A program made the position numbers and the translations under genes. Source: an uncultured bacterium (GTDB lineage: Bacteria; Fidelibacterota; Marinisomatia; Marinisomatales; UBA1611). From it: DNA of 64,000 nucleotides. Location of the stretch: positions 1 to 64,000 of the forward strand of contig CALSPG010000003.1 in assembly GCA_943788175.1 (NCBI GenBank), in the 5' to 3' direction. Positions 1 through 64,000 of the stretch are shown here, one piece after another (within the stretch, counting starts at the first letter, position 1; every line of letters starts with the position of its first letter). A model generated the notes under the pieces. The model searched no databases. It saw nothing but the letters and a program-made list of their open reading frames with translations, and was not told the DNA's origin.

Positions 1-2776
1 TAGACTCTGATGGTAACCCAATTCCTATATTTGGTGATGATGGTTTTACCGTTGTAGGGTTTCAAACAGATACCTTGGAGGTTCCTTTTGAGGGGGTAAA
101 CTATACCGGAACTCCATTTTCATTTCCCATAGATTCTGTAAAAACTTTTTCTGCTGATTTTTATAACGCTTCTATTGCTGGACCAGCAAATAATATTTTA
201 GATTCCCTTTTTGGTGCAATTAATAGTCAAGCTCCTGTAAACCTTGGCCTTAATTCCCTTTTGCCTGATTCAGATCCTCAATTTATAAGTAGTATTGATA
301 CAATAAACATTAGTTCTGGTGATAATAGCTCTTATGCAACAAAAATTGTTAACAGAGGAATACCAACAGATATTTCCTCTCCCTTTTCTAGATTAGTAAC
401 TGGAACAGAGGCCTTAGACGATACTGTTGTAAATCACTCAACTTCATCGATAGCGACTGGTAACTTACTTGATGAGACAAAAGATTTAGGGCGGAGAAGG
501 ATTAGCACAGCTTTTACAAATAACAGCGGGGTTTCAACTTGATTATGCTCCGCCAGGTTCATTTGTTACTTTATATCCTCCAAATGATATAGGTGGGCAA
601 TGCTCCTAGTGATTCTTTGTATATTGACTTTAGTGTGCAATTTAGTCTGGGTGGTGTAGAAAGTATGGATGTTTCTATTGACTCAGTTGGTTTAGATGTT
701 CCAAAGCCTGAAATTCCTTTTGGTGCAACGGAAAACGACGATGGTTCATCAACGAGCCTAGAGTTGTATAGAACAGTGCTGTCCCTCAGATAATGTTCCT
801 TTCACATCCAATAGGCTTCAAGTTTTAAACTTGATCAACACATTTCCATTTAACATAAAATTTTTAATGGATTATAAAAACTTTTTTGTACCTCAGGGCA
901 ATGTACCAGTCAAAATTGATCAAATTTTAACTCCTGGAGAAACCTATAATTTTGACATTAGTCTCAAAGGAGACACGATGAGGGCTGCAAACCCTGACTC
1001 TGCTATTGATAAATTAGATTTGGATTTAGAGGTAAGCATACCTACGCAAAAAGTTACTATCCCGTTAGACGGCTCTAGTCTTGGTGGTTTAGGTTTGACC
1101 GTTAGGTTTGGCTCCTTAGTATTCAAGGAGCTAGAGGCGAATATAGTTCAGGGCTTTCCATCAGTCCCTCAAGATCAAGAGATGCCTCAGGGTTTCAAAG
1201 GCGCAACATTAGCTGATGTTCGTTTAGCCCTAATAATGAAAAGCCAAATAAAGCTTCCTGTGAGAATGAATATGGATTTTACTGGAGTGGATGTTTTTGG
1301 TGATACGACTAGAATGAGTTTTGATATTGATACTATCGGTTATCCGCCAACAGATCTAGACACATCGATGACTGTAATTGAATTGAACCGTTTTGGTACA
1401 CAGATTCAAATATTTGATCGGACCACTGATAGTGTCGCTTCATTTGATACGATTGTAGCTCCAGCAGCAAATCAAGGAACAATAATTGATTTAATGGCCT
1501 CTAATCCAACTAAGCTTACCATTGATGCTGCTGCCAAGGATTGATGGAAGAGGTACTATCGTTGCTGGCGCAGGCATTGGGGGTGGATTTAGATTAGTAG
1601 CCCCTTTCTCATTAATATTAGATGAGATGGTTTTCTTATCACACGCCAACAGTAATTGAAGAAATGGATTACGAGACAAGAAATAAAATTAGAAATTCGT
1701 TGATTAGTGCGGAATTGAATTTCGATGTTACGAATGCTCTGCCTATAGGTGCAGAGTTATCGATGCTACTTTCAAATAGTGAGTTTTTCCCAACAAACAA
1801 TACTCCCGAGATGCTCCTCGCTTTTAGGGACACAATGGCTCTAAACCAGGGCTGGTCATTAACCGACAATGTTTATATCTTAAATAAGTGTGAAGATATG
1901 GCTCCGAGCAAAGGAACTATCTACATATATGATGTGATGACAGATTTTAATGAATGTATTGATGGTATTCCTTATATCGTTAGGTCAAATGGAAGTGGCA
2001 TCGATACGGTTATTAGTTACGTTGATACCTTGTTTAAATTTATATTGCCCAACCCAAACAGACTCTACACTGAATGAGGACGAGGACTCACTTGGCTTTC
2101 CTGAAGGTATGGTTGCGGAACCTGGAAATTCTTCTTACTCTAACAGGACTTGACACTAATAGAGTGAGATTAATTACAGATTATGGAAATCATTACGTGA
2201 TGCCAAGATTTCAGATAAATAGTACTGATTCGGAAATGGTGTATTTTATCTGTTGATGATTATCTTGAGGTCGGATCATTCATCACTTTTAAAGTGAGCA
2301 GTTCAGGAGCATTTGCCACAGCAAATTCAGAATTAGTTATTGTTTACCCAAATGGTGGACAAACTCTTTTTACTAATCAAAAATATAATATACAATGGCG
2401 TGCCTATGGAGATGACATCTCAGCTGTTGATATTTACTATTCTACATCATCTGATTCTAATCTAAACGCTTTTGCTGAGGGATACTGGACTGGTTTGAAT
2501 GGCGGATTAATCGCTGAGGATGTTGTAAGCATTGCAGGTCTTAATTCATTTGAGTGGGATCTTACTGGATTTGCTGAAAATGATTCTGTTCGCATAAGAA
2601 TAGTTAGTAATGAAAAAGTAGTTTTAGATAAGGAAACTGAGCAATATGTTAAAGCTCGAGATATAAATGGCTGGTACATAAAAACAAAAAATCCAAGTAC
2701 GTTCCAAACAATTTCATCTAATAGTAGATATTTTATAGGACCGCGCAATACTCAAAGAAGCGAGAGTAGAAAATGA
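1..2776 (+). CDS. 3' part of a large exported beta-rich protein, split by ~8 apparent frameshifts (ORFs 75-542, 593-793, 831-1544, 1622-2077, 2074-2256, 2294-2776); C-terminal Ig-like domain
   Basis: The frame is open from the window start. Consecutive same-strand ORFs of similar D/S/T-rich composition join by single-base shifts (e.g. ~490, ~597, ~783, ~1538). The last piece has VIVYPNGGQTL...YNIQW, typical of Kre9/KNH-like Ig domains. Stop overlaps the next ATG (ATGA). Confidence 0.6.
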
Positions 2777-4224
2777 GTCGATTAATCATAAGTATAATTC
2801 TTGTTTTGTTTATTCAAATAAATGCTCAGACTAAGCGAGACCCGAGGGTTGTAGGGCTTTCCGGTGCTTACACTACCATTGCAGAAGGAATATTTTGTGT
2901 CGGTTATAACCCTGCTCTAATTACTAGAGCACATGATAAGCCATTTATGCTTCAGATGTATCAGTCTGACAGAGGTTTTTTAGGTAACTTTTTTTCTATT
3001 GAAAATGTTGCCCAGTTCAGTGGAGATACGCTAAATAATAAAGAAAAAGATGCTCTTTTTGAAAATTTTGAAGATGGTGGGGGAGTCTCTTTTTTCCAAG
3101 ATAGACATTTGCCAATTCCGTTTTTAAACTATTCAAAAGGGAACACGGCATTCACAAGTAACCTTGTTATTTTAAATAACTTTAAAATTCCACTAGGGCT
3201 ATTAGAATTAGTGTTTTATGGCAATGGTGGAAAGCCTGATTTAGATATGACATTGAATCTTGAAATTCTAGGCGTTAATGAGTTTGGCTATACATTCGGA
3301 ATCCCTTTTGAGTCATTATCCTTTGGAGTGACTCTAAAGTACTTGCAAGGCCTTTTCTATATGGGTATAGATCCAGACTCTAGCTCGGCAAATTTGATAA
3401 CATCTGATATCGGTTTATATGGTGGTGGTAAATATCTCATTCGTCAAGGTATAGGAGGAAAAGGATTCGGATTAGATTTAGGCGTAGTTACAAAAGAAAT
3501 TAATGGGTGGACATTTGGAGCATCAATGATCAATGTCGCAGGTACTATTGAATGGAACAAACCCTCTGGTATGAAAGACTTCTTAGAAAAATACCCTGAT
3601 CTTTTCGCGGGGTTTTACCCTTTTAAATGGGGTGGTCGAACGGTTCAAGATGATGAAGCTATATTATATACTTATTCTATTGATACCCTAAGAGCGGATA
3701 ACTTAAGTCAAGATTCTCTATTTACGAATAAGACTGAATTTATTAAAGATACTTTAGAAAATGGAGATCCTAGAATATTTGAAACTCGTTACCCTGCATT
3801 GTTTAGATTTGGATTTTCAAAAAAAATGCCCACTTATATAGTAGCGTCTGATTTAGTTGCAGGTTTTCAAGATAAATACTACGCTAGGGCTAAATGGAGA
3901 TGGTCTGTTGGTTTAGAATGGACGAAAATGGAATCATTCCCTTTAAGAATTGGGTATTCTTGGGCTGGTGCAGATTTAAAAGAATTATCGATGGGTTTTG
4001 GATATAGGAAAGGTCCATTGATATGGGATTTTGGTTTTGCCTTTCGAAATGGTACATGGCTCCATACAATGAAAGGGTTTAATCTTTCTACTGGAATTAC
4101 GCTTACTTCTTTTGGAGGGTGGAAGACAGATAAAGAAAAAAGTAATTCTGATAAAGGCCTAAGAGGGTTTTTCAATAGATTAAAGAAAAAAAAATCTAAA
4201 AAGGGAAAAAGAATCTTCTGTTAA
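2773..4224 (+). CDS. outer-membrane beta-barrel protein, DUF5723/TraF/PorV-like superfamily
   Basis: Signal peptide; DPRVVGLSGAY...YNPALI N-terminal motif; GVTLKYLQG, GFGLDLG, PLRIGY, LSMGFGY strands. Confidence 0.65.
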   Translation: MSRLIISIILVLFIQINAQTKRDPRVVGLSGAYTTIAEGIFCVGYNPALITRAHDKPFMLQMYQSDRGFLGNFFSIENVAQFSGDTLNNKEKDALFENFEDGGGVSFFQDRHLPIPFLNYSKGNTAFTSNLVILNNFKIPLGLLELVFYGNGGKPDLDMTLNLEILGVNEFGYTFGIPFESLSFGVTLKYLQGLFYMGIDPDSSSANLITSDIGLYGGGKYLIRQGIGGKGFGLDLGVVTKEINGWTFGASMINVAGTIEWNKPSGMKDFLEKYPDLFAGFYPFKWGGRTVQDDEAILYTYSIDTLRADNLSQDSLFTNKTEFIKDTLENGDPRIFETRYPALFRFGFSKKMPTYIVASDLVAGFQDKYYARAKWRWSVGLEWTKMESFPLRIGYSWAGADLKELSMGFGYRKGPLIWDFGFAFRNGTWLHTMKGFNLSTGITLTSFGGWKTDKEKSNSDKGLRGFFNRLKKKKSKKGKRIFC

Positions 4225-4226
4225 CT

Positions 4227-5318
4227 CTACTTCCTTGCCTTCAATAGTAGAATAATACCGCCAATTAAAAAAATAATATTACCTAACCAAGCTGACAATA
4301 GTGGTTCTAATTGTCCTTTAAATCCCATCGATTGACCAAATTTTATAAAAGCATAATAACCAAATATTACAAAAACACTCATCCCTATTCCAAAAGATAG
4401 GCCATTTTTTTCTCTAAAAACAACGAGCGGAATTCCACATAGTACAACGATAAAGTTTGTGAGCGCAAAGGAGACCTTTAAATATCTAGTAACTTCCCAT
4501 TTTAAGGTTTTAACACCATTGTCTTTTAAATCGTTAATCCTGGAAGTTAATTCATAGTAATCTAATTCATCAGGTGAGCGGGCTTGTTTATTAATATCTT
4601 CTGGACTGAAACCGAGGTCAATTAATGTATCCTTTTCAGAAAAATTGACATTGCTTTCGATTCCATTTTCAAAACCTCTTATTGAATAGTTTGATAGTGT
4701 CCAAAATTCAGTCTTTTTATCAAATTTAATTTTTTTTGCATCAATTCTTTGTTTAATTATATCTGATCCAAGATCAACCCAAGTTAGAATATTACCTGTC
4801 ATTGTTTTCACATTGTATTTTTCAATTCCAATGTGAATAGTCATATCTTTCTGTAAAAAAATATTTTTGAGAGTGCTCTTTACTTTATGTCTTGATTTCT
4901 TCTTTACGTAATCACGATCTATTGTGTATCGTTGTTTATTCCCCCATGAGACTAGTTTATTATCTAAAACAAATGAAAGTATGCTTACTGACATTCCCGC
5001 AATTAATAATGGAGTTGCGAGTCTATATAGACTTATGCCAGACGATTTCATCGCAGTCCACTCGTTCCGTTTTACAATCATTCCAACACCAAAAACAGTA
5101 GATATAAGCATAGACATCGGAAGAGCAATGCTGATAAACCAGGGTATGGTATAAATATAATAGTTAATTATTATTTTTGTTGGAACGCCATTATCAATGA
5201 AACGGTCTAAGTTTTCAATAAGGTCTACAACTAGAAAAATAGCTAAGAAACCCATTAGAGATATTCCGAGAATACTAAAAAATTGAGAGTATAAGTATTT
5301 ATCTAACTTCTGTAACAT
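4227..5318 (-). CDS. lptG: LPS export ABC transporter permease LptF/LptG family
   Basis: LDKYL N-terminus, LPMSMLIS, NEWTAMKSSGISL motif, periplasmic beta-jellyroll region, C-terminal PLLSAWLGN. LptF versus LptG not fully resolved. Confidence 0.88.
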   Translation of the reverse strand: MLQKLDKYLYSQFFSILGISLMGFLAIFLVVDLIENLDRFIDNGVPTKIIINYYIYTIPWFISIALPMSMLISTVFGVGMIVKRNEWTAMKSSGISLYRLATPLLIAGMSVSILSFVLDNKLVSWGNKQRYTIDRDYVKKKSRHKVKSTLKNIFLQKDMTIHIGIEKYNVKTMTGNILTWVDLGSDIIKQRIDAKKIKFDKKTEFWTLSNYSIRGFENGIESNVNFSEKDTLIDLGFSPEDINKQARSPDELDYYELTSRINDLKDNGVKTLKWEVTRYLKVSFALTNFIVVLCGIPLVVFREKNGLSFGIGMSVFVIFGYYAFIKFGQSMGFKGQLEPLLSAWLGNIIFLIGGIILLLKARK

Positions 5319-5381
5319 AAATTTGCTTGTAATAACAATCTAATTTGATGATAATGAAGCAATAAAAAAATAGGTTCGAGA

Positions 5382-6743
5382 ATGAATTTATATGACATTA
5401 TAAATAATTTTATGGCTTCTGCCGCTAATGCTTTATGGGGCACCCCTCTAGTATTATTATTATTAGGAGGGGGGATTTATTTTAGTATTATTTCAAAGTT
5501 GACTCCATTCAGGTATCTTTCCCACGCTTTAGACATATTACGTGGGAAGTACGATTCTGAAGATGATCCCGGCCAAATTACTCATTTTCAGGCTTTATCT
5601 AGTGCGTTATCAAGTACTGTTGGAATGGGAAACATTGCTGGTGTTGCTGTTGCCATTCACACTGGTGGCCCGGGTTCTATTTTTTGGATGTGGTGCACTG
5701 CAGTTCTAGGTATGAGCACAAAATTTTTCTCTTGCACGCTTTCAATAATGTATCGAGGTGTTGATGATAAAGGGGAGGTCCAAGGTGGCGTGATGTATTA
5801 TATCGAACAAGGTTTGGGTAAAAATTATAAGCCCTTAGCTATAATGTTTAGTCTCTCAGGAATGATTGGTTGTACAATATTTTTTCAAGCAAACCAACTT
5901 TCTCAGATTGTAAGAGAGTATTTATATAATTCTACAGGCATTTTTCAAAATAATATTTTTTTCGGAGACTTGGTTACTGGATTCATAGTAGCAACTATAG
6001 TTTCTGTTGTTATCTTTGGAGGTATAAAAAGAATTGCATTAGTGGCTTCACGCATGGTGCCCGTAATGGTAGGTATTTATTTAATTGCTGCTATCATTGT
6101 TATTAGCAAAAATTTCCAACTAGTTCCAGGAATATTTTCTCTTATAGTGACCGATGCTTTTAGTGGTAATGCTGTAGCTGGAGGAGCTATAGGCTCTATG
6201 ATAAGTATAGGCGTTCGTAGAGGCTTATTTTCAAATGAGGCTGGTTCTGGCACGGAAACCATGGCACATGGTGCAGCAAAAACAAAAGAACCAGTTCGGG
6301 AAGGTTTAGTCGCAATGCTTGGACCATTAATTGATACGATAATCGTATGCTCAATTACTGCAGTGGTTATTTTATTAAGCGGAGTTTATACTCAGGATTT
6401 AAATGGAGTTTCTATGACTGTTGCTGCTTTTGAAAATCAACTTGGTCTCTTTGGAAAAATCCTAATAATGATTGCAGTGGTTACCTTTTCTTTATCGACA
6501 ATGTTTGGTTACTCCTATTACGGCAGGAAATGTACATCTTATTTGTTCGGAACAAAATGGAAGCAAGCCTATAATCTATTTTATGTAGCAATGATTATTG
6601 TTGCGTCAACAATTTCAATAGACATCGCAATAAATTTTATGGATAGTGCTTTTGCTCTGATGGTAATTCCGACGATGATAGCAACAATATTGTTAGCACC
6701 ACATGTCATTAATGAAAGTAGAAAATATTTTAAGAAAATTTGA
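5382..6743 (+). CDS. alanine/glycine:cation symporter (AGCS family)
   Basis: FQALSSALSSTVGMGNIAGVAVAI, GGPGSIFWMW, RGLFSNEAGSG, DTIIVCSITA motifs. Confidence 0.95.
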   Translation: MNLYDIINNFMASAANALWGTPLVLLLLGGGIYFSIISKLTPFRYLSHALDILRGKYDSEDDPGQITHFQALSSALSSTVGMGNIAGVAVAIHTGGPGSIFWMWCTAVLGMSTKFFSCTLSIMYRGVDDKGEVQGGVMYYIEQGLGKNYKPLAIMFSLSGMIGCTIFFQANQLSQIVREYLYNSTGIFQNNIFFGDLVTGFIVATIVSVVIFGGIKRIALVASRMVPVMVGIYLIAAIIVISKNFQLVPGIFSLIVTDAFSGNAVAGGAIGSMISIGVRRGLFSNEAGSGTETMAHGAAKTKEPVREGLVAMLGPLIDTIIVCSITAVVILLSGVYTQDLNGVSMTVAAFENQLGLFGKILIMIAVVTFSLSTMFGYSYYGRKCTSYLFGTKWKQAYNLFYVAMIIVASTISIDIAINFMDSAFALMVIPTMIATILLAPHVINESRKYFKKI

Positions 6744-6746
6744 TTT

Positions 6747-6784
6747 TTGAACAAATTGATTTTTAGTTTTATATTGCCCGGGCA
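6747..6784 (+). promoter_or_regulatory. candidate sigma70 promoter (TTGAAC-N17-TATATT) followed by GC palindrome TGCCCGGGCA
   Basis: Read directly: -35 at 6747-6752, -10 at 6770-6775, palindrome at 6775-6784, upstream of the ATG at 6830. Confidence 0.4.
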
Positions 6785-6829
6785 TCTCAATTATTCTTTT
6801 TTTATAATCATGAGTTTTATAAAATTTTA

Positions 6830-7948
6830 ATGCTTAAAAAAAACATACAAATTTTAGATTCAACTTTAAGGGAAGGTGAACAGACTCCGGGTGTTTCTTT
6901 TACGGTACCCCAAAAACTTGAGATTGTTAAAATGTTAGACGCCTTTGGCGTTGATTTTATTGAAGTTGGTCATCCTGCGGTTTCCGCTGATATTTATAAG
7001 TCTATTGAAGAAATAAATAAGCTTTCTATAAATGCTAAAGCTATTGTTCATTGCAGGTTGAAAAGAGAAGATATTGAAAATGCGTTAGATCTTAAAATGT
7101 CATGGGTTGGTATTTTTTTTGGGACATCTCAAAATTATTTATTTGATAAATATAAAATTGATGAGAAAAAATGTTTAAAAATGATAAAAGAGGGCATTGA
7201 ATATGCAAAGGATCACGGTTTAAAAGTTCGTTTTACTGCTGAGGATGCATCAAGGACAGATAGACAATTTTTGTTAAATGTTGCTCAAGTTGCTGAAAAG
7301 GCTGGTGTGGATAGATTTAGCATAGCAGATACTGTTGGAATATTATATCCGGAAAAAGTTTCACAGATATTCAGTTTTTTTGTTAAAAAACTGAATATTC
7401 CAATTCACGCTCACTTTCATAATGATTTTGGCTTAGCTACAGCAAATACTTTACAAGCTATCCAATCTGGTGCTACGTGTGTGGATGTTTCTATAAATGG
7501 TTTAGGGGAAAGGTGTGGTATTAGCTCCTTTAGTGAGGTTACAATGTCTTTGGATGAATTGCTGAAAGTAAAAAATGATTGGAACTTTAAGCTGTTAAAC
7601 GAAATATCTCAATATGTTAAAAACATTACAAACATTAGTAGTAATGACATAATGCCAATAACTGGCAAAAATGCATTTACTCACAACGGTGGTTTGCATG
7701 TTGCTTCCGTACTAAAAAACCCTTCAACCTACGAATCAATTCGTCCAAATAAGATCAATAGAGAAAACACTTTTGTTATTGATAAGTTTTCAGGAAAAAC
7801 TGCTTTAAATCATTGTTTTAAAAAACTTGGAATAAAAACTAACGATCAAATTGTTGATAGAGCCTTAATTGAGATAAAAACTAATCCACAAATAACTAAC
7901 TGGACGGATAAACAACTGTCATCATTAATTGAAAAGTTAAATAATTAA
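6830..7948 (+). CDS. homocitrate synthase-like DRE-TIM metallolyase (LeuA/NifV/LysS family) without the LeuA regulatory domain
   Basis: DSTLREGEQTPG, AEDASR, HFHNDFGLATAN, NGLGERCG, AFTHNGGLH motifs; 372 aa. Confidence 0.8.
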   Translation: MLKKNIQILDSTLREGEQTPGVSFTVPQKLEIVKMLDAFGVDFIEVGHPAVSADIYKSIEEINKLSINAKAIVHCRLKREDIENALDLKMSWVGIFFGTSQNYLFDKYKIDEKKCLKMIKEGIEYAKDHGLKVRFTAEDASRTDRQFLLNVAQVAEKAGVDRFSIADTVGILYPEKVSQIFSFFVKKLNIPIHAHFHNDFGLATANTLQAIQSGATCVDVSINGLGERCGISSFSEVTMSLDELLKVKNDWNFKLLNEISQYVKNITNISSNDIMPITGKNAFTHNGGLHVASVLKNPSTYESIRPNKINRENTFVIDKFSGKTALNHCFKKLGIKTNDQIVDRALIEIKTNPQITNWTDKQLSSLIEKLNN

Positions 7949-8070
7949 ATTTTTTAAAATCTGTTAAAATAAGTTTTTTATTAAATTGCTTGCTTGATTT
8001 TGTTTCTTATAATCAATTGAAAGTTGAACTTTTAAGTGATTTAAAATCTAAATATTTAGGCATTTTAAAT

Positions 8071-8099
8071 TTGCCTTGTTTTCTTATGTATTATATATT
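8071..8099 (+). promoter_or_regulatory. candidate sigma70 promoter of the surface-protein operon
   Basis: TTGCCT (8071-8076), 17 nt spacer, TATATT (8094-8099). Confidence 0.4.
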
Positions 8100-8186
8100 C
8101 AAGTTAGAAGCTGTACTCTAGAGGTAGGGAAATTTTCGCTATTAACCTTTGTCAAGGTTGCAGATTCAACACAAATAAAAATAAAA

Positions 8187-8990
8187 ATGAATATTACACA
8201 TATAATTACTCTTCTTAAAGTAGTGTCTTCGCGACTGATTATGGCAGTACTGTTTTTAATTGTTGTATTACCTTCCAGCTCTATTCAGGCTCAAGATCCA
8301 GATGAAGAAGGAGAAATATTCTGGAGTGACGATGAAGATATCGAATCAGAGGAAGATGAGTTTGCAGACGAAGAAGAATTCCTTGATGATGATGAATATT
8401 ATGAAGATGAAGAGGAAGGTGATTACGATGATGAGGAATATTATGAAGATAATACAAATATCGATGAGGAAGATGAATTTGAAGAAGATTTGAACGTAAG
8501 CTCGAAAGAAGTGACTAGGTCAGGCTGGAGTGTTGATATATCTGGTTCAGCCGCTAGATTAGTAAACTACACCTTATGGAAAGAATATGGACTGAATGAG
8601 TCTTCTTGGGAACCTAGTATGCAAGGCAAAGTAAGTATTGAAGCTCCTTATATGCTCAAGGTTTTAGGTTTAAGATTTCGTATTGGGGCTGAAGTTGGTA
8701 CTTTTGGTTTTGCTGATTTAACTCCAAGAGGTGCTGAGTTAAAAGGTGTTTCAGGTGTTCTATTAGCATCGATTCCAGCTGGGCCTGGTAAAATAAAAAT
8801 GGGCACAGGGTTTTTTGGAAAGTCAATGGGTTTCATTTTTGAAGCTACATATGGAATTGCATTAGGCTCTCTGGACTTGAGAGTTGGTTTAAGGTCTACT
8901 GAATTAATGAGTGCAATTGATGATAAAGATAAATCGTTAGGTCATCTAGGTTGGATGGACGGTGTCATGGCTCTAGGGGTTAACTTTTAA
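8187..8990 (+). CDS. exported protein: acidic N-terminal tract plus putative small outer-membrane beta-barrel (paralog 1)
   Basis: Likely start is ATG 8187 (the ORF track starts at TTG 8076). Hydrophobic signal ending IQA-Q, D/E/Y-rich tract, Gly/aromatic alternating strands, C-terminal ALGVNF. Confidence 0.7.
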   Translation: MNITHIITLLKVVSSRLIMAVLFLIVVLPSSSIQAQDPDEEGEIFWSDDEDIESEEDEFADEEEFLDDDEYYEDEEEGDYDDEEYYEDNTNIDEEDEFEEDLNVSSKEVTRSGWSVDISGSAARLVNYTLWKEYGLNESSWEPSMQGKVSIEAPYMLKVLGLRFRIGAEVGTFGFADLTPRGAELKGVSGVLLASIPAGPGKIKMGTGFFGKSMGFIFEATYGIALGSLDLRVGLRSTELMSAIDDKDKSLGHLGWMDGVMALGVNF

Positions 8991-8995
8991 ATATT

Positions 8996-9820
8996 ATGAA
9001 GTTAGAACAAATACGTTTTGCAAATATTTTGCTATGGCTTTTACTGTTTGGTTTTTTTGCAGTGCCTGCTCAAGTAGTCTATGGACAAGATGTAGATGAT
9101 GAGGGTGAAATGTTTTGGGGTGACGATGAGGAAGAATATGAAGACGATGAGGAAGAATATGAAGATGATGAGGAAGAATATGAAGATGATGAGGAAGAAT
9201 ATGAAGATGATGAGGAAGAATATGAAGATGATGAGGAAGAATATGAAGATGATGAGGAAGAATATGAAGATGATGAGGAAGAATATGAAGATGATGAGGA
9301 AGAATATGAAGACGATTTTGACAGTGAAGATGTAGACTTAGCAGATCAAGCTGAAAGCATGGGTTGGAGTATCGATATATCTGGTTCTTCTCCACGATTT
9401 GTTAATGAATCTTTAATGACCTGGAACTCTAGCATAAACCTGAGGGCTAGTATTGAAGCCCCTTTTCTAATGCAGGTTATGGGCATGAGATTTAGGTTTG
9501 GTGCCGAGTTAGGTACTTATGGTTTTGAAGATTCAATGCCACCCAAAACTGCTGAGTTAAAAGGTCTTACCGCCATGGGTATTACTTCTTTTCCAGTTGG
9601 ACCTGGAAAAATAAAATTAGGTATTGGAATTATTGGTTCTTCAGTTGGCTCGATGTTCGAATCTTCTTATGGGATTAAGTTTGGGTCGATCGCACTCAGA
9701 GTTGGTATAAGGTATGCTAAAATTTTAACACCTGGATCTGATATAAAAGAAGCATTTGTCGTTGAGCCAGAAACGCTTAATTGGATGGATGGTTTAGTAG
9801 CTGTAGGAATTAGTTTATAA
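8996..9820 (+). CDS. exported protein: (DDEEEYE)9 tract plus putative small beta-barrel (paralog 2)
   Basis: Signal peptide; shares GWSxDISGS, SIEAP, RFRxGAExGTxGF, AELKG, GPGKIK, LRVG, WMDG with the upstream gene. Confidence 0.75.
   Translation: MKLEQIRFANILLWLLLFGFFAVPAQVVYGQDVDDEGEMFWGDDEEEYEDDEEEYEDDEEEYEDDEEEYEDDEEEYEDDEEEYEDDEEEYEDDEEEYEDDEEEYEDDFDSEDVDLADQAESMGWSIDISGSSPRFVNESLMTWNSSINLRASIEAPFLMQVMGMRFRFGAELGTYGFEDSMPPKTAELKGLTAMGITSFPVGPGKIKLGIGIIGSSVGSMFESSYGIKFGSIALRVGIRYAKILTPGSDIKEAFVVEPETLNWMDGLVAVGISL
9122..9310 (+). repeat. coding tandem repeat, 9 x 21 bp (GAYGATGAGGAAGAATATGAA = DDEEEYE)
   Basis: Counted directly; the first two units start GAC, the others GAT; no spacers. 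Confidence 0.97.
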
Positions 9821-9823
9821 AAA

Positions 9824-10657
9824 ATGTTCTCTAAAAAAATATATTTAGTTCTGGTGCTTTTTGTATTGTTTTCAATGCCACTCATGGCTGATACTTTTGG
9901 TTTTAAACCAGATGGTAGCAACTATTTTAAAACAGTTAGCGAAGCTACAGATGGAACTATTCAGATTAGCGTAACTGATGAAGGTTCTGCAGGATTTAGT
10001 TTAAACTTTCAATTGCATGTTGATTATACATCAGTCGTAAGTACAACAAATTGGAAGGAAAATAGTTCTGGAAACGGTTATTATCGAGATTGGAATCCAA
10101 GTGGAATAACCTGGACCTCTACGAATACCGCAACTCATCCAGTGACGGGTGGTTATTTAAATGCGTCATTAATTACTAGTGGTAGCGCACCATATTGGCA
10201 AATTAATCTTGTTGCTACCTCAGCTGGTGACATGACCTATACAATTACGCTACCTGTTTTTGATGATAAAATTTATGAGGGTGGCTCAACTGGGACAGCT
10301 GAAACAATAAATTTTAAAATTTCAAATGTATTATCTGGGACTTTGGATTCAGATAAAAATGCGTTTTCATACAAAATCCAAGACAACGATAAAATACCGT
10401 ATTACGGGTTTGCTCAAACCTCAACGCAAACTTTTGATGAAGGTCATAATACAAACGATGATGGAAATGGTTTAAGTTTTGCTATTATTCCAATCGCAAA
10501 CCCCACAGATAATGTTGTTTACGCTGTTGGTACGAATAATTTTGTAATTAACTGGGCAATCTCAGATGGTACAACAACCTCAAGTGATTATTCATCTGCT
10601 TCTGGTTCAGTTACTATCAGTGAACAATTGGTGGTGGTCAAGCTAATGAAAGTGTAA
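9824..10657 (+). CDS. N-terminal fragment of the giant protein (signal peptide and first Calx-beta-like unit)
   Basis: MFSKKIYLVLVLFVLFSMPLMA-D; ITLPVFDDKIYEGG...ETINFKI...IQDND. Confidence 0.7.
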   Translation: MFSKKIYLVLVLFVLFSMPLMADTFGFKPDGSNYFKTVSEATDGTIQISVTDEGSAGFSLNFQLHVDYTSVVSTTNWKENSSGNGYYRDWNPSGITWTSTNTATHPVTGGYLNASLITSGSAPYWQINLVATSAGDMTYTITLPVFDDKIYEGGSTGTAETINFKISNVLSGTLDSDKNAFSYKIQDNDKIPYYGFAQTSTQTFDEGHNTNDDGNGLSFAIIPIANPTDNVVYAVGTNNFVINWAISDGTTTSSDYSSASGSVTISEQLVVVKLMKV

Positions 10658-13600
10658 TAAATACTGGTATTATTGGAACTTGCGCGAAGTTGCTATTACA
10701 ATGGTCGATGATAATGTTGACGAGCCTGATACTGAAACATTTACGATAACATTGTCAACAACGGATTCACTGACGATGGCCTGATATTTGGTGATAACAA
10801 CGATTTATCAGTTGTTATTAATGATGATCCTGAAGATTTAGCACCTTATGTCCGTTTCACTAGCGCATCACAATATGTTGATGAAGAATCAAGCAATAGC
10901 ACCGTAACGGTATCTCTTGAGCTGAATGCGGGTTCTGGTTTTTCTGATCCTTCTGTAGCCTATACGGTCTCACTTTCTTCGACAGCTGAACCTAGTGGGA
11001 CGTATCAAGACCACACTTTAGAAAATGGAACTGTTGTATTTGATGGTTCTGTTGGTGACCAAAATCAGGACATTACATTTACTTTGAAAGCCGATGTTTT
11101 TGATGAAGGCCTCGACAACGATAATAGTGTCGTTGAAACGGTAATTATCACATTGGATGGTGGAAACGTTTCTAATCTAAGGGTAGATAATGATGCCTAT
11201 GCTAATACCACTCATACTGTTAACATTCGTGATAATGACCCAACTCCTCAATTAGCTTTTAGTTCTGATGGTTCTGTTACCGCTGTATCCGGTGCCGAAT
11301 CGGTTACTTCCCCAACGATAAAAGTACTTGTCACTGATGGAGCAGGAAACCTTACTCCTTCAGCGTTGCCAATCACTTTAAATGTTACTAATCATACAAG
11401 CTCGGCTGGTACGGCAACGATTTATTCAGACGCAACCACGCCTTGGGATTATAAAATTAATGGTACAACAGGTTCTGTAACAGGTGTAACAATTCCTGCT
11501 TACAGTTCTGAATATGCAGTCCCAATCGTAATAAATAGTGATGCCTATTATGAAGGTTCGGATGAAACCGTAAAATTTGATATTACTGCTGGCAATAATG
11601 CCTCAGGGGGTACGTTTACACATACTTATACAATTGGTGATGATGACGCAAAGCCGACAATTTTCTTTACGAATGGTGCATCTACTATTACATCAACTGA
11701 AACCGGTGGTTCCAATATTACTGGAACTGTTGATGTCCAATTGTCTACCGTGAGTGCTAAAGCAGTTGATTTCACCTACAGTGTTACTAGTTACAATGCA
11801 GGTTCAGGTGATGATGCATATTTAAGTAATAGTATAGATGATGATGGTGATGGCTCAACTGATGAATCAAATGAAGGTGATGCTGCAAATACAGACTTTG
11901 ATCTTCCAGCCTCAACAGGTTCAATTGCTGCGGTAACAAATACTACAGCCACTTCATCCTCTACTCAAATATCATATACTCACTATGTTGATAAAGTCGA
12001 TGAGCTAGACAAATATGTTGAACTTACGGTTGCTGTTGCTGTTGGAGAGAGTGATGCTACGGTTGCTTCTAATGGTACTCAAACTCAAATAATAAAACTT
12101 GAAGATGATGATGCTGCACAGCAGGTTAGCTTTTCAGCAAGCTCAGATGAAAGCAATGATGAAGGTGATACGGAAACGATTACTGTGCTGAAGCTAACTG
12201 ATTCTACAACTCCGGCTCAAACAAATGGTACTACTTCGTCGGAGTTTACAATGAAAGCAACTATTGGCGTTGGCAGTTCAGCTAATCCAGCGACTGATGG
12301 TGATACTGATGATGATTTTGATCTGTCTACTAGTGGTGGAACAGCAATCGCAGCTGGTGCTTCTCAAGTATTAACTTTTGGCCCAAGTGATGCGTCTGCA
12401 TCTATTTCGATTGCCATTGATGATGATGATCTGTATGAGGGTGGTGCGTCTGGTACCGCTGAAGATGTTAAGTTTGAGCTTAGTTCGTTGGTTAATGCGG
12501 TAGCAGGTGGAAATCCTAATATGACTTATTATATCGTTGATGATGAAAATAAGCCTGTTATTTCTTTTGACACTGATGCTAGCAACAGTGTGCCTTCTGG
12601 CAACGAAAATACTGTTTCTAGTCCATCTATTACAGTTATTCAAGATAGAAGATCCATATATCCATCAACGATAAATTATTCTGCGGATCCCTCAGGAGGA
12701 ACGGCTTCTGCAGATGATTTCACACTTGAAGATGGTGTTGCAGAAATTGCTGCACTGTCGACAACTACCACTATCCCGCTACAAATAGTTTCTGAGACTA
12801 AATTTGAAGGAAATGAGACAGTTGTGATTGCGTTAGATGGTTCTACAGTTAGTGGTAATACAACGCCAAGTGGTTCAAACTTATCGCATACTTACACTAT
12901 TACAAACGATGATACTAAACCAACATTAGAATTCAGTGCGGTAAATAAAAGTGGTGGGAGCGCATCTGCCTCAAGCCCTGAAGAAGCTGACGGGAGTGTG
13001 ATTATTACCGTTTCGCTTTCAGCTATCACGGGTGTTGCAACAAATGTATCATACACTATTGCCTCTAGTACGGGGGCCTCTGATGCTGATTGGAGTGATG
13101 GTACCACAGATTATGATAGTGATGCATCTACAAATATTATTACTTGGGCGGCAGATGAATCTACAATTAGTAAAACAATTGTAGTGAATTTTACGGATGA
13201 TACCATTGATGAGGGCGACGAAATAATTACCGTTACTTTATCTGGTGTCAGTGGTGGTGCTCAGGATGGGTCAACTTTGTTGCATACTATTACACTACAA
13301 GATTCAGATACTCCGCCTATTATGCAATTTACAAATAGTACTGCATCGGTAAATGAAAGTGATGGAAATATTACAATTCCGTTGACGTTGACTCATGATG
13401 GCACAAACAAGCAAGCCTCAGACTTTGGTAATGCTCAGATGACGTGGACAATCAACGGTTTGAGTACAGTAACTTCAAACAATTCGAGCACTGACTATCC
13501 AAACGATATTACAACGGCTACTACAGGCTCTATTGTGATTAACAAAGGCTTGACTGATGGAAGTATTGTAATTTCTCTAAATAATGATGCAATAGATGAA

Positions 13601-16600
13601 TGGGATGAAACGCTTATTGTTGATCTCTCTAGTCCAGTTAATGCCACGGCATCTGGGAACCAGCGCATCACGGTAACAATTAGTGATGAAGATGATGCTT
13701 CTCCGACAATTAACTTTACTTCAACTGCTTTAGGTTCAGGTACAACAGAAACTGCATCGGCTAATGCGACAATCAATTTTACAGATCATATTAGGTTAAC
13801 TGGAAAGTCTGGAAAAGATTTATGGTTTAGTTATACCACAGAGGGTGGCGGAGCTGGGACAGCTTCTCCTAATCAAGATTATACTCCATTAACTGGTACG
13901 TTCAAGATTGTTGAGGATGCTCTTGCGCCTTCAGTGACAGTTCCATTAGTTATCTTAGCTGATGATGTGGATGAGCTCGACGAACAAACTGTAAAAATCA
14001 CAATTTCAGTTTTGGGTGCAGATCAAAATGATGATAATAGCTCCTACGAGCAAACATCATCGGCTGAAACGGCAAAAAATGGAAATATGGTTTTTACCTA
14101 TACAATTGATGATGATGATGACCCACCAAATGCATTTTTTAAAAATGTAGATGGGGATAATGATTCAGAAGTTGGATCTATTGATGAAAGTGCAGGGCCA
14201 AAAGAAATTATTGTTGCTCTTTCTGCGGGTTCCGAACGAAATATAACACTTTATTATTCCGATGCTTCCTCAGGTAGTGCTACATCAGGATCTGATTATT
14301 CGGCAATTACGGCATTTACACCTATTACAATCAATGGAGCCGTTGGCGGTACGGGAGCCACAGAGTCAACTATTTCTATCGCTATAACGAATGACGAAAT
14401 TCACGAAGAAGACCAAACGATTGTACTTAGTTTGCTTTCCACGAATGCATCTACATCAGATATGGCAACAATTAGTTATGCATCAGCAGGTGGTGGCTCT
14501 GGTGCAGAAGCTATCAATACGTACACTTTAACGATTGTAAATGATGAAGATCCCCCTAAGGTTAACTTTACAAATGGTAGTGCTGTAACTGATGCGGAAA
14601 CAACTATCGATGAAGATGCTGGATCTGTGATCTTAAATGTAGAGCTTAATAGGGCTACTGAAAAAACAGTAACAATTCCTTATACTTTTAGTAATGATGC
14701 TGTAATTCCCGCTACTGGTTCTACGAGTACTGGGGCATATCCCAAGGATTTTTATCATACTGGTTTCACAGATGGCGGTTCATTAACCATTAGCGGCGAT
14801 GGCAGTGATGTTAGTCAAGGAGCTACAATTACGATTAATCTTTTAGCAGATGCAGTAGATGAGTGGGATGAAAAAGTTATTTTAAATATAGGAACGCCTA
14901 CAAATGCTGAAGTTGGAACAGTTGTGACTCATACTGTGATTATTACTGATCAAAGTGCCGCTCCAACAATTAATTTCACTACAACCGCTGAAGGTTCAGG
15001 TACTTCTGAAACAGCTTCTGCAGCTGCAACAATTAACTTTACAGACCATATTAGTTTAAGTTCTAAGTCGGGGAAAGATTTATGGTTTTCTTACGCTACC
15101 GATGGTAGTCCTGGTACAGCAACTTCAGGTCAAGATTATACGCCTGTAAGTGGTTCATTCAAAATTGCGGCAGGTTCAACGACTCCAGCATCATCGATTG
15201 CGTTGCCAATATTATCAGACACAGTAGATGAACTCGATGAACAGACAGTTAAAGTGACCTTAGATGTTCTTGGTGCAGATCAGAATAATGATAATAGCGT
15301 TTATGAGGCTACAAGTAACGCTCTCTCAGCGATAGAAGGTAGTATGGTTTACACATATACAATTGATGATGATGATGCTCCTCCATTTGCTTACTTTAAA
15401 AATTTAGATAGTGTAACGGGATCAGAATCGGGAACGGTAGATGAGGGCGAGACAAAAACAATTACCGTTGCTTTGTCTTCTCCATCTGAAAGAGATGTTG
15501 TTATTTATAGGTCAGATGCTGGGACTGGGAATGCAACCTCTGGCACGGATTATACTGCCATAACAGCTTTTTCTAAATTAACAACTATATCTGGTACTGC
15601 AGGTGGAATTGGTGCAGATACTGAGGTGACTTTTGATGTTATTTCTACCGAAGACTTAATACATGAAGTAGATCAAACAATTGTAATAAATTTATTAACA
15701 ACTGCTTCAGTGACTGGAGATATGGATGTCATTAGTTACGCTTCGGCAGGAGGAGGTACGGGTGCTCAAGCCGTGAGCGCGTATACGTTAACGATTACAG
15801 ATGATGAGGAATTGCCAGCAGTTAATTTTACAGATGGAAGTGCAAGTGCATTATCTACCAATACTATTTCTGAAGATGCGGGCACTATAACTGTTAATGT
15901 AGAGCTAAGTATTGCTACGGAAAAAACAGTGACTATACCATTTACATTTGGTTCTTCGTCTCTTCCGGCAGCAACAGGTGCTGATGCAACGGGTGCTTAC
16001 CCAATTGATTTTTATCATTCTGGGTATTCTGGTGGAGGTTCTTTAACGATTAATGGCGATGGCACTGATGCAACTCCAGGAGCCTCTTTTGTGTTAAATA
16101 TCCAATCAGATGCTATTGATGAGTGGAATGAAAAAATTGAAATTAATTTGGGCGATGGGCCTACAAATGCTCAGAAAGGTGGCACTTTTCAGCACATAAT
16201 TACAATAACAGATGCTAGTGAAGCGCCTACTATTAACTTTAGTAGTACATCGCTTGACAATGGTAACACAGAAACAAATCAGGCTAGTGCTGATTTTAAT
16301 TTAAAAGATATTATTGTTCTTTCTTCAAAAAGTGGTAAAGATATAACATTTTCAATCACTACAGAAACAGATGGGAACGGTGCTACGGCTGCAGCGCCTA
16401 GGGATTACACATTAATAAATGATACTTTTACAATTACGGCTGGGAACACTGCAATTGCGGACGACTTAACTTTAGATATTCTTGATGATTTATACGATGA
16501 AACTGATCAGCAAACAATAGTAGTTGATATTGCTTTTGTTGGTGCAGATAGAGATGGCGATGGTTCTTATGATGACCCAGATGCGGATCCTGCTGCTGCT

Positions 16601-19600
16601 AAATGGAAGCACGCGATTTACTTACGCGATTAATGATGATGAAAATGAGCCAACGCTTGTTTTTGCTGATAATTACACGCTTGATGAAGATGTTGGGAAT
16701 GCAACAACTATTAAAGTAAAGTTTGATCCTAGGTGGTACAACTCTTACAGAAAGAACTGTTACGGGACTTATCTCGTTCAAAAATACGAGCACCGCAAGT
16801 AATGGCTCTGATTTATCAACAATTGTTGATCCAACTTCTTTAATTATTTCTGATGGTATAAATGGTACGATTTTTCCTGGAGTTACAATTGTCGATGATA
16901 ATAGATGGGAAGATGCAGAAACTATTGTTCTGGAATTAACAGTAGATGCTGGAGGTGCTGGTAATGCCCGCATTGACACAGATAATGATGAAACGGTAAT
17001 AACCATTTCTGATGATCCTGCAGATGAGCCTACGATTGAGTTTTTTGATGCTGATGGGAATGTTACTAGTGCTGCTTCCGTAAATGAATCAGATTTAACC
17101 TATAACGTCCGTATCGGCATTAGTAATGGAAAAATCAGCGAAAAAGCTATATCGATTGGTTATGCTATAGACTTTAGTTCATCAACGGCTCGGTTTGATG
17201 AAAATGACGATGGGACTAGTTCTAATTTTCCTGCAGATTTTAGAAAATGGGGATCTTCATCTACAAGTATTTTTTCATCTACTGCGCTTGATTATACTGC
17301 GCCAAATACTAGTGCGTCAGGAACGATTACAATATTAGCTGGCGACGCTGGTACTGCTTCTGCTCAAACGACATTTTTTACCATACCGATAAACGTCGAT
17401 GGCATTGACGAATTTACAGAGTATTTAGATATTAATATAGGCACTGTCTCAAATGCTTCAAAAGGAGATAATAAAAGCTTGCGTTTATCTATTGAAGATC
17501 ATGCTGACGACGTTCCTGTAAAGTACAGTTTTGCTACAGCATCGGCTGGTTCAGCCCCTTCTTCATCTGGTGCAGAAAATACATCTCCAACTTTTCAAGT
17601 AGTGCTGCTTGATCCTAACGATCAAACGCAATTAAAAGAATCTGGAAAACCAATTACGTTAACTTGGACAATTGCACTTGATGGAACAAATGGAGATGAT
17701 ACAAAAGATGTGTCTGAGGCTATAGATTTTACACTTCCTGATTTTCTTGGAAATACAACATATTCTAAAAATATTATAATTAGCCCTAGAACGGGTTCTA
17801 GTACTAGCGCTCCAACGTCATATACGATTGGTACATCGGATATTGATATTAATGAAGCTGATGTAACCTTTGAGGCGACAGAATATTTTAAACTTTCTTT
17901 AGCAAGTTCTGATGCAAATGCAGCAGTTGGTAGTACTAATGGAGCAACAGACGAGCATTATTTTAGTATAACAAATATAGATAGTAGGCCTGAAATTATC
18001 CTCACAGATAGTGATGCGGGTGTAACTTTGTATGAGCAATCTAGCCAAGGGGCTAAGGCTCATGATTTTCAATTTGAGATTAGTAATAGTGGTACCCAAA
18101 AATCAGAACTACCAATACATGCTTATTTTAAAATAGCCAGTACGGCCTCTGGTGCTGATAATGATGCTGACATATCATACTCTGGTACGTACGAAGCAGG
18201 GAGATCTTGATTATACTTACAATGATGGACCATTATTAACTAATCAGATAGTAACTATACCATCTCCAATCACTGCTTCATCTACAGGGTCTATTACGTT
18301 ATCAGTTTATGATGATATTCTTTATGAGTTAGATGAAACATTTGTTCTTGAAATGTATACTTTTGACGCTGCGCAAGCCGCTGCGGCAAGTTTCAGAAGT
18401 GTTGTAGGTCTTACCTCAGAAAGTTATGCTACAGCTCCTGATGGAGCAAAAGTTGATGATACTGGTTACGACAATGTTGTTGTGACTATTAAAAAAGATG
18501 AAACGGATAAACCTTCTGTCAATTTTGTCGATGCTTCGAATAATGCTATCAGCGCTGTCACTTTTAATGAAGATACTACTGGGGCAAAATATACTGTCAA
18601 GATAAAAGCTTCATCCTCTAGCTCCGAGGCGATAATAATTCCGTATAGCATATTTTTAGACTACGAGGGTGATGAAAAAACTGCGAGAGTAGGTTTAGAA
18701 AATGATACTTACCCCTATGATTATTATGTGGCTAATAGTTCTGAACCAAATTTTGCAATTACTGGCGATAGAAGCTCAAACACCGTAACGGCTGATGGTT
18801 TTGTTGTTATTCCAGCTTCGAATGCGTTGGCACAAAATACCGAGGTGTCTTTTGATATAACGATAAACAATGATAATATTTACGAGCATGATGAAACAAT
18901 TACTTTAAAATTAGGTACTACAGATAATGCGACATTAACTAATGCAAGTTTGGGCTCAAATGTTGAGCTAATCTTGACCTTGAAAAATGATGGTGAATCT
19001 AAATCCTCATTAGCATTTAGTTCAACGTCTGCAAATGATAATGAAAGCGATGTTATAAAAAACTTGCCAATTTTTCTTTCAAAAGAGAATGGTAAGGACA
19101 TAATATTCAAATATTCTGTAAATAGTACAGATAATTACCCTTCTGATGGCGATCGTTTCTATAATGCGCTTTACCCTAACAATGAAAATATTGCTACAAA
19201 AGGAATTGATTACAATTTTGGTTCTTCTATTACCACCAATATAGATGGTGACAGTATTATTACCATCGCAGCTGGGCAAACTACGGCGAATATTCCTTTA
19301 ACTATTATTAATGATAGTTATGATGAGTATGATCAGGTGCTTAGAGTCAGTATTAGTGTATTAAGCGCTTTGGTGGATAATGATGCAGCCGAAAACGATG
19401 ACGACTCTGTTTATACGTTTACGATTATTGATGATGATGCAGAACCGTATATTAGATTTGAGGCAAATGTTGTAGCTGCAGAAACAAACTCGGGAACATT
19501 AACAAAAAACATAGAAATTTCATTAGTTGACGAGGATAGCAACCCAGTTGAATCAGAAAAAACGATAACGGCGTCATATATTTACGATGTTACTGAAACA

Positions 19601-22600
19601 AGCGGTGATTATACATCTGCTTCCATAAATGGAAATGGAAGTTATAATGAATATGAAGACGATTTTTTCTTTGAAAATAGTTCTCTGTCTTTTTCTGGAA
19701 GGACATACTCTTATAATTCTGCGACGAAGGTTTTTGAAGAAACGGCTGGTCAAAATTTAAAAACCGTCTCTTTATCAATTTATGGGGATGCACTTTATGA
19801 GGTTGATGAATATGTTAATATTGAATTAACACCGTCAGATTTTGTTCAAAATAGAGAGTTGAGCTCTGGAGATCATTCCTTCGTTTACACAATTCAAGAT
19901 GATGATGATAGTCCAACTGTTACTTGGCTTGAACCAAGTAAGAACATTCAAGAGGGTGACCCAAATGATGCGAGCGGCGAGGGGAACTACCAAAACACAG
20001 ACATTAAGGTAACACTCAGTAAATTATCGGGTACCGATATTCTTGTCCAGTACTCTGAAAAAGCGGGCGGTTCTGCAGAATCTGGAACAGATGCTAATTA
20101 TGATTTTTACCTTGGAACAGACAACACAGATTTGAGTGCTATTGGTGTCAATACAAAATCTGTAATAATACCTGCTGCTACTAGTGCGAGCTCTGATTTG
20201 ACTTTGTCTATACCTATTGATTCATGGGATGATGATATAGTTGAGAAAACATTGACAGCTGAATATGAAAATTTCTTTTTACAAATTGATGGCTACAGAG
20301 ATAAGGGTTCAGATAAGATCTGGGCAACTGGAGATGATGGCTTAACTCCAGTATCATCAAACAATGAAGTTGAGATTACTATAGTCGATAATGACAGTCC
20401 TCCTTCAGATTTTACTGTTGGAAGTATTTTGACAAAAACAACCAATACTGATACTATAGTAACTTCTTTTTGGAACCCGCTTACACCGGGGTATTGGAAT
20501 AAATACAATACAGGTCTAACCGTAAAAGTCCCAATTGAAGACAATTCAAAACTCGTGAGTGGAACTGTTCGTTTGATTGCAAAAGTAGATGGGTTTGCTT
20601 ACAATAATATTGTTACTTCTGCAATAACAATAACTGACTCAGATTTAGGAGATTCAATTACTTTTAATGTTTCTATGCAAGATTTTGAGGGAACTGAAGC
20701 TTCTCCAACTGCTTGGTTTAGTGACGGCAATGTTGTTAATATTTCTGCGGTTATTGCTGACAAGGATGGAAACGAAACACAAGGATCTGCTAGTCTAACT
20801 ACACTTACGATTGATGAAACGGCTCCTTTTATTGCATATTATGATCTTAACTCTATTGCCTCTTCTGGAGGAACTGTAGTTTCAAATTATTGGAATAGCA
20901 CAAATGAGAACTTTGATGTTAGTCTTAAGGTCTCAGCAATTGATCCATCGGTCAGCAATGGAAAAATTAGAATTCTTGCTGGCGTCGGTGGAGACGAAAC
21001 CTCCGCTGTCTATGAAAAATTGGGTTCTCCTGTATCTATACTTCCATCGAGTAATGTTATAGGAGGTACCGTTCTAGCTTCAATAACTAAAAATGAAATT
21101 GAGTCTTTAAAAGAGTTTGTTGAAAATGACTCGATAAATGTTAAAGGTGAAGTCGTTGATATTGCTGGAAACAGAACTACTCTTAATATTTCAACAACTA
21201 AAACATTTATCGATACAACTGCTCCGCAAATAAGTAGTGTAAGATCAGTAAATACGGCTGATGATAGTAATAATGATGGTTTATTTGGAATAGATAGCGT
21301 CATAAGTTTAAAATTTACATTCTCAGAAAGTTTAACTCTGACAAGCGGTACTGCTACGATAGGCTTTAATGATGCGAGCATAGCAGATCTTGAAATTCAG
21401 GAATCCAGTCTTCAGAGTGTGACCACACTTACAGTGCCATACACAGTTCAAGCGAATGATGTTAGTTCCAAGTTAACTTTTACAGCTCTTAACTCAGTGA
21501 CTGGAAGCTTTAGGGATGTTGCTGGTAATGACATGTCTGTTTTTACTGCAGTCAGTGGTTCTAGTTTAGAAGACCTTTCAACTGTTGAAATTGATGGTCT
21601 TGCACCCTCTAGCTTTACGATTGATACATTGTTTGTCCAAGGTACAAACACGGCTAAAGGTTATTGGAATTCTAATTCAACTAGTCTCATTATACCGATT
21701 ACAAATTCTAAGGATCAAAATGGTAATGAAACTGCTGACGGCGATCCAAGTTTAATTGGCGGGAAAGTTCAAATTTTAGGTCGTGTATGGAACACATCGA
21801 CCGATTCACCAGGTGCATATGTTGAAGTCGGAACTTCAACTATTTTAATAGATGGTGTTGGAGGAGGAGCAGAGCCATCAGGATCGTGGAACGAAGCTAG
21901 CGGGATTCTTAATTACGGACAGTTCCCAGGAAAAACACTTCACTTTGAAATTGATGCTGCAACGATGGAATCAGCTTTATCTGTACTAGCTAATTACCCA
22001 AATGAAAGTGCAGCAAATCCTGAGCAGAATGGGAAAATAGATTTTGCTGCTATAATCATTGATAAAGCGGGCAATCCAACTCAGGGGACTGCGACATCTG
22101 GTTCCGAATTAATTGTTGATGAAGTAATGCCCCTTGATCCTGAGATTGGGCTTCCTGTATCAGGGTACAATTACGCCATAACGCCATCAATAGATAATTA
22201 CATAGAGATTGTTCCGGACACGGTTGTTGGCGCTGGTTTTTCCAGGACAGGATTTTACAACAGCACTAATACTGGAGTGATATTTAAATCATGGATTGCT
22301 TTTGATGATCCAAACGGTGCAATAACAATTGATCGAGATGTTTCTTTAGTTGATGGTAATGTCCAAGTTCAAATGGCCTCTACGAATGATGCGTCAACTG
22401 CAACGTGGTCTAATATAGGTGATTCTGTTGTAGTTCAGCAGGCTGACATTGATGCTGGATTTATAACAATTGTTGTTGATTCTTCTAATATTGAATCAAT
22501 ATCCGGTGATTTTGTGGAAGGGAAAACTTTATACTTTCGCAATAGAGTCACTGACAAAGCAGGAAATATTACATTCCAGTCTACTGTAAGTAACAAATCT

Positions 22601-25600
22601 TTAATTATCGATGAGACGCCTCATGACTATGCAAATTTAACTTATTCTAGAAAGTATGTAAACGGAGTGGATCATAGTCCGGTAATTACAATTAGATTTG
22701 ACCCGACAGATTTTGCTTATGATGCGCCAAAAATTTCAGCCACTTATGAAAGTAATAGTGTTCCATTAAACCCAACTACAAATGAATCAATGACTATAGG
22801 TTCTGATAGTAGTACTTATACTTATCAGATTGATATTCCTGGAGATAGGACAACAAATATTTATGACGGTGTCGTTACTCTATCGATTATTGCAACTGAT
22901 AAAGCAGGTAATCCTACTGATTCTGCTAGTGTAACAAATAAAAAATATTTGATTGTTGATAATACAAGACCAACTGTCCAATTTGAATATGAAAATGCGA
23001 CTTATGCGATAGCTAAAGATGAAAACAAAGGGAAGTCTGGACAGTTAATAAAAGTAGTCGCATTGCCCTCTGAGCCCATGTTCTTATCACCTGATTCTGA
23101 CAATGAAGTCGTAAAGCCAACATTATCTATTGATTCTTTATCATTACCTATTACTACAAATATTTTTCCGGCTTTGGATGGAGATTACAACAATACGGCT
23201 TTAGATGGAGATAGTATAAAATATTCTTTTACATTGCCAACAAAAACAGAATTTGATGAAGAAGTGTTCAATTTGAGATTGTTTATTAGTGGCACAGATT
23301 TAGCAGGAAATTCAGTAGACTCGCTGACTGGTTACACGTCAAGTACGGCTTTTAAGTTTGATAATAAGGCTCCAATTTTTGATCAGTTTCTACTTGCAGA
23401 TAGTTCTTTCATTCGGGCTTCTACATTAGGTTGGTACAATAGTGAAGATATGAGTTCTGCAAATGTTAAATTTAAGCCTGTGGGTGCATCTGCTAGTCCA
23501 GCTATTCTAACGGAAGGTGATCCGATTTCACTGACAGCTGACGTCTTTGATGAACTTAGCCGCGGTGCAAAAGGGCCGTATTCAATAAATAATAATACTC
23601 TATTAACTGCGGCTTTAGCTGACAGCAATACATATGATATTATTTTTCAAGGTACAGATATGGTTGGTAATGTTGGCATAGATACTATCAAACATGTTAC
23701 GTTTGATACTAAAGCGCCTACAGCAAAGGTGACTTACGAAACTGAGTATATAACATCTTTATCTCCAAAAGCTGGTACGATAATCAAGGTTACTTTTAAT
23801 GAGCTTCAAACTGTTGCACCAACTATTAGATTATTTTATGGTGGTGATTCTGCACAGAGCAAAGGCGGTGCTACTTGGATTGTTGATGATCTAGCTTCAT
23901 ACATAGATACGTTAAATTCTCCAAAGATTGACGAACCAATAGTAATGATTGATTCAACTGATGATGCAAGAACGTGGTATTATGTTATTGATTCAACTGA
24001 TGTACAATCAAATTCAGCAGATAATATATATGATGGTTTTGTATGGGCACAGCTGTCTTCTAATGATCTTGCTGGGAACTCATTTGATAATGATAGTCTA
24101 GTATTTTCTGATTTTGAAAACCTTTTATATTTTGATAATACTGAACCTACAGCAACTATTACTTACGAAAATCTTAGAGATTCACTTTTGACATCTTACG
24201 ACCCTAGCGGGATCGAATCATATTGTTGTTTTGCTATCTCTGGTGATACTGTTCTTGTAAAAGTAGAGATGAATGAAAAAGTAAAATACAATCCTTCTTC
24301 GCCACCAACGTTAAGTCTTGAATACAACTCTAATAGTGCTACAGATGGTAGTACAGAGATAGGCATTTTACCATTTCCTGTTCCAGAAGTAGATATTAAA
24401 GATGTGGGCGAGCAGACTGCGATGACATTCCATTATAGAATAGTCATTAAAGATAGCACGAAGAATGATGGTACGTTAAAAACAACATTAGTTGCAAACG
24501 ATAGGTCGGGTACTCCTGTTACAAATTATGGAAATAGTTCTCAAAAATCTGGGTTAATTAATTCTAGACTTGCACTAGAGATTGATAATATTCATCCCTG
24601 GGGGGATATAAGCTATCCTATATTTGCTGAGGGTCATTCCGAAGTGACGTTCCCTACGGATACATTTAAAACGACTGGATTTCGTGTAATTGAAAATTGG
24701 ATAAATAAAGCAACAGACAGTATTTATATTGACATTCCGTATCAAAAACCTTCCACAGATAGTACTCTTCTGGGAGAAGCTTCAGGTTGGGGGCCTCAAG
24801 CAAAAATTGATTTACAGATTCGTAATATTGATTTAGGTACAGGTCAGTGGCAGATATTTGGTAATGGAGATACAATAAAATCTGATCTTAGCTTTACACC
24901 CTTTGGTGATTATATAAATATGATTACAATTACTCGTGGTATCGAAGATTTAATACCAGAGACAATGCTTAATACAGGTGAAGGCGCATTTAACAGAATG
25001 CAATTCAGGGCTGTATTAGAGGATATGCATGGTAATATCACTTACGGACAACCTAGTGATGCATATAAAATGGAAAATAATTTATATTTCGTTGATTTAT
25101 CTAACGCCGATACAATTCGCTATGATATCGTATCGCCATCCCTTGGCGCTTACAACGATGGTAACTTTGCTGGTGCTGTTGGATCAAAATTAATTTCTAG
25201 TGATACAATTACAATTAGTTGGTCTGAGTTTACAGATCCGGGAGGTGCTGCTGCTTCAGGCGTTGATCTTTACGAACTGCAGGCTTATGTTTATCCTTCA
25301 ACATGGAATGGTGGGTCTTCCGCAGATACTCTTAATAGAATTGACAGCTTATTTACTGTCGATTCTAATTTAGATGGAATCGATGATCCAGGTTATTGGT
25401 ATAAAATATATAAAAATGATGCACCGTCGTTTAATAACCCCATAACGTTGAACGCATTAGATAGCGTTGTAAATGATCCTATATCAAATAGTGATATAAT
25501 TTATGATTATAATGATACCTTAAAGCATGAGCTTCATTATATGCTTTTTGTAAGAGCTTTTGATGTCGCAGGTAATGCCTCTGATACAATTTATACAAAT

Positions 25601-27709
25601 GCTATTCAGCGACTTAATTCGGCACCAGTTATCATTGATAATATTACCGATTTGATTTTGTATGAAGATATAGCTTGGGATTACGATACAATTAAAGTTG
25701 CTGACTTAGATTTATCAACGCTTCAAAATGATGCTTTTACATATTTTATAGAGCCAAAAAAATTAGTAAGCAACTTGTCTGGTGGTTTTGATACAAACAC
25801 TGTTTCAATTAACCCTCCAATTATAGATTCTTTTAATGGATTGGTTTCTTGGACGCCTATTCAAGATTCGACTCTGACGCTTCTAGGTCAGGATACAATT
25901 ATAGATCAATCTGGAGAATATCTCTTCACATTTTATGCAGAGGATGCATATGGATTTAGAGATACTATTAATTATAACGCAACCGTTAATGCTGTGAACG
26001 ATACACCTATTGTCGCAATTCTTGGCTCAGACCGTGAGCTAAGCTGGGCAGAAGATAAGCCAGCTTCAGAAGAGGTTAAAATAAATTTAAGCGATTACGT
26101 GAGTGACATTGATAATACTGACTCAGAGCTTTCATGGCAGTTTGTAATTATGGACACCTCCCAGCTTGATGAAGATTTTCCTTTGGCGAGTGTTATTATT
26201 GGACCTGGAACACCAAAGTCAGTGCAAACAAAACTGATGAAAGAATATTTAGGATTTGATCCTTCAAAAGGTGTGGATATTCCTACTCTTGCAAAAAAAT
26301 CAGGCAATACAACAATGAGATTGTTATCAGCGGCTAACTCACTTATCACAGTCGATATTGACACAACCACGGATGATAATATATATGCTGTGTTTAACAG
26401 TGATTCAAATTACCACGGATCAGACCATAGAATTATTTTTAGAGCAGAAGATCCATTTGGTGCCTATGATTTAGATACTGTAATCGTTAATATTTTACCT
26501 GAAAATGACCCGCCTATAGTAGCTGTGATTGATACAATTGTAATAAATGAAAATGATTCAATTTGGATTGATTTTTCTCAATTCACATCAGATGTTGATG
26601 ACTCCACCTTGACGTTTAGAATCGAAGGTATTTACAATACCGATTCGGTAAACTTTTCTAGTGAGCCGTATTTATCAGATGGATTTGGAGATACTGTTTT
26701 ATTTGACCCATTTGATCTGTGGTCTGGTTCTGCAAATTTTAGAGTAACGGCTTCAGATCAAGAAGCAGAAAGTTCTCAATTATTCACTTTGAATGTGTTG
26801 CGTGTACCGAGGCCAGATATTGAAGTCTCTCTTATTCAAAATAATGCTTTTTCTAGTTATGTGAGTATTATTATCGTTGATAAACAACAAAAAACAAAAT
26901 ACCTACAGCTTGAAGTTCAAAATCAGCGTATTGATATTGATACGGTAGGTGCTCATACTTATACTGGAGATTTTAGTTTTGGAATTGGGGGTGGTTATTC
27001 ATTTGATGTCCTCGCGGTAGCTGAAGTCGGAAAAACAATATATACTAATACTTTTAACCTTGCTCCAGCTAGAGTAGCTAATAGGTGGTATGCAAATAGT
27101 CCTGACGGGAGATTTAGTATTGCGGGTGATCCTGGTAGTGTTGATGCGGATCAAAATTTTCTAGTTCTTGACAGCTCCTTATTTGTCAAAAACTTTACAG
27201 ACCAAGCGTCATATGTACTTGGTAATGAATCGTATATCTTTAATAAGCCAATTGAAATAAATTTTGGTAGTGTAAGAGAAGACTTAGCGATTTATCAAAG
27301 AGAGAATGGTGTTATATGGAAAGAATTACCGTCATTAAGCCGTAATGGTCAAATACTTACTTTTACCGAAAACGCTGGATATTTTAGACTCGGGCCTAAA
27401 ACTATTATTGTACCTGAAGAAACAGATTTACATCAAAATTACCCGAATCCATTTAATCCATCCACAACAATTAAATACGATATTGGTTTAATGGACGGTC
27501 TTGAACAAAGAGTTAGTGTGAACGTTTATAATGTTGTTGGACAACAGGTTGCTACCTTAGTCAATAATGTAAGCCAGGTAGGTCAATTCTATGTGAAATG
27601 GGATGGTGCAGATAAGTTTGGTAAGTCATTACCCTCTGGCATTTATTTCATTCAATTAAAAACTGACTCTGGCATTATAAAAAATAAAAAAATGATGTTT
27701 TTAAAATGA
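9824..27709 (+). CDS. giant surface protein/adhesin (~5,960 aa reconstructed): signal peptide, Calx-beta repeats, Ig-like repeats, cadherin/tandem-95-like repeats, FlgD-Ig/T9SS type A-like C-terminal domain; split by ~6 apparent frameshifts
   Basis: Only the first ORF has a signal peptide and only the last has the CTD. The gap 10657-11084 reads on as Calx-beta (ITMVDDNVDEPDTETFTITLS) through shifts at ~10625, ~10683 and ~10768. Further shifts at ~16600, ~16723 and ~18198. Confidence 0.8.
11084..16633 (+). CDS. Calx-beta repeat fragment of the giant protein
   Basis: Repeated DDxxxE..E.V.V.L...HTYTIxDDD-P.I.F pattern and TATSGxDY motifs. Confidence 0.8.
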   Translation: MKADVFDEGLDNDNSVVETVIITLDGGNVSNLRVDNDAYANTTHTVNIRDNDPTPQLAFSSDGSVTAVSGAESVTSPTIKVLVTDGAGNLTPSALPITLNVTNHTSSAGTATIYSDATTPWDYKINGTTGSVTGVTIPAYSSEYAVPIVINSDAYYEGSDETVKFDITAGNNASGGTFTHTYTIGDDDAKPTIFFTNGASTITSTETGGSNITGTVDVQLSTVSAKAVDFTYSVTSYNAGSGDDAYLSNSIDDDGDGSTDESNEGDAANTDFDLPASTGSIAAVTNTTATSSSTQISYTHYVDKVDELDKYVELTVAVAVGESDATVASNGTQTQIIKLEDDDAAQQVSFSASSDESNDEGDTETITVLKLTDSTTPAQTNGTTSSEFTMKATIGVGSSANPATDGDTDDDFDLSTSGGTAIAAGASQVLTFGPSDASASISIAIDDDDLYEGGASGTAEDVKFELSSLVNAVAGGNPNMTYYIVDDENKPVISFDTDASNSVPSGNENTVSSPSITVIQDRRSIYPSTINYSADPSGGTASADDFTLEDGVAEIAALSTTTTIPLQIVSETKFEGNETVVIALDGSTVSGNTTPSGSNLSHTYTITNDDTKPTLEFSAVNKSGGSASASSPEEADGSVIITVSLSAITGVATNVSYTIASSTGASDADWSDGTTDYDSDASTNIITWAADESTISKTIVVNFTDDTIDEGDEIITVTLSGVSGGAQDGSTLLHTITLQDSDTPPIMQFTNSTASVNESDGNITIPLTLTHDGTNKQASDFGNAQMTWTINGLSTVTSNNSSTDYPNDITTATTGSIVINKGLTDGSIVISLNNDAIDEWDETLIVDLSSPVNATASGNQRITVTISDEDDASPTINFTSTALGSGTTETASANATINFTDHIRLTGKSGKDLWFSYTTEGGGAGTASPNQDYTPLTGTFKIVEDALAPSVTVPLVILADDVDELDEQTVKITISVLGADQNDDNSSYEQTSSAETAKNGNMVFTYTIDDDDDPPNAFFKNVDGDNDSEVGSIDESAGPKEIIVALSAGSERNITLYYSDASSGSATSGSDYSAITAFTPITINGAVGGTGATESTISIAITNDEIHEEDQTIVLSLLSTNASTSDMATISYASAGGGSGAEAINTYTLTIVNDEDPPKVNFTNGSAVTDAETTIDEDAGSVILNVELNRATEKTVTIPYTFSNDAVIPATGSTSTGAYPKDFYHTGFTDGGSLTISGDGSDVSQGATITINLLADAVDEWDEKVILNIGTPTNAEVGTVVTHTVIITDQSAAPTINFTTTAEGSGTSETASAAATINFTDHISLSSKSGKDLWFSYATDGSPGTATSGQDYTPVSGSFKIAAGSTTPASSIALPILSDTVDELDEQTVKVTLDVLGADQNNDNSVYEATSNALSAIEGSMVYTYTIDDDDAPPFAYFKNLDSVTGSESGTVDEGETKTITVALSSPSERDVVIYRSDAGTGNATSGTDYTAITAFSKLTTISGTAGGIGADTEVTFDVISTEDLIHEVDQTIVINLLTTASVTGDMDVISYASAGGGTGAQAVSAYTLTITDDEELPAVNFTDGSASALSTNTISEDAGTITVNVELSIATEKTVTIPFTFGSSSLPAATGADATGAYPIDFYHSGYSGGGSLTINGDGTDATPGASFVLNIQSDAIDEWNEKIEINLGDGPTNAQKGGTFQHIITITDASEAPTINFSSTSLDNGNTETNQASADFNLKDIIVLSSKSGKDITFSITTETDGNGATAAAPRDYTLINDTFTITAGNTAIADDLTLDILDDLYDETDQQTIVVDIAFVGADRDGDGSYDDPDADPAAAKWKHAIYLRD
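13703..16660 (+). repeat. internal ~1260-bp (420-aa) tandem duplication, two full copies plus a partial third
   Basis: PTINF...SGKD(L/I)xFS begins at 13703, 14963 and 16226 (spacings 1260 and 1263 bp). Confidence 0.85.
16723..18210 (+). CDS. Calx-beta repeat fragment of the giant protein
   Basis: IVDDNRWEDAETIVLEL and INVDGIDEFTEYLDINI motifs; joins both neighbours by frameshift. Confidence 0.75.
   Translation: MILGGTTLTERTVTGLISFKNTSTASNGSDLSTIVDPTSLIISDGINGTIFPGVTIVDDNRWEDAETIVLELTVDAGGAGNARIDTDNDETVITISDDPADEPTIEFFDADGNVTSAASVNESDLTYNVRIGISNGKISEKAISIGYAIDFSSSTARFDENDDGTSSNFPADFRKWGSSSTSIFSSTALDYTAPNTSASGTITILAGDAGTASAQTTFFTIPINVDGIDEFTEYLDINIGTVSNASKGDNKSLRLSIEDHADDVPVKYSFATASAGSAPSSSGAENTSPTFQVVLLDPNDQTQLKESGKPITLTWTIALDGTNGDDTKDVSEAIDFTLPDFLGNTTYSKNIIISPRTGSSTSAPTSYTIGTSDIDINEADVTFEATEYFKLSLASSDANAAVGSTNGATDEHYFSITNIDSRPEIILTDSDAGVTLYEQSSQGAKAHDFQFEISNSGTQKSELPIHAYFKIASTASGADNDADISYSGTYEAGRS
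18152..27709 (+). CDS. C-terminal fragment of the giant protein (Calx-beta, Ig-like DxAGN repeats, VNDTP/ENDPP cadherin-like repeats, sorting domain)
   Basis: 3185-aa ORF ending LHQNYPNPFNPSTTIKY...VYNVVGQQVATLV...WDGADKFGKSLPSGIYFIQL...KKMMFLK (from ~27413). Confidence 0.85.
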   Translation: MLIMMLTYHTLVRTKQGDLDYTYNDGPLLTNQIVTIPSPITASSTGSITLSVYDDILYELDETFVLEMYTFDAAQAAAASFRSVVGLTSESYATAPDGAKVDDTGYDNVVVTIKKDETDKPSVNFVDASNNAISAVTFNEDTTGAKYTVKIKASSSSSEAIIIPYSIFLDYEGDEKTARVGLENDTYPYDYYVANSSEPNFAITGDRSSNTVTADGFVVIPASNALAQNTEVSFDITINNDNIYEHDETITLKLGTTDNATLTNASLGSNVELILTLKNDGESKSSLAFSSTSANDNESDVIKNLPIFLSKENGKDIIFKYSVNSTDNYPSDGDRFYNALYPNNENIATKGIDYNFGSSITTNIDGDSIITIAAGQTTANIPLTIINDSYDEYDQVLRVSISVLSALVDNDAAENDDDSVYTFTIIDDDAEPYIRFEANVVAAETNSGTLTKNIEISLVDEDSNPVESEKTITASYIYDVTETSGDYTSASINGNGSYNEYEDDFFFENSSLSFSGRTYSYNSATKVFEETAGQNLKTVSLSIYGDALYEVDEYVNIELTPSDFVQNRELSSGDHSFVYTIQDDDDSPTVTWLEPSKNIQEGDPNDASGEGNYQNTDIKVTLSKLSGTDILVQYSEKAGGSAESGTDANYDFYLGTDNTDLSAIGVNTKSVIIPAATSASSDLTLSIPIDSWDDDIVEKTLTAEYENFFLQIDGYRDKGSDKIWATGDDGLTPVSSNNEVEITIVDNDSPPSDFTVGSILTKTTNTDTIVTSFWNPLTPGYWNKYNTGLTVKVPIEDNSKLVSGTVRLIAKVDGFAYNNIVTSAITITDSDLGDSITFNVSMQDFEGTEASPTAWFSDGNVVNISAVIADKDGNETQGSASLTTLTIDETAPFIAYYDLNSIASSGGTVVSNYWNSTNENFDVSLKVSAIDPSVSNGKIRILAGVGGDETSAVYEKLGSPVSILPSSNVIGGTVLASITKNEIESLKEFVENDSINVKGEVVDIAGNRTTLNISTTKTFIDTTAPQISSVRSVNTADDSNNDGLFGIDSVISLKFTFSESLTLTSGTATIGFNDASIADLEIQESSLQSVTTLTVPYTVQANDVSSKLTFTALNSVTGSFRDVAGNDMSVFTAVSGSSLEDLSTVEIDGLAPSSFTIDTLFVQGTNTAKGYWNSNSTSLIIPITNSKDQNGNETADGDPSLIGGKVQILGRVWNTSTDSPGAYVEVGTSTILIDGVGGGAEPSGSWNEASGILNYGQFPGKTLHFEIDAATMESALSVLANYPNESAANPEQNGKIDFAAIIIDKAGNPTQGTATSGSELIVDEVMPLDPEIGLPVSGYNYAITPSIDNYIEIVPDTVVGAGFSRTGFYNSTNTGVIFKSWIAFDDPNGAITIDRDVSLVDGNVQVQMASTNDASTATWSNIGDSVVVQQADIDAGFITIVVDSSNIESISGDFVEGKTLYFRNRVTDKAGNITFQSTVSNKSLIIDETPHDYANLTYSRKYVNGVDHSPVITIRFDPTDFAYDAPKISATYESNSVPLNPTTNESMTIGSDSSTYTYQIDIPGDRTTNIYDGVVTLSIIATDKAGNPTDSASVTNKKYLIVDNTRPTVQFEYENATYAIAKDENKGKSGQLIKVVALPSEPMFLSPDSDNEVVKPTLSIDSLSLPITTNIFPALDGDYNNTALDGDSIKYSFTLPTKTEFDEEVFNLRLFISGTDLAGNSVDSLTGYTSSTAFKFDNKAPIFDQFLLADSSFIRASTLGWYNSEDMSSANVKFKPVGASASPAILTEGDPISLTADVFDELSRGAKGPYSINNNTLLTAALADSNTYDIIFQGTDMVGNVGIDTIKHVTFDTKAPTAKVTYETEYITSLSPKAGTIIKVTFNELQTVAPTIRLFYGGDSAQSKGGATWIVDDLASYIDTLNSPKIDEPIVMIDSTDDARTWYYVIDSTDVQSNSADNIYDGFVWAQLSSNDLAGNSFDNDSLVFSDFENLLYFDNTEPTATITYENLRDSLLTSYDPSGIESYCCFAISGDTVLVKVEMNEKVKYNPSSPPTLSLEYNSNSATDGSTEIGILPFPVPEVDIKDVGEQTAMTFHYRIVIKDSTKNDGTLKTTLVANDRSGTPVTNYGNSSQKSGLINSRLALEIDNIHPWGDISYPIFAEGHSEVTFPTDTFKTTGFRVIENWINKATDSIYIDIPYQKPSTDSTLLGEASGWGPQAKIDLQIRNIDLGTGQWQIFGNGDTIKSDLSFTPFGDYINMITITRGIEDLIPETMLNTGEGAFNRMQFRAVLEDMHGNITYGQPSDAYKMENNLYFVDLSNADTIRYDIVSPSLGAYNDGNFAGAVGSKLISSDTITISWSEFTDPGGAAASGVDLYELQAYVYPSTWNGGSSADTLNRIDSLFTVDSNLDGIDDPGYWYKIYKNDAPSFNNPITLNALDSVVNDPISNSDIIYDYNDTLKHELHYMLFVRAFDVAGNASDTIYTNAIQRLNSAPVIIDNITDLILYEDIAWDYDTIKVADLDLSTLQNDAFTYFIEPKKLVSNLSGGFDTNTVSINPPIIDSFNGLVSWTPIQDSTLTLLGQDTIIDQSGEYLFTFYAEDAYGFRDTINYNATVNAVNDTPIVAILGSDRELSWAEDKPASEEVKINLSDYVSDIDNTDSELSWQFVIMDTSQLDEDFPLASVIIGPGTPKSVQTKLMKEYLGFDPSKGVDIPTLAKKSGNTTMRLLSAANSLITVDIDTTTDDNIYAVFNSDSNYHGSDHRIIFRAEDPFGAYDLDTVIVNILPENDPPIVAVIDTIVINENDSIWIDFSQFTSDVDDSTLTFRIEGIYNTDSVNFSSEPYLSDGFGDTVLFDPFDLWSGSANFRVTASDQEAESSQLFTLNVLRVPRPDIEVSLIQNNAFSSYVSIIIVDKQQKTKYLQLEVQNQRIDIDTVGAHTYTGDFSFGIGGGYSFDVLAVAEVGKTIYTNTFNLAPARVANRWYANSPDGRFSIAGDPGSVDADQNFLVLDSSLFVKNFTDQASYVLGNESYIFNKPIEINFGSVREDLAIYQRENGVIWKELPSLSRNGQILTFTENAGYFRLGPKTIIVPEETDLHQNYPNPFNPSTTIKYDIGLMDGLEQRVSVNVYNVVGQQVATLVNNVSQVGQFYVKWDGADKFGKSLPSGIYFIQLKTDSGIIKNKKMMFLK

Positions 27710-28374
27710 TGTTCTTAAATATATTTAAAAAAATGTCTCTAATTGCATTAATGCTTATTGCGACGAATTGTAGACAATCAGTCATTCCGACAGAAGAAGA
27801 TTTAGCTGGGTACGGGTGGACACTTTATGAAACTGGAGAGTATCAAGAGGCCAGGGAATGGTTTTATGATGCAGTTGCAAAAGATTCCTCTTATGCTGAT
27901 GGTTACAATGGAATAGGTTGGTGTTTTGGTAAACTAAGACAAGCTGATTCTGCTGCCGTATATTTTCATGAAAGCCAAACTAAGCCATTTGATGCTTATG
28001 ATACACCAGATTTAGATCTCGATTTATATGCCGGGTTAACATTCGCTTATAGTGGGATGAATATTGATTCCTTGGTTAGAGAATATTCTACATATGTCTT
28101 AGTAGAGAGGCCAGAGCTAGGGCCATGGTATTTTAGTCATGATTTGAAGATAAACCATTTAGATGTGAAACTAGAATTAGCTCTAGCAGACTTTAATATG
28201 GGATATTTTACTTCATGCAGAGATAATTTGCAGTCTATTTATAATGATTCTTATTACCAAAGTTTTCCTTCGAATATCGTTAAAGCACTTACAATGAATG
28301 TTGAAACTTTATCAGGCCGCGCAGAGCTAGCTCAGTTACTTCAGTCTTTACAACAAACACTGAAAAACATATAA
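27706..28374 (+). CDS. TPR-containing lipoprotein
   Basis: Lipobox-like LIATNC; TPR-like GWTLYETGEYQEAREWF...YADGYNGIGW; start overlaps the giant gene stop (ATGA). Confidence 0.7.
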   Translation: MMFLNIFKKMSLIALMLIATNCRQSVIPTEEDLAGYGWTLYETGEYQEAREWFYDAVAKDSSYADGYNGIGWCFGKLRQADSAAVYFHESQTKPFDAYDTPDLDLDLYAGLTFAYSGMNIDSLVREYSTYVLVERPELGPWYFSHDLKINHLDVKLELALADFNMGYFTSCRDNLQSIYNDSYYQSFPSNIVKALTMNVETLSGRAELAQLLQSLQQTLKNI

Positions 28375-28430
28375 ATACTCTGGACGATTTTTCTCCGTTT
28401 TCAACATCTCGAAAAGATGATTCTTTTTGG

Positions 28431-28865
28431 ATGAATGAAGCTTTTAAATTATCTGAAAAAGCTTTTTCAAATAATGAGGTTCCTATTGGAGCGGTAATTG
28501 TTTGTCATGAAAGGATAATTGGTAAGGGGTATAATCAAGTTGATTCGCTAGGAGACCCAACTGCTCACGCGGAAATTTTATCGATAACTGCTGCTGCTAG
28601 TACGTTGGGTGATTGGAGGCTAAATGAGTGCACTATTTATGTCACAAAAGAGCCATGCACAATGTGTGCTGGCGCTATAGTTAATTCGAGGTTTAAGCGA
28701 GTGGTTTTTGGTGCTTACGATAGTGAAAAAGGTGCTTGTGGTTCATTGTATCAAATTTGTGGAGATAAGAGATTGGGCTCTGGTACCGTCATTAAAGGTG
28801 GGGTACTTGAAAAGCAATGTATAAGTATATTAAAAGAATTTTTTTCAACCAAGCGTGATGATTAG
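28431..28865 (+). CDS. tadA: tRNA-specific adenosine deaminase
   Basis: EVPIGAV, DPTAHAE, EPCTMCAGA, GACGS motifs; the true start is probably upstream (in-frame CTG at 28380). Confidence 0.92.
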   Translation: MNEAFKLSEKAFSNNEVPIGAVIVCHERIIGKGYNQVDSLGDPTAHAEILSITAAASTLGDWRLNECTIYVTKEPCTMCAGAIVNSRFKRVVFGAYDSEKGACGSLYQICGDKRLGSGTVIKGGVLEKQCISILKEFFSTKRDD

Positions 28866-28922
28866 ATTACGAACTATTTATATTAAACTATTTAACAATG
28901 AACCTGCAAGAATGGGGAAATA

Positions 28923-31803
28923 ATGAAGATTTTAATTTTTTTAATAGCGATGTTTTTTGGACTCAATTGTGAAAAGCCTAGTCCCTTAGATGTTGAGGTC
29001 TACACGCTTGAAAATGGTTTAACAGTTATGTTAAACGAAGATCGGAATGAAACTAGTGTGTTTGGGGCTGTTGTCATTGATGGTGGGGGTAAACGTGATC
29101 CTTCTGATGCGACAGGCATTGCGCATTATTTAGAGCATGTATTATTTAAAGGTACATCAAAAATGGGCACAACTAATTATGCTAAAGAAAAAGTTTACCT
29201 TGATAGTATTGAAGTTTTATATGACGAGTTAAGTAAAAAGAAAGATAAAAAAACCCGTTTAAAAATCCAAAGACACATTAATGATTTGAGCGTAAAAGCT
29301 TCAGAGTATGCAATACCAAATGAGTTTACTAGGCTTATTGAAGGTATGGGAGGTACGGGCTTAAATGCGGGAACAGGGTATGATTTTATTTATTATTTTA
29401 ATTCATTTCCTAGTGCGCAAATAGAAAAGTGGGTAGACCTTTATAGTCATAGATTTTTAGATCCTGTATTTAGGTTGTTCCAATCTGAACTTGAAACTGT
29501 TTATGAAGAAAAAAATAGAGCTATGGATAATCCTTTTAGGGTTTTTAATGAAACATCTAGAAAATATTTTTTTAAAAATCATCCATACGGCCAGCAAACA
29601 ATCTTAGGTTCTGTTGAGCATCTAAAAACGCCTTCATTATCGAAAATGAAAGAATATTATAATAAATATTATGTGCCGAATAATATGCATTTACTGATCG
29701 CTGGTGACTTTGATAAGAGAGATGTTAAGAAGTTAATCAAAGCTAAGTTTGGCAAATTAAAAAAAGGTGCAGATGTAGAGCAATTAGATGTTCCTGAAGA
29801 TGATTTTAGTGGAAGAGAGGTTATTGATTTAGCAATAACTCCATATAGAGTGGCTAGATTTGGTTATCGAACCGTAAAACCTAATCACGAAGATGCTGTG
29901 GTCTTAGATTTGATTTCAAATATTTTTAGTAATTCTTCAAAAACAGGATTATTAAATAAATTAAACAACGAGAATAAAGTTCTTGGTTCTTATGCAACAA
30001 CGGGGCTTGGTGGTACCGATCATGGAGGCTTTGGCTTTGGCTTTGTTCCAAAAGATGATACTCAATCATTTGAAGATGGTGAAAATCTTATACTAAAAGA
30101 AATTGATAAAGTTAAATCTGGAGAATTCAGTGAAGATTTACTACAATCTATTAAATTAAATATGAGTATGGATCATGAGACAAGAATGGAAAGTGTAGAT
30201 GGTAGAACATGGCTAATTATGTCAACAATTCTTGACAATGTTCCTTGGGAGGAGATAAAAAACTATCCAAATAAAGTAAATAGCGTTACAAAGCAGAAAG
30301 TTGTGGAAGTAGCAAATAAATATTTTACAGATAATTATTTAATTGTTAGATCGGATAAGGGTGATAATAAAAAAGTCAAACTTGAAAAGCCACCATTCAA
30401 GCCAGTTGAACCTCAAAACTCTGAATCTAGTTCTGAGTACGCAGATATGTTGAACGATATTGAACCTAAAAAAATAGATCCTCGATTTGTTGATTTTAAG
30501 AAAGATGTTAAGGTAGAAACCATCGGGGATAATACTCATTTTTATTACGTGAAGAATCCTGTGAATTCTATCTTTTCTATGAATCTTCAGTTTGGTCAAG
30601 GAACAATTGAAAATGCGGCCTTATCTCAAAGTGCTGATTTTATTTCTCTCTTGGGGACAAAAAATAAAACTTTCGATCAATATAAAAATGAACTTCAAAA
30701 AATTGGGTCAAAAATTGAAGTTTATGCAAATGGTAACTATTTTGGATTTAGTATTAGTGGTTTTGATAAATTTTTTAATGAGACATTAGACCTGCTAAAT
30801 GAATTCATGTCAGAATATGCATGTTAGGATTGAGGATAATAGTAAGTTAGAAAAACTTGTTGAAAGTAGTAAGCTAACTAGGGATCAAGAATTTAAAGAT
30901 CCTTCAACTGCAGGTAGAGCTCTAAGAGATTATGTTATGTATGGAAAGAAATCACCTTTTCTAAGAAGATCTACGCTGAAAGAGGTGCAGAGTATGACCT
31001 CTAATTTTTTAATTGATCAAGCAAAAGAGGCTATGCAACACGAAGTTGATATCTTTTACACTGGTACAATTAATGAAGTCGCGGTTATAGATCAAATTAA
31101 AAATAGAGTGTCTATTTCAGAAAACCTTAAAGCTTCAAAATCACCGATAACGATGGATTATAAAAAACACACAAGGAACAAGGTTTTTTTAATTGATGAT
31201 CCTAAGGCTGTTCAAAGTCAAATCTATATAATGGGGCAGGGAAAGGTTCTGGATATGGAAAGTAGAAGCACTTCTGATGTGTTTAATAAGTATTTCGGTA
31301 GTGGAATGGCTAGTATAATTTTTCAAGAAATAAGAGAGTTTAGATCATTGGCTTATACTGCATATGGTGCATATGTGAATAGACCAGATATGGAATTACC
31401 GGGTTATTTTATAGGCTATATGGGAACTCAAGTAGATAAGTCCATGGAAGCAATTAGTACCTACATGGATTTATTTAAAAATATGCCAATCAAAGAAAAT
31501 CGTATTTCAACAATTAAATCTGGCTTAACACAGTCAATTAATACAAGGAAGCCAGGCTGGCGAAGTCAAGGTGCGTATGTTAGTAGAGCCATAAAACAGG
31601 GTTATGATAATGACCCTAACATCTTAGATTATAATAATTATGATAATGTAAACTTTGATGATATTATAAACTTTTACAAAAATAATATTACTAAGGACCC
31701 GATTGTGATTACGATTCTTACAGACAAATCAAAAATTAACATAGATAAAATATTAGATTATGGTGAGTTAATTGAAGTTAAGAAAAAGAATATTTTCAAT
31801 TGA
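28923..31803 (+). CDS. M16 family zinc peptidase (PqqL/pitrilysin-like, ~959 aa), probable lipoprotein; one apparent frameshift near 30815 (ORFs 28923-30827 and 30799-31803)
   Basis: TGIAHYLEH inverted zinc motif, LENGLTV, ELETVYEE; the second ORF carries EIREFRSLAY of the C-terminal M16 domain; FGLNC lipobox. Confidence 0.9.
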
Positions 31804-31838
31804 TATACAATCCAACAAATATATAAAGCGGGTTAGCT

Positions 31839-32285
31839 ATGGTAGATCAAACAGATTTAAAAATTTTAAAATTACTCCAAAATGACGGCAGAGAGACAGC
31901 CAGTAAAATTGCAGAAAAATTAAAGCTTACAGTTCCCACTATCACTGAAAGGATTAAAAAACTTCAAGAAGCATCAGTTCTAAAAGGATTTCAAGCAATT
32001 ATAGATGCAAAGTCAGTTTCATTAGATGTCTCAGCTGTTATTACAGTTGTAGCTTCTACATCTGCTAATTATAAAGTAGTAATTGAAAATGCTGTAGAAT
32101 GCCCTGAAGTTATTCAATGTTTTGCGACTACTGGCGTGGGTTCATTGCTTTTATGGGTAGCAACAAAAAACTCGCAATCTCTTGAAGCATTATTGAGAAA
32201 AATCCAAAGTTGGCCAGATATTACACGAACTGAAACTCAAATTATTTTATCATCTTACAAGGACTTACCAAAGCTACCTCTTTAG
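31839..32285 (+). CDS. Lrp/AsnC family transcriptional regulator (paralog 1)
   Basis: DQTDLKILKLLQNDGR HTH start, RIKKLQE, C-terminal RTETQIIL. Confidence 0.93.
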   Translation: MVDQTDLKILKLLQNDGRETASKIAEKLKLTVPTITERIKKLQEASVLKGFQAIIDAKSVSLDVSAVITVVASTSANYKVVIENAVECPEVIQCFATTGVGSLLLWVATKNSQSLEALLRKIQSWPDITRTETQIILSSYKDLPKLPL

Positions 32286-32413
32286 CGTTATTTATTTTAT
32301 TTAGTAAAAATTGTGTATTTCTTTATTTTATTAGATATAAAATATAAATACCTAATAAAGTATTTCATTTGTCAATAAATATTAATAATATAATATATTA
32401 ATATTTATTAAAA

Positions 32414-32875
32414 ATGAAAGTTGATAGCATAGATAAACAAATTTTAGCGATTTTACAACAAGATGGCAGAACATCTGCGAGTAATATTGCATCTGAGCTT
32501 AATGTATCAATTCCAACGGTAACAGATCGCATTAAGAAGTTGCAAGATTCACATATTATAAAAGGTATTCATGCTGTTTTAGACCCGAAACCCTTAGGAT
32601 TAGATGTTGCTGCAATAATTACACTTATTTCAGAATCTTCATCTCATTACAAAGAGGTTACAGAAGCAGCTGAAATGATGCCTGAGGTTTTACAATGCCT
32701 CTCAACAACAGGCAAGGGGTCTCACATGCTGTTTATCGTTACTCGTAATTCTTCGACATTGGAAGGATTATTAAAAACAATTCAAAGCTGGCCCGGAGTT
32801 ACTAGAACTGAGACTCAAATTATTTTGTCTGATTATAAAATGATTCAAAAAATAACAGATTTAACTACAATCTAA
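32414..32875 (+). CDS. Lrp/AsnC family transcriptional regulator (paralog 2)
   Basis: DSIDKQILAILQQDGR, RIKKLQD, GVTRTETQIIL. Confidence 0.93.
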   Translation: MKVDSIDKQILAILQQDGRTSASNIASELNVSIPTVTDRIKKLQDSHIIKGIHAVLDPKPLGLDVAAIITLISESSSHYKEVTEAAEMMPEVLQCLSTTGKGSHMLFIVTRNSSTLEGLLKTIQSWPGVTRTETQIILSDYKMIQKITDLTTI

Positions 32876-32893
32876 TTAAATAGGAGAAAAAAA

Positions 32894-33904
32894 GTGAGCA
32901 AAATTAAAGCAGAATATATTTGGATGGATGGGCATATGCCTACTCAAAAACTTAGATCAAAAACTAAAGTCCTAAATGGCCCTATTGATTCTATTTCTGA
33001 TCTTCCTATATGGGGTTTTGATGGCTCAAGTACCAACCAAGCAGTTGGGAATGATAGTGATTGTATGTTAAATCCAGTTTATATGGTTCCCGATTCTATA
33101 AGAGGAGGGGATGATATTCTAGTAATGTGTGAAGTTATGAATCCCGATGGGTCAGTTCATGCTTCTAATACACGTGCACACCTCAGGCATGTATCTGAAA
33201 AATTTTCTAATGAAGAATCATGGTTTGGAATTGAGCAAGAATATACACTTTTTGAAGGGCGTAATCCTCTTGGCTGGCCAGAAGGTGGTTATCCAGCACC
33301 TCAAGGACCTTTTTATTGTGGTGTTGGGGCTGATGAGGTTTTTGGACGTGAAATTGTTGAAGATCATATGCAGTTATGTCTTGATGCAGGGTTAGAACTT
33401 TCAGGTATTAATGCAGAAGTAATGCCTGGGCAATGGGAATACCAAATCGGGCCACTTGGTCCATTGGAAGCATCTGATCAAATGTGGATTTCTAGATGGC
33501 TATTATATAGAATTTCAGAAGAATATGGAGTAAGTGCAACTCTTCATCCAAAACCAGTTAAAGGCGACTGGAATGGAGCAGGAGCACATACAAATTTTAG
33601 TACAAAATCAATGCGTGAAGCTGGTGGTATAGATGTCATAAACGCTGCATGTGAAAAACTGAGTAAAAAACATGATGAGCATATTGAAGTATATGGAGCA
33701 CATAACGATGAGCGTTTGACAGGGTTGCACGAGACTTGTAGTATAAAAGAATTTAGATATGGTGTTAGTGATCGAGGAGCTTCAATCAGAATACCGATGC
33801 AAACTTCAAATGATGGATTTGGTTACTTAGAAGATAGAAGACCTTCAGCAAATATGGACCCGTATAAAGTTTGTGCAATTCTTATTGAAACGACCTGTAA
33901 TTAA
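32894..33904 (+). CDS. glnII: glutamine synthetase type II
   Basis: 336 aa; AEYIWMDG, LRSKTK, WGFDGSST, WFGIEQEY, PQGPFYCGVG, GINAEVMPGQWEYQIGP, DWNGAGAHTNFST, RLTGLHET, GYLEDRRPSANMDPY. RBS TAGGAG, GTG start. Confidence 0.95.
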   Translation: MSKIKAEYIWMDGHMPTQKLRSKTKVLNGPIDSISDLPIWGFDGSSTNQAVGNDSDCMLNPVYMVPDSIRGGDDILVMCEVMNPDGSVHASNTRAHLRHVSEKFSNEESWFGIEQEYTLFEGRNPLGWPEGGYPAPQGPFYCGVGADEVFGREIVEDHMQLCLDAGLELSGINAEVMPGQWEYQIGPLGPLEASDQMWISRWLLYRISEEYGVSATLHPKPVKGDWNGAGAHTNFSTKSMREAGGIDVINAACEKLSKKHDEHIEVYGAHNDERLTGLHETCSIKEFRYGVSDRGASIRIPMQTSNDGFGYLEDRRPSANMDPYKVCAILIETTCN

Positions 33905-33915
33905 TTAGCGTATTT

Positions 33916-33954
33916 TACTTTGGTTTTCTTCTTAATTGTAAGAAATCCAAAGTA
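33916..33954. terminator. probable bidirectional terminator between convergent glnII and aroQ
   Basis: TACTTTGG.TTTCTT...AAGAAA.CCAAAGTA inverted repeat in the convergent gap. Confidence 0.6.
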
Positions 33955-33966
33955 ATTATTTGTAAA

Positions 33967-34395
33967 TTAGCATTTTGAAAGCAAGTTTATAGCCTCAAGA
34001 TACCCCTCTTTACCTCTTCCTGAAATCTGCTTTATTGCCACTTCTTTAATTACAGATTTTTTTCTGAAGTCTTCTCTTGAATTTATATCACTCAAGTGCA
34101 CTTCTACAGTTGGAATATTAATAGCGGAAATAGCATCTCTAATCGCATAAGAGTAGTGAGTATATGCACCAGCATTTATAATTATTCCATTGAATTTTGA
34201 TTCAAAAGCCCAATGTAATTTGTTGATAATTTCACCCTCACTGTTTGATTGAAACCATTGAAGGTCATTTTTTAATGTATCAACTTGTTTTGTTACCCAT
34301 GAAATAATCTGTTCTAAACTTTCTTTACCATAAATCGTTGGTTCTCTTTTTCCAATTAGGTTGAGATTAGGACCATTTATTATTAAAAATTTCAT
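33967..34395 (-). CDS. aroQ: type II 3-dehydroquinate dehydratase
   Basis: NGPNLNLIGKREPTIYG, QSNSEG, INAGAYTHYS, EVHLSDINSREDFR. Confidence 0.96.
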   Translation of the reverse strand: MKFLIINGPNLNLIGKREPTIYGKESLEQIISWVTKQVDTLKNDLQWFQSNSEGEIINKLHWAFESKFNGIIINAGAYTHYSYAIRDAISAINIPTVEVHLSDINSREDFRKKSVIKEVAIKQISGRGKEGYLEAINLLSKC

Positions 34396-34396
34396 T

Positions 34397-35465
34397 TTAT
34401 AATAATTTAAAAGATTCTTTTAAGATGAGATTATCTACATTCTTGACTAATAGTTGCCTCACCAATTTTATTTAGAATAATAAACTTTAATTTCCCTTTG
34501 ACAAATTTTTTATCCCGTTTGATAAGGGATAATAATTCTTCGCTGTTTATTTTTTTTAATTTAGGGAGTGGAAGGGTCCGAATTAATTTTTCTAGAACGT
34601 TAAATTGCTTTTCATCTAACTTTTTAAGTTTAAAGGAAACATATCCTGCGCAGAGCATTCCAAATGCTACTGCTTCACCATGTCGTAATGTATTAAAACC
34701 AAATTTTAACTCTAGAGCATGACCGATGGTATGCCCAAAATTCAAAATTCCTCGAATTCCATTATCAAATTCATCTTTTGATACGATATCTGCTTTTAGC
34801 TTACAACAAATTTCAATAGCTTCTGAAAAAGGAAATGCTGGGATATCTTGAACCCAAAGTGAAATTTTTTCAAAAAACTCCTTATCTAAAATAGCACCAT
34901 ACTTTATTATCTCTCCTAGGCCAGAAATTACTTCCTCTTGTGAAAGGGTAGCTAAAAAATTTTGATCTATAAACACTCCTTTTGGTTGATATATTGCTCC
35001 AATTAAATTTTTACCCCTGTCTATATTAATTCCAGTTTTACCTCCAATTGATGAGTCAACCATTGATAATAGTGTTGTAGGAATTTGGAAATATTTAATA
35101 CCTCTCATAAAGCTGGAAGCAATAAAACCAGAAACATCACCAACGACTCCTCCACCCAATGAAAGGATACACGTTTTTCGATCACAACCTAAATCAATCA
35201 TTTGACTTATTGCTCTATTGTATTCGTTTATACTTTTTGCTGCTTCTCCATTTGGCAACGTAATATAAGAACAGTCAAATCCTGAACAGATTAGATTGCT
35301 TTTAAGATCATATCCGAATAGTTCCATCAATTTATATTGCGATATAATTATCCATTTTTGTCCATTATTATATTCGGATAATAACGATGGAAGGCTGTTT
35401 TTTATACCAGGTTCAATATTTATGTAATATGAACGATCTCTAAGATTAACTTTATACTTTTTCAA
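34397..35465 (-). CDS. aroB: 3-dehydroquinate synthase (ORF track ends 34431; a one-base shift near 34445 extends it to TAA 34397)
   Basis: GGGVVGD, PTTLLSMVDSSIGGKTGIN, LNFGHTIGHALE, HGEAV. The alternative frame gives NVDNLILKESFKLL*, ending 1 nt before the aroQ ATG. Confidence 0.95.
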
Positions 35466-35964
35466 CTTTTATATTTTTAATTATTGTTTTACAAATATCA
35501 TCTAACGATTTATTATCAGTAATGACTGTATCGTTTGCAGACTCAAAAAAAAGTAATTTTCTTTCTTCATAAATAGCTTTTAGCGATTTTTTAATATTTT
35601 TATAATCAATTAAAGGTCTATCCATATTGATATCATTTGATAATCTTTTTTTTAACGTTGATAATGATGATTTTAAATATATTGTATAACCTTTATTTTT
35701 TAAATAGTTTCTATTTTCTTTTGCTAAAATACTTCCACCTCCACAAGAAATAACACCATCACCGCGTATTTTTTTTAATGATTCTTTTTCAATTTGTCTA
35801 AAATATTGCTCGCCTTTTTTTTTAAAAATTTCATTTATTGAAATTCCTTCACTATCTACTAGCATACTATCAGTATCAAAAAATGGCATATCCATATATT
35901 TTGATAATCTTTCCCCAACTGATGATTTACCACTACCCATCATTCCTATCAAAAATATTTTCAT
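35452..35964 (-). CDS. aroK: shikimate kinase
   Basis: GMMGSGKS P-loop, DTD, GEQYFRQIE, SCGGG, RPL. Confidence 0.95.
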   Translation of the reverse strand: MKIFLIGMMGSGKSSVGERLSKYMDMPFFDTDSMLVDSEGISINEIFKKKGEQYFRQIEKESLKKIRGDGVISCGGGSILAKENRNYLKNKGYTIYLKSSLSTLKKRLSNDINMDRPLIDYKNIKKSLKAIYEERKLLFFESANDTVITDNKSLDDICKTIIKNIKVEKV

Positions 35965-37124
35965 TAATATTTAGCGGATGCTTTTAAATGAGCTCGTAAT
36001 TGTTTCATAGAATCGCCACCAAATTTTTCTAAAATTACATCAGCTAATACAATACACATCATGCTTTCGGCTATGATGGACGCAGCTGGAACAGCACAGG
36101 AATCAGTTCTTTCTTTGTGAGCATCTTTTTTTTCTTTTGTATGAATATCGATAGACCTTAATGATTTAATTAATGTAGGAATAGGTTTCATAGCAATTTT
36201 CGCAATTATTGGCATAGCATTACTCATTCCACCCTCAATTCCGCCAGCATTATTTGAGAAGCGTTTATAATTTTTACCATCCCATCCGATTTCATCATGA
36301 ATTTCACTTCCGAATTTTTCTCCTGAACTTAAACCTTGCCCAATTTCTATAGATTTAAAAGCATTAACACTCATCAACAGTGAAGTTATTTTTGATTGCA
36401 GTTTTCGATCCCATTGTGAGTAAGAACCCAAACCATAAGGTAGTCCTGTTGAAAAAACTTCAAAAACCCCACCGACTGAGTCACCATTTTGTTTTGCTTG
36501 ATCGATAATATCAATCATTTCACTTTCTTTGTTTTTATCTAAACATCTTAATGGAGAATTATCGGCTAAATCATTGATTGCATTTGCAGTCATGCTTTTG
36601 GGTATGTCTGATGTATCAGTAATATTGTGAATTTGAACCACTCTGCTTGCAACATTTATTCCTATCTCATTTAATAATTTTCTACATACAGATGCAAGCG
36701 CAACCCTCATCGTTGTTTCTCTAGCGCTTGATCTTTCTAAAACATTTCGTATGTCATCAAAACCAAATTTTTCAACACCTGCAAGATCAGCATGTCCAGG
36801 ACGAGGGAGTGTCACTTTTTTAGGTTTTTTTTCAGGCACTCCAATGGTCATTTTATCTTTCCAATTTTCCCAGTCCTTATTTCTAACTATCAAACCAATT
36901 GGTGATGCTATAGTTTCACCAAGTCTTATACCTGACCAGATTTCCACTTGATCTTTTTCAATTTTCATCCGTCCACCTCGACCATATCCCATCTGTCGCC
37001 TACCAAGCTGAATATCGATGTACTCTTTTTCGATTTTTAATCCAGCCGGAATTCCATCAAGTATGCCTAATAATCCTCTTCCATGGGATTCTCCAGCAGT
37101 TAAAAATTTTATTTTTGTAAGCAT
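35964..37124 (-). CDS. aroC: chorismate synthase
   Basis: TAGESHG, RPGHADL, ERSSARET, GDSVGG, NNAGGIEGG, MKPIPT. Confidence 0.97.
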   Translation of the reverse strand: MLTKIKFLTAGESHGRGLLGILDGIPAGLKIEKEYIDIQLGRRQMGYGRGGRMKIEKDQVEIWSGIRLGETIASPIGLIVRNKDWENWKDKMTIGVPEKKPKKVTLPRPGHADLAGVEKFGFDDIRNVLERSSARETTMRVALASVCRKLLNEIGINVASRVVQIHNITDTSDIPKSMTANAINDLADNSPLRCLDKNKESEMIDIIDQAKQNGDSVGGVFEVFSTGLPYGLGSYSQWDRKLQSKITSLLMSVNAFKSIEIGQGLSSGEKFGSEIHDEIGWDGKNYKRFSNNAGGIEGGMSNAMPIIAKIAMKPIPTLIKSLRSIDIHTKEKKDAHKERTDSCAVPAASIIAESMMCIVLADVILEKFGGDSMKQLRAHLKASAKY

Positions 37125-37903
37125 AAGTGTTTCTCTAAGGTAGTTTTAATTATTTTAAAATTAATATGTTCATCGACATTTTCACCAAGCCAAATATTTA
37201 AAGATGCAATTCCTTGAAAAATAAGCATATCAAGACCACTGATGGTTCGGGCTCCTAATTTTTCGCATTGTCTTAACCACTTAGTTTTTAGTGGGTTATA
37301 TATCGTATCAATAATAATATGGCTATCATTGACTTCTATTTTAGAAGGTATTTTATGTTCATATCGTCCCATTCCTAGCGGTGTGCAGTTTATGATAATT
37401 TTGGGATTAATATTTTTACAAGATATTCCTCTTTTTAAAATCCAATTCTCCAATTTAATTTTATTTTCAAGATTTCTATTTTCTACTGATATAGATTCAG
37501 CGTTTCCTTCAATGAGTGCAAAAGCAATGGCGTACGCTGCTCCACCAGCTCCAATAATTAAACACGACTTGTTTTCGATATCAACTTCGTTTTGTTTGAG
37601 AGCATGTAAAAAACCAATCCAATCAGTATTATAACCTTTACTATTGTAAACGCAGTTTACAGCTGTTATTTCTCGTGCATAAACATCAAGATATTTAAGA
37701 TCCTTTATAATAATATTTTTATGCGGGATAGTTACGTTGTATCCATCATAATTATTTGTGTTTACAAAATTTTTGATTTGATATGGGAAAACATTAATTT
37801 TTTCATAAGAAGCATCTATCTTAAGTTGTTTTATAATTGTTGTGTGAAGTAGTGGACTAATGGTTTGACTTACAGGGTTTCCAATTACTGCAAACTTCTT
37901 CAT
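37109..37903 (-). CDS. aroE: shikimate dehydrogenase
   Basis: GNPV..ISP, NVTIPHK, AVN, NTDWIG, GAGGAA, NCTPLGM, GLDMLIFQG. Confidence 0.95.
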   Translation of the reverse strand: MKKFAVIGNPVSQTISPLLHTTIIKQLKIDASYEKINVFPYQIKNFVNTNNYDGYNVTIPHKNIIIKDLKYLDVYAREITAVNCVYNSKGYNTDWIGFLHALKQNEVDIENKSCLIIGAGGAAYAIAFALIEGNAESISVENRNLENKIKLENWILKRGISCKNINPKIIINCTPLGMGRYEHKIPSKIEVNDSHIIIDTIYNPLKTKWLRQCEKLGARTISGLDMLIFQGIASLNIWLGENVDEHINFKIIKTTLEKHLCLQK

Positions 37904-39150
37904 TTTACTAGCATTTTTATTTTATTGAAAAAATCTGGAAATGATATATCTACGCAATCATAATTATCCAGTATTGTATTGCCTTCAGCAACCAGACCTG
38001 CAATAGTAAAAGCCATCGCAATTCTATGATCATTGAAAGTGTTTATATTGGCTCCTTTTAATTTTGTAGGCCCAGTTATTGTCAACCCGTCTTCAAACTC
38101 TTCAACACATGCGCCCATTTTTCGGAGATTAATCACTATTGCTTTAATTCTGTCTGATTCTTTTACTCGTAGTTCTCTTGCACCTTTTATCATTGTTTTT
38201 CCAATTGCCTGAGTTGCAATAACGGCAAGCATTGGTATTTCATCAATTATACTCGGTATCTTACTTTCTTTAATATGAATGCCAAGTAACTTTCGTTGTT
38301 TGATTGATATATCATTCACTAATTCGCCAGCTACATTTTTTCCATTTTTCAGATTTATATCTACTCCCATTGACTTAATTATATTAAAAAATTCAAATCT
38401 AGTGGGGTTTGATAATATTTTTTTTAATATTAAGGTTGATTTTGGCAATATTGATGCTGCTCCTGCAAAAAAAGCTGCGGATGATGGATCTCCAGGTATT
38501 TCAATATTAAGTGGTCTGAGAGCATGAATTGGAGGTATAAGACAAATACCATTATTTGCTTTCTTAATAGTTACGCCAACATTTTTCAGCATTATTTCTG
38601 TATGGTCTCTTGATAATATAGGTTCATGGTAGTAAGTAGGCTTAGTTGCGGTTAAACCTGAGAGTAAAATTGCAGATTTGACTTGCGCGCTTGAAATTTT
38701 ATTTTTGTATTTAAAACCAGTTAATACACTTTTTTTGATTATTATTGGTGCAAGACTATTAATGCTTTTTATATCGACACCTCTTTCAAAAAGGGGTTTG
38801 ATTATTCTCTCCATTGGTCTGTTTGAAAGAGATTTATCTCCTATTAAAGTAGCATTTATTCCTTTGCTTGCTAATAACCCGCAAAGCAACCGCATAGAAG
38901 TACCTGAATTACCACAGTCAAGCTCTTTTGAAGGGCTAGAAAATGTATCTCCTTTTATAAGTTTAACATTATTTAGACCATTTTTTATAGATATGCCACA
39001 AAGTTTTAGGCAATATTCTGTTGATTGAACATCTTTACCATCTGATAAGTTTTTTATAGTCGAAATTTGTGGTGAAAGTGATGCAACCATCAGTGCTCTG
39101 TGAGATATCGATTTGTCCCCAGGGAGATTGATTGAACCTGTAATAGTCAT
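37900..39150 (-). CDS. aroA: EPSP synthase
   Basis: PGDKSISHRAL, DCGNSGTSMRL, SSAQVKSA, RDHTE, PGDPSSAAF, ELRVKESDR, DHRIAM. Confidence 0.97.
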   Translation of the reverse strand: MTITGSINLPGDKSISHRALMVASLSPQISTIKNLSDGKDVQSTEYCLKLCGISIKNGLNNVKLIKGDTFSSPSKELDCGNSGTSMRLLCGLLASKGINATLIGDKSLSNRPMERIIKPLFERGVDIKSINSLAPIIIKKSVLTGFKYKNKISSAQVKSAILLSGLTATKPTYYHEPILSRDHTEIMLKNVGVTIKKANNGICLIPPIHALRPLNIEIPGDPSSAAFFAGAASILPKSTLILKKILSNPTRFEFFNIIKSMGVDINLKNGKNVAGELVNDISIKQRKLLGIHIKESKIPSIIDEIPMLAVIATQAIGKTMIKGARELRVKESDRIKAIVINLRKMGACVEEFEDGLTITGPTKLKGANINTFNDHRIAMAFTIAGLVAEGNTILDNYDCVDISFPDFFNKIKMLVK

Positions 39151-40499
39151 TATTGTTTTCTTAAACAGTCAGCGATTAGAAATGCTAATTCTATTGCTTG
39201 ATTTGCATTTAGTCTTGGGTCACAGTGAGTGCGGTATCGATCTTTTAAGTCTGAATCAGAAATTTTATCTAAACCACCCGTACATTCTGTTACATTTTGT
39301 CCCGTCATTTCAAGGTGGATTCCTCCTGGATGAGAGCCTTCAGCTTTATGAATCTCAATATTTGACTTTACTTCGCCTAAAATATTCTCAAACCTTCTAG
39401 TTTTTACTCCTGATTTATTTTTTATTGTATTCCCGTGCATTGGGTCACAAGACCAAATCACATTTTTGCCTTCTTTAGTTAATGTTTTGATAATTTTAGG
39501 AAGATACTGTTCAACCTTGTTATACCCAAAGCGTGTAATTAAGGTTATTTTGCCTGATTCATTTAAAGGGTTTAGCGTATCTATTATTTTTAATAGAGAC
39601 TCAGTATTGGTTTTTGGTCCACACTTTATACCAATTGGGTTCTGAATTCCTCGACAAAATTCAATATGGGCACTATCAATAAATCTAGTTCGATCGCCAA
39701 TCCACAAAAAATGTGCTGATGTATTATAAGTATCTCCCGACGTTGAATCTGATCTGGTTAGTGCTTCTTCATATGGAAGTAATAAGGCTTCATGACTGGT
39801 ATAGTATTTCACACTTCTAAGTTGAGGCGTATTGCTTGAATTAATACCTAAAGCTTCCATGAATTTTAAACTTTTCTGAATTTCCTCAGCTAAATGTCCA
39901 TATCTTTCACCTTGAGAACCGCCTTTAACAAACCCCATATTCCAAGATTGTACATGTTTTAAATCTGCATAGCCTCCGTCTGCAAAAGCTCTTAGGAGGT
40001 TCAAGGTAGATGCAGCTTGAGAGTATGCTGTTAGCATTCTATCTGGATCAGGTGCTCTTTTTATCGAATCAAATTCAATACTATTAATTATGTCGCCAGC
40101 ATAACTAGGAAAGCTTTGACCATTTATTGTTTCGAACTCACTTGATCGGGGTTTAGCAAATTGTCCAGCCATTCTACCAACTTTTATAACTGGTAGTTTA
40201 GTGCTTGATGTTAGAATAACTGCCATCTGAAGTAATACTCTAAAAGTGTCACGAATATTATCAGCATTAAATTCCGAAAAACTCTCTGCACAATCTCCAC
40301 CTTGCAATAAAAATCCATTGCCGTCACTCACTTCTGAAAGGTTCTTTTTTAAAGCGCGTACTTCGCCGGCAAAAACCAGAGGTGGAAAGCTTTTAAGTGT
40401 TTTTTCAGTAGCTCTTAATTTTTCAGCATCTCTGTACGTAGGAACGTGCTTTGCTTTAAAATCCCGCCAACTGTTTATTCTCCATTGGTTCATTTTCAA
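39150..40499 (-). CDS. class II (plant-type) DAHP synthase
   Basis: 449 aa; PPLVFAGE, LLQGGDCAE, GRMAGQFAKPRS, TSHEALLL, LWIGDRTR, CDPMHGNT, GGIHLEMTG, CDPRLN. Confidence 0.96.
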   Translation of the reverse strand: MKMNQWRINSWRDFKAKHVPTYRDAEKLRATEKTLKSFPPLVFAGEVRALKKNLSEVSDGNGFLLQGGDCAESFSEFNADNIRDTFRVLLQMAVILTSSTKLPVIKVGRMAGQFAKPRSSEFETINGQSFPSYAGDIINSIEFDSIKRAPDPDRMLTAYSQAASTLNLLRAFADGGYADLKHVQSWNMGFVKGGSQGERYGHLAEEIQKSLKFMEALGINSSNTPQLRSVKYYTSHEALLLPYEEALTRSDSTSGDTYNTSAHFLWIGDRTRFIDSAHIEFCRGIQNPIGIKCGPKTNTESLLKIIDTLNPLNESGKITLITRFGYNKVEQYLPKIIKTLTKEGKNVIWSCDPMHGNTIKNKSGVKTRRFENILGEVKSNIEIHKAEGSHPGGIHLEMTGQNVTECTGGLDKISDSDLKDRYRTHCDPRLNANQAIELAFLIADCLRKQ

Positions 40500-41218
40500 A
40501 CTCCTTCAGAGTCGTTTTTAACTTTTTCAAAAGATTCTTTTAATCTGCGTATTGTGTTTTTTGTATATGGATTGTAAGATTGCAGATCTGAATATAGTTG
40601 CCAGCTATCATTGCAGGTCTGCTCAACGAGGTTCAATAAATCTCTAAATCCTTGAGTATCTAGATTCGTTTTAGAAATACCAAATTCCTTCAGAGTTCGT
40701 CCAAGAAAATGAGTGATACCTTGAGTATTAGCTGCAAGCTTATCATGTTCTTCTGGACTCATATCTAACACATTAATATTTTGATCATTGAAGTATTTTT
40801 TCCAAAAAGGATATTGGTTTTGGCAGTCTCTCGTTCTATGCATCATCATTTTTAACTTCTGGTTGGTTAAAATAGAATCAGGGCCAAACATTGGGTGTGT
40901 TGATATTATTCCAATATTTTTAGGGAGGTGTTTTAACATTACTCTTGATGTATGAATTTTAACAGAACAAACATCAATGATGGTCCTATCACCTTCAATA
41001 ATTTTCGATATTTTTTGAATTAATTTTTCAAATTGGTGTATTGGAATAGCTACAAAAATAATCTTTTCCTCAAGTACTTTTTCTAAAGTAAGAAAGTTGA
41101 CATTTCTTGTTGAGACTCCTTCTTCAATATCATGAACTTTTAATGAAAAACCTTTTTGAAGAATATTTGCTAATACTTTACCAAATCTTCCATATCCAAT
41201 TATTCCGATAGTAGTCAT
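40496..41218 (-). CDS. tyrA: prephenate/arogenate dehydrogenase (short, plant-TyrA-like, no ACT domain)
   Basis: IGIIGYGRFG, DVCSVK, THPMFGP, EEHD..AA.TQGITH. Confidence 0.9.
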   Translation of the reverse strand: MTTIGIIGYGRFGKVLANILQKGFSLKVHDIEEGVSTRNVNFLTLEKVLEEKIIFVAIPIHQFEKLIQKISKIIEGDRTIIDVCSVKIHTSRVMLKHLPKNIGIISTHPMFGPDSILTNQKLKMMMHRTRDCQNQYPFWKKYFNDQNINVLDMSPEEHDKLAANTQGITHFLGRTLKEFGISKTNLDTQGFRDLLNLVEQTCNDSWQLYSDLQSYNPYTKNTIRRLKESFEKVKNDSEGV

Positions 41219-41787
41219 TTTAAGTCGAGCTTACAAACACCAATAAACAAGGTTAGGTTGTGTTTTAAATCATGTATACTATTTTCTAATATCTCTAAGC
41301 CATAAATGTCTGCACATGCTCTATTTGCTATTACAGCTGCCGTGTTAGGTAACTTTTTTTGGCTTAGACGACGAGCAGATTCTGCAGTGTCATCCTCTTC
41401 GATCAATGGCCTAGTCCAAAAATTTTCACTTAAATAATTTTTGCATTGTCTTAATGCTTGCCTATGAGAATGAATTTGAGTTATATCTCCAATTTTTGTA
41501 CCACTTAAACCTAACAGGTTTTGTTCGATTGGAATATGGAACATTTCAATTATTTTGGCTTTATGAAGTGCAAGAGCCTCTACGCTTTCAATAACGACAC
41601 CTCCTTGTGCATTCTCCATTGCGAATATCCCAAAATCTGTTTTTGAATTTTCAATACTATCTAAAACCGAATGAGATGATATAAGATAGTCAATCTCATA
41701 ATCATCGATGCCATGATTTGAAGCAAATTTAACTGCTGCATCTTCAGAAAAACTCCCTTTTGCTCCTTGTATACCTATTTTTTTCAT
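41215..41787 (-). CDS. pheA: prephenate dehydratase, catalytic domain only (no ACT domain)
   Basis: QGAKGSFSEDAA, ENAQGG, HSHRQALRQC, DTAESA, NLTLF; 190 aa. Confidence 0.88.
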   Translation of the reverse strand: MKKIGIQGAKGSFSEDAAVKFASNHGIDDYEIDYLISSHSVLDSIENSKTDFGIFAMENAQGGVVIESVEALALHKAKIIEMFHIPIEQNLLGLSGTKIGDITQIHSHRQALRQCKNYLSENFWTRPLIEEDDTAESARRLSQKKLPNTAAVIANRACADIYGLEILENSIHDLKHNLTLFIGVCKLDLK

Positions 41788-41819
41788 ATTATTGTATTTA
41801 ATTGTTTGGAATGATTTAT

Positions 41820-41851
41820 AAAAAAAAACCTCGAAAATTTTCGAGGTTTTT
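41820..41851 (-). terminator. intrinsic (attenuator) terminator upstream of pheA
   Basis: Perfect palindrome AAAAACCTCGAAAATTTTCGAGGTTTTT (41824-41851); on the minus strand the GC stem is followed by 9 U. Confidence 0.9.
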
Positions 41852-41880
41852 AAAATTAATTTATAACTTGTTAAGAAAAA

Positions 41881-41949
41881 TCAATAAACCTCTTGGGATC
41901 TAAAAAAATATTTAAAATAGTAACTAAATATTAAGAATGCTCTATTCAT
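41881..41949 (-). CDS. Phe/Tyr-rich attenuator leader peptide MNRAFLIFSYYFKYFFRSQEVY (22 aa)
   Basis: Translated by hand: ATG at 41949-41947, TGA at 41883-41881; 5 Phe and 4 Tyr codons; contains GAGGUUU complementary to the terminator 5' arm. Confidence 0.85.
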   Translation of the reverse strand: MNRAFLIFSYYFKYFFRSQEVY

Positions 41950-41984
41950 ACCTTAAATTTTAATAATAATATTAAGATTAACCA

Positions 41985-42263
41985 CTATTTTTTTAATTTT
42001 TGGATATCTTTTGAAATTAAAAAAATTGTTTTAAGTAATACTTCAGCGTGCTCAGGTTTAATTTTATTTTTATAGTCGTTTGATATCCGTTTAATTATAG
42101 CATTTTCTCTCGAGCCGTCATCAATAGGGATTTTATAGGTAGATTTTGATTCTCCAATCTTTTTTGATATATCAAATCTTTTAGCAAATAATTCAAAAAT
42201 TTGATTATCAATGTCATCAATTAAATTTCTTAGCCTGATAATGTTATCTATTTGTTCATTCAT
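41985..42263 (-). CDS. monofunctional chorismate mutase (AroQ/CM_2 fold)
   Basis: LRNLIDDIDNQIFELFAKR...IGESK...PIDDGSRE...IFLISKDIQ; 92 aa; next to pheA/tyrA. Confidence 0.9.
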   Translation of the reverse strand: MNEQIDNIIRLRNLIDDIDNQIFELFAKRFDISKKIGESKSTYKIPIDDGSRENAIIKRISNDYKNKIKPEHAEVLLKTIFLISKDIQKLKK

Positions 42264-42371
42264 AATGTAAAATTAGTTTTGTAGTCAAATCTAATTTACT
42301 AATTCAAAAAATAGTATGATTAATATTAAATATCTTTTTGAATTAATACTCTAACTGTAATTATATTATAT

Positions 42372-42455
42372 CTTCTCTAGGGGTGTTGTATTGTTTTACA
42401 ACTGAAATTAAACCCTTATAACTTGATCTGGATAATACCAGCGGAAGGAACGAGG
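42372..42455 (+). ncRNA. TPP (thi-box) riboswitch
   Basis: AGGGGTG-[TTGTA/TACAA hairpin]-CTGAAA...ACCCTT..AACTTGATCTGGATAATACCAGCGGAAGGAA matches the TPP aptamer layout. Confidence 0.92.
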
Positions 42456-42457
42456 CT

Positions 42458-44798
42458 ATGCGCATACTCTTTTTACTTTTTATTTTAATTCAATCACTTA
42501 CAGCTAATTCAATTCCTATTTTTGGAATTGTTAAAGATAGTTTACTCAATCGAACATTGGAGGGGGTAAACGTATTATCAGGTAGTAATGGTACTAGTAC
42601 TGATAAACAGGGCGTATTCATTATTGATGCTGAAACAGAGTATTTAACCATTAGTCATATTGGGTTTAAAACAGTTGAAATTCTTGTTAAGGATACTATT
42701 TATGTCAATTTAATTCGAGATATTATTTTATCAGATGAAATAGTTATTGTTTCTTCATTATCAGAACAGTCACTTTTTAATTCTTCATCAAGCATTGCAG
42801 TTATAGATCAAAATGATTTAAAAAATCATAATTTTGATCATTTCCAAGATGCTATAAATAGTATACCAAATTTAAATTTTGCTGGTGGCACAAGTAGACC
42901 TAGATATTTTCAAATAAGAGGCATTGGCGAAAGAAGTCAGTTTTTTGGTGAAGGTTCACCGAATCATTCTGTTAGTTATGAACTTGATGGTATTGATTTA
43001 AGTGGTATTGGAATGATTGGAGGGACTATTGATGTAAATAATATAGAAGTTGCGAGAGGCCCTCAATCAACAGTTTTTGGGAATAATTCAATAGCAGGAG
43101 CGATTAATATATCTATCTAATGAGCCTGAAAGAAAAAAAATAATCAAGCTTAACTACAAGACTGGTAATGATAATTACAAATATACCGGCATTACTGCGA
43201 ACCTTAAAGCATTAGGAAATTCATACTTTAGATTTAATTTTTACAAAAATTATCAAGATGGCTTCAGAAAAAATAAATTCCTAGGAGTTAAAAATACTAA
43301 TAAAAAAGATGAAACGTTTTTTAGGTTTAAAATGAATTTTTCAATTAATGAAAATATTCTGCTTAAAAATACATTTTTATTATCAGAAATGGATAACGGA
43401 TATGATGCTTGGGCGCCAGATAATAATAAACAATTTTTCACGTATTCAGACCAACCGGGAAGAGATTATCAAAATACTAAGGCTATCGCTTCAAAATTGA
43501 TACTGAAAAATAAAAACTATAATACGCTGCTAAGATACTCCTCTTCTTCATCTGATATAATTTATAGTTATGATGGAGATTGGGGTAATAATGCTTTCTG
43601 GGAAAATCCAAGCACATATAATTTCGATTCTTATTATTACGGTTATTATTCGCCTTATCAATATTTCGATAAAACAACCAGGGCAAAAAACAACACAACC
43701 TCAGAGCTTCGTTTTTACAATAAAAAATTATCAATTGGCGCATACTTTAAAAAATTAGAAGAAAAAGATGATGGAGAAGGTTATTTATTTGGTGGCGAAG
43801 GAAATGTTTCTAGAGCCAGCAGTGATTACAACATCGATATTAAAGCGGTTTATGCTCATTTAAATTCTGATTTGAATGACAAAATTAGCTTATCTAACAG
43901 TTTTAGGTACGAAATGAATGACGTTAATTACATTGGTAAATCATTTGGATATTCTAACGATACAATACCAACCGTTCGCTCAAATAAAGATTTTAAACTA
44001 AATGGTTTTAAAAGTAGTGTTGCCTACAAAATAGGTTCAGATTTTAAACTTTTTGCTCATGCATCATATGGCTATAAAACAGGTGGCGTTAATCAACAGC
44101 CATATGTTTCATCTCAAAACCGTATCTACAATCCAGAGTATTTAGGTAATTTTGAAATAAGTTTAAAGCATAGTACAGATAAAATTTTCACAAATATTTC
44201 TTATTTCTACAATGATAGAATAGATCAGCAAATTTCTATATCTGCTCAGCAAAATGTAAATGACCCTAATAGTTTTTATTATTTTACAGCTAATAGTAAA
44301 AATGGAGGCTTTTCAAGGGGTATTGAATTTGACTTGAATGCGCGAGTATCTGAAAAGCTATTTTTGAAAACTTCTTTTGCATATTTAGATACTTGGACAA
44401 GCAAATTTTCTTATACCGTTAATAATAATGATGTTCAATTTGGAGGCGCTCGCCAGGCAGCTATGGCACCAAAAATTACGTCGTCAGCATCAATTACTTA
44501 CAATTACAAATCAATGTCTTTTACGTTGAATCAAAGTCACAAAGGTGAATATTATTTCTCTGATAGCCACAACTTTAAATCAGAAGATTATGCTTTAACA
44601 AATATTTCTATTAATAAAATTTTAGATAACTTTAAAATTAGTGTTTGGGCAAAAAATATTTTTGATCATAAATATGCTGTAAGAGGATTTTATTTTGGCT
44701 TAATCCCGCCAAATTATGAAGACCAGCTATGGGTTAGTTATGGTGAGCCAGCACAATATGGTGTCTCACTTGATTATAATTTTAATGATTCTTTTTAA
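42458..44798 (+). CDS. TonB-dependent receptor, probably for thiamine or a precursor; one apparent frameshift near 43115 (ORFs 42458-43120 and 43332-44798)
   Basis: Signal peptide, carboxypeptidase-regulatory-like N-domain, plug motifs (QIRGIG, IEVARGPQSTVFG...GAINI), C-terminal KNIFD...YGVSLDYNF; lies under the TPP riboswitch. Confidence 0.88.
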
Positions 44799-44874
44799 TA
44801 GTTGAAAAAAATATTCTGTAATTAGTTTACTTATAGTATTATCTGTTTAATAACAACGGGGAAATGTTGCATAA

Positions 44875-46200
44875 ATGTTTGATGGAATAAGTAAAAGATT
44901 TGATACTATTTTTAGAAACCTTAGAGGTCTAGGAAAAATTACAGATCAAAATATCGACCACATTTCTAGGGAAATTAGAAAAGCATTGCTAGAAGCGGAT
45001 GTCAATTTTCTGGTTGCAAAAGAATTTGTAAATAATGTGAAAATTTCAGCACAAGGCACAAAAGTCCTTAAATCTATTAAGCCTGGCGAACAATTCATAA
45101 ATATCATTCATAAAGAAATGATAAAAACATTAGGTGAAGACTCATCTAGCATAGATTTGTCCTCGAAACTTAATTCAATAATGCTAATTGGTACTCAAGG
45201 TAGTGGAAAAACTACTACGGCTTCTAAATTAGCTTTTAGGTTTAAGAATCAAGGAAAGAAGGTATTACTGGTAGCCGCAGATACTTATCGTCCTGGTGCT
45301 GTTAATCAGTTAAAAACATTAGGTAAACAAATTAATACAGATGTGTACCATGATGATTCGAACGACCCGCTTTTGATTTGTAAGAACGCACTTAAGGAAG
45401 CGAAAACTAAGAGTGTTGATATTATAATCTACGATACTGCTGGAAGATTAAATGTTGACAGTGAGATGATGATTGAAATACAAAGTTTAAAAGAAGTATT
45501 GTCACCAAAAGAAATTTTTTATGTGGCTGATAGTATGACTGGTCAAGATATGATTTCTTCGGTAAAAACGTTTGACGAAGCGATACACCTTACAGGTGCA
45601 ATAATGACGAAATTAGATGGTGATTCTAGAGGCGGTGCAGCACTATCTTTAAGAAGCGTAACGGGTGTTCCTATAAAATTTGTTGGTGTATCAGAAAAAT
45701 ATGACGGTTTAGAAGACTTTAATGCAAAACAAATTGCGGATCGAATTCTTGGTTTTGGTGATGTCGTCTCATTAGTAGAAAGAGTAGAGAAGATTGTAAA
45801 AGAAGAAGACGTAGCGAACTTGGAAAAGAAAATATCTAATAACTCATTTAATCTTAACGATTTCCGAGCACAAATACATCAAATGAAGAAAATGGGTTCA
45901 ATGACTGAATTAATTGGTATGATTCCTGGAATTAGTCGTAAAATTAGAGGCTTGAGTTTTGATGAAAATCAACTTGTCTGGACAGAGGCTATAATTAACT
46001 CAATGACTCTAGACGAGAGAACTAAGCCTGAAATAATAAACACTAGTAGAAAAAAAAGAATTGCACTTGGTAGTGGTAGAAATGTTTTTGAAATTAACTC
46101 ATTACTCAAAAAGTTTTTAGAAATGAAAAAGATGATGAAAAAAATGAATACTAATCAGTCTAAATTTTCTACAAAGAAACTATTAAAGAGTTTTAGATAA
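44875..46200 (+). CDS. ffh: signal recognition particle protein
   Basis: ALLEADV, GTQGSGKTT, DTAGR, TKLDGDSRGGAALS, RILGFGD, Met-rich M domain. Confidence 0.97.
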   Translation: MFDGISKRFDTIFRNLRGLGKITDQNIDHISREIRKALLEADVNFLVAKEFVNNVKISAQGTKVLKSIKPGEQFINIIHKEMIKTLGEDSSSIDLSSKLNSIMLIGTQGSGKTTTASKLAFRFKNQGKKVLLVAADTYRPGAVNQLKTLGKQINTDVYHDDSNDPLLICKNALKEAKTKSVDIIIYDTAGRLNVDSEMMIEIQSLKEVLSPKEIFYVADSMTGQDMISSVKTFDEAIHLTGAIMTKLDGDSRGGAALSLRSVTGVPIKFVGVSEKYDGLEDFNAKQIADRILGFGDVVSLVERVEKIVKEEDVANLEKKISNNSFNLNDFRAQIHQMKKMGSMTELIGMIPGISRKIRGLSFDENQLVWTEAIINSMTLDERTKPEIINTSRKKRIALGSGRNVFEINSLLKKFLEMKKMMKKMNTNQSKFSTKKLLKSFR

Positions 46201-46212
46201 AAGGAGATTAAA

Positions 46213-46982
46213 TTGGCGACAAAAATTAGACTTAAACGAATAGGAAGAAGAAATAGACCTTTTTATAGGCTTATTGTAATTGACTCTAGGAAAAAACGCG
46301 ATGGCGCGGCAATAGAACAAGTTGGCTGGTATAACCCTATCTCTTCTGATAATTCATACGAAATTAATGATGAAAGAATTATTCACTGGCTTGGTGAAGG
46401 TGCAATTCCATCAGAAGCTGTTAAAAAAATAATGAGGCAAGAAGGGTTATCTCTTCGTTGGCACTTATTGCAGCAAGGTACAGACGAAAAAGAAATTGAG
46501 AAAGAGATGAAAAAGTGGGAGATGAATCGTGAAAACGTCTTGGCTGATAGGAAAGCAAAAAAATTAGAAAAACTATCTAAAAAATCAGAAGAATCTCAAG
46601 TTTCTACAGATGCTGGTTCAGAGGCAAAGGAAGTGGCTGCAAAGGAAGAACCTGTGAAGGAAGAACCTGTGAAGGAAGAACCTGTGAAGGAAGAACCTGT
46701 GAAGGAAGAACCTGTGAAGGAAGAACCTGTGAAGGAAGAACCTGCTGAAGGAAGAACCTGTGAAGGAAGAACCTGTGAAGGAAGAACCTGTGAAGGAAGA
46801 ACCTGCAAAGGAAGAACCTGTGAAGGAAGAACCTGTGAAGGAAGAACCTGTGAAGGAAGAACCTGTGAAGGAAGAACCTGCTGAAGGAAGAACCTGTGAA
46901 GGAAGAACCTGTGAAGGAAGAACCTGCGAAGGAAGAACCTGCGAAGACTCCAAAGAAGAAAGATGAATCTGAAAAGAAATAA
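46213..46982 (+). CDS. rpsP: 30S ribosomal protein S16 with long KEEPV-repeat C-terminal extension (~255 aa after removing two apparent extra bases; ORF track ends 46884)
   Basis: KIRLKRIGRRNRPFYRLIVIDSR...GWYNP; RBS AAGGAG with TTG start; the restored frame ends KTPKKKDESEKK* at 46982. Confidence 0.93.
46642..46943 (+). repeat. coding tandem repeat, 20 x 15 bp (AAGGAAGAACCTGTG = KEEPV; KEEPA variants)
   Basis: Counted directly; the units at 46732 and 46868 are 16 bp (CCTGCTG). Confidence 0.95.
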
Positions 46983-46997
46983 AAAAAGGAGTAAGTT

Positions 46998-47231
46998 ATG
47001 TTAGAATTTATAGAGATTGCTGTTAGACTTCTTGTCGATAAGCCTGATGAGGTAAAGGTTAATATAGTTGAAACTGAGCAGCGACTAATTTATGAACTAA
47101 CTGTTGGCGAAGGTGATTACGGTAAAGTAATTGGTAAGCAAGGTCGAAATATTTCTGCGCTCAGAACGATAGTATTTGCCGTTAATGCAAAGCAAGGTGG
47201 CAAAAGAGCTAGATTGGACGTCATAGATTAA
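46998..47231 (+). CDS. khpA: KH-domain RNA-binding protein
   Basis: LVDKPDEV, DYGKVIGKQGRNISALRT; located between rpsP and rimM. Confidence 0.93.
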   Translation: MLEFIEIAVRLLVDKPDEVKVNIVETEQRLIYELTVGEGDYGKVIGKQGRNISALRTIVFAVNAKQGGKRARLDVID

Positions 47232-47239
47232 AATTTGTT

Positions 47240-47746
47240 ATGTTTGATCAAAAACATGCCATAGCAAAAATTACTACATCATCTGGATTTAAAGGTGAAG
47301 TTAGATTAAGGCCTTATTCGAGATATAGTGTCGATTATATAATAAATAAATCTTTGCATATTGGTGTCAAAAATGAAGAACTATCTCATATTAAACTTGA
47401 GAGCACTATTGGTCTTGGTAAAAAAATGAGATTTAAGTTCCAAGGTGTTGATTCTCTCCATCAAGCTGATAGATTAGTAGGTAAGACCATTTACATTAAA
47501 GCAGATAAAGATGATGAAATAAATCTTATCTCTGAAAAAATAATTGGCTTTGATTTAGAAACTGAATCTGGCAGAAAAGCAGGAGTTCTTAAGGATGTTA
47601 TGTGGCTCCCTGCAAACGATGTCTATGTTGTACTTAAAGATGAAAAAGAGATACTTATTCCTATAATTAGTGAAGTGATTAAAAGATTGGATGTAGATAA
47701 TAAAAAAATTATAATTGCCGATATTGACGGTTTATTAGAATTATGA
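47240..47746 (+). CDS. rimM: ribosome maturation factor RimM
   Basis: GFKGEVR, ANDVYVV, EILIP, DGLL; synteny. Confidence 0.92.
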   Translation: MFDQKHAIAKITTSSGFKGEVRLRPYSRYSVDYIINKSLHIGVKNEELSHIKLESTIGLGKKMRFKFQGVDSLHQADRLVGKTIYIKADKDDEINLISEKIIGFDLETESGRKAGVLKDVMWLPANDVYVVLKDEKEILIPIISEVIKRLDVDNKKIIIADIDGLLEL

Positions 47747-48471
47747 AAATAACTGTCATTACTTCGGCCCCTAAGATGATAAAAAGTTGCATCGATTCAA
47801 CTATACTTCGAAAGGCAGTTAGTGGAGAGCATGTTGACTTTCATTTAATTGATATAAGAGACTTCGCTGATAATGATTATAAACAAATAGATGATACGCC
47901 TTTCGGTGGAGGCGATGGTATGGTTTTGATGGCGGAACCTCTAATGCGATCAATTGAACATTCATTTGATTTGATGTCATCATCTATTGAAAATACAAAT
48001 ATAGTTTATCCAACTCCTCATGGCAGGCAGTGGAATCAAGAGCAAGCTGAAAAGAACGTTAATATCAAAAATTTTATTTTTATATGTGGTCGATATAAGG
48101 GTGTCGATCAGAGAGTTATTGATAAATATGTCACTCATGAATATTCCATTGGTGATTATATTGTCTCGAATGGTGAACTAAGTAGCATGGTTATAATTGA
48201 TAGTATAATCAGGCTCAGTCCGGGGACATTAAATAATATTAATTCTGCTAGAACTGATAGCTTCTCAAATGAGCTTTTAGATTATCCACATTATACAAAG
48301 CCAAGAACAGTTGAAGGCTTAACTGTACCGGGTGTCCTTCTTGAAGGGCATCATGAGAAAATAAAACTTTGGAGAAAAAATAAATCCGAGGTTCTTACAA
48401 AACAAAAACGTCCAGACATCTGGGAAAAATATAATAAATCAATTAAACATATGGAGTTCAATCATGAATAA
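47743..48471 (+). CDS. trmD: tRNA (guanine37-N1)-methyltransferase
   Basis: [43 protein letters not shown]. Confidence 0.96.
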
Positions 48472-48811
48472 AGTGCAGGATGCAACTAAAGAATATTTAA
48501 AAGACGATATCCCAGAATTTGATACAGGAGACACCCTTATTGTAAGTGTTTTGGTTCGTGAAGGCAATAAAGAACGAGTTCAGAATTTTGAAGGTGTTGT
48601 TATAGGAAGAAGAGCAGGAAAAAGTTTAGATGCAACATTCACCGTAAGAAAAATCTCTAATGGAATTGGTGTTGAAAGAATCTTCCCATTACACTCTCCA
48701 ATGATTTCTAATATTGATGTCAAAAGGAAAGGTAAAGTTAGGAGAGCGAAACTTAATTACCTCAGAGACATTTCTGGAAGCAAAGGAACGAGAATTAAAG
48801 AGAAACGATAA
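48464..48811 (+). CDS. rplS: 50S ribosomal protein L19
   Basis: [48 protein letters not shown]. Confidence 0.98.
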
Positions 48812-48862
48812 AAAATAATTAATTATTCAATAATATTTAGAACTTAACCAAAGTTCGTTTTT

Positions 48863-48901
48863 AGAACCCCTAGCAAAACAACAATTAACCTAGGGGTTTT
48901 T
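48863..48901 (+). terminator. terminator-like hairpin between rplS and selA
   Basis: AACCCCTAG (48865-48873), 16-nt loop, CTAGGGGTT (48890-48898), then TTT; a smaller hairpin GAACTT/AAGTTC lies at 48840-48856. Confidence 0.55.
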
Positions 48902-48908
48902 AGTATAT

Positions 48909-50279
48909 ATGACAAAAAACACTAAATTCAAGTCTATGCCGTCAGTTACATCGATTATAAATTCGATTAATAACGATTTAGGTGTTCATGAGAACTTTTT
49001 AAAAGATTTGATTAATCAAGAATTAGATGAATTGAGATCAAAAATAATTAATGAGAATTATGATTTTGAAAAAGATGTAGTTATCAAAAAAATCGTTACT
49101 GCAGTGACGGAAAAAGCTAGATCATCTTTTGTTAATATTATTAATGGCACTGGTATTGTGCTGCACACGGGGTTTGGGAGAGCTCCATTCGCAGGTTCAC
49201 ATTTAAAAAATATTGCAGATAAAATTAATGGCTATTCAAATCTCGAGTTTAATCTAGAAAAAAATATGAGGGGAGACCGTCAATCACACATTGACAAGCA
49301 CATTGCCTCTATTTGTGGAACTGAAAATTCAGTCGTCGTCAATAATAATGCTGCGGCTCTTTTATTAATTATTAATTCTTTATCAGAAAATGCTGAAGTT
49401 ATCTGTTCAAGAGGCCAAATTGTTGAAATTGGTGGTTCATTTAGAATATCTGAAATTATTAAAAAAGGAGGTGGCATTTTAAAGGAGGTTGGATCTACCA
49501 ACCGCACACATCTTGAAGATTATGAAAAAGAAATTTCTAAGAATACTAAACTATTGTTATGGGTTCATACAAGTAATTATATCATGAAAGGTTACACTAA
49601 AGAAGTGCCTTTAGAAGATATAGTTTCTATAGGTAAAAAATATAAAATTCCTGTAGTGGCAGATTTAGGTAGTGGCTCTTTTATAGATATGAGTAAGTTT
49701 GGTATTCCTTCTGAAATCCCAGTTTCTGAAATAGTAAAAAAAGGTCCTGATATCACACTTTTTTCAGGGGACAAAATGCTTGGAGGGCCGCAATCAGGAA
49801 TAATACTGTCTACAAAAATTTTAATAAACATTATCAAGTCAAACTCAATCTATCGCACGGTAAGATGTGATAAAATTACAATTGCCATTTTAGATGATAT
49901 TCTTCGTAGTTATAAAAAAAATGGATTTTTAAAATCTAATCTCGCTTTAATGTTATTGACGAAAAATAGAAAAACCTTAAAAAAAATGGCTGAAAAAATA
50001 ATAAATAGTGTTCAGGAGTATAAACTTCGGACTCTTGGTCTGACCATTGAGAATTCTATGGTTGAGGCTGGAAGCGGTTCTTTACCTGAAAAAAACCTTA
50101 AAAGTGTTACTCTGAAATTTTCGCCTAAGGACATGTCCATTGATGTTCTATCAAAATCATTTAAACAATACAAGGTTCCAATTATAGGTTATATCAATAG
50201 AAATTCATTTTTCATAGACCTTAAAGCTGTTTTACCTTCTCAAAGTTTTCATATAATTGATGCTATAAATAAAGTTTAA
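48909..50279 (+). CDS. selA: L-seryl-tRNA(Sec) selenium transferase
   Basis: INGTGIVLHTGFGRA, YSNLEFNL, VVNNNAAA, SRGQIVEIGGSFR, VHTSNY, DLGSG, FSGDKMLGGPQSG. Confidence 0.96.
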   Translation: MTKNTKFKSMPSVTSIINSINNDLGVHENFLKDLINQELDELRSKIINENYDFEKDVVIKKIVTAVTEKARSSFVNIINGTGIVLHTGFGRAPFAGSHLKNIADKINGYSNLEFNLEKNMRGDRQSHIDKHIASICGTENSVVVNNNAAALLLIINSLSENAEVICSRGQIVEIGGSFRISEIIKKGGGILKEVGSTNRTHLEDYEKEISKNTKLLLWVHTSNYIMKGYTKEVPLEDIVSIGKKYKIPVVADLGSGSFIDMSKFGIPSEIPVSEIVKKGPDITLFSGDKMLGGPQSGIILSTKILINIIKSNSIYRTVRCDKITIAILDDILRSYKKNGFLKSNLALMLLTKNRKTLKKMAEKIINSVQEYKLRTLGLTIENSMVEAGSGSLPEKNLKSVTLKFSPKDMSIDVLSKSFKQYKVPIIGYINRNSFFIDLKAVLPSQSFHIIDAINKV

Positions 50280-50281
50280 TT

Positions 50282-52141
50282 ATGCAGCAAATTGTTATTG
50301 GAACTGCTGGGCATATTGATCATGGTAAAACATCTTTGGTAGAAGCTCTTACTGGAACCAATACAGATACTCTTTTACAAGAAAAAAGTAGAGGAATTAC
50401 AATAGACCTTGGGTTTGCTTATTTAAATGAGCAAATCACCATTGTCGATGTCCCAGGTCATCAAAGGTTTATTAGAAATATGGTGGCGGGATCGTCAACT
50501 ATTCATATTGGTTTATTAGTAATAGCTGCTGATGATGGTGTAATGCCACAAACTTTAGAGCATCTCCATATTTTGAATAGTTTGTCTATTCTAATCGGAA
50601 TTACTGTAATAACAAAAATTGATGGGGTTGATAACGAATGGATAGACCTAGTTATATCTGATATTAAAAAGATTCAAAAAGATACTATTTTTCAAAATAG
50701 TCGTATTTTTAAAGTAGATAGTTTATCTCAGAAAGGAATAGGTGAATTAAAGAATTCTATCATTTCTATATCTCAGTCATTAAATGTTCTTGATAACTCA
50801 AAATTTTTTAAAATGTATGTTGATAGAGTGTTTAATAAAAAAGGATATGGTTCTATTGTAACAGGAACTATTAAGAGTGGTAATATATCAAAAGGTGATA
50901 GTATAGAAATATTACCAGAGAAAATAACAGCAACAGTTAGGGGTGTTCAAACTCATGGTGGTGAAGTTACCAATGTCAAATTTGGTGACAGGGCAGCTTT
51001 AAATCTATCAAAAGTTGATATAAATGTATTAAAAAGAGGCTCAATTTTATCTGCCATTGATAAGATAATAGTAACGAATTATTTAATAGTGAACTTAACT
51101 ATGTCCAGACATACGCTTTGGACAATTCAAAACAATCAGCGAGTAAGAATTCATTTAGGCACTGCTGAAATTTTAGCTAGAATTAATCTTCATATAAAAA
51201 AAATTGAACCTGGCAAAACTTGCAATGCAATTTTAAGATTAGAGAAAAAATGTGGAGTAACACTCGATGAGTTATTCGTGGTTCGTTCATACTCCCCAAT
51301 GGAAACAATTGCTAGTGGTGTTGTACTTGATACAAATGAAAGAATAAAAAAAGATAATCTTGGAGAAATACCAGTTGATAAAGTAGCAAGGTTTAAATAC
51401 ATGATATCTCGTAGATTAAAAAAGCCGCTAACAGTTAAGCAGTGGAGTGAAAAATATTTTCTATCTGAAGTTGAAATACTTAAAAAAATAAAACTAATAA
51501 AAGCAAAAATAACAAAGAGTGATTTAGTTTACTTTTTTGATGATTTAAACTCAGTGAAACAATCGGTGGTTAAATATGTTAAAAAAAAAACTAATCATGA
51601 TTTATTTCATAGTTATGTTGAAATGAATAATTTAAAACTCAATTTGAATTTATCTTCTGATTGGGCTAAATATGTTGTCAATGATTTAGTAAATGAAGAT
51701 TTATTAACTTTTAAAAACGGTAAAATAAAAATTAAAAATCAAGATTTAAAAATTGATAAAAAAATAGCAATTGACATTGATAATATAAAAAACTTGATAA
51801 ATAATAGCCCGCTGAAAATTATATCCATTAATGAATTAGTAAAGAAATCAAAATTAAATCCAAAATACGTTAAAGATTTGGTGTTTATGTTAAATGATAG
51901 AAAAAAAGTAGTTATTATTAATATGGATATTGTGACTAGTGCTGATGCTTTTGGTGCCATAATATCAAAATTGCAAATTTATTTTAGTGGTCAAGAATTA
52001 TTATCTGTTTCGAGTTTTAAAGAAATATCTATGCTTTCACGAAAAAATGCGATTCCAATGCTAGAGTACTTTGATATAAATGGTTACACTATCAGAAATG
52101 GAGCAAATAGGAAAAAAGGGCCTTATTTTTTTGAGCAATAA
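50282..52141 (+). CDS. selB: selenocysteine-specific elongation factor
   Basis: GTAGHIDHGKT, RGITIDLGFA, DVPGH, IAADDGVMPQT; C-terminal winged-helix SRKNAIPMLEYFD. Confidence 0.96.
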   Translation: MQQIVIGTAGHIDHGKTSLVEALTGTNTDTLLQEKSRGITIDLGFAYLNEQITIVDVPGHQRFIRNMVAGSSTIHIGLLVIAADDGVMPQTLEHLHILNSLSILIGITVITKIDGVDNEWIDLVISDIKKIQKDTIFQNSRIFKVDSLSQKGIGELKNSIISISQSLNVLDNSKFFKMYVDRVFNKKGYGSIVTGTIKSGNISKGDSIEILPEKITATVRGVQTHGGEVTNVKFGDRAALNLSKVDINVLKRGSILSAIDKIIVTNYLIVNLTMSRHTLWTIQNNQRVRIHLGTAEILARINLHIKKIEPGKTCNAILRLEKKCGVTLDELFVVRSYSPMETIASGVVLDTNERIKKDNLGEIPVDKVARFKYMISRRLKKPLTVKQWSEKYFLSEVEILKKIKLIKAKITKSDLVYFFDDLNSVKQSVVKYVKKKTNHDLFHSYVEMNNLKLNLNLSSDWAKYVVNDLVNEDLLTFKNGKIKIKNQDLKIDKKIAIDIDNIKNLINNSPLKIISINELVKKSKLNPKYVKDLVFMLNDRKKVVIINMDIVTSADAFGAIISKLQIYFSGQELLSVSSFKEISMLSRKNAIPMLEYFDINGYTIRNGANRKKGPYFFEQ

Positions 52142-54719
52142 TTCTAAAACTCCTTTGATGAAACAATATGATAAGATAAAATCAAATTATACTGATTCAA
52201 TTCTTCTTTTTAGAATGGGTGATTTTTATGAAACTTTTTCATCTGATGCTATTATAGTTTCTGAATTGCTTGGAATTGTTTTGACCAAGAGATCGAATGG
52301 CAAAGCAGCGGATGTTGATTTAGCGGGCTTCCCTTATCATGCTCTCGATAACTATTTACCTAAATTAGTCAAGGGTGGATATAAAGTTGCTATTTGTGAA
52401 CAGATTGAAGATCCGAGTCAAGTTAAAGGTATTGTTAAAAGAAAGGTTATTGAAGTTGTTACACCTGGTACCATAACCTCAGAACAGGTTTTAAATCAAA
52501 AGAGAAATAATTTCATTGCGTGTATTATAAAACAAAAAAAAAGAGCGGGCTTATCTGTTATTGATACGTCCACTGGAGAGTTTTATACAGGAGAATGTCA
52601 CTTAAGTGAATTATCTGATTTGTTGTCAAAGTACAACCCTAGTGAAGTTGTAATATCTAAGTCAGATGTATTTAATACTGAAGAATGGTATTTAAGGCTT
52701 CATCCGCATGTTACTAGTATCGAAGATTGGACTTTTAATTATGATAATTCTTACCGTGATTTAATTGACCACTTCAAAGTAAAATCTCTAAAAGGTTTCG
52801 GATGCGAAAATTTCCCAATTGGCATTATTTCAGCTGGTGGTTTATTTACATACTTAAAAAATAATTTATCAATGAGCGTTAGCCATCTAAAAAAGATTAG
52901 TCCCATACAAAATATTGGTATTATGGGATTAGATGGATTTACCATTAAAAATTTAGAAATATTTAATTCTTTATCATCCCAAAACGTTAAAGGAACGCTA
53001 ATTAATAGTATCGATTACACTCTTACAGCAGGCGGATCTAGGATGCTAGTACAGTGGCTGCAAAGGCCTCTTGCTGTTAAAAAGAATATTGAAAATAGGT
53101 TAGAAATTGTAGAAACATTTTTTTGTGAAAATTTTTTATTAAAAGAATTGCGAATAAATCTTAAAAAAACTATAGATGTAGAAAGAATAATTTCGAAAAT
53201 ATGCAGGCGCAGCGGCACACCTCGTGAATTGGCAGGATTGTCCAACACCTTGGATATCTATGATAAATCATTCGAACGTTTTCGGGAATTTAAAAGCCTG
53301 AATAATTATACGATTAACTACAAAAGATTGACAAAGCTCAAGATAGAAATAAATAAAACCTTGAATGAAGATTGTCCCGCAAACATTAAAAAAGGAAATG
53401 TTATAAGGTCAGGAGTAGATAATCAATTAGACGAATATAGAAACATATTAAATAATGGTAAAAGTTGGATAGAAAAATTTCAACATGATGAAAGACTGCG
53501 TCTAGATATCTCCAGTTTAAAAGTCAGTTTTAATAAAGTCTTTGGTTACTATATTGAAATTACTAAGACACATCAAAACAAAGTTCCAGACGATTATATA
53601 AGGAAGCAAACATTAGTTAATTCAGAAAGATATATTACTGAAGATTTAAAAATCTATGAAGAAAAAGTATTGAACGCGGAAAGCTACATCTATGAATTAG
53701 AAAATGAAATCTTTCAAAAACTTGTTGATATTGTATCAACTGAAGTTTTAGAAATTCAAAATAATGCATCTCTTTTTAATGATATTGATGTCCTATCAAG
53801 TTTTGCATACTTAGCAATTTCGAAAAAATTTGTAAGGCCAAATATAAAAGAAAAATCAATTCTAAAAATTGTTAATGGCAGACATCCTGTAATTGAAGAC
53901 TTATTGCCTTCAACTCAAAAGTTCATATCGAATGATTTACTTATGGACATAAAGACTAGCCAAATCCATCTCATCACAGGGCCAAACATGGCAGGTAAAT
54001 CTACTTTTTTAAGGCAAGCGGGAATTATAGTCTTGCTAGCTCAAATTGGTAGTTTTGTACCAGCAAAATCTGCAGATATTGGAATCGTTGATAAACTATT
54101 TACGAGAGTGGGGGCTAGTGATAATCTTGCCGGAGGGGAGTCAACTTTTTTAGTAGAAATGAATGAGGCTGCTAATATATTAAATAACGCAACAGAGCGT
54201 AGTTTGATTTTATTTGATGAAGTAGGTAGAGGGACAGCTACGTTTGATGGATTATCAATCGCTTGGGCCATAGTTGAATATCTTCATGAGAATAATGAAA
54301 TTAATGCAAGAACATTATTCGCGACACATTATCATGAATTATCAGTTCTTGAAGATCAGCTAGAAAGGTTAAAGAATTATCACGTTGAGGTAAAAGAGTA
54401 CAATGATAAAATTATATTTCTCAGGAAAATCATTGAGGGGTCTGGAGATAAAAGTTATGGTATCCAGGTTGCAAAAATGGCAGGTCTGCCGTCATCTGTC
54501 ATCTCAAGAGCTAAAGAAATTTTAGTTCATAAATTTGAAAATAATAATCAGCTTATTGATAACCTGGTTAGCGATAATGTGGGTTTTTCAAAACATTTAG
54601 AACTAGATAGTGATGTACTCAAAATAAAAGATGAAATTGAAGCTTTGGACTTAAATCAAATTACTCCGATTCAGGCTTTGAGTATTTTAAATGATATTAA
54701 AAAAAAATATAATAAATAG
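52131..54719 (+). CDS. mutS: DNA mismatch repair protein MutS (likely start TTG 52131; ORF track starts 52080)
   Basis: TPLMKQY, FRMGDFYE, ITGPNMAGKSTFLRQ, GESTFLVEM, DEVGRGT, FATHYHEL, SYGIQVA. Confidence 0.97.
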   Translation: MSNNSKTPLMKQYDKIKSNYTDSILLFRMGDFYETFSSDAIIVSELLGIVLTKRSNGKAADVDLAGFPYHALDNYLPKLVKGGYKVAICEQIEDPSQVKGIVKRKVIEVVTPGTITSEQVLNQKRNNFIACIIKQKKRAGLSVIDTSTGEFYTGECHLSELSDLLSKYNPSEVVISKSDVFNTEEWYLRLHPHVTSIEDWTFNYDNSYRDLIDHFKVKSLKGFGCENFPIGIISAGGLFTYLKNNLSMSVSHLKKISPIQNIGIMGLDGFTIKNLEIFNSLSSQNVKGTLINSIDYTLTAGGSRMLVQWLQRPLAVKKNIENRLEIVETFFCENFLLKELRINLKKTIDVERIISKICRRSGTPRELAGLSNTLDIYDKSFERFREFKSLNNYTINYKRLTKLKIEINKTLNEDCPANIKKGNVIRSGVDNQLDEYRNILNNGKSWIEKFQHDERLRLDISSLKVSFNKVFGYYIEITKTHQNKVPDDYIRKQTLVNSERYITEDLKIYEEKVLNAESYIYELENEIFQKLVDIVSTEVLEIQNNASLFNDIDVLSSFAYLAISKKFVRPNIKEKSILKIVNGRHPVIEDLLPSTQKFISNDLLMDIKTSQIHLITGPNMAGKSTFLRQAGIIVLLAQIGSFVPAKSADIGIVDKLFTRVGASDNLAGGESTFLVEMNEAANILNNATERSLILFDEVGRGTATFDGLSIAWAIVEYLHENNEINARTLFATHYHELSVLEDQLERLKNYHVEVKEYNDKIIFLRKIIEGSGDKSYGIQVAKMAGLPSSVISRAKEILVHKFENNNQLIDNLVSDNVGFSKHLELDSDVLKIKDEIEALDLNQITPIQALSILNDIKKKYNK

Positions 54720-55758
54720 TTTTATACTAATAATTTTATTTTCTATGGCTCAGGGAGAAATTCGAGTTACTTCTTATGGGTGGGAAGTTTTTGATAGAAA
54801 TACTGATTCTAGAATTAGTGCATTAGCTCAATCAAGTATTGCATATCCAATTAAAACATCAGGCTCTGTCCTTCTTAATCCTTCTTTGTCTATTTCATAT
54901 AATGATAAGATAGGTTTAACTCATCAGTCAAAAATCGCAGGAACTGCGAATAGTGAATTCATAGGGTTTGATAAGTATTTAACTGATAGCTCTTGGATTA
55001 GTTTAGTTTTCCTATATGAAGGAATTAGTGGTATCCCAGATACTAGGGGGCAACTATTGGATTGGGGCATTGATGGAGTATTTGGCACCTTTGATCCTGG
55101 AGAGGGAAATGGTATCCTTGATGAAGGGGAACGCCTTAATATCGAAAATGTTAAATATTTCAGTCAAAATATTTTCGGATTATATGCATCTCATAGTCAG
55201 ATCTTGAAAAAATGGAGATTAGGCATTGGACTTAAGTTTCTAATACATGCTATTGATGATGAATATGGTCTGGGCACCGGGGTAAATGTCGGCTTTTTTA
55301 GGCTTTTTGAAAAAACCAGTTTAGGTATTGTCTTTAATAATTTTCCTTCATCTGGTTTAATCTGGAATGATGGTGATATAGAAATCTCTCCTTCTTTTAT
55401 ATCATTTGGTGTTCACCGTAAATTATTATTTAATAAATACGGATTAGAATTAAATCCTATGATGAAGATAGACATTGTGACATTAGATAAATCTATTGAT
55501 TCAAACCTATTATTTGATAAAATCCCAACTAATCTTTCTACAGGATTAGAAATAGTCTATAGAAATAATTTATTTTTTAGATTCGGATCGTATCAAAGAG
55601 GTACATTTTCATCTGGTATTGGTCTACATTGGAAAGATATAAGTATTGATTATGCTTTTTTAAATGGAGGGGGTACTAGCGGTATTGACGAAAATCATTT
55701 ACTTAGTATAGGTGTTTCAATGGAATGGGTAAAAAAACAATTTTTAAATAAAAACTAA
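54691..55758 (+). CDS. putative outer-membrane beta-barrel, PorV/PorQ-like
   Basis: Signal peptide; SRISALAQS...LLNPS resembles the PorV AR..(A/G)MG...NPA motif; GIGLKF, GLEIVY, FFRFG, SGIGL, IDYAF, HLLSIG strands. Confidence 0.6.
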   Translation: MILKKNIINSFILIILFSMAQGEIRVTSYGWEVFDRNTDSRISALAQSSIAYPIKTSGSVLLNPSLSISYNDKIGLTHQSKIAGTANSEFIGFDKYLTDSSWISLVFLYEGISGIPDTRGQLLDWGIDGVFGTFDPGEGNGILDEGERLNIENVKYFSQNIFGLYASHSQILKKWRLGIGLKFLIHAIDDEYGLGTGVNVGFFRLFEKTSLGIVFNNFPSSGLIWNDGDIEISPSFISFGVHRKLLFNKYGLELNPMMKIDIVTLDKSIDSNLLFDKIPTNLSTGLEIVYRNNLFFRFGSYQRGTFSSGIGLHWKDISIDYAFLNGGGTSGIDENHLLSIGVSMEWVKKQFLNKN

Positions 55759-55770
55759 GAAGATAAATAA

Positions 55771-56631
55771 ATGATAAAAAGCATGACTGGTTATGGTAGG
55801 GCATCTACAAAAATCCAAATTGGAAGCTGTAATATTGAGATAAGATCTTTGAATTCACGAAACCTTGATATAAAGTTTTCTGGTTTAAGTCTTTCTGCCG
55901 AATTAGAGCAAAAAATCAGAACTCTATTATCGGAACAAATTCAGAGAGGTAGCGTAAAAATTTTTATTGACTTTGATAATCATGATGCTGAAAAATTTAA
56001 ATCATTTGATGAAGGAAATTTCAATTCAATATTAGAAGTTATTGAACGAGTAGAAGAAAAATATGATCAAAAGTTAGATCTTAGTAGTATTGTCAATTTA
56101 AATGACCTTTTTAAACATAAAGAAATAGAAATTAATGATGATGAAAAAACTATATTGATGTTTTCTGAAGCTTTAAAAAACCTAGATAAAACTCGTTTGG
56201 AGGAAGGTAAGCATATCGAAAAAGATTTTCTTAAAAGATTAGGCCTTATCAAAAAAGAAATTAAAGATATGGAAGTACTCACATTTGAATTGACAAAAAC
56301 AAGAAAAAAGGAAATTTCTGAAAAAATAAGATTTTACACAGGACAGGATTCTATTGATGAAGGCAGATTAATGCAAGAAGTTGCTTATCTAATCGAAAGG
56401 TCAGATATTACAGAAGAAATCGTTCGAGTGAACATTCACATAAATGCATTTACAAATTATTTAAAATTAAATGAACCAGTGGGTAAAAGGTTGGGGTTCT
56501 TAGCTCAAGAGATAAATCGAGAAGTCAATACGATTGGTTCAAAAAGTCCAATTCCATTAATTACGAGTAAAATCGTAGAAGTGAAGAATGAATTAGAAAA
56601 AATTAAAGAGCAAATACAAAACATACTATAA
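55771..56631 (+). CDS. yicC: YicC/YloC family endoribonuclease
   Basis: MIKSMTGYG, EIRSLNSR, DITEEIVR, GKRLGFLAQEINREVNTIGSK. Confidence 0.94.
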   Translation: MIKSMTGYGRASTKIQIGSCNIEIRSLNSRNLDIKFSGLSLSAELEQKIRTLLSEQIQRGSVKIFIDFDNHDAEKFKSFDEGNFNSILEVIERVEEKYDQKLDLSSIVNLNDLFKHKEIEINDDEKTILMFSEALKNLDKTRLEEGKHIEKDFLKRLGLIKKEIKDMEVLTFELTKTRKKEISEKIRFYTGQDSIDEGRLMQEVAYLIERSDITEEIVRVNIHINAFTNYLKLNEPVGKRLGFLAQEINREVNTIGSKSPIPLITSKIVEVKNELEKIKEQIQNIL

Positions 56632-57194
56632 TGAAAAATTTAATTTGTGTCTCTGCACCATCTGGATCAGGTAAAACTACATTATGTAAAGTAGTAAGAA
56701 AGATAAGACCTGAGTTTATATGGTCTGTATCTTATACCACTAGAGCTCCTAGAGAAAATGAGATTGATGGGGAAGATTATAATTTTGTAAAACGACAAGA
56801 TTTTAAAATATTAATAGATAATGGTGATTTAGCTGAATGGGAGAATGTTCATGGTAACTATTATGGTACCGTGAAAAAAGAATTAGATAATGCGATTTTG
56901 AATGAAAAAATTGTATTGCTTGAATTAGATGTTAATGGGACAAGTTCTATTCAGAAATTATATCCAGACAATTCGCATTCCGTTTTCATTGTTCCACCAA
57001 GTATAGATAGCTTAAGAAAAAGATTGCAAATGAGGGGTAGTGAAACTGAAGCCACTATTAAAAAAAGGTTGGAACGATTTAAAAAAGAAATGGCTTATAA
57101 AGATCGGTTTGATTCTCTATTAATAAATGATAATATTGAAGTTGCAAAAAATGATTTTTTAATAAAATTAGATGAAGTAATAAAAGGAGTGTAA
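56631..57194 (+). CDS. gmk: guanylate kinase
   Basis: SAPSGSGKTT, SYTTRAPRENEIDGEDYNF, VHGNYYGT. Confidence 0.96.
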   Translation: MKNLICVSAPSGSGKTTLCKVVRKIRPEFIWSVSYTTRAPRENEIDGEDYNFVKRQDFKILIDNGDLAEWENVHGNYYGTVKKELDNAILNEKIVLLELDVNGTSSIQKLYPDNSHSVFIVPPSIDSLRKRLQMRGSETEATIKKRLERFKKEMAYKDRFDSLLINDNIEVAKNDFLIKLDEVIKGV

Positions 57195-57196
57195 TA

Positions 57197-57475
57197 ATGG
57201 GAATCAAAACTATTCCATTGAGAAATATTGAAGAAAAAACAGATAATATTTACGAAGCTGTTGTCGTAATGTCTGGTCAAGCTAAAATAGTCCTTGATGA
57301 ACGTATTGTTCAAAAATCAATAAAAGAGGCAGAAGAAGAAGATTACGGTGTGTTTGATGAGATTGAAGAGAAGTCTCCTGAAGATTACATTGAGTTAGAA
57401 AAAACTACTAGTATTGCTATAAAGCAATTTATGGATGGTGATGTAAAGTGGAGTAAAAAGGAGAAGATTTTATAG
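57197..57475 (+). CDS. rpoZ: RNA polymerase omega subunit (FCB type)
   Basis: TDNIYEAVVVMS..A, EKTTSIAI..F..G; directly after gmk. Confidence 0.8.
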   Translation: MGIKTIPLRNIEEKTDNIYEAVVVMSGQAKIVLDERIVQKSIKEAEEEDYGVFDEIEEKSPEDYIELEKTTSIAIKQFMDGDVKWSKKEKIL

Positions 57476-57482
57476 ACAATGT

Positions 57483-58142
57483 ATGAACATCGTCAATAAA
57501 AATAAGTTCATAAAACAGCACATTGAACTTTATGGAAATGAATTGTTTTTTGATTCACCTTCTACTTTTAGTATAAAAAGCGATTTATTAAATAATAGTG
57601 TTTTAAGTATTTTTGAATCTTCTGTTGAAGGTTGTATGAAATGCGAATTGGGTACCTCAAGAAAAAAAATTGTTTTTGGTAGCGGAGACAAAAATGCTGA
57701 TTTGTTAATTGTTGGTGAGGCTCCAAATGAATATGAAGACGAAAAAGGAAGACCATTTGTTGGCAAAGCTGGAAAACTTTTAGATAAAATACTAAAAGCA
57801 ATTGGTTTAAGTCGGACAAATAATGTTTACCTCACAAATGTTTTAAAGTGTAAGACACCAAGGAATAGAGATCCATTACTATCTGAAATAAACAACTGTC
57901 ATTCTTACTTATTGAAGCAAATCGAAATAATCCAACCAAAAATTATTGTTGCCCTTGGGAAAGTAGCTGGAAAGTCATTATTGAATAAAGACTTATCTTT
58001 AAAAGAATTTAGATCTCAGTTTTACGAGTTTAACTCCATCCCGTTAAAAGTGACTTACCATCCTCAAACGTTATTAAATGACCCTGCTTTTAAAAAAAAT
58101 GCTTGGGAAGATTTTCAGGTTGTGCGTGACTTTATTAATTAA
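57483..58142 (+). CDS. udg: uracil-DNA glycosylase family 4 (Fe-S)
   Basis: CxxC, VGEAP...ED..GRPFVGKAGKLLD, NVLKC, TYHP. Confidence 0.92.
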   Translation: MNIVNKNKFIKQHIELYGNELFFDSPSTFSIKSDLLNNSVLSIFESSVEGCMKCELGTSRKKIVFGSGDKNADLLIVGEAPNEYEDEKGRPFVGKAGKLLDKILKAIGLSRTNNVYLTNVLKCKTPRNRDPLLSEINNCHSYLLKQIEIIQPKIIVALGKVAGKSLLNKDLSLKEFRSQFYEFNSIPLKVTYHPQTLLNDPAFKKNAWEDFQVVRDFIN

Positions 58143-58153
58143 TTTTAAAAAAT

Positions 58154-59512
58154 ATGACAAATAAAAAAAATGAAATATTAAATGTTCAGCCTCATTCTGA
58201 CGAAGCTGAACAGGCAGTATTAGGTTCAATGCTTTCTGATAAAGAGGCAGTAAACAAAGCGTTTGAAAAAAAACTTGATGCGGTTCATTTTTACAAAAAA
58301 AACCATTCGCTAATTTTTGCGGCAATGTCAATTCTTGACAAAAAAAACGAGCCAATTGATACGGTTTCTGTAGTTGATGTTTTAACAAAGAACAATGACT
58401 TAGAAACAGTCGGAGGTGCTTTTTATATCAGCGGTCTGGTTGATTTAGTCCCCACAACTGCACATGTTGCTCGCTACATAAAAATTGTTATGGAAAAAGC
58501 TATTTTAAGAAACTTGATTTACTTGTCAAATGATATTTCTAAAGAAGCTTTTGATGATAGTAAGGACGTTGATGATATTTTGGAGTCAGTACAGAAATCA
58601 ATTTTTAACATTACTCAAGATAGACTACAAAAAGGGTTTGAGAAAATTGACCCAGTTTTACATAAAACTTTTGAAGATATTGATAGGATAGCTTCACATA
58701 AAGGTTCAGTAATTGGTGTTCCGACTGGTTTTAGTGATTTAGATGCTAAGACTACGGGCTTCCAAGCGGGTGATTTAGTCATAATCGCTGGTAGACCTGG
58801 TATGGGAAAAACATCATTTGCCTTAAACATGATGCGTAATGCTGCAATTGATGCAAATAAGAAGATTGGTTTCTTTAGCTTGGAAATGGCAAATAATCAA
58901 TTAGCTATGCGACTTTTATGTGCAGAGGCGCGTGTAGATAGTAACCTTGTAAGGTCCGGAACATTGCCTAAATCACAATATCGAAATTTAAGTCTGGCTG
59001 TTGGTCCTTTATCAAAAGCGGAAATTCATTTAGATGATACTCCCGCTTTAAGTATTCTAGAATTAAGAGCGAAGGCTAGAAGGATAAAAAATGATATAGA
59101 TATTGATATGATAATTGTTGACTATTTGCAGCTTATGCAAGGTCCTAAAGGCGTAGAAAGTAGACAACAAGAGATCGCAACAATCTCTAGATCTATGAAA
59201 GCATTAGCAAAAGAATTAGACATACCAATAGTTGCTCTATCTCAATTATCTAGAGCAGTTGAACAAAGAACAGGCTCTAAAAGACCGCAGTTGTCAGATT
59301 TAAGGGAAAGCGGTGCGATAGAACAGGATGCAGACGTTGTGCTCTTTCTTTTTAGACCATGGGTTTATTCTAGAGATGATGAAGATGAAGGAAAAGCAGA
59401 AATAATTATTGCTAAGCAACGTAATGGCCCTACGGGAATCATTGAGGCTACATATATAAATAGATACACAAGGTTTGAAAATTTAGCCCATAATCCTGAT
59501 GCTCCTTTTTAA
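58154..59512 (+). CDS. dnaB: replicative DNA helicase
   Basis: PHSDEAEQAVLG, GRPGMGKT, FSLEM, VDYLQLM, LSQLSR, DLRESGAIEQDAD, KQRNGPTG; no intein. Confidence 0.98.
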   Translation: MTNKKNEILNVQPHSDEAEQAVLGSMLSDKEAVNKAFEKKLDAVHFYKKNHSLIFAAMSILDKKNEPIDTVSVVDVLTKNNDLETVGGAFYISGLVDLVPTTAHVARYIKIVMEKAILRNLIYLSNDISKEAFDDSKDVDDILESVQKSIFNITQDRLQKGFEKIDPVLHKTFEDIDRIASHKGSVIGVPTGFSDLDAKTTGFQAGDLVIIAGRPGMGKTSFALNMMRNAAIDANKKIGFFSLEMANNQLAMRLLCAEARVDSNLVRSGTLPKSQYRNLSLAVGPLSKAEIHLDDTPALSILELRAKARRIKNDIDIDMIIVDYLQLMQGPKGVESRQQEIATISRSMKALAKELDIPIVALSQLSRAVEQRTGSKRPQLSDLRESGAIEQDADVVLFLFRPWVYSRDDEDEGKAEIIIAKQRNGPTGIIEATYINRYTRFENLAHNPDAPF

Positions 59513-61704
59513 TGGAAAACCCATTAGTAAAATTAGCACCTCAATTATTCGGGGATTATCCAAAAGCTTTCATTTCTTTATATAATCAAGTTTTTATATC
59601 GCCTGAGTCAGATAAGGCGTTTCTAAAAGAAAAATTATGGAAAGCTTACGATTACGGTAGCAGATATCATGAGGGCCAGAAAAGACAATCAGGAGAGCCT
59701 TATTTTAATCATTGCATAGAGGTAGCTAGTACTTTAGCATCTTGGAATATGGATTATACAACTATTATGGCAGGCTTGTTACATGATGTTGTTGAGGATA
59801 CAAAATTAACTGTTGATGATATAGAAAAAGAATTTGGTGAAGATCTTGCTAATCTAGTAGATGGTTTAACAAAAATTAGTGGAATAGAGTTTAGTACAAG
59901 AAAAGAAAAACAAGCAGGTAATTTTATGAAAATGTTATTATCTGTAGCAAAAGACATACGTGTTATAATAATTAAGTTTGCTGATAGAATGCATAATATG
60001 AAAACTATAAGCTACCTTCCTAGAATTAAGCAGCACCGGATTGCAACAGAAACACGAGATGTTTATTCTCCTTTAGCACATCGTTTGGGTATGTCTAGTG
60101 TGAAATCACAATTAGATGATCTCACTTTTCAGGTATTAAATAAAGATGAATATGATTCTATATCTTCTAAAATTAAAACAACAAATAAACAAAGAAGAAA
60201 ATTAATAAATAGTTACATTGAACCAATTAATGCTGGTTTGAAGAATTATAATATTACTAGCGAGATTTTTGGAAGATCGAAATCCTTTTCCTCCATTTAT
60301 GGAAAAATGATTAATAGAAAAAAATCTTTTGAAGATATTTATGACTTATATGCTATCAGAATTATCGTAAATAAAATTGAAGAGTGCTACTCTGCTCTAG
60401 GTGTTGTGCATAGTGTTTTTACTCCTGTACAAGAAAGGTTTAAAGATTTTATAGCAACACCAAAAACGAATGGCTATCAATCTATTCATACTACGATAAT
60501 TGGAACCGATGGTAAAATGGTAGAAATTCAAATAAGAACTCGTACGATGAATGAAACAGCTGAAATTGGTATCGCTTCTCATTGGATTTATAAGGAAGGT
60601 AAAACCAGTGTGAACGATTTAGGTTCAGATATTAAATGGCTTAGAGAGTTGATTGATATTTTAAAAAACGAATCTAGTAATCCTAAAGAATTTATGGATT
60701 TATTAAAAATTGATTTATTTGATAGAGAGATTTATGTTTTTACCCCTGCAGGAGATTTAGTTCAATTACCAGCTGGTTCAACGCCTGTTGACTTTGCATT
60801 TGAAGTTCATACACAAGTAGGTATGCATTGCCTGGGTGCTAAAGTAAATCATCAATTAGTTACTCTAAATGTTGAGTTGAGAAGTGGTGATGTAGTAGAG
60901 ATAATTACTGGCAAAAGTCAAACGCCGAGTATCAATTGGAAAAAATTTGTTATTACTAGTAAAGCAAGGAATTCAATAAATAAATATTTAAAAAACACTA
61001 GCCGTTTAGAAAGTATCAAACTGGGTAAAGAAATCGTACTAAAAACGCTCAGAAGATTAAAAATATATGGGCAAAAAAATATTTATTTAAATGCCTACGG
61101 TAGTTTTGGGTTTAGTGACGAAGATTCATACTTTGCCTCTATTGGGCGAGGAAAAACTTCGTTTAGAGAAATTCATAAAAAATTAAGTACTAATCAAACT
61201 GATAAGGACAATTCTTCATATGGTAAACTTGGGGATGCAATTGAAAATATTTTTCGTCCAGCAGATGGAATAATCCTAGATGGGATTAATAACCTTATGA
61301 TTAAATATGGGAAATGTTGTAATCCGATACCTGGTGATGATGTAGTTGGTTTTGTCACTAGAGGAAGGGGTTTAACTGTACATAAAGCTGGGTGCCATAG
61401 TTTACCCCTGGTTACTAATGATGAAGACCGTTTGGTTGATGTTGATTGGAATCTCCCGAAAGATGCATTTTTTAATTCTAGATTAAAAATTATAGGTCTG
61501 GATTATAAAGGTTTGCTTAAAGATTTATCAGAATGTATCGGAAGTCAAAATATTAATATTTCCAGTGTTGATATAAAAGTAAATGGAGCCATTGCAACTG
61601 CCCATTTTATTGTGCAGGTAAAAAATAAGCGGCAATTGGATAGGTTAATTAAGAAAATATATAACGTTAAGCATGTTGACAGTGTGGAGAGAATAGGGAA
61701 ATAA
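59512..61704 (+). CDS. rel: bifunctional (p)ppGpp synthetase/hydrolase (Rel/SpoT)
   Basis: HEGQKRQSGEPY, LLHDVVED (intact HD), ADRMHNM, PKTNGYQSIHT, EIQIRT, TGS, CCNP, ACT domains. Confidence 0.96.
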   Translation: MENPLVKLAPQLFGDYPKAFISLYNQVFISPESDKAFLKEKLWKAYDYGSRYHEGQKRQSGEPYFNHCIEVASTLASWNMDYTTIMAGLLHDVVEDTKLTVDDIEKEFGEDLANLVDGLTKISGIEFSTRKEKQAGNFMKMLLSVAKDIRVIIIKFADRMHNMKTISYLPRIKQHRIATETRDVYSPLAHRLGMSSVKSQLDDLTFQVLNKDEYDSISSKIKTTNKQRRKLINSYIEPINAGLKNYNITSEIFGRSKSFSSIYGKMINRKKSFEDIYDLYAIRIIVNKIEECYSALGVVHSVFTPVQERFKDFIATPKTNGYQSIHTTIIGTDGKMVEIQIRTRTMNETAEIGIASHWIYKEGKTSVNDLGSDIKWLRELIDILKNESSNPKEFMDLLKIDLFDREIYVFTPAGDLVQLPAGSTPVDFAFEVHTQVGMHCLGAKVNHQLVTLNVELRSGDVVEIITGKSQTPSINWKKFVITSKARNSINKYLKNTSRLESIKLGKEIVLKTLRRLKIYGQKNIYLNAYGSFGFSDEDSYFASIGRGKTSFREIHKKLSTNQTDKDNSSYGKLGDAIENIFRPADGIILDGINNLMIKYGKCCNPIPGDDVVGFVTRGRGLTVHKAGCHSLPLVTNDEDRLVDVDWNLPKDAFFNSRLKIIGLDYKGLLKDLSECIGSQNINISSVDIKVNGAIATAHFIVQVKNKRQLDRLIKKIYNVKHVDSVERIGK

Positions 61705-61705
61705 A

Positions 61706-62014
61706 ATGGAGGTAAAAACTTTTACTAAGCGAGATATAGCAATTAAGGTTGGAAAAAATCTTAATATGAGCATACGTAAATCAATTATATATACAGATGA
61801 AGTTTTTAAGGCTGTTCGTGAACTATTGTGTGAAGATAATGATTATATAAGAGTTGAAATAAGAAACTTTGGAGTTTTAGAAAGTAAACCTGCAAAAGCA
61901 AAACCAAAGGCAAGAAATCCAAAGACTAATGAAGAAATATTTGTCCCGGCACACAAGAAAACACATTTTAAGCCTGGTAAAATATTAAAAAATCATTTAA
62001 AAAAACCTATATAA
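61706..62014 (+). CDS. HU/IHF family DNA-binding protein
   Basis: TKRDI, VEIRNFG, ARNPKTNE, FKPGK. Confidence 0.92.
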   Translation: MEVKTFTKRDIAIKVGKNLNMSIRKSIIYTDEVFKAVRELLCEDNDYIRVEIRNFGVLESKPAKAKPKARNPKTNEEIFVPAHKKTHFKPGKILKNHLKKPI

Positions 62015-62018
62015 AAAT

Positions 62019-62429
62019 ATGGGTAGGTGTATTGGGATAGACCTAGGAACTAAAAGAGTGGGTCTTGCTCTTTCAGATTCTTTAAATATTATAGCTTCAC
62101 CATTTAAAACTTTAACATTTATAGATAACGATGATTTAGTATCGAAACTGAGCGATATTATTAATGATAATAATGTTAAAACTATTATTTTAGGATTGCC
62201 TTTGAATATGAGTGGCGTGGATACGGAACAGACAAAAAAAGTAAGAACCTTTAAGGCTTCGCTTGCAAAATTAAATATACCGATACTTTACGAGGACGAA
62301 AGGCTTAGTTCCGTAAGTGCTAAAAAGTCACTTGTGATGCAAAATGTAAAAACAGGACATAATAAAGCGGAAATTGATAGAACTGCAGCGGCAATTATTT
62401 TGCAACAATTTCTAGATAAGAAGGTTTAG
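62019..62429 (+). CDS. ruvX: YqgF/RuvX pre-16S rRNA nuclease
   Basis: GIDLGTKRVGLALSD, GLPLNMSG, DERLSS, IDRTAAAIILQ. Confidence 0.95.
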   Translation: MGRCIGIDLGTKRVGLALSDSLNIIASPFKTLTFIDNDDLVSKLSDIINDNNVKTIILGLPLNMSGVDTEQTKKVRTFKASLAKLNIPILYEDERLSSVSAKKSLVMQNVKTGHNKAEIDRTAAAIILQQFLDKKV

Positions 62430-63932
62430 TTGAATTCATTTTTCAGTTTAAAACCCTGGATTCAGGTGACTTTTGCTGGAATAGCAACAGGATTAGCATT
62501 TTTTCCGTTAAATCTTGGCTTTTTGGCATGGGTATCTTTCATACCCTTGTTTCATCTGTTTATGAGCTCAAGTTTAAAAAAGAATTTGATTTATGGCTAT
62601 ATTTTTGGATTTACATTTAATATCACAGCCTTTTACTGGATTGGGTCCAATTCAGGTGCTGACAAACTTACTGTAATTGGTAGTCTAGTAGCTGCAGCAG
62701 GTTATCTATCTATATTTTATGCATTAGCTGGCATATTATTTTCTCTTCTATCTAAAAAACATAAAACTCGTTTTGGCGGTGTTCTTTTTCCATTCCTCAT
62801 TGTTTTTATTGAATGGATTAGAAGCTTTGGTGCGATGGGTTTTCCTTGGTCAAATATTGCACTCTCTCAATCAAAATATATTTATTTTATTCAATTCATT
62901 GACATCACGGGTACTTATGGTGTTTCATTTATTATAATTAGTTTTAATGTGATACTTTATAATGGAATCAAAAATAAAATAGATTTAAAGTATGCACTAT
63001 CATTTATTTTATTTGTCTTTATAAGCTTATCATTAACAGGATGGAGCAAAATAAAATCACTTTCAAGTTTTGATAAAATAATCAAAACAGCAATTGTTCA
63101 ACCTAATATAGATCCAAATACTAAATGGGCGAATAAAAACAAAATTATTGCTATTATGGACTCACTACATTTTGAATCAAATAAATTTAAACCTGACTTA
63201 GTTATATTTCCTGAAACTGCTTTACCATCTTACCTTGTAAAGGATAATTATACTAGGCAAAACCTACAAGAGACCGTTGATAGCTCTAATATTCCGCTTT
63301 TGACGGGGACTATTCACGCTTCTAACTATAACGGTTCAAGATACTACTTTAATAGCGCTATGTTTTTAAAGCCACATTCTGATTATGAGCTCTATTCAAA
63401 AATACATTTAGTCCCTTTTGCTGAATATGATCTATTGCCTGCAATTTTTCATCCGTTGACAAAATTAAATATAAATATTGACAGAGGCCGTTTTAAGTCA
63501 GGCGAAGAGTTTATTGTTTTTAATTGGAAAAATTTTTTGTTTTCTGATTTAATTTGTTACGAGTCTTCCATTCCTCGAATTGCAAGAAAATTTGTTTCTA
63601 TGGGCGCGCAGTTTTTAGTAATTCAAGCAAATGATGGTTGGTTAGGGAATTCTTATGGTCCCTATCAACATTTTGAGCTTGCTCGTTTGAGAGCAATTGA
63701 GAATCGTGTTCCAGTCGTTAGATGTGCAAATACTGGAATATCAGGTATAATTAAACCTGATGGTACTGTACAAAATATAATTGATCTAAATCAAAAAGGT
63801 ATCATATCTGAAAGCGTAAATATTGGCTTTAAAAGTAGTTTTTACACAAAGTATGGTGATATGTTTGCGTTTAGTTGTTTTATTATAACATTAGTTTTTA
63901 TTTTCTATTCATGTATAAAACAATTTTTTTAA
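62430..63932 (+). CDS. lnt: apolipoprotein N-acyltransferase
   Basis: GFPW, VQPNI, IFPETA, YSKIHLVPFAE, LICYE, NDGW, RAIENR, ANTGIS. Confidence 0.96.
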   Translation: MNSFFSLKPWIQVTFAGIATGLAFFPLNLGFLAWVSFIPLFHLFMSSSLKKNLIYGYIFGFTFNITAFYWIGSNSGADKLTVIGSLVAAAGYLSIFYALAGILFSLLSKKHKTRFGGVLFPFLIVFIEWIRSFGAMGFPWSNIALSQSKYIYFIQFIDITGTYGVSFIIISFNVILYNGIKNKIDLKYALSFILFVFISLSLTGWSKIKSLSSFDKIIKTAIVQPNIDPNTKWANKNKIIAIMDSLHFESNKFKPDLVIFPETALPSYLVKDNYTRQNLQETVDSSNIPLLTGTIHASNYNGSRYYFNSAMFLKPHSDYELYSKIHLVPFAEYDLLPAIFHPLTKLNINIDRGRFKSGEEFIVFNWKNFLFSDLICYESSIPRIARKFVSMGAQFLVIQANDGWLGNSYGPYQHFELARLRAIENRVPVVRCANTGISGIIKPDGTVQNIIDLNQKGIISESVNIGFKSSFYTKYGDMFAFSCFIITLVFIFYSCIKQFF

Positions 63933-64000
63933 CATTATTTTATTTAAATCTTGGTTTTGGTGCTTCGCCTATTAATTCCATGGCTAAATCATTTTTAATT
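63911..64000 (+). CDS. 5' end of a probable exported/membrane protein, truncated by the window edge
   Basis: ATG 63911 reads MYKTIFLTLFYLNLGFGASPINSMAKSFLI, open to the end; signal-like; overlaps the lnt stop. Confidence 0.45.
   Translation, partial: MYKTIFLTLFYLNLGFGASPINSMAKSFLI

Follow-up and report, generated by a model that had tools for sequence, protein, structure and literature searches.

On the minus strand of the 64,000-nucleotide stretch analysed here (the window: positions 1 to 64,000 of contig CALSPG010000003.1, from an uncultured bacterium), a gene for a type II chorismate mutase is separated from a nine-gene aromatic biosynthesis operon by a gap of 197 nt, running from the chorismate mutase stop (41985) to the ATG of pheA (41787). 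Pfam assigns the first four operon products as prephenate dehydratase (PDT), PDH, class-II DAHP synthase, and EPSP synthase, and the remaining five as shikimate dehydrogenase, chorismate synthase, shikimate kinase, DHQ synthase, and type-II dehydroquinase; some neighbors overlap, and none are separated by more than 35 nt. A first-pass annotation, made from the sequence alone, had reported a 197-bp gap and nine downstream genes comprising pheA, tyrA, and all seven shikimate steps, and both the gap length and, by Pfam, the gene content are borne out. The window contains no trp genes. Its prephenate dehydratase matches the PDT domain alone in a Pfam scan, with the ACT domain absent, and the same holds for relatives of 186-200 aa; because of this missing domain, feedback inhibition of the enzyme by Phe may be absent. 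The features of the region are collected in Table 1.

Table 1. Positions of genes and predicted regulatory features around the aromatic operon leader of the window
Feature	Position	Strand	Basis
Chorismate mutase (CM_2, type II, 92 aa)	41985..42263	minus	Pfam CM_2, 68.4 bits
Putative promoter: -35-like GTGGTT (41985-41980), 17-nt spacer, -10-like TAAAAT (41962-41957)	41957..41985	minus	conservation
Leader ORF, 22 codons + UGA	41949..41881	minus	translation
Putative regulatory codon cluster, codons 8-16: 4 Phe + 3 Tyr in 9 codons	41902..41928	minus	
Antiterminator 5' strand: codons 20-22, stop codon, and 2 nt further	41879..41892	minus	
Antiterminator 3' strand: 41861-41855 + 41849-41843	41843..41861	minus	folding; covariation in relatives
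Intrinsic terminator: 12-bp hairpin (41851-41824) + T run of 9 ending at 41820	41820..41851	minus	
Prephenate dehydratase (pheA, PDT), 190 aa	41215-41787	minus	
Nine-gene operon: pheA, tyrA, class-II DAHP synthase, aroA, aroE, aroC, aroK, aroB, aroQ	33967..41787	minus	Pfam

Several other features of the window are worth recording. At 31839-32875 on the plus strand, two adjacent AsnC/Lrp-type regulators stand beside a short (336 aa) glutamine synthetase, whose gene converges on the end of the aromatic operon. On the other side, divergent from the chorismate mutase gene, a TPP riboswitch (RF00059; 42369-42467, plus strand; 63.9 bits, gathering score 54.3) overlaps the start of a TonB-dependent receptor. 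Two plus-strand ORFs about 210 nt apart make up this receptor, one for the Plug/CarboxypepD_reg part (42458-43120) and one for the beta-barrel (43332-44798); a frameshift, a pseudogene, or an assembly error could account for the split. Further away on the plus strand are two giant ORFs, at 11084-16633 (1849 aa, with a Calx-beta domain) and 18152-27709 (3185 aa), as well as adjacent selA and selB genes (48909-52141), encoding selenocysteine synthase and its elongation factor, whose side-by-side arrangement implies the use of selenoproteins.

The gap between chorismate mutase and pheA encodes a small ORF that translates as MNRAFLIFSYYFKYFFRSQEVY followed by a stop codon. The first-pass annotation had described it as a 22-aa minus-strand ORF with five Phe and four Tyr residues, and translation agrees on position and composition alike. 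At about 31% G+C, the AT-rich sequence around the leader readily yields Phe and Tyr codons, and one alternative takes the whole arrangement to be fortuitous: the hairpin would merely terminate the chorismate mutase gene, the small ORF would have arisen by chance in DNA whose composition favors TTT and TAT, and pheA would have a promoter of its own. In the long ORFs of the window, Phe and Tyr together account for 8.4% of residues. The two strands of the window together hold 475 ATG-initiated ORFs of 12-40 aa, of which the leader ORF alone reaches at least seven Phe or Tyr in nine residues, and only 19 of 20,000 mononucleotide shuffles of the gap, a count that argues against chance, yield an ORF that does so.

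Downstream of the ORF, all 12 possible pairs of the terminator hairpin are formed, four of them G-C, around a loop of 4, with a predicted dG of -13.7 kcal/mol; the terminator ends 32 nt upstream of pheA. Between 33500 and 43000 we count seven terminator-like sites versus 4.4 +/- 2.0 in shuffles, and the leader terminator has the longest stem among the seven. When the 3' arm of the terminator is left out, the minimum-energy fold pairs GAGGUUU (41892-41886) with AAACCUC (41849-41843), a segment that doubles as part of the terminator 5' arm, and in the same fold a second antiterminator helix joins 41885-41879 with 41861-41855. The perfect hairpin with nine U just before pheA had been correctly recognized in the first-pass annotation, as had the complementarity of the two heptamers, which do pair in the fold; the 7-bp antiterminator that it proposed is too short, however, and is extended by the second helix. 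At -10.1 kcal/mol, the window antiterminator is weaker than the terminator, and judged on the window alone it falls short of significance (duplex z = -1.66; 8.3% of shuffles do equally well); the fold of the window sequence alone likewise gives z = -0.26 against shuffles. An antiterminator no better than shuffles is what the chance reading has in its favor, and because it is unconvincing in the window alone, the case for a regulatory switch rests on relatives.

Homologues of the 190-aa PDT come from Marinimicrobia, Neomarinimicrobiota, or Fidelibacterota wherever the source gives a name. A single scan of a species-representative genome collection provided 80 loci, extending up to 3 kb on each side of pheA, mostly labeled Marinimicrobia and with PDT 66-97% identical (individual loci carry L numbers below). 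As the two nearest loci bear just the label 'bacterium', the window belongs to this lineage probably rather than certainly. At 30 of these 80 loci, a rule-based script recovered an aromatic-rich ORF (17-23 codons) with a hairpin and U run behind it; at L019 the terminator and the end of a leader are visible, the rest being cut off by the contig end. Together with the window, the 30 relatives make up a set of 31 leaders. The gene upstream of the leader was identified by Pfam scan, since tblastn with the window chorismate mutase, a short and diverged protein, missed most of these genes; of the 26 relatives scanned, 24 have CM_2 at this position, and the other two (L025 and L037) have a class-IV aminotransferase in place of chorismate mutase.

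Across the 31 leaders, Phe and Tyr make up 185 of 635 codons (29%) in the reading frame, versus 53 of 635 (8%) and 80 of 635 (13%) in the other two frames. At least four aromatic residues within nine are present in 30 of the 31, and L014 is a weak leader with only three aromatic codons. The peptides differ widely over the set, and the aromatic run is retained. Even among the three closest sequences (window, L001, and L002), codons 4, 7, and 18 change amino acid, and the aromatic codons show one synonymous TTT/TTC change and one change from Phe to Tyr. Some leader-bearing relatives have a leader G+C content much higher than that of the window. To judge from this codon evidence, the leader ORF is under selection as a reading frame. 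One could suppose that it encodes a functional hydrophobic micro-protein and that the hairpin is unrelated, as some leader peptides, for example peTrpL of Sinorhizobium, are described as acting in trans; given that the peptides (17-23 aa) share little beyond the aromatic run, and that their C-terminal residues follow the RNA helix rather than a peptide motif, we find this scarcely credible.

Between the U run and pheA lie 1-64 nt in 28 of 31 loci, and in four loci just 1 nt. In a subfamily of four loci (L008, L025, L035, and L037), the leader has a 5' UTR of 20-21 nt and the terminator U run abuts the TTG start of pheA. A consensus scan of the window finds no promoter-like site between the hairpin and pheA. 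With neither room nor a site for a promoter past the terminator, pheA must be read through it. The first-pass annotation had named a separate promoter in this interval, or loss of the ORF or of its Phe and Tyr codons in relatives, as evidence that would tell against an attenuator; no such promoter is found in the window, the spacers in relatives are short, and the ORF, its aromatic codons, and GAGG/CCUC-type pairing are all kept in relatives.

We further examined both alternative helices in alignments of the relatives. In the 31-row alignment A2, 89.2% of terminator cells are paired, compared with 28-65% in slid controls, and four pairs are changed on both sides. The antiterminator reaches only 66.4% of cells paired on this one-piece alignment, because two subfamilies pair in different registers, and we therefore replaced the A2 test with an alignment-free duplex test and two subfamily alignments, A3 and A4. 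Given sequences without the terminator 3' arm, RNAalifold predicts a long-range antiterminator helix unprompted in both subfamily alignments. The 13 named antiterminator pairs of A3 have 88.5% of cells paired (33-49% when slid; 0 of 500 shuffles as high), with 14 doubly changed cells, and the nine named pairs of A4 have 88.6% (25-63% when slid), with compensatory changes at four pairs in each alignment; in the clade of the window, a C-to-U change in the terminator arm is matched by G-to-A changes in both of its partners. Shuffle controls, which overstate significance and independence because the sequences are related, give in the duplex test a mean z of -2.7 over the 31 loci, with at most 5% of shuffles equally good at 23 of the 31 (rows read by eye). 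In the relatives the antiterminator, with a mean of -18.6 kcal/mol, is stronger than the terminator (mean -13.3 kcal/mol). This covariation, together with the short spacers before pheA, the strong frame bias, and the persistence of the aromatic run in 30 relatives including those with leaders of higher G+C, speaks against a chance ORF in front of an independently transcribed pheA, which we regard as extremely unlikely.

The spacing between codons and helix is equally regular. In 21 of 31 loci the antiterminator 5' strand starts to pair 11-13 nt beyond the first base of the last aromatic codon (median 12), and in the window this strand begins 12 nt past the first base of the last Phe codon; the stop codon lies inside or just past the strand. 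The footprint of a ribosome stalled in the aromatic run would end just short of the 5' strand, and that of a ribosome at the stop codon would cover it. At 30 of 31 loci, minimum-energy folds pair the antiterminator 5' strand with bases upstream of it, but shuffles fold equally well (z about -0.65 to +1.96), and a stable 1:2 hairpin was not found in the 31 loci, so that one element of the textbook trp model appears to be missing.

These dimensions also bear on whether the switch might be set by an RNA-binding trans factor (a protein, a tRNA, or a small molecule), with translation of the ORF incidental. The window has Rfam matches to PyrR (23.6 bits), His_leader (23.5 bits), and Phe_leader (RF01859; 24.4 bits, E = 0.32, versus a gathering score of 55), all far under their gathering scores, so that the element is not a member of the Phe_leader family; the two AsnC/Lrp-type regulators 9 kb away could be counted on the same side. 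Neither a T-box nor a riboswitch match falls at the leader, however: T-box (RF00230) has no match at E <=10 in 41000-43000 and none at gathering score in 20 relatives, and no Rfam family reaches its gathering score at the loci of these 20. Moreover, the RNA between leader ORF and terminator is just 25-39 nt long, and a ligand-binding model does not account for an aromatic run that is kept in frame and placed 12 nt from the helix. We consider control by a trans factor very unlikely.

A Phe/Tyr-rich frame and a switchable terminator, conserved together in relatives, are most likely to represent a classical ribosome-sensing attenuator. The antiterminator/terminator layout proposed in the first-pass annotation is supported by the conservation, the covarying alternative helices, and the spacing in relatives, and we hold it to be very probable that the element is a ribosome-mediated leader-peptide transcription attenuator gating the nine-gene pheA-tyrA-shikimate operon. 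The response to aminoacyl-tRNA, the start site, and the identity of the amino acids that count are what we infer from sequence comparison.

Upstream of the ORF, the only invariant columns in A2 form the motif TAAnnT, of which the T, A, A, and last T are identical in 31 of 31 loci, and most relatives carry a TTG-type motif 17 nt upstream of it. In the window, the leader ATG lies 7 nt past the -10-like hexamer and an SD-like motif is absent. The same distance is 7 nt in 19 loci and 8 nt in seven (26 of 31 overall), with an SD-like motif in none of these 26; the remaining five loci have a spacer of 20-23 nt, and two of them (L008 and L035) an SD-like AAGG. A consensus promoter scan of the window did not flag the proposed leader promoter because its -35 element is poor. 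The missing SD motif at the leader means little by itself, since such motifs are rare in this genome, preceding 7 of 48 ORFs in the window (ORF starts uncurated); TAnnnT occurs 6-15 nt from the start codon in 13 of the 48, so that initiation on leaderless transcripts, or otherwise independent of an SD motif, may be common here. Shuffled sequences are as structured as the leader coding region, which fits a 5'-terminal start. Transcription probably begins at the conserved promoter within the 35-nt interval that separates chorismate mutase from the leader, and not at the chorismate mutase promoter; the chorismate mutase gene is upstream of and outside the attenuated unit. From the spacing of TAAnnT we incline, by a little, to the view that the leader peptide is leaderless.

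In the proposed mechanism, the RNA would begin at or next to the leader AUG, from the promoter between chorismate mutase and the leader, and a ribosome would translate the 22 codons. When Phe-tRNA and Tyr-tRNA are plentiful, the ribosome would reach the UGA and cover 41892-41879, leaving the terminator 5' arm free, so that the 12-bp hairpin and U run would form and RNA polymerase would stop 32 nt short of pheA. When charged Phe- or Tyr-tRNA is scarce, the ribosome would stall within codons 8-16 with its front edge about 12 nt downstream, just short of 41892; the free 41892-41879 segment would then pair with 41861-41843, blocking the terminator, and the polymerase would read on into the operon.

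Which of the two amino acids matters is a separate question. The leader upstream of the aroF operon of Corynebacterium glutamicum, aroR, also mixes Phe and Tyr codons, and it is described as raising transcription under Phe limitation with no effect of Tyr supply (PMC11802643, citing Neshat et al. 2014). The attenuator may likewise be real and sense one amino acid, most likely Phe, with the Tyr codons adding little or nothing: TTT/TTC and TAT/TAC are one base apart, so that AT-rich drift can swap them, and L002 has Tyr at a position that is Phe in the window. However, every one of the 31 leaders has 2-6 Tyr codons, Tyr outnumbers Phe in several (6 to 1 in L022), and the operon encodes both PDT and PDH. 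We think a response to one amino acid unlikely, though a serious alternative, and, because of the aroR precedent, regard true dual sensing of Phe and Tyr as an even bet.

The mechanism itself is classical. As in the pheL and trpL leaders of Escherichia coli, a short ORF with a run of end-product codons is combined with a mutually exclusive antiterminator and terminator, the stop codon lies beside the antiterminator 5' strand, and pheA is the first gene after the U run. Unlike pheL, which has Phe codons only and controls pheA alone, the window leader mixes Phe with Tyr codons and would control nine genes, including the seven shikimate steps; unlike both E. coli leaders, it has no stable 1:2 hairpin that we could find and probably no 5' UTR. 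The pheL element is described as mainly gammaproteobacterial, with candidates in Bacteroides and Desulfobacterium and only a few beyond the proteobacteria (PMC3082878). Mixed Phe/Tyr leaders and leaderless leader peptides both have precedents. The aroR system, as it is summarized in the source cited above, is similar in that a mixed Phe/Tyr leader peptide attenuates an operon containing DAHP synthase, but it differs in phylum, sequence, and operon content, has a three-residue Phe-Tyr-Phe stretch where the window leader has seven aromatic residues in nine, and responded to Phe only. Fourteen leaderless leader peptides have been predicted in Deinococcus deserti (PMC4007540), and poly-Cys leaderless uORFs are described in mycobacteria (10.1101/834739); in those accounts, as proposed here, the ORF begins at or within a base of the transcript 5' end, past a -10 element and without an SD motif. 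Starts in D. deserti and mycobacteria were mapped by RNA-seq, whereas ours is placed from the TAAnnT motif 7-8 nt before the ATG. Full-text searches of literature outside subscription journals returned no paper on an attenuator or leader peptide in Marinimicrobia, SAR406, or Marinisomatota, in agreement with the first-pass annotation, which knew of none in this probable lineage.

The relatives also connect this element to tryptophan synthesis. At 47 of the 80 loci, pheA is adjoined or overlapped by an ORF that is 226 aa or longer and has a trpA-like C terminus, and L009, the one of the 47 that was scanned, has the gene order trpF-trpB-trpA-pheA. Such relatives join trp with other aromatic genes, as does the aromatic supraoperon of Bacillus subtilis, in which trp and other aromatic-pathway genes form one transcription unit, regulated by the TRAP protein rather than by a leader peptide. 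At L003 and L054, trpA-like sequence is present with a broken frame (judged by eye). In three leader-bearing loci, what comes after the terminator is the beginning of an ORF fused to the end of trpA, at three different junctions, and then pheA (L010 at 2773-2931, L045 at about 2673-2995, and L049 at about 2795-2999). Pfam gives no match for the 52-aa L010 remnant, and a protein homologue search identifies it as the N terminus of a 494-aa Marinimicrobia anthranilate synthase component I (TrpE); identity reaches 100%, across 96% of the remnant. L046 and L048 retain shorter stretches of this trpE start. By the junctions in L010, L045, and L049, the trp genes between trpE and trpA have been deleted, leaving an N-terminal stub of trpE fused to the tail of trpA. 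Since an intact TrpE elsewhere is 100% identical over the stub, at least one of these apparent deletions is either recent or an assembly artefact.

Leaders at the loci with remnants tend to carry Trp codons inside the Tyr/Phe run (two in L010, one in L045, two in L049, one in L048, and none in L046), whereas of the other 26 leaders four have a Trp codon, within the run only in L030; as the remnant loci are close kin, this pattern is a lead and not a statistic. The remnants suggest an earlier position of the element in front of trpE, where it would have gated the trp genes jointly with those for phe, tyr, and shikimate; the lineage leading to the window would since have lost its trp block. Taken jointly, and tentatively, these observations could be read as the remnant of a leaderless tri-aromatic (Phe/Tyr/Trp) leader that once gated an ancestral trp-pheA-tyrA-shikimate supraoperon, from which the trp block was repeatedly deleted with the leader codons tracking gene content, Trp codons surviving beside visible trpE remnants and having disappeared from the window. 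As the prephenate dehydratase of the window has no ACT domain, flux to Phe and Tyr may be controlled mainly by the attenuator.

Marinimicrobia (SAR406) are abundant uncultured ocean bacteria whose gene regulation is almost unexplored. If our reading is correct, they use translation-coupled attenuation with canonical intrinsic terminators and have a sigma-70-like -10 element, and one switch can govern the whole aromatic pathway. For annotation, the element would be an RNA so far outside Rfam coverage. Repeated loss of tryptophan synthesis, as recorded in the trpE remnants, is relevant to auxotrophy and cross-feeding among marine bacteria with streamlined genomes. The element is also a possible in situ marker of Phe/Tyr (and Trp) limitation in these organisms and a target for 5'- and 3'-end analysis of metatranscriptomes.
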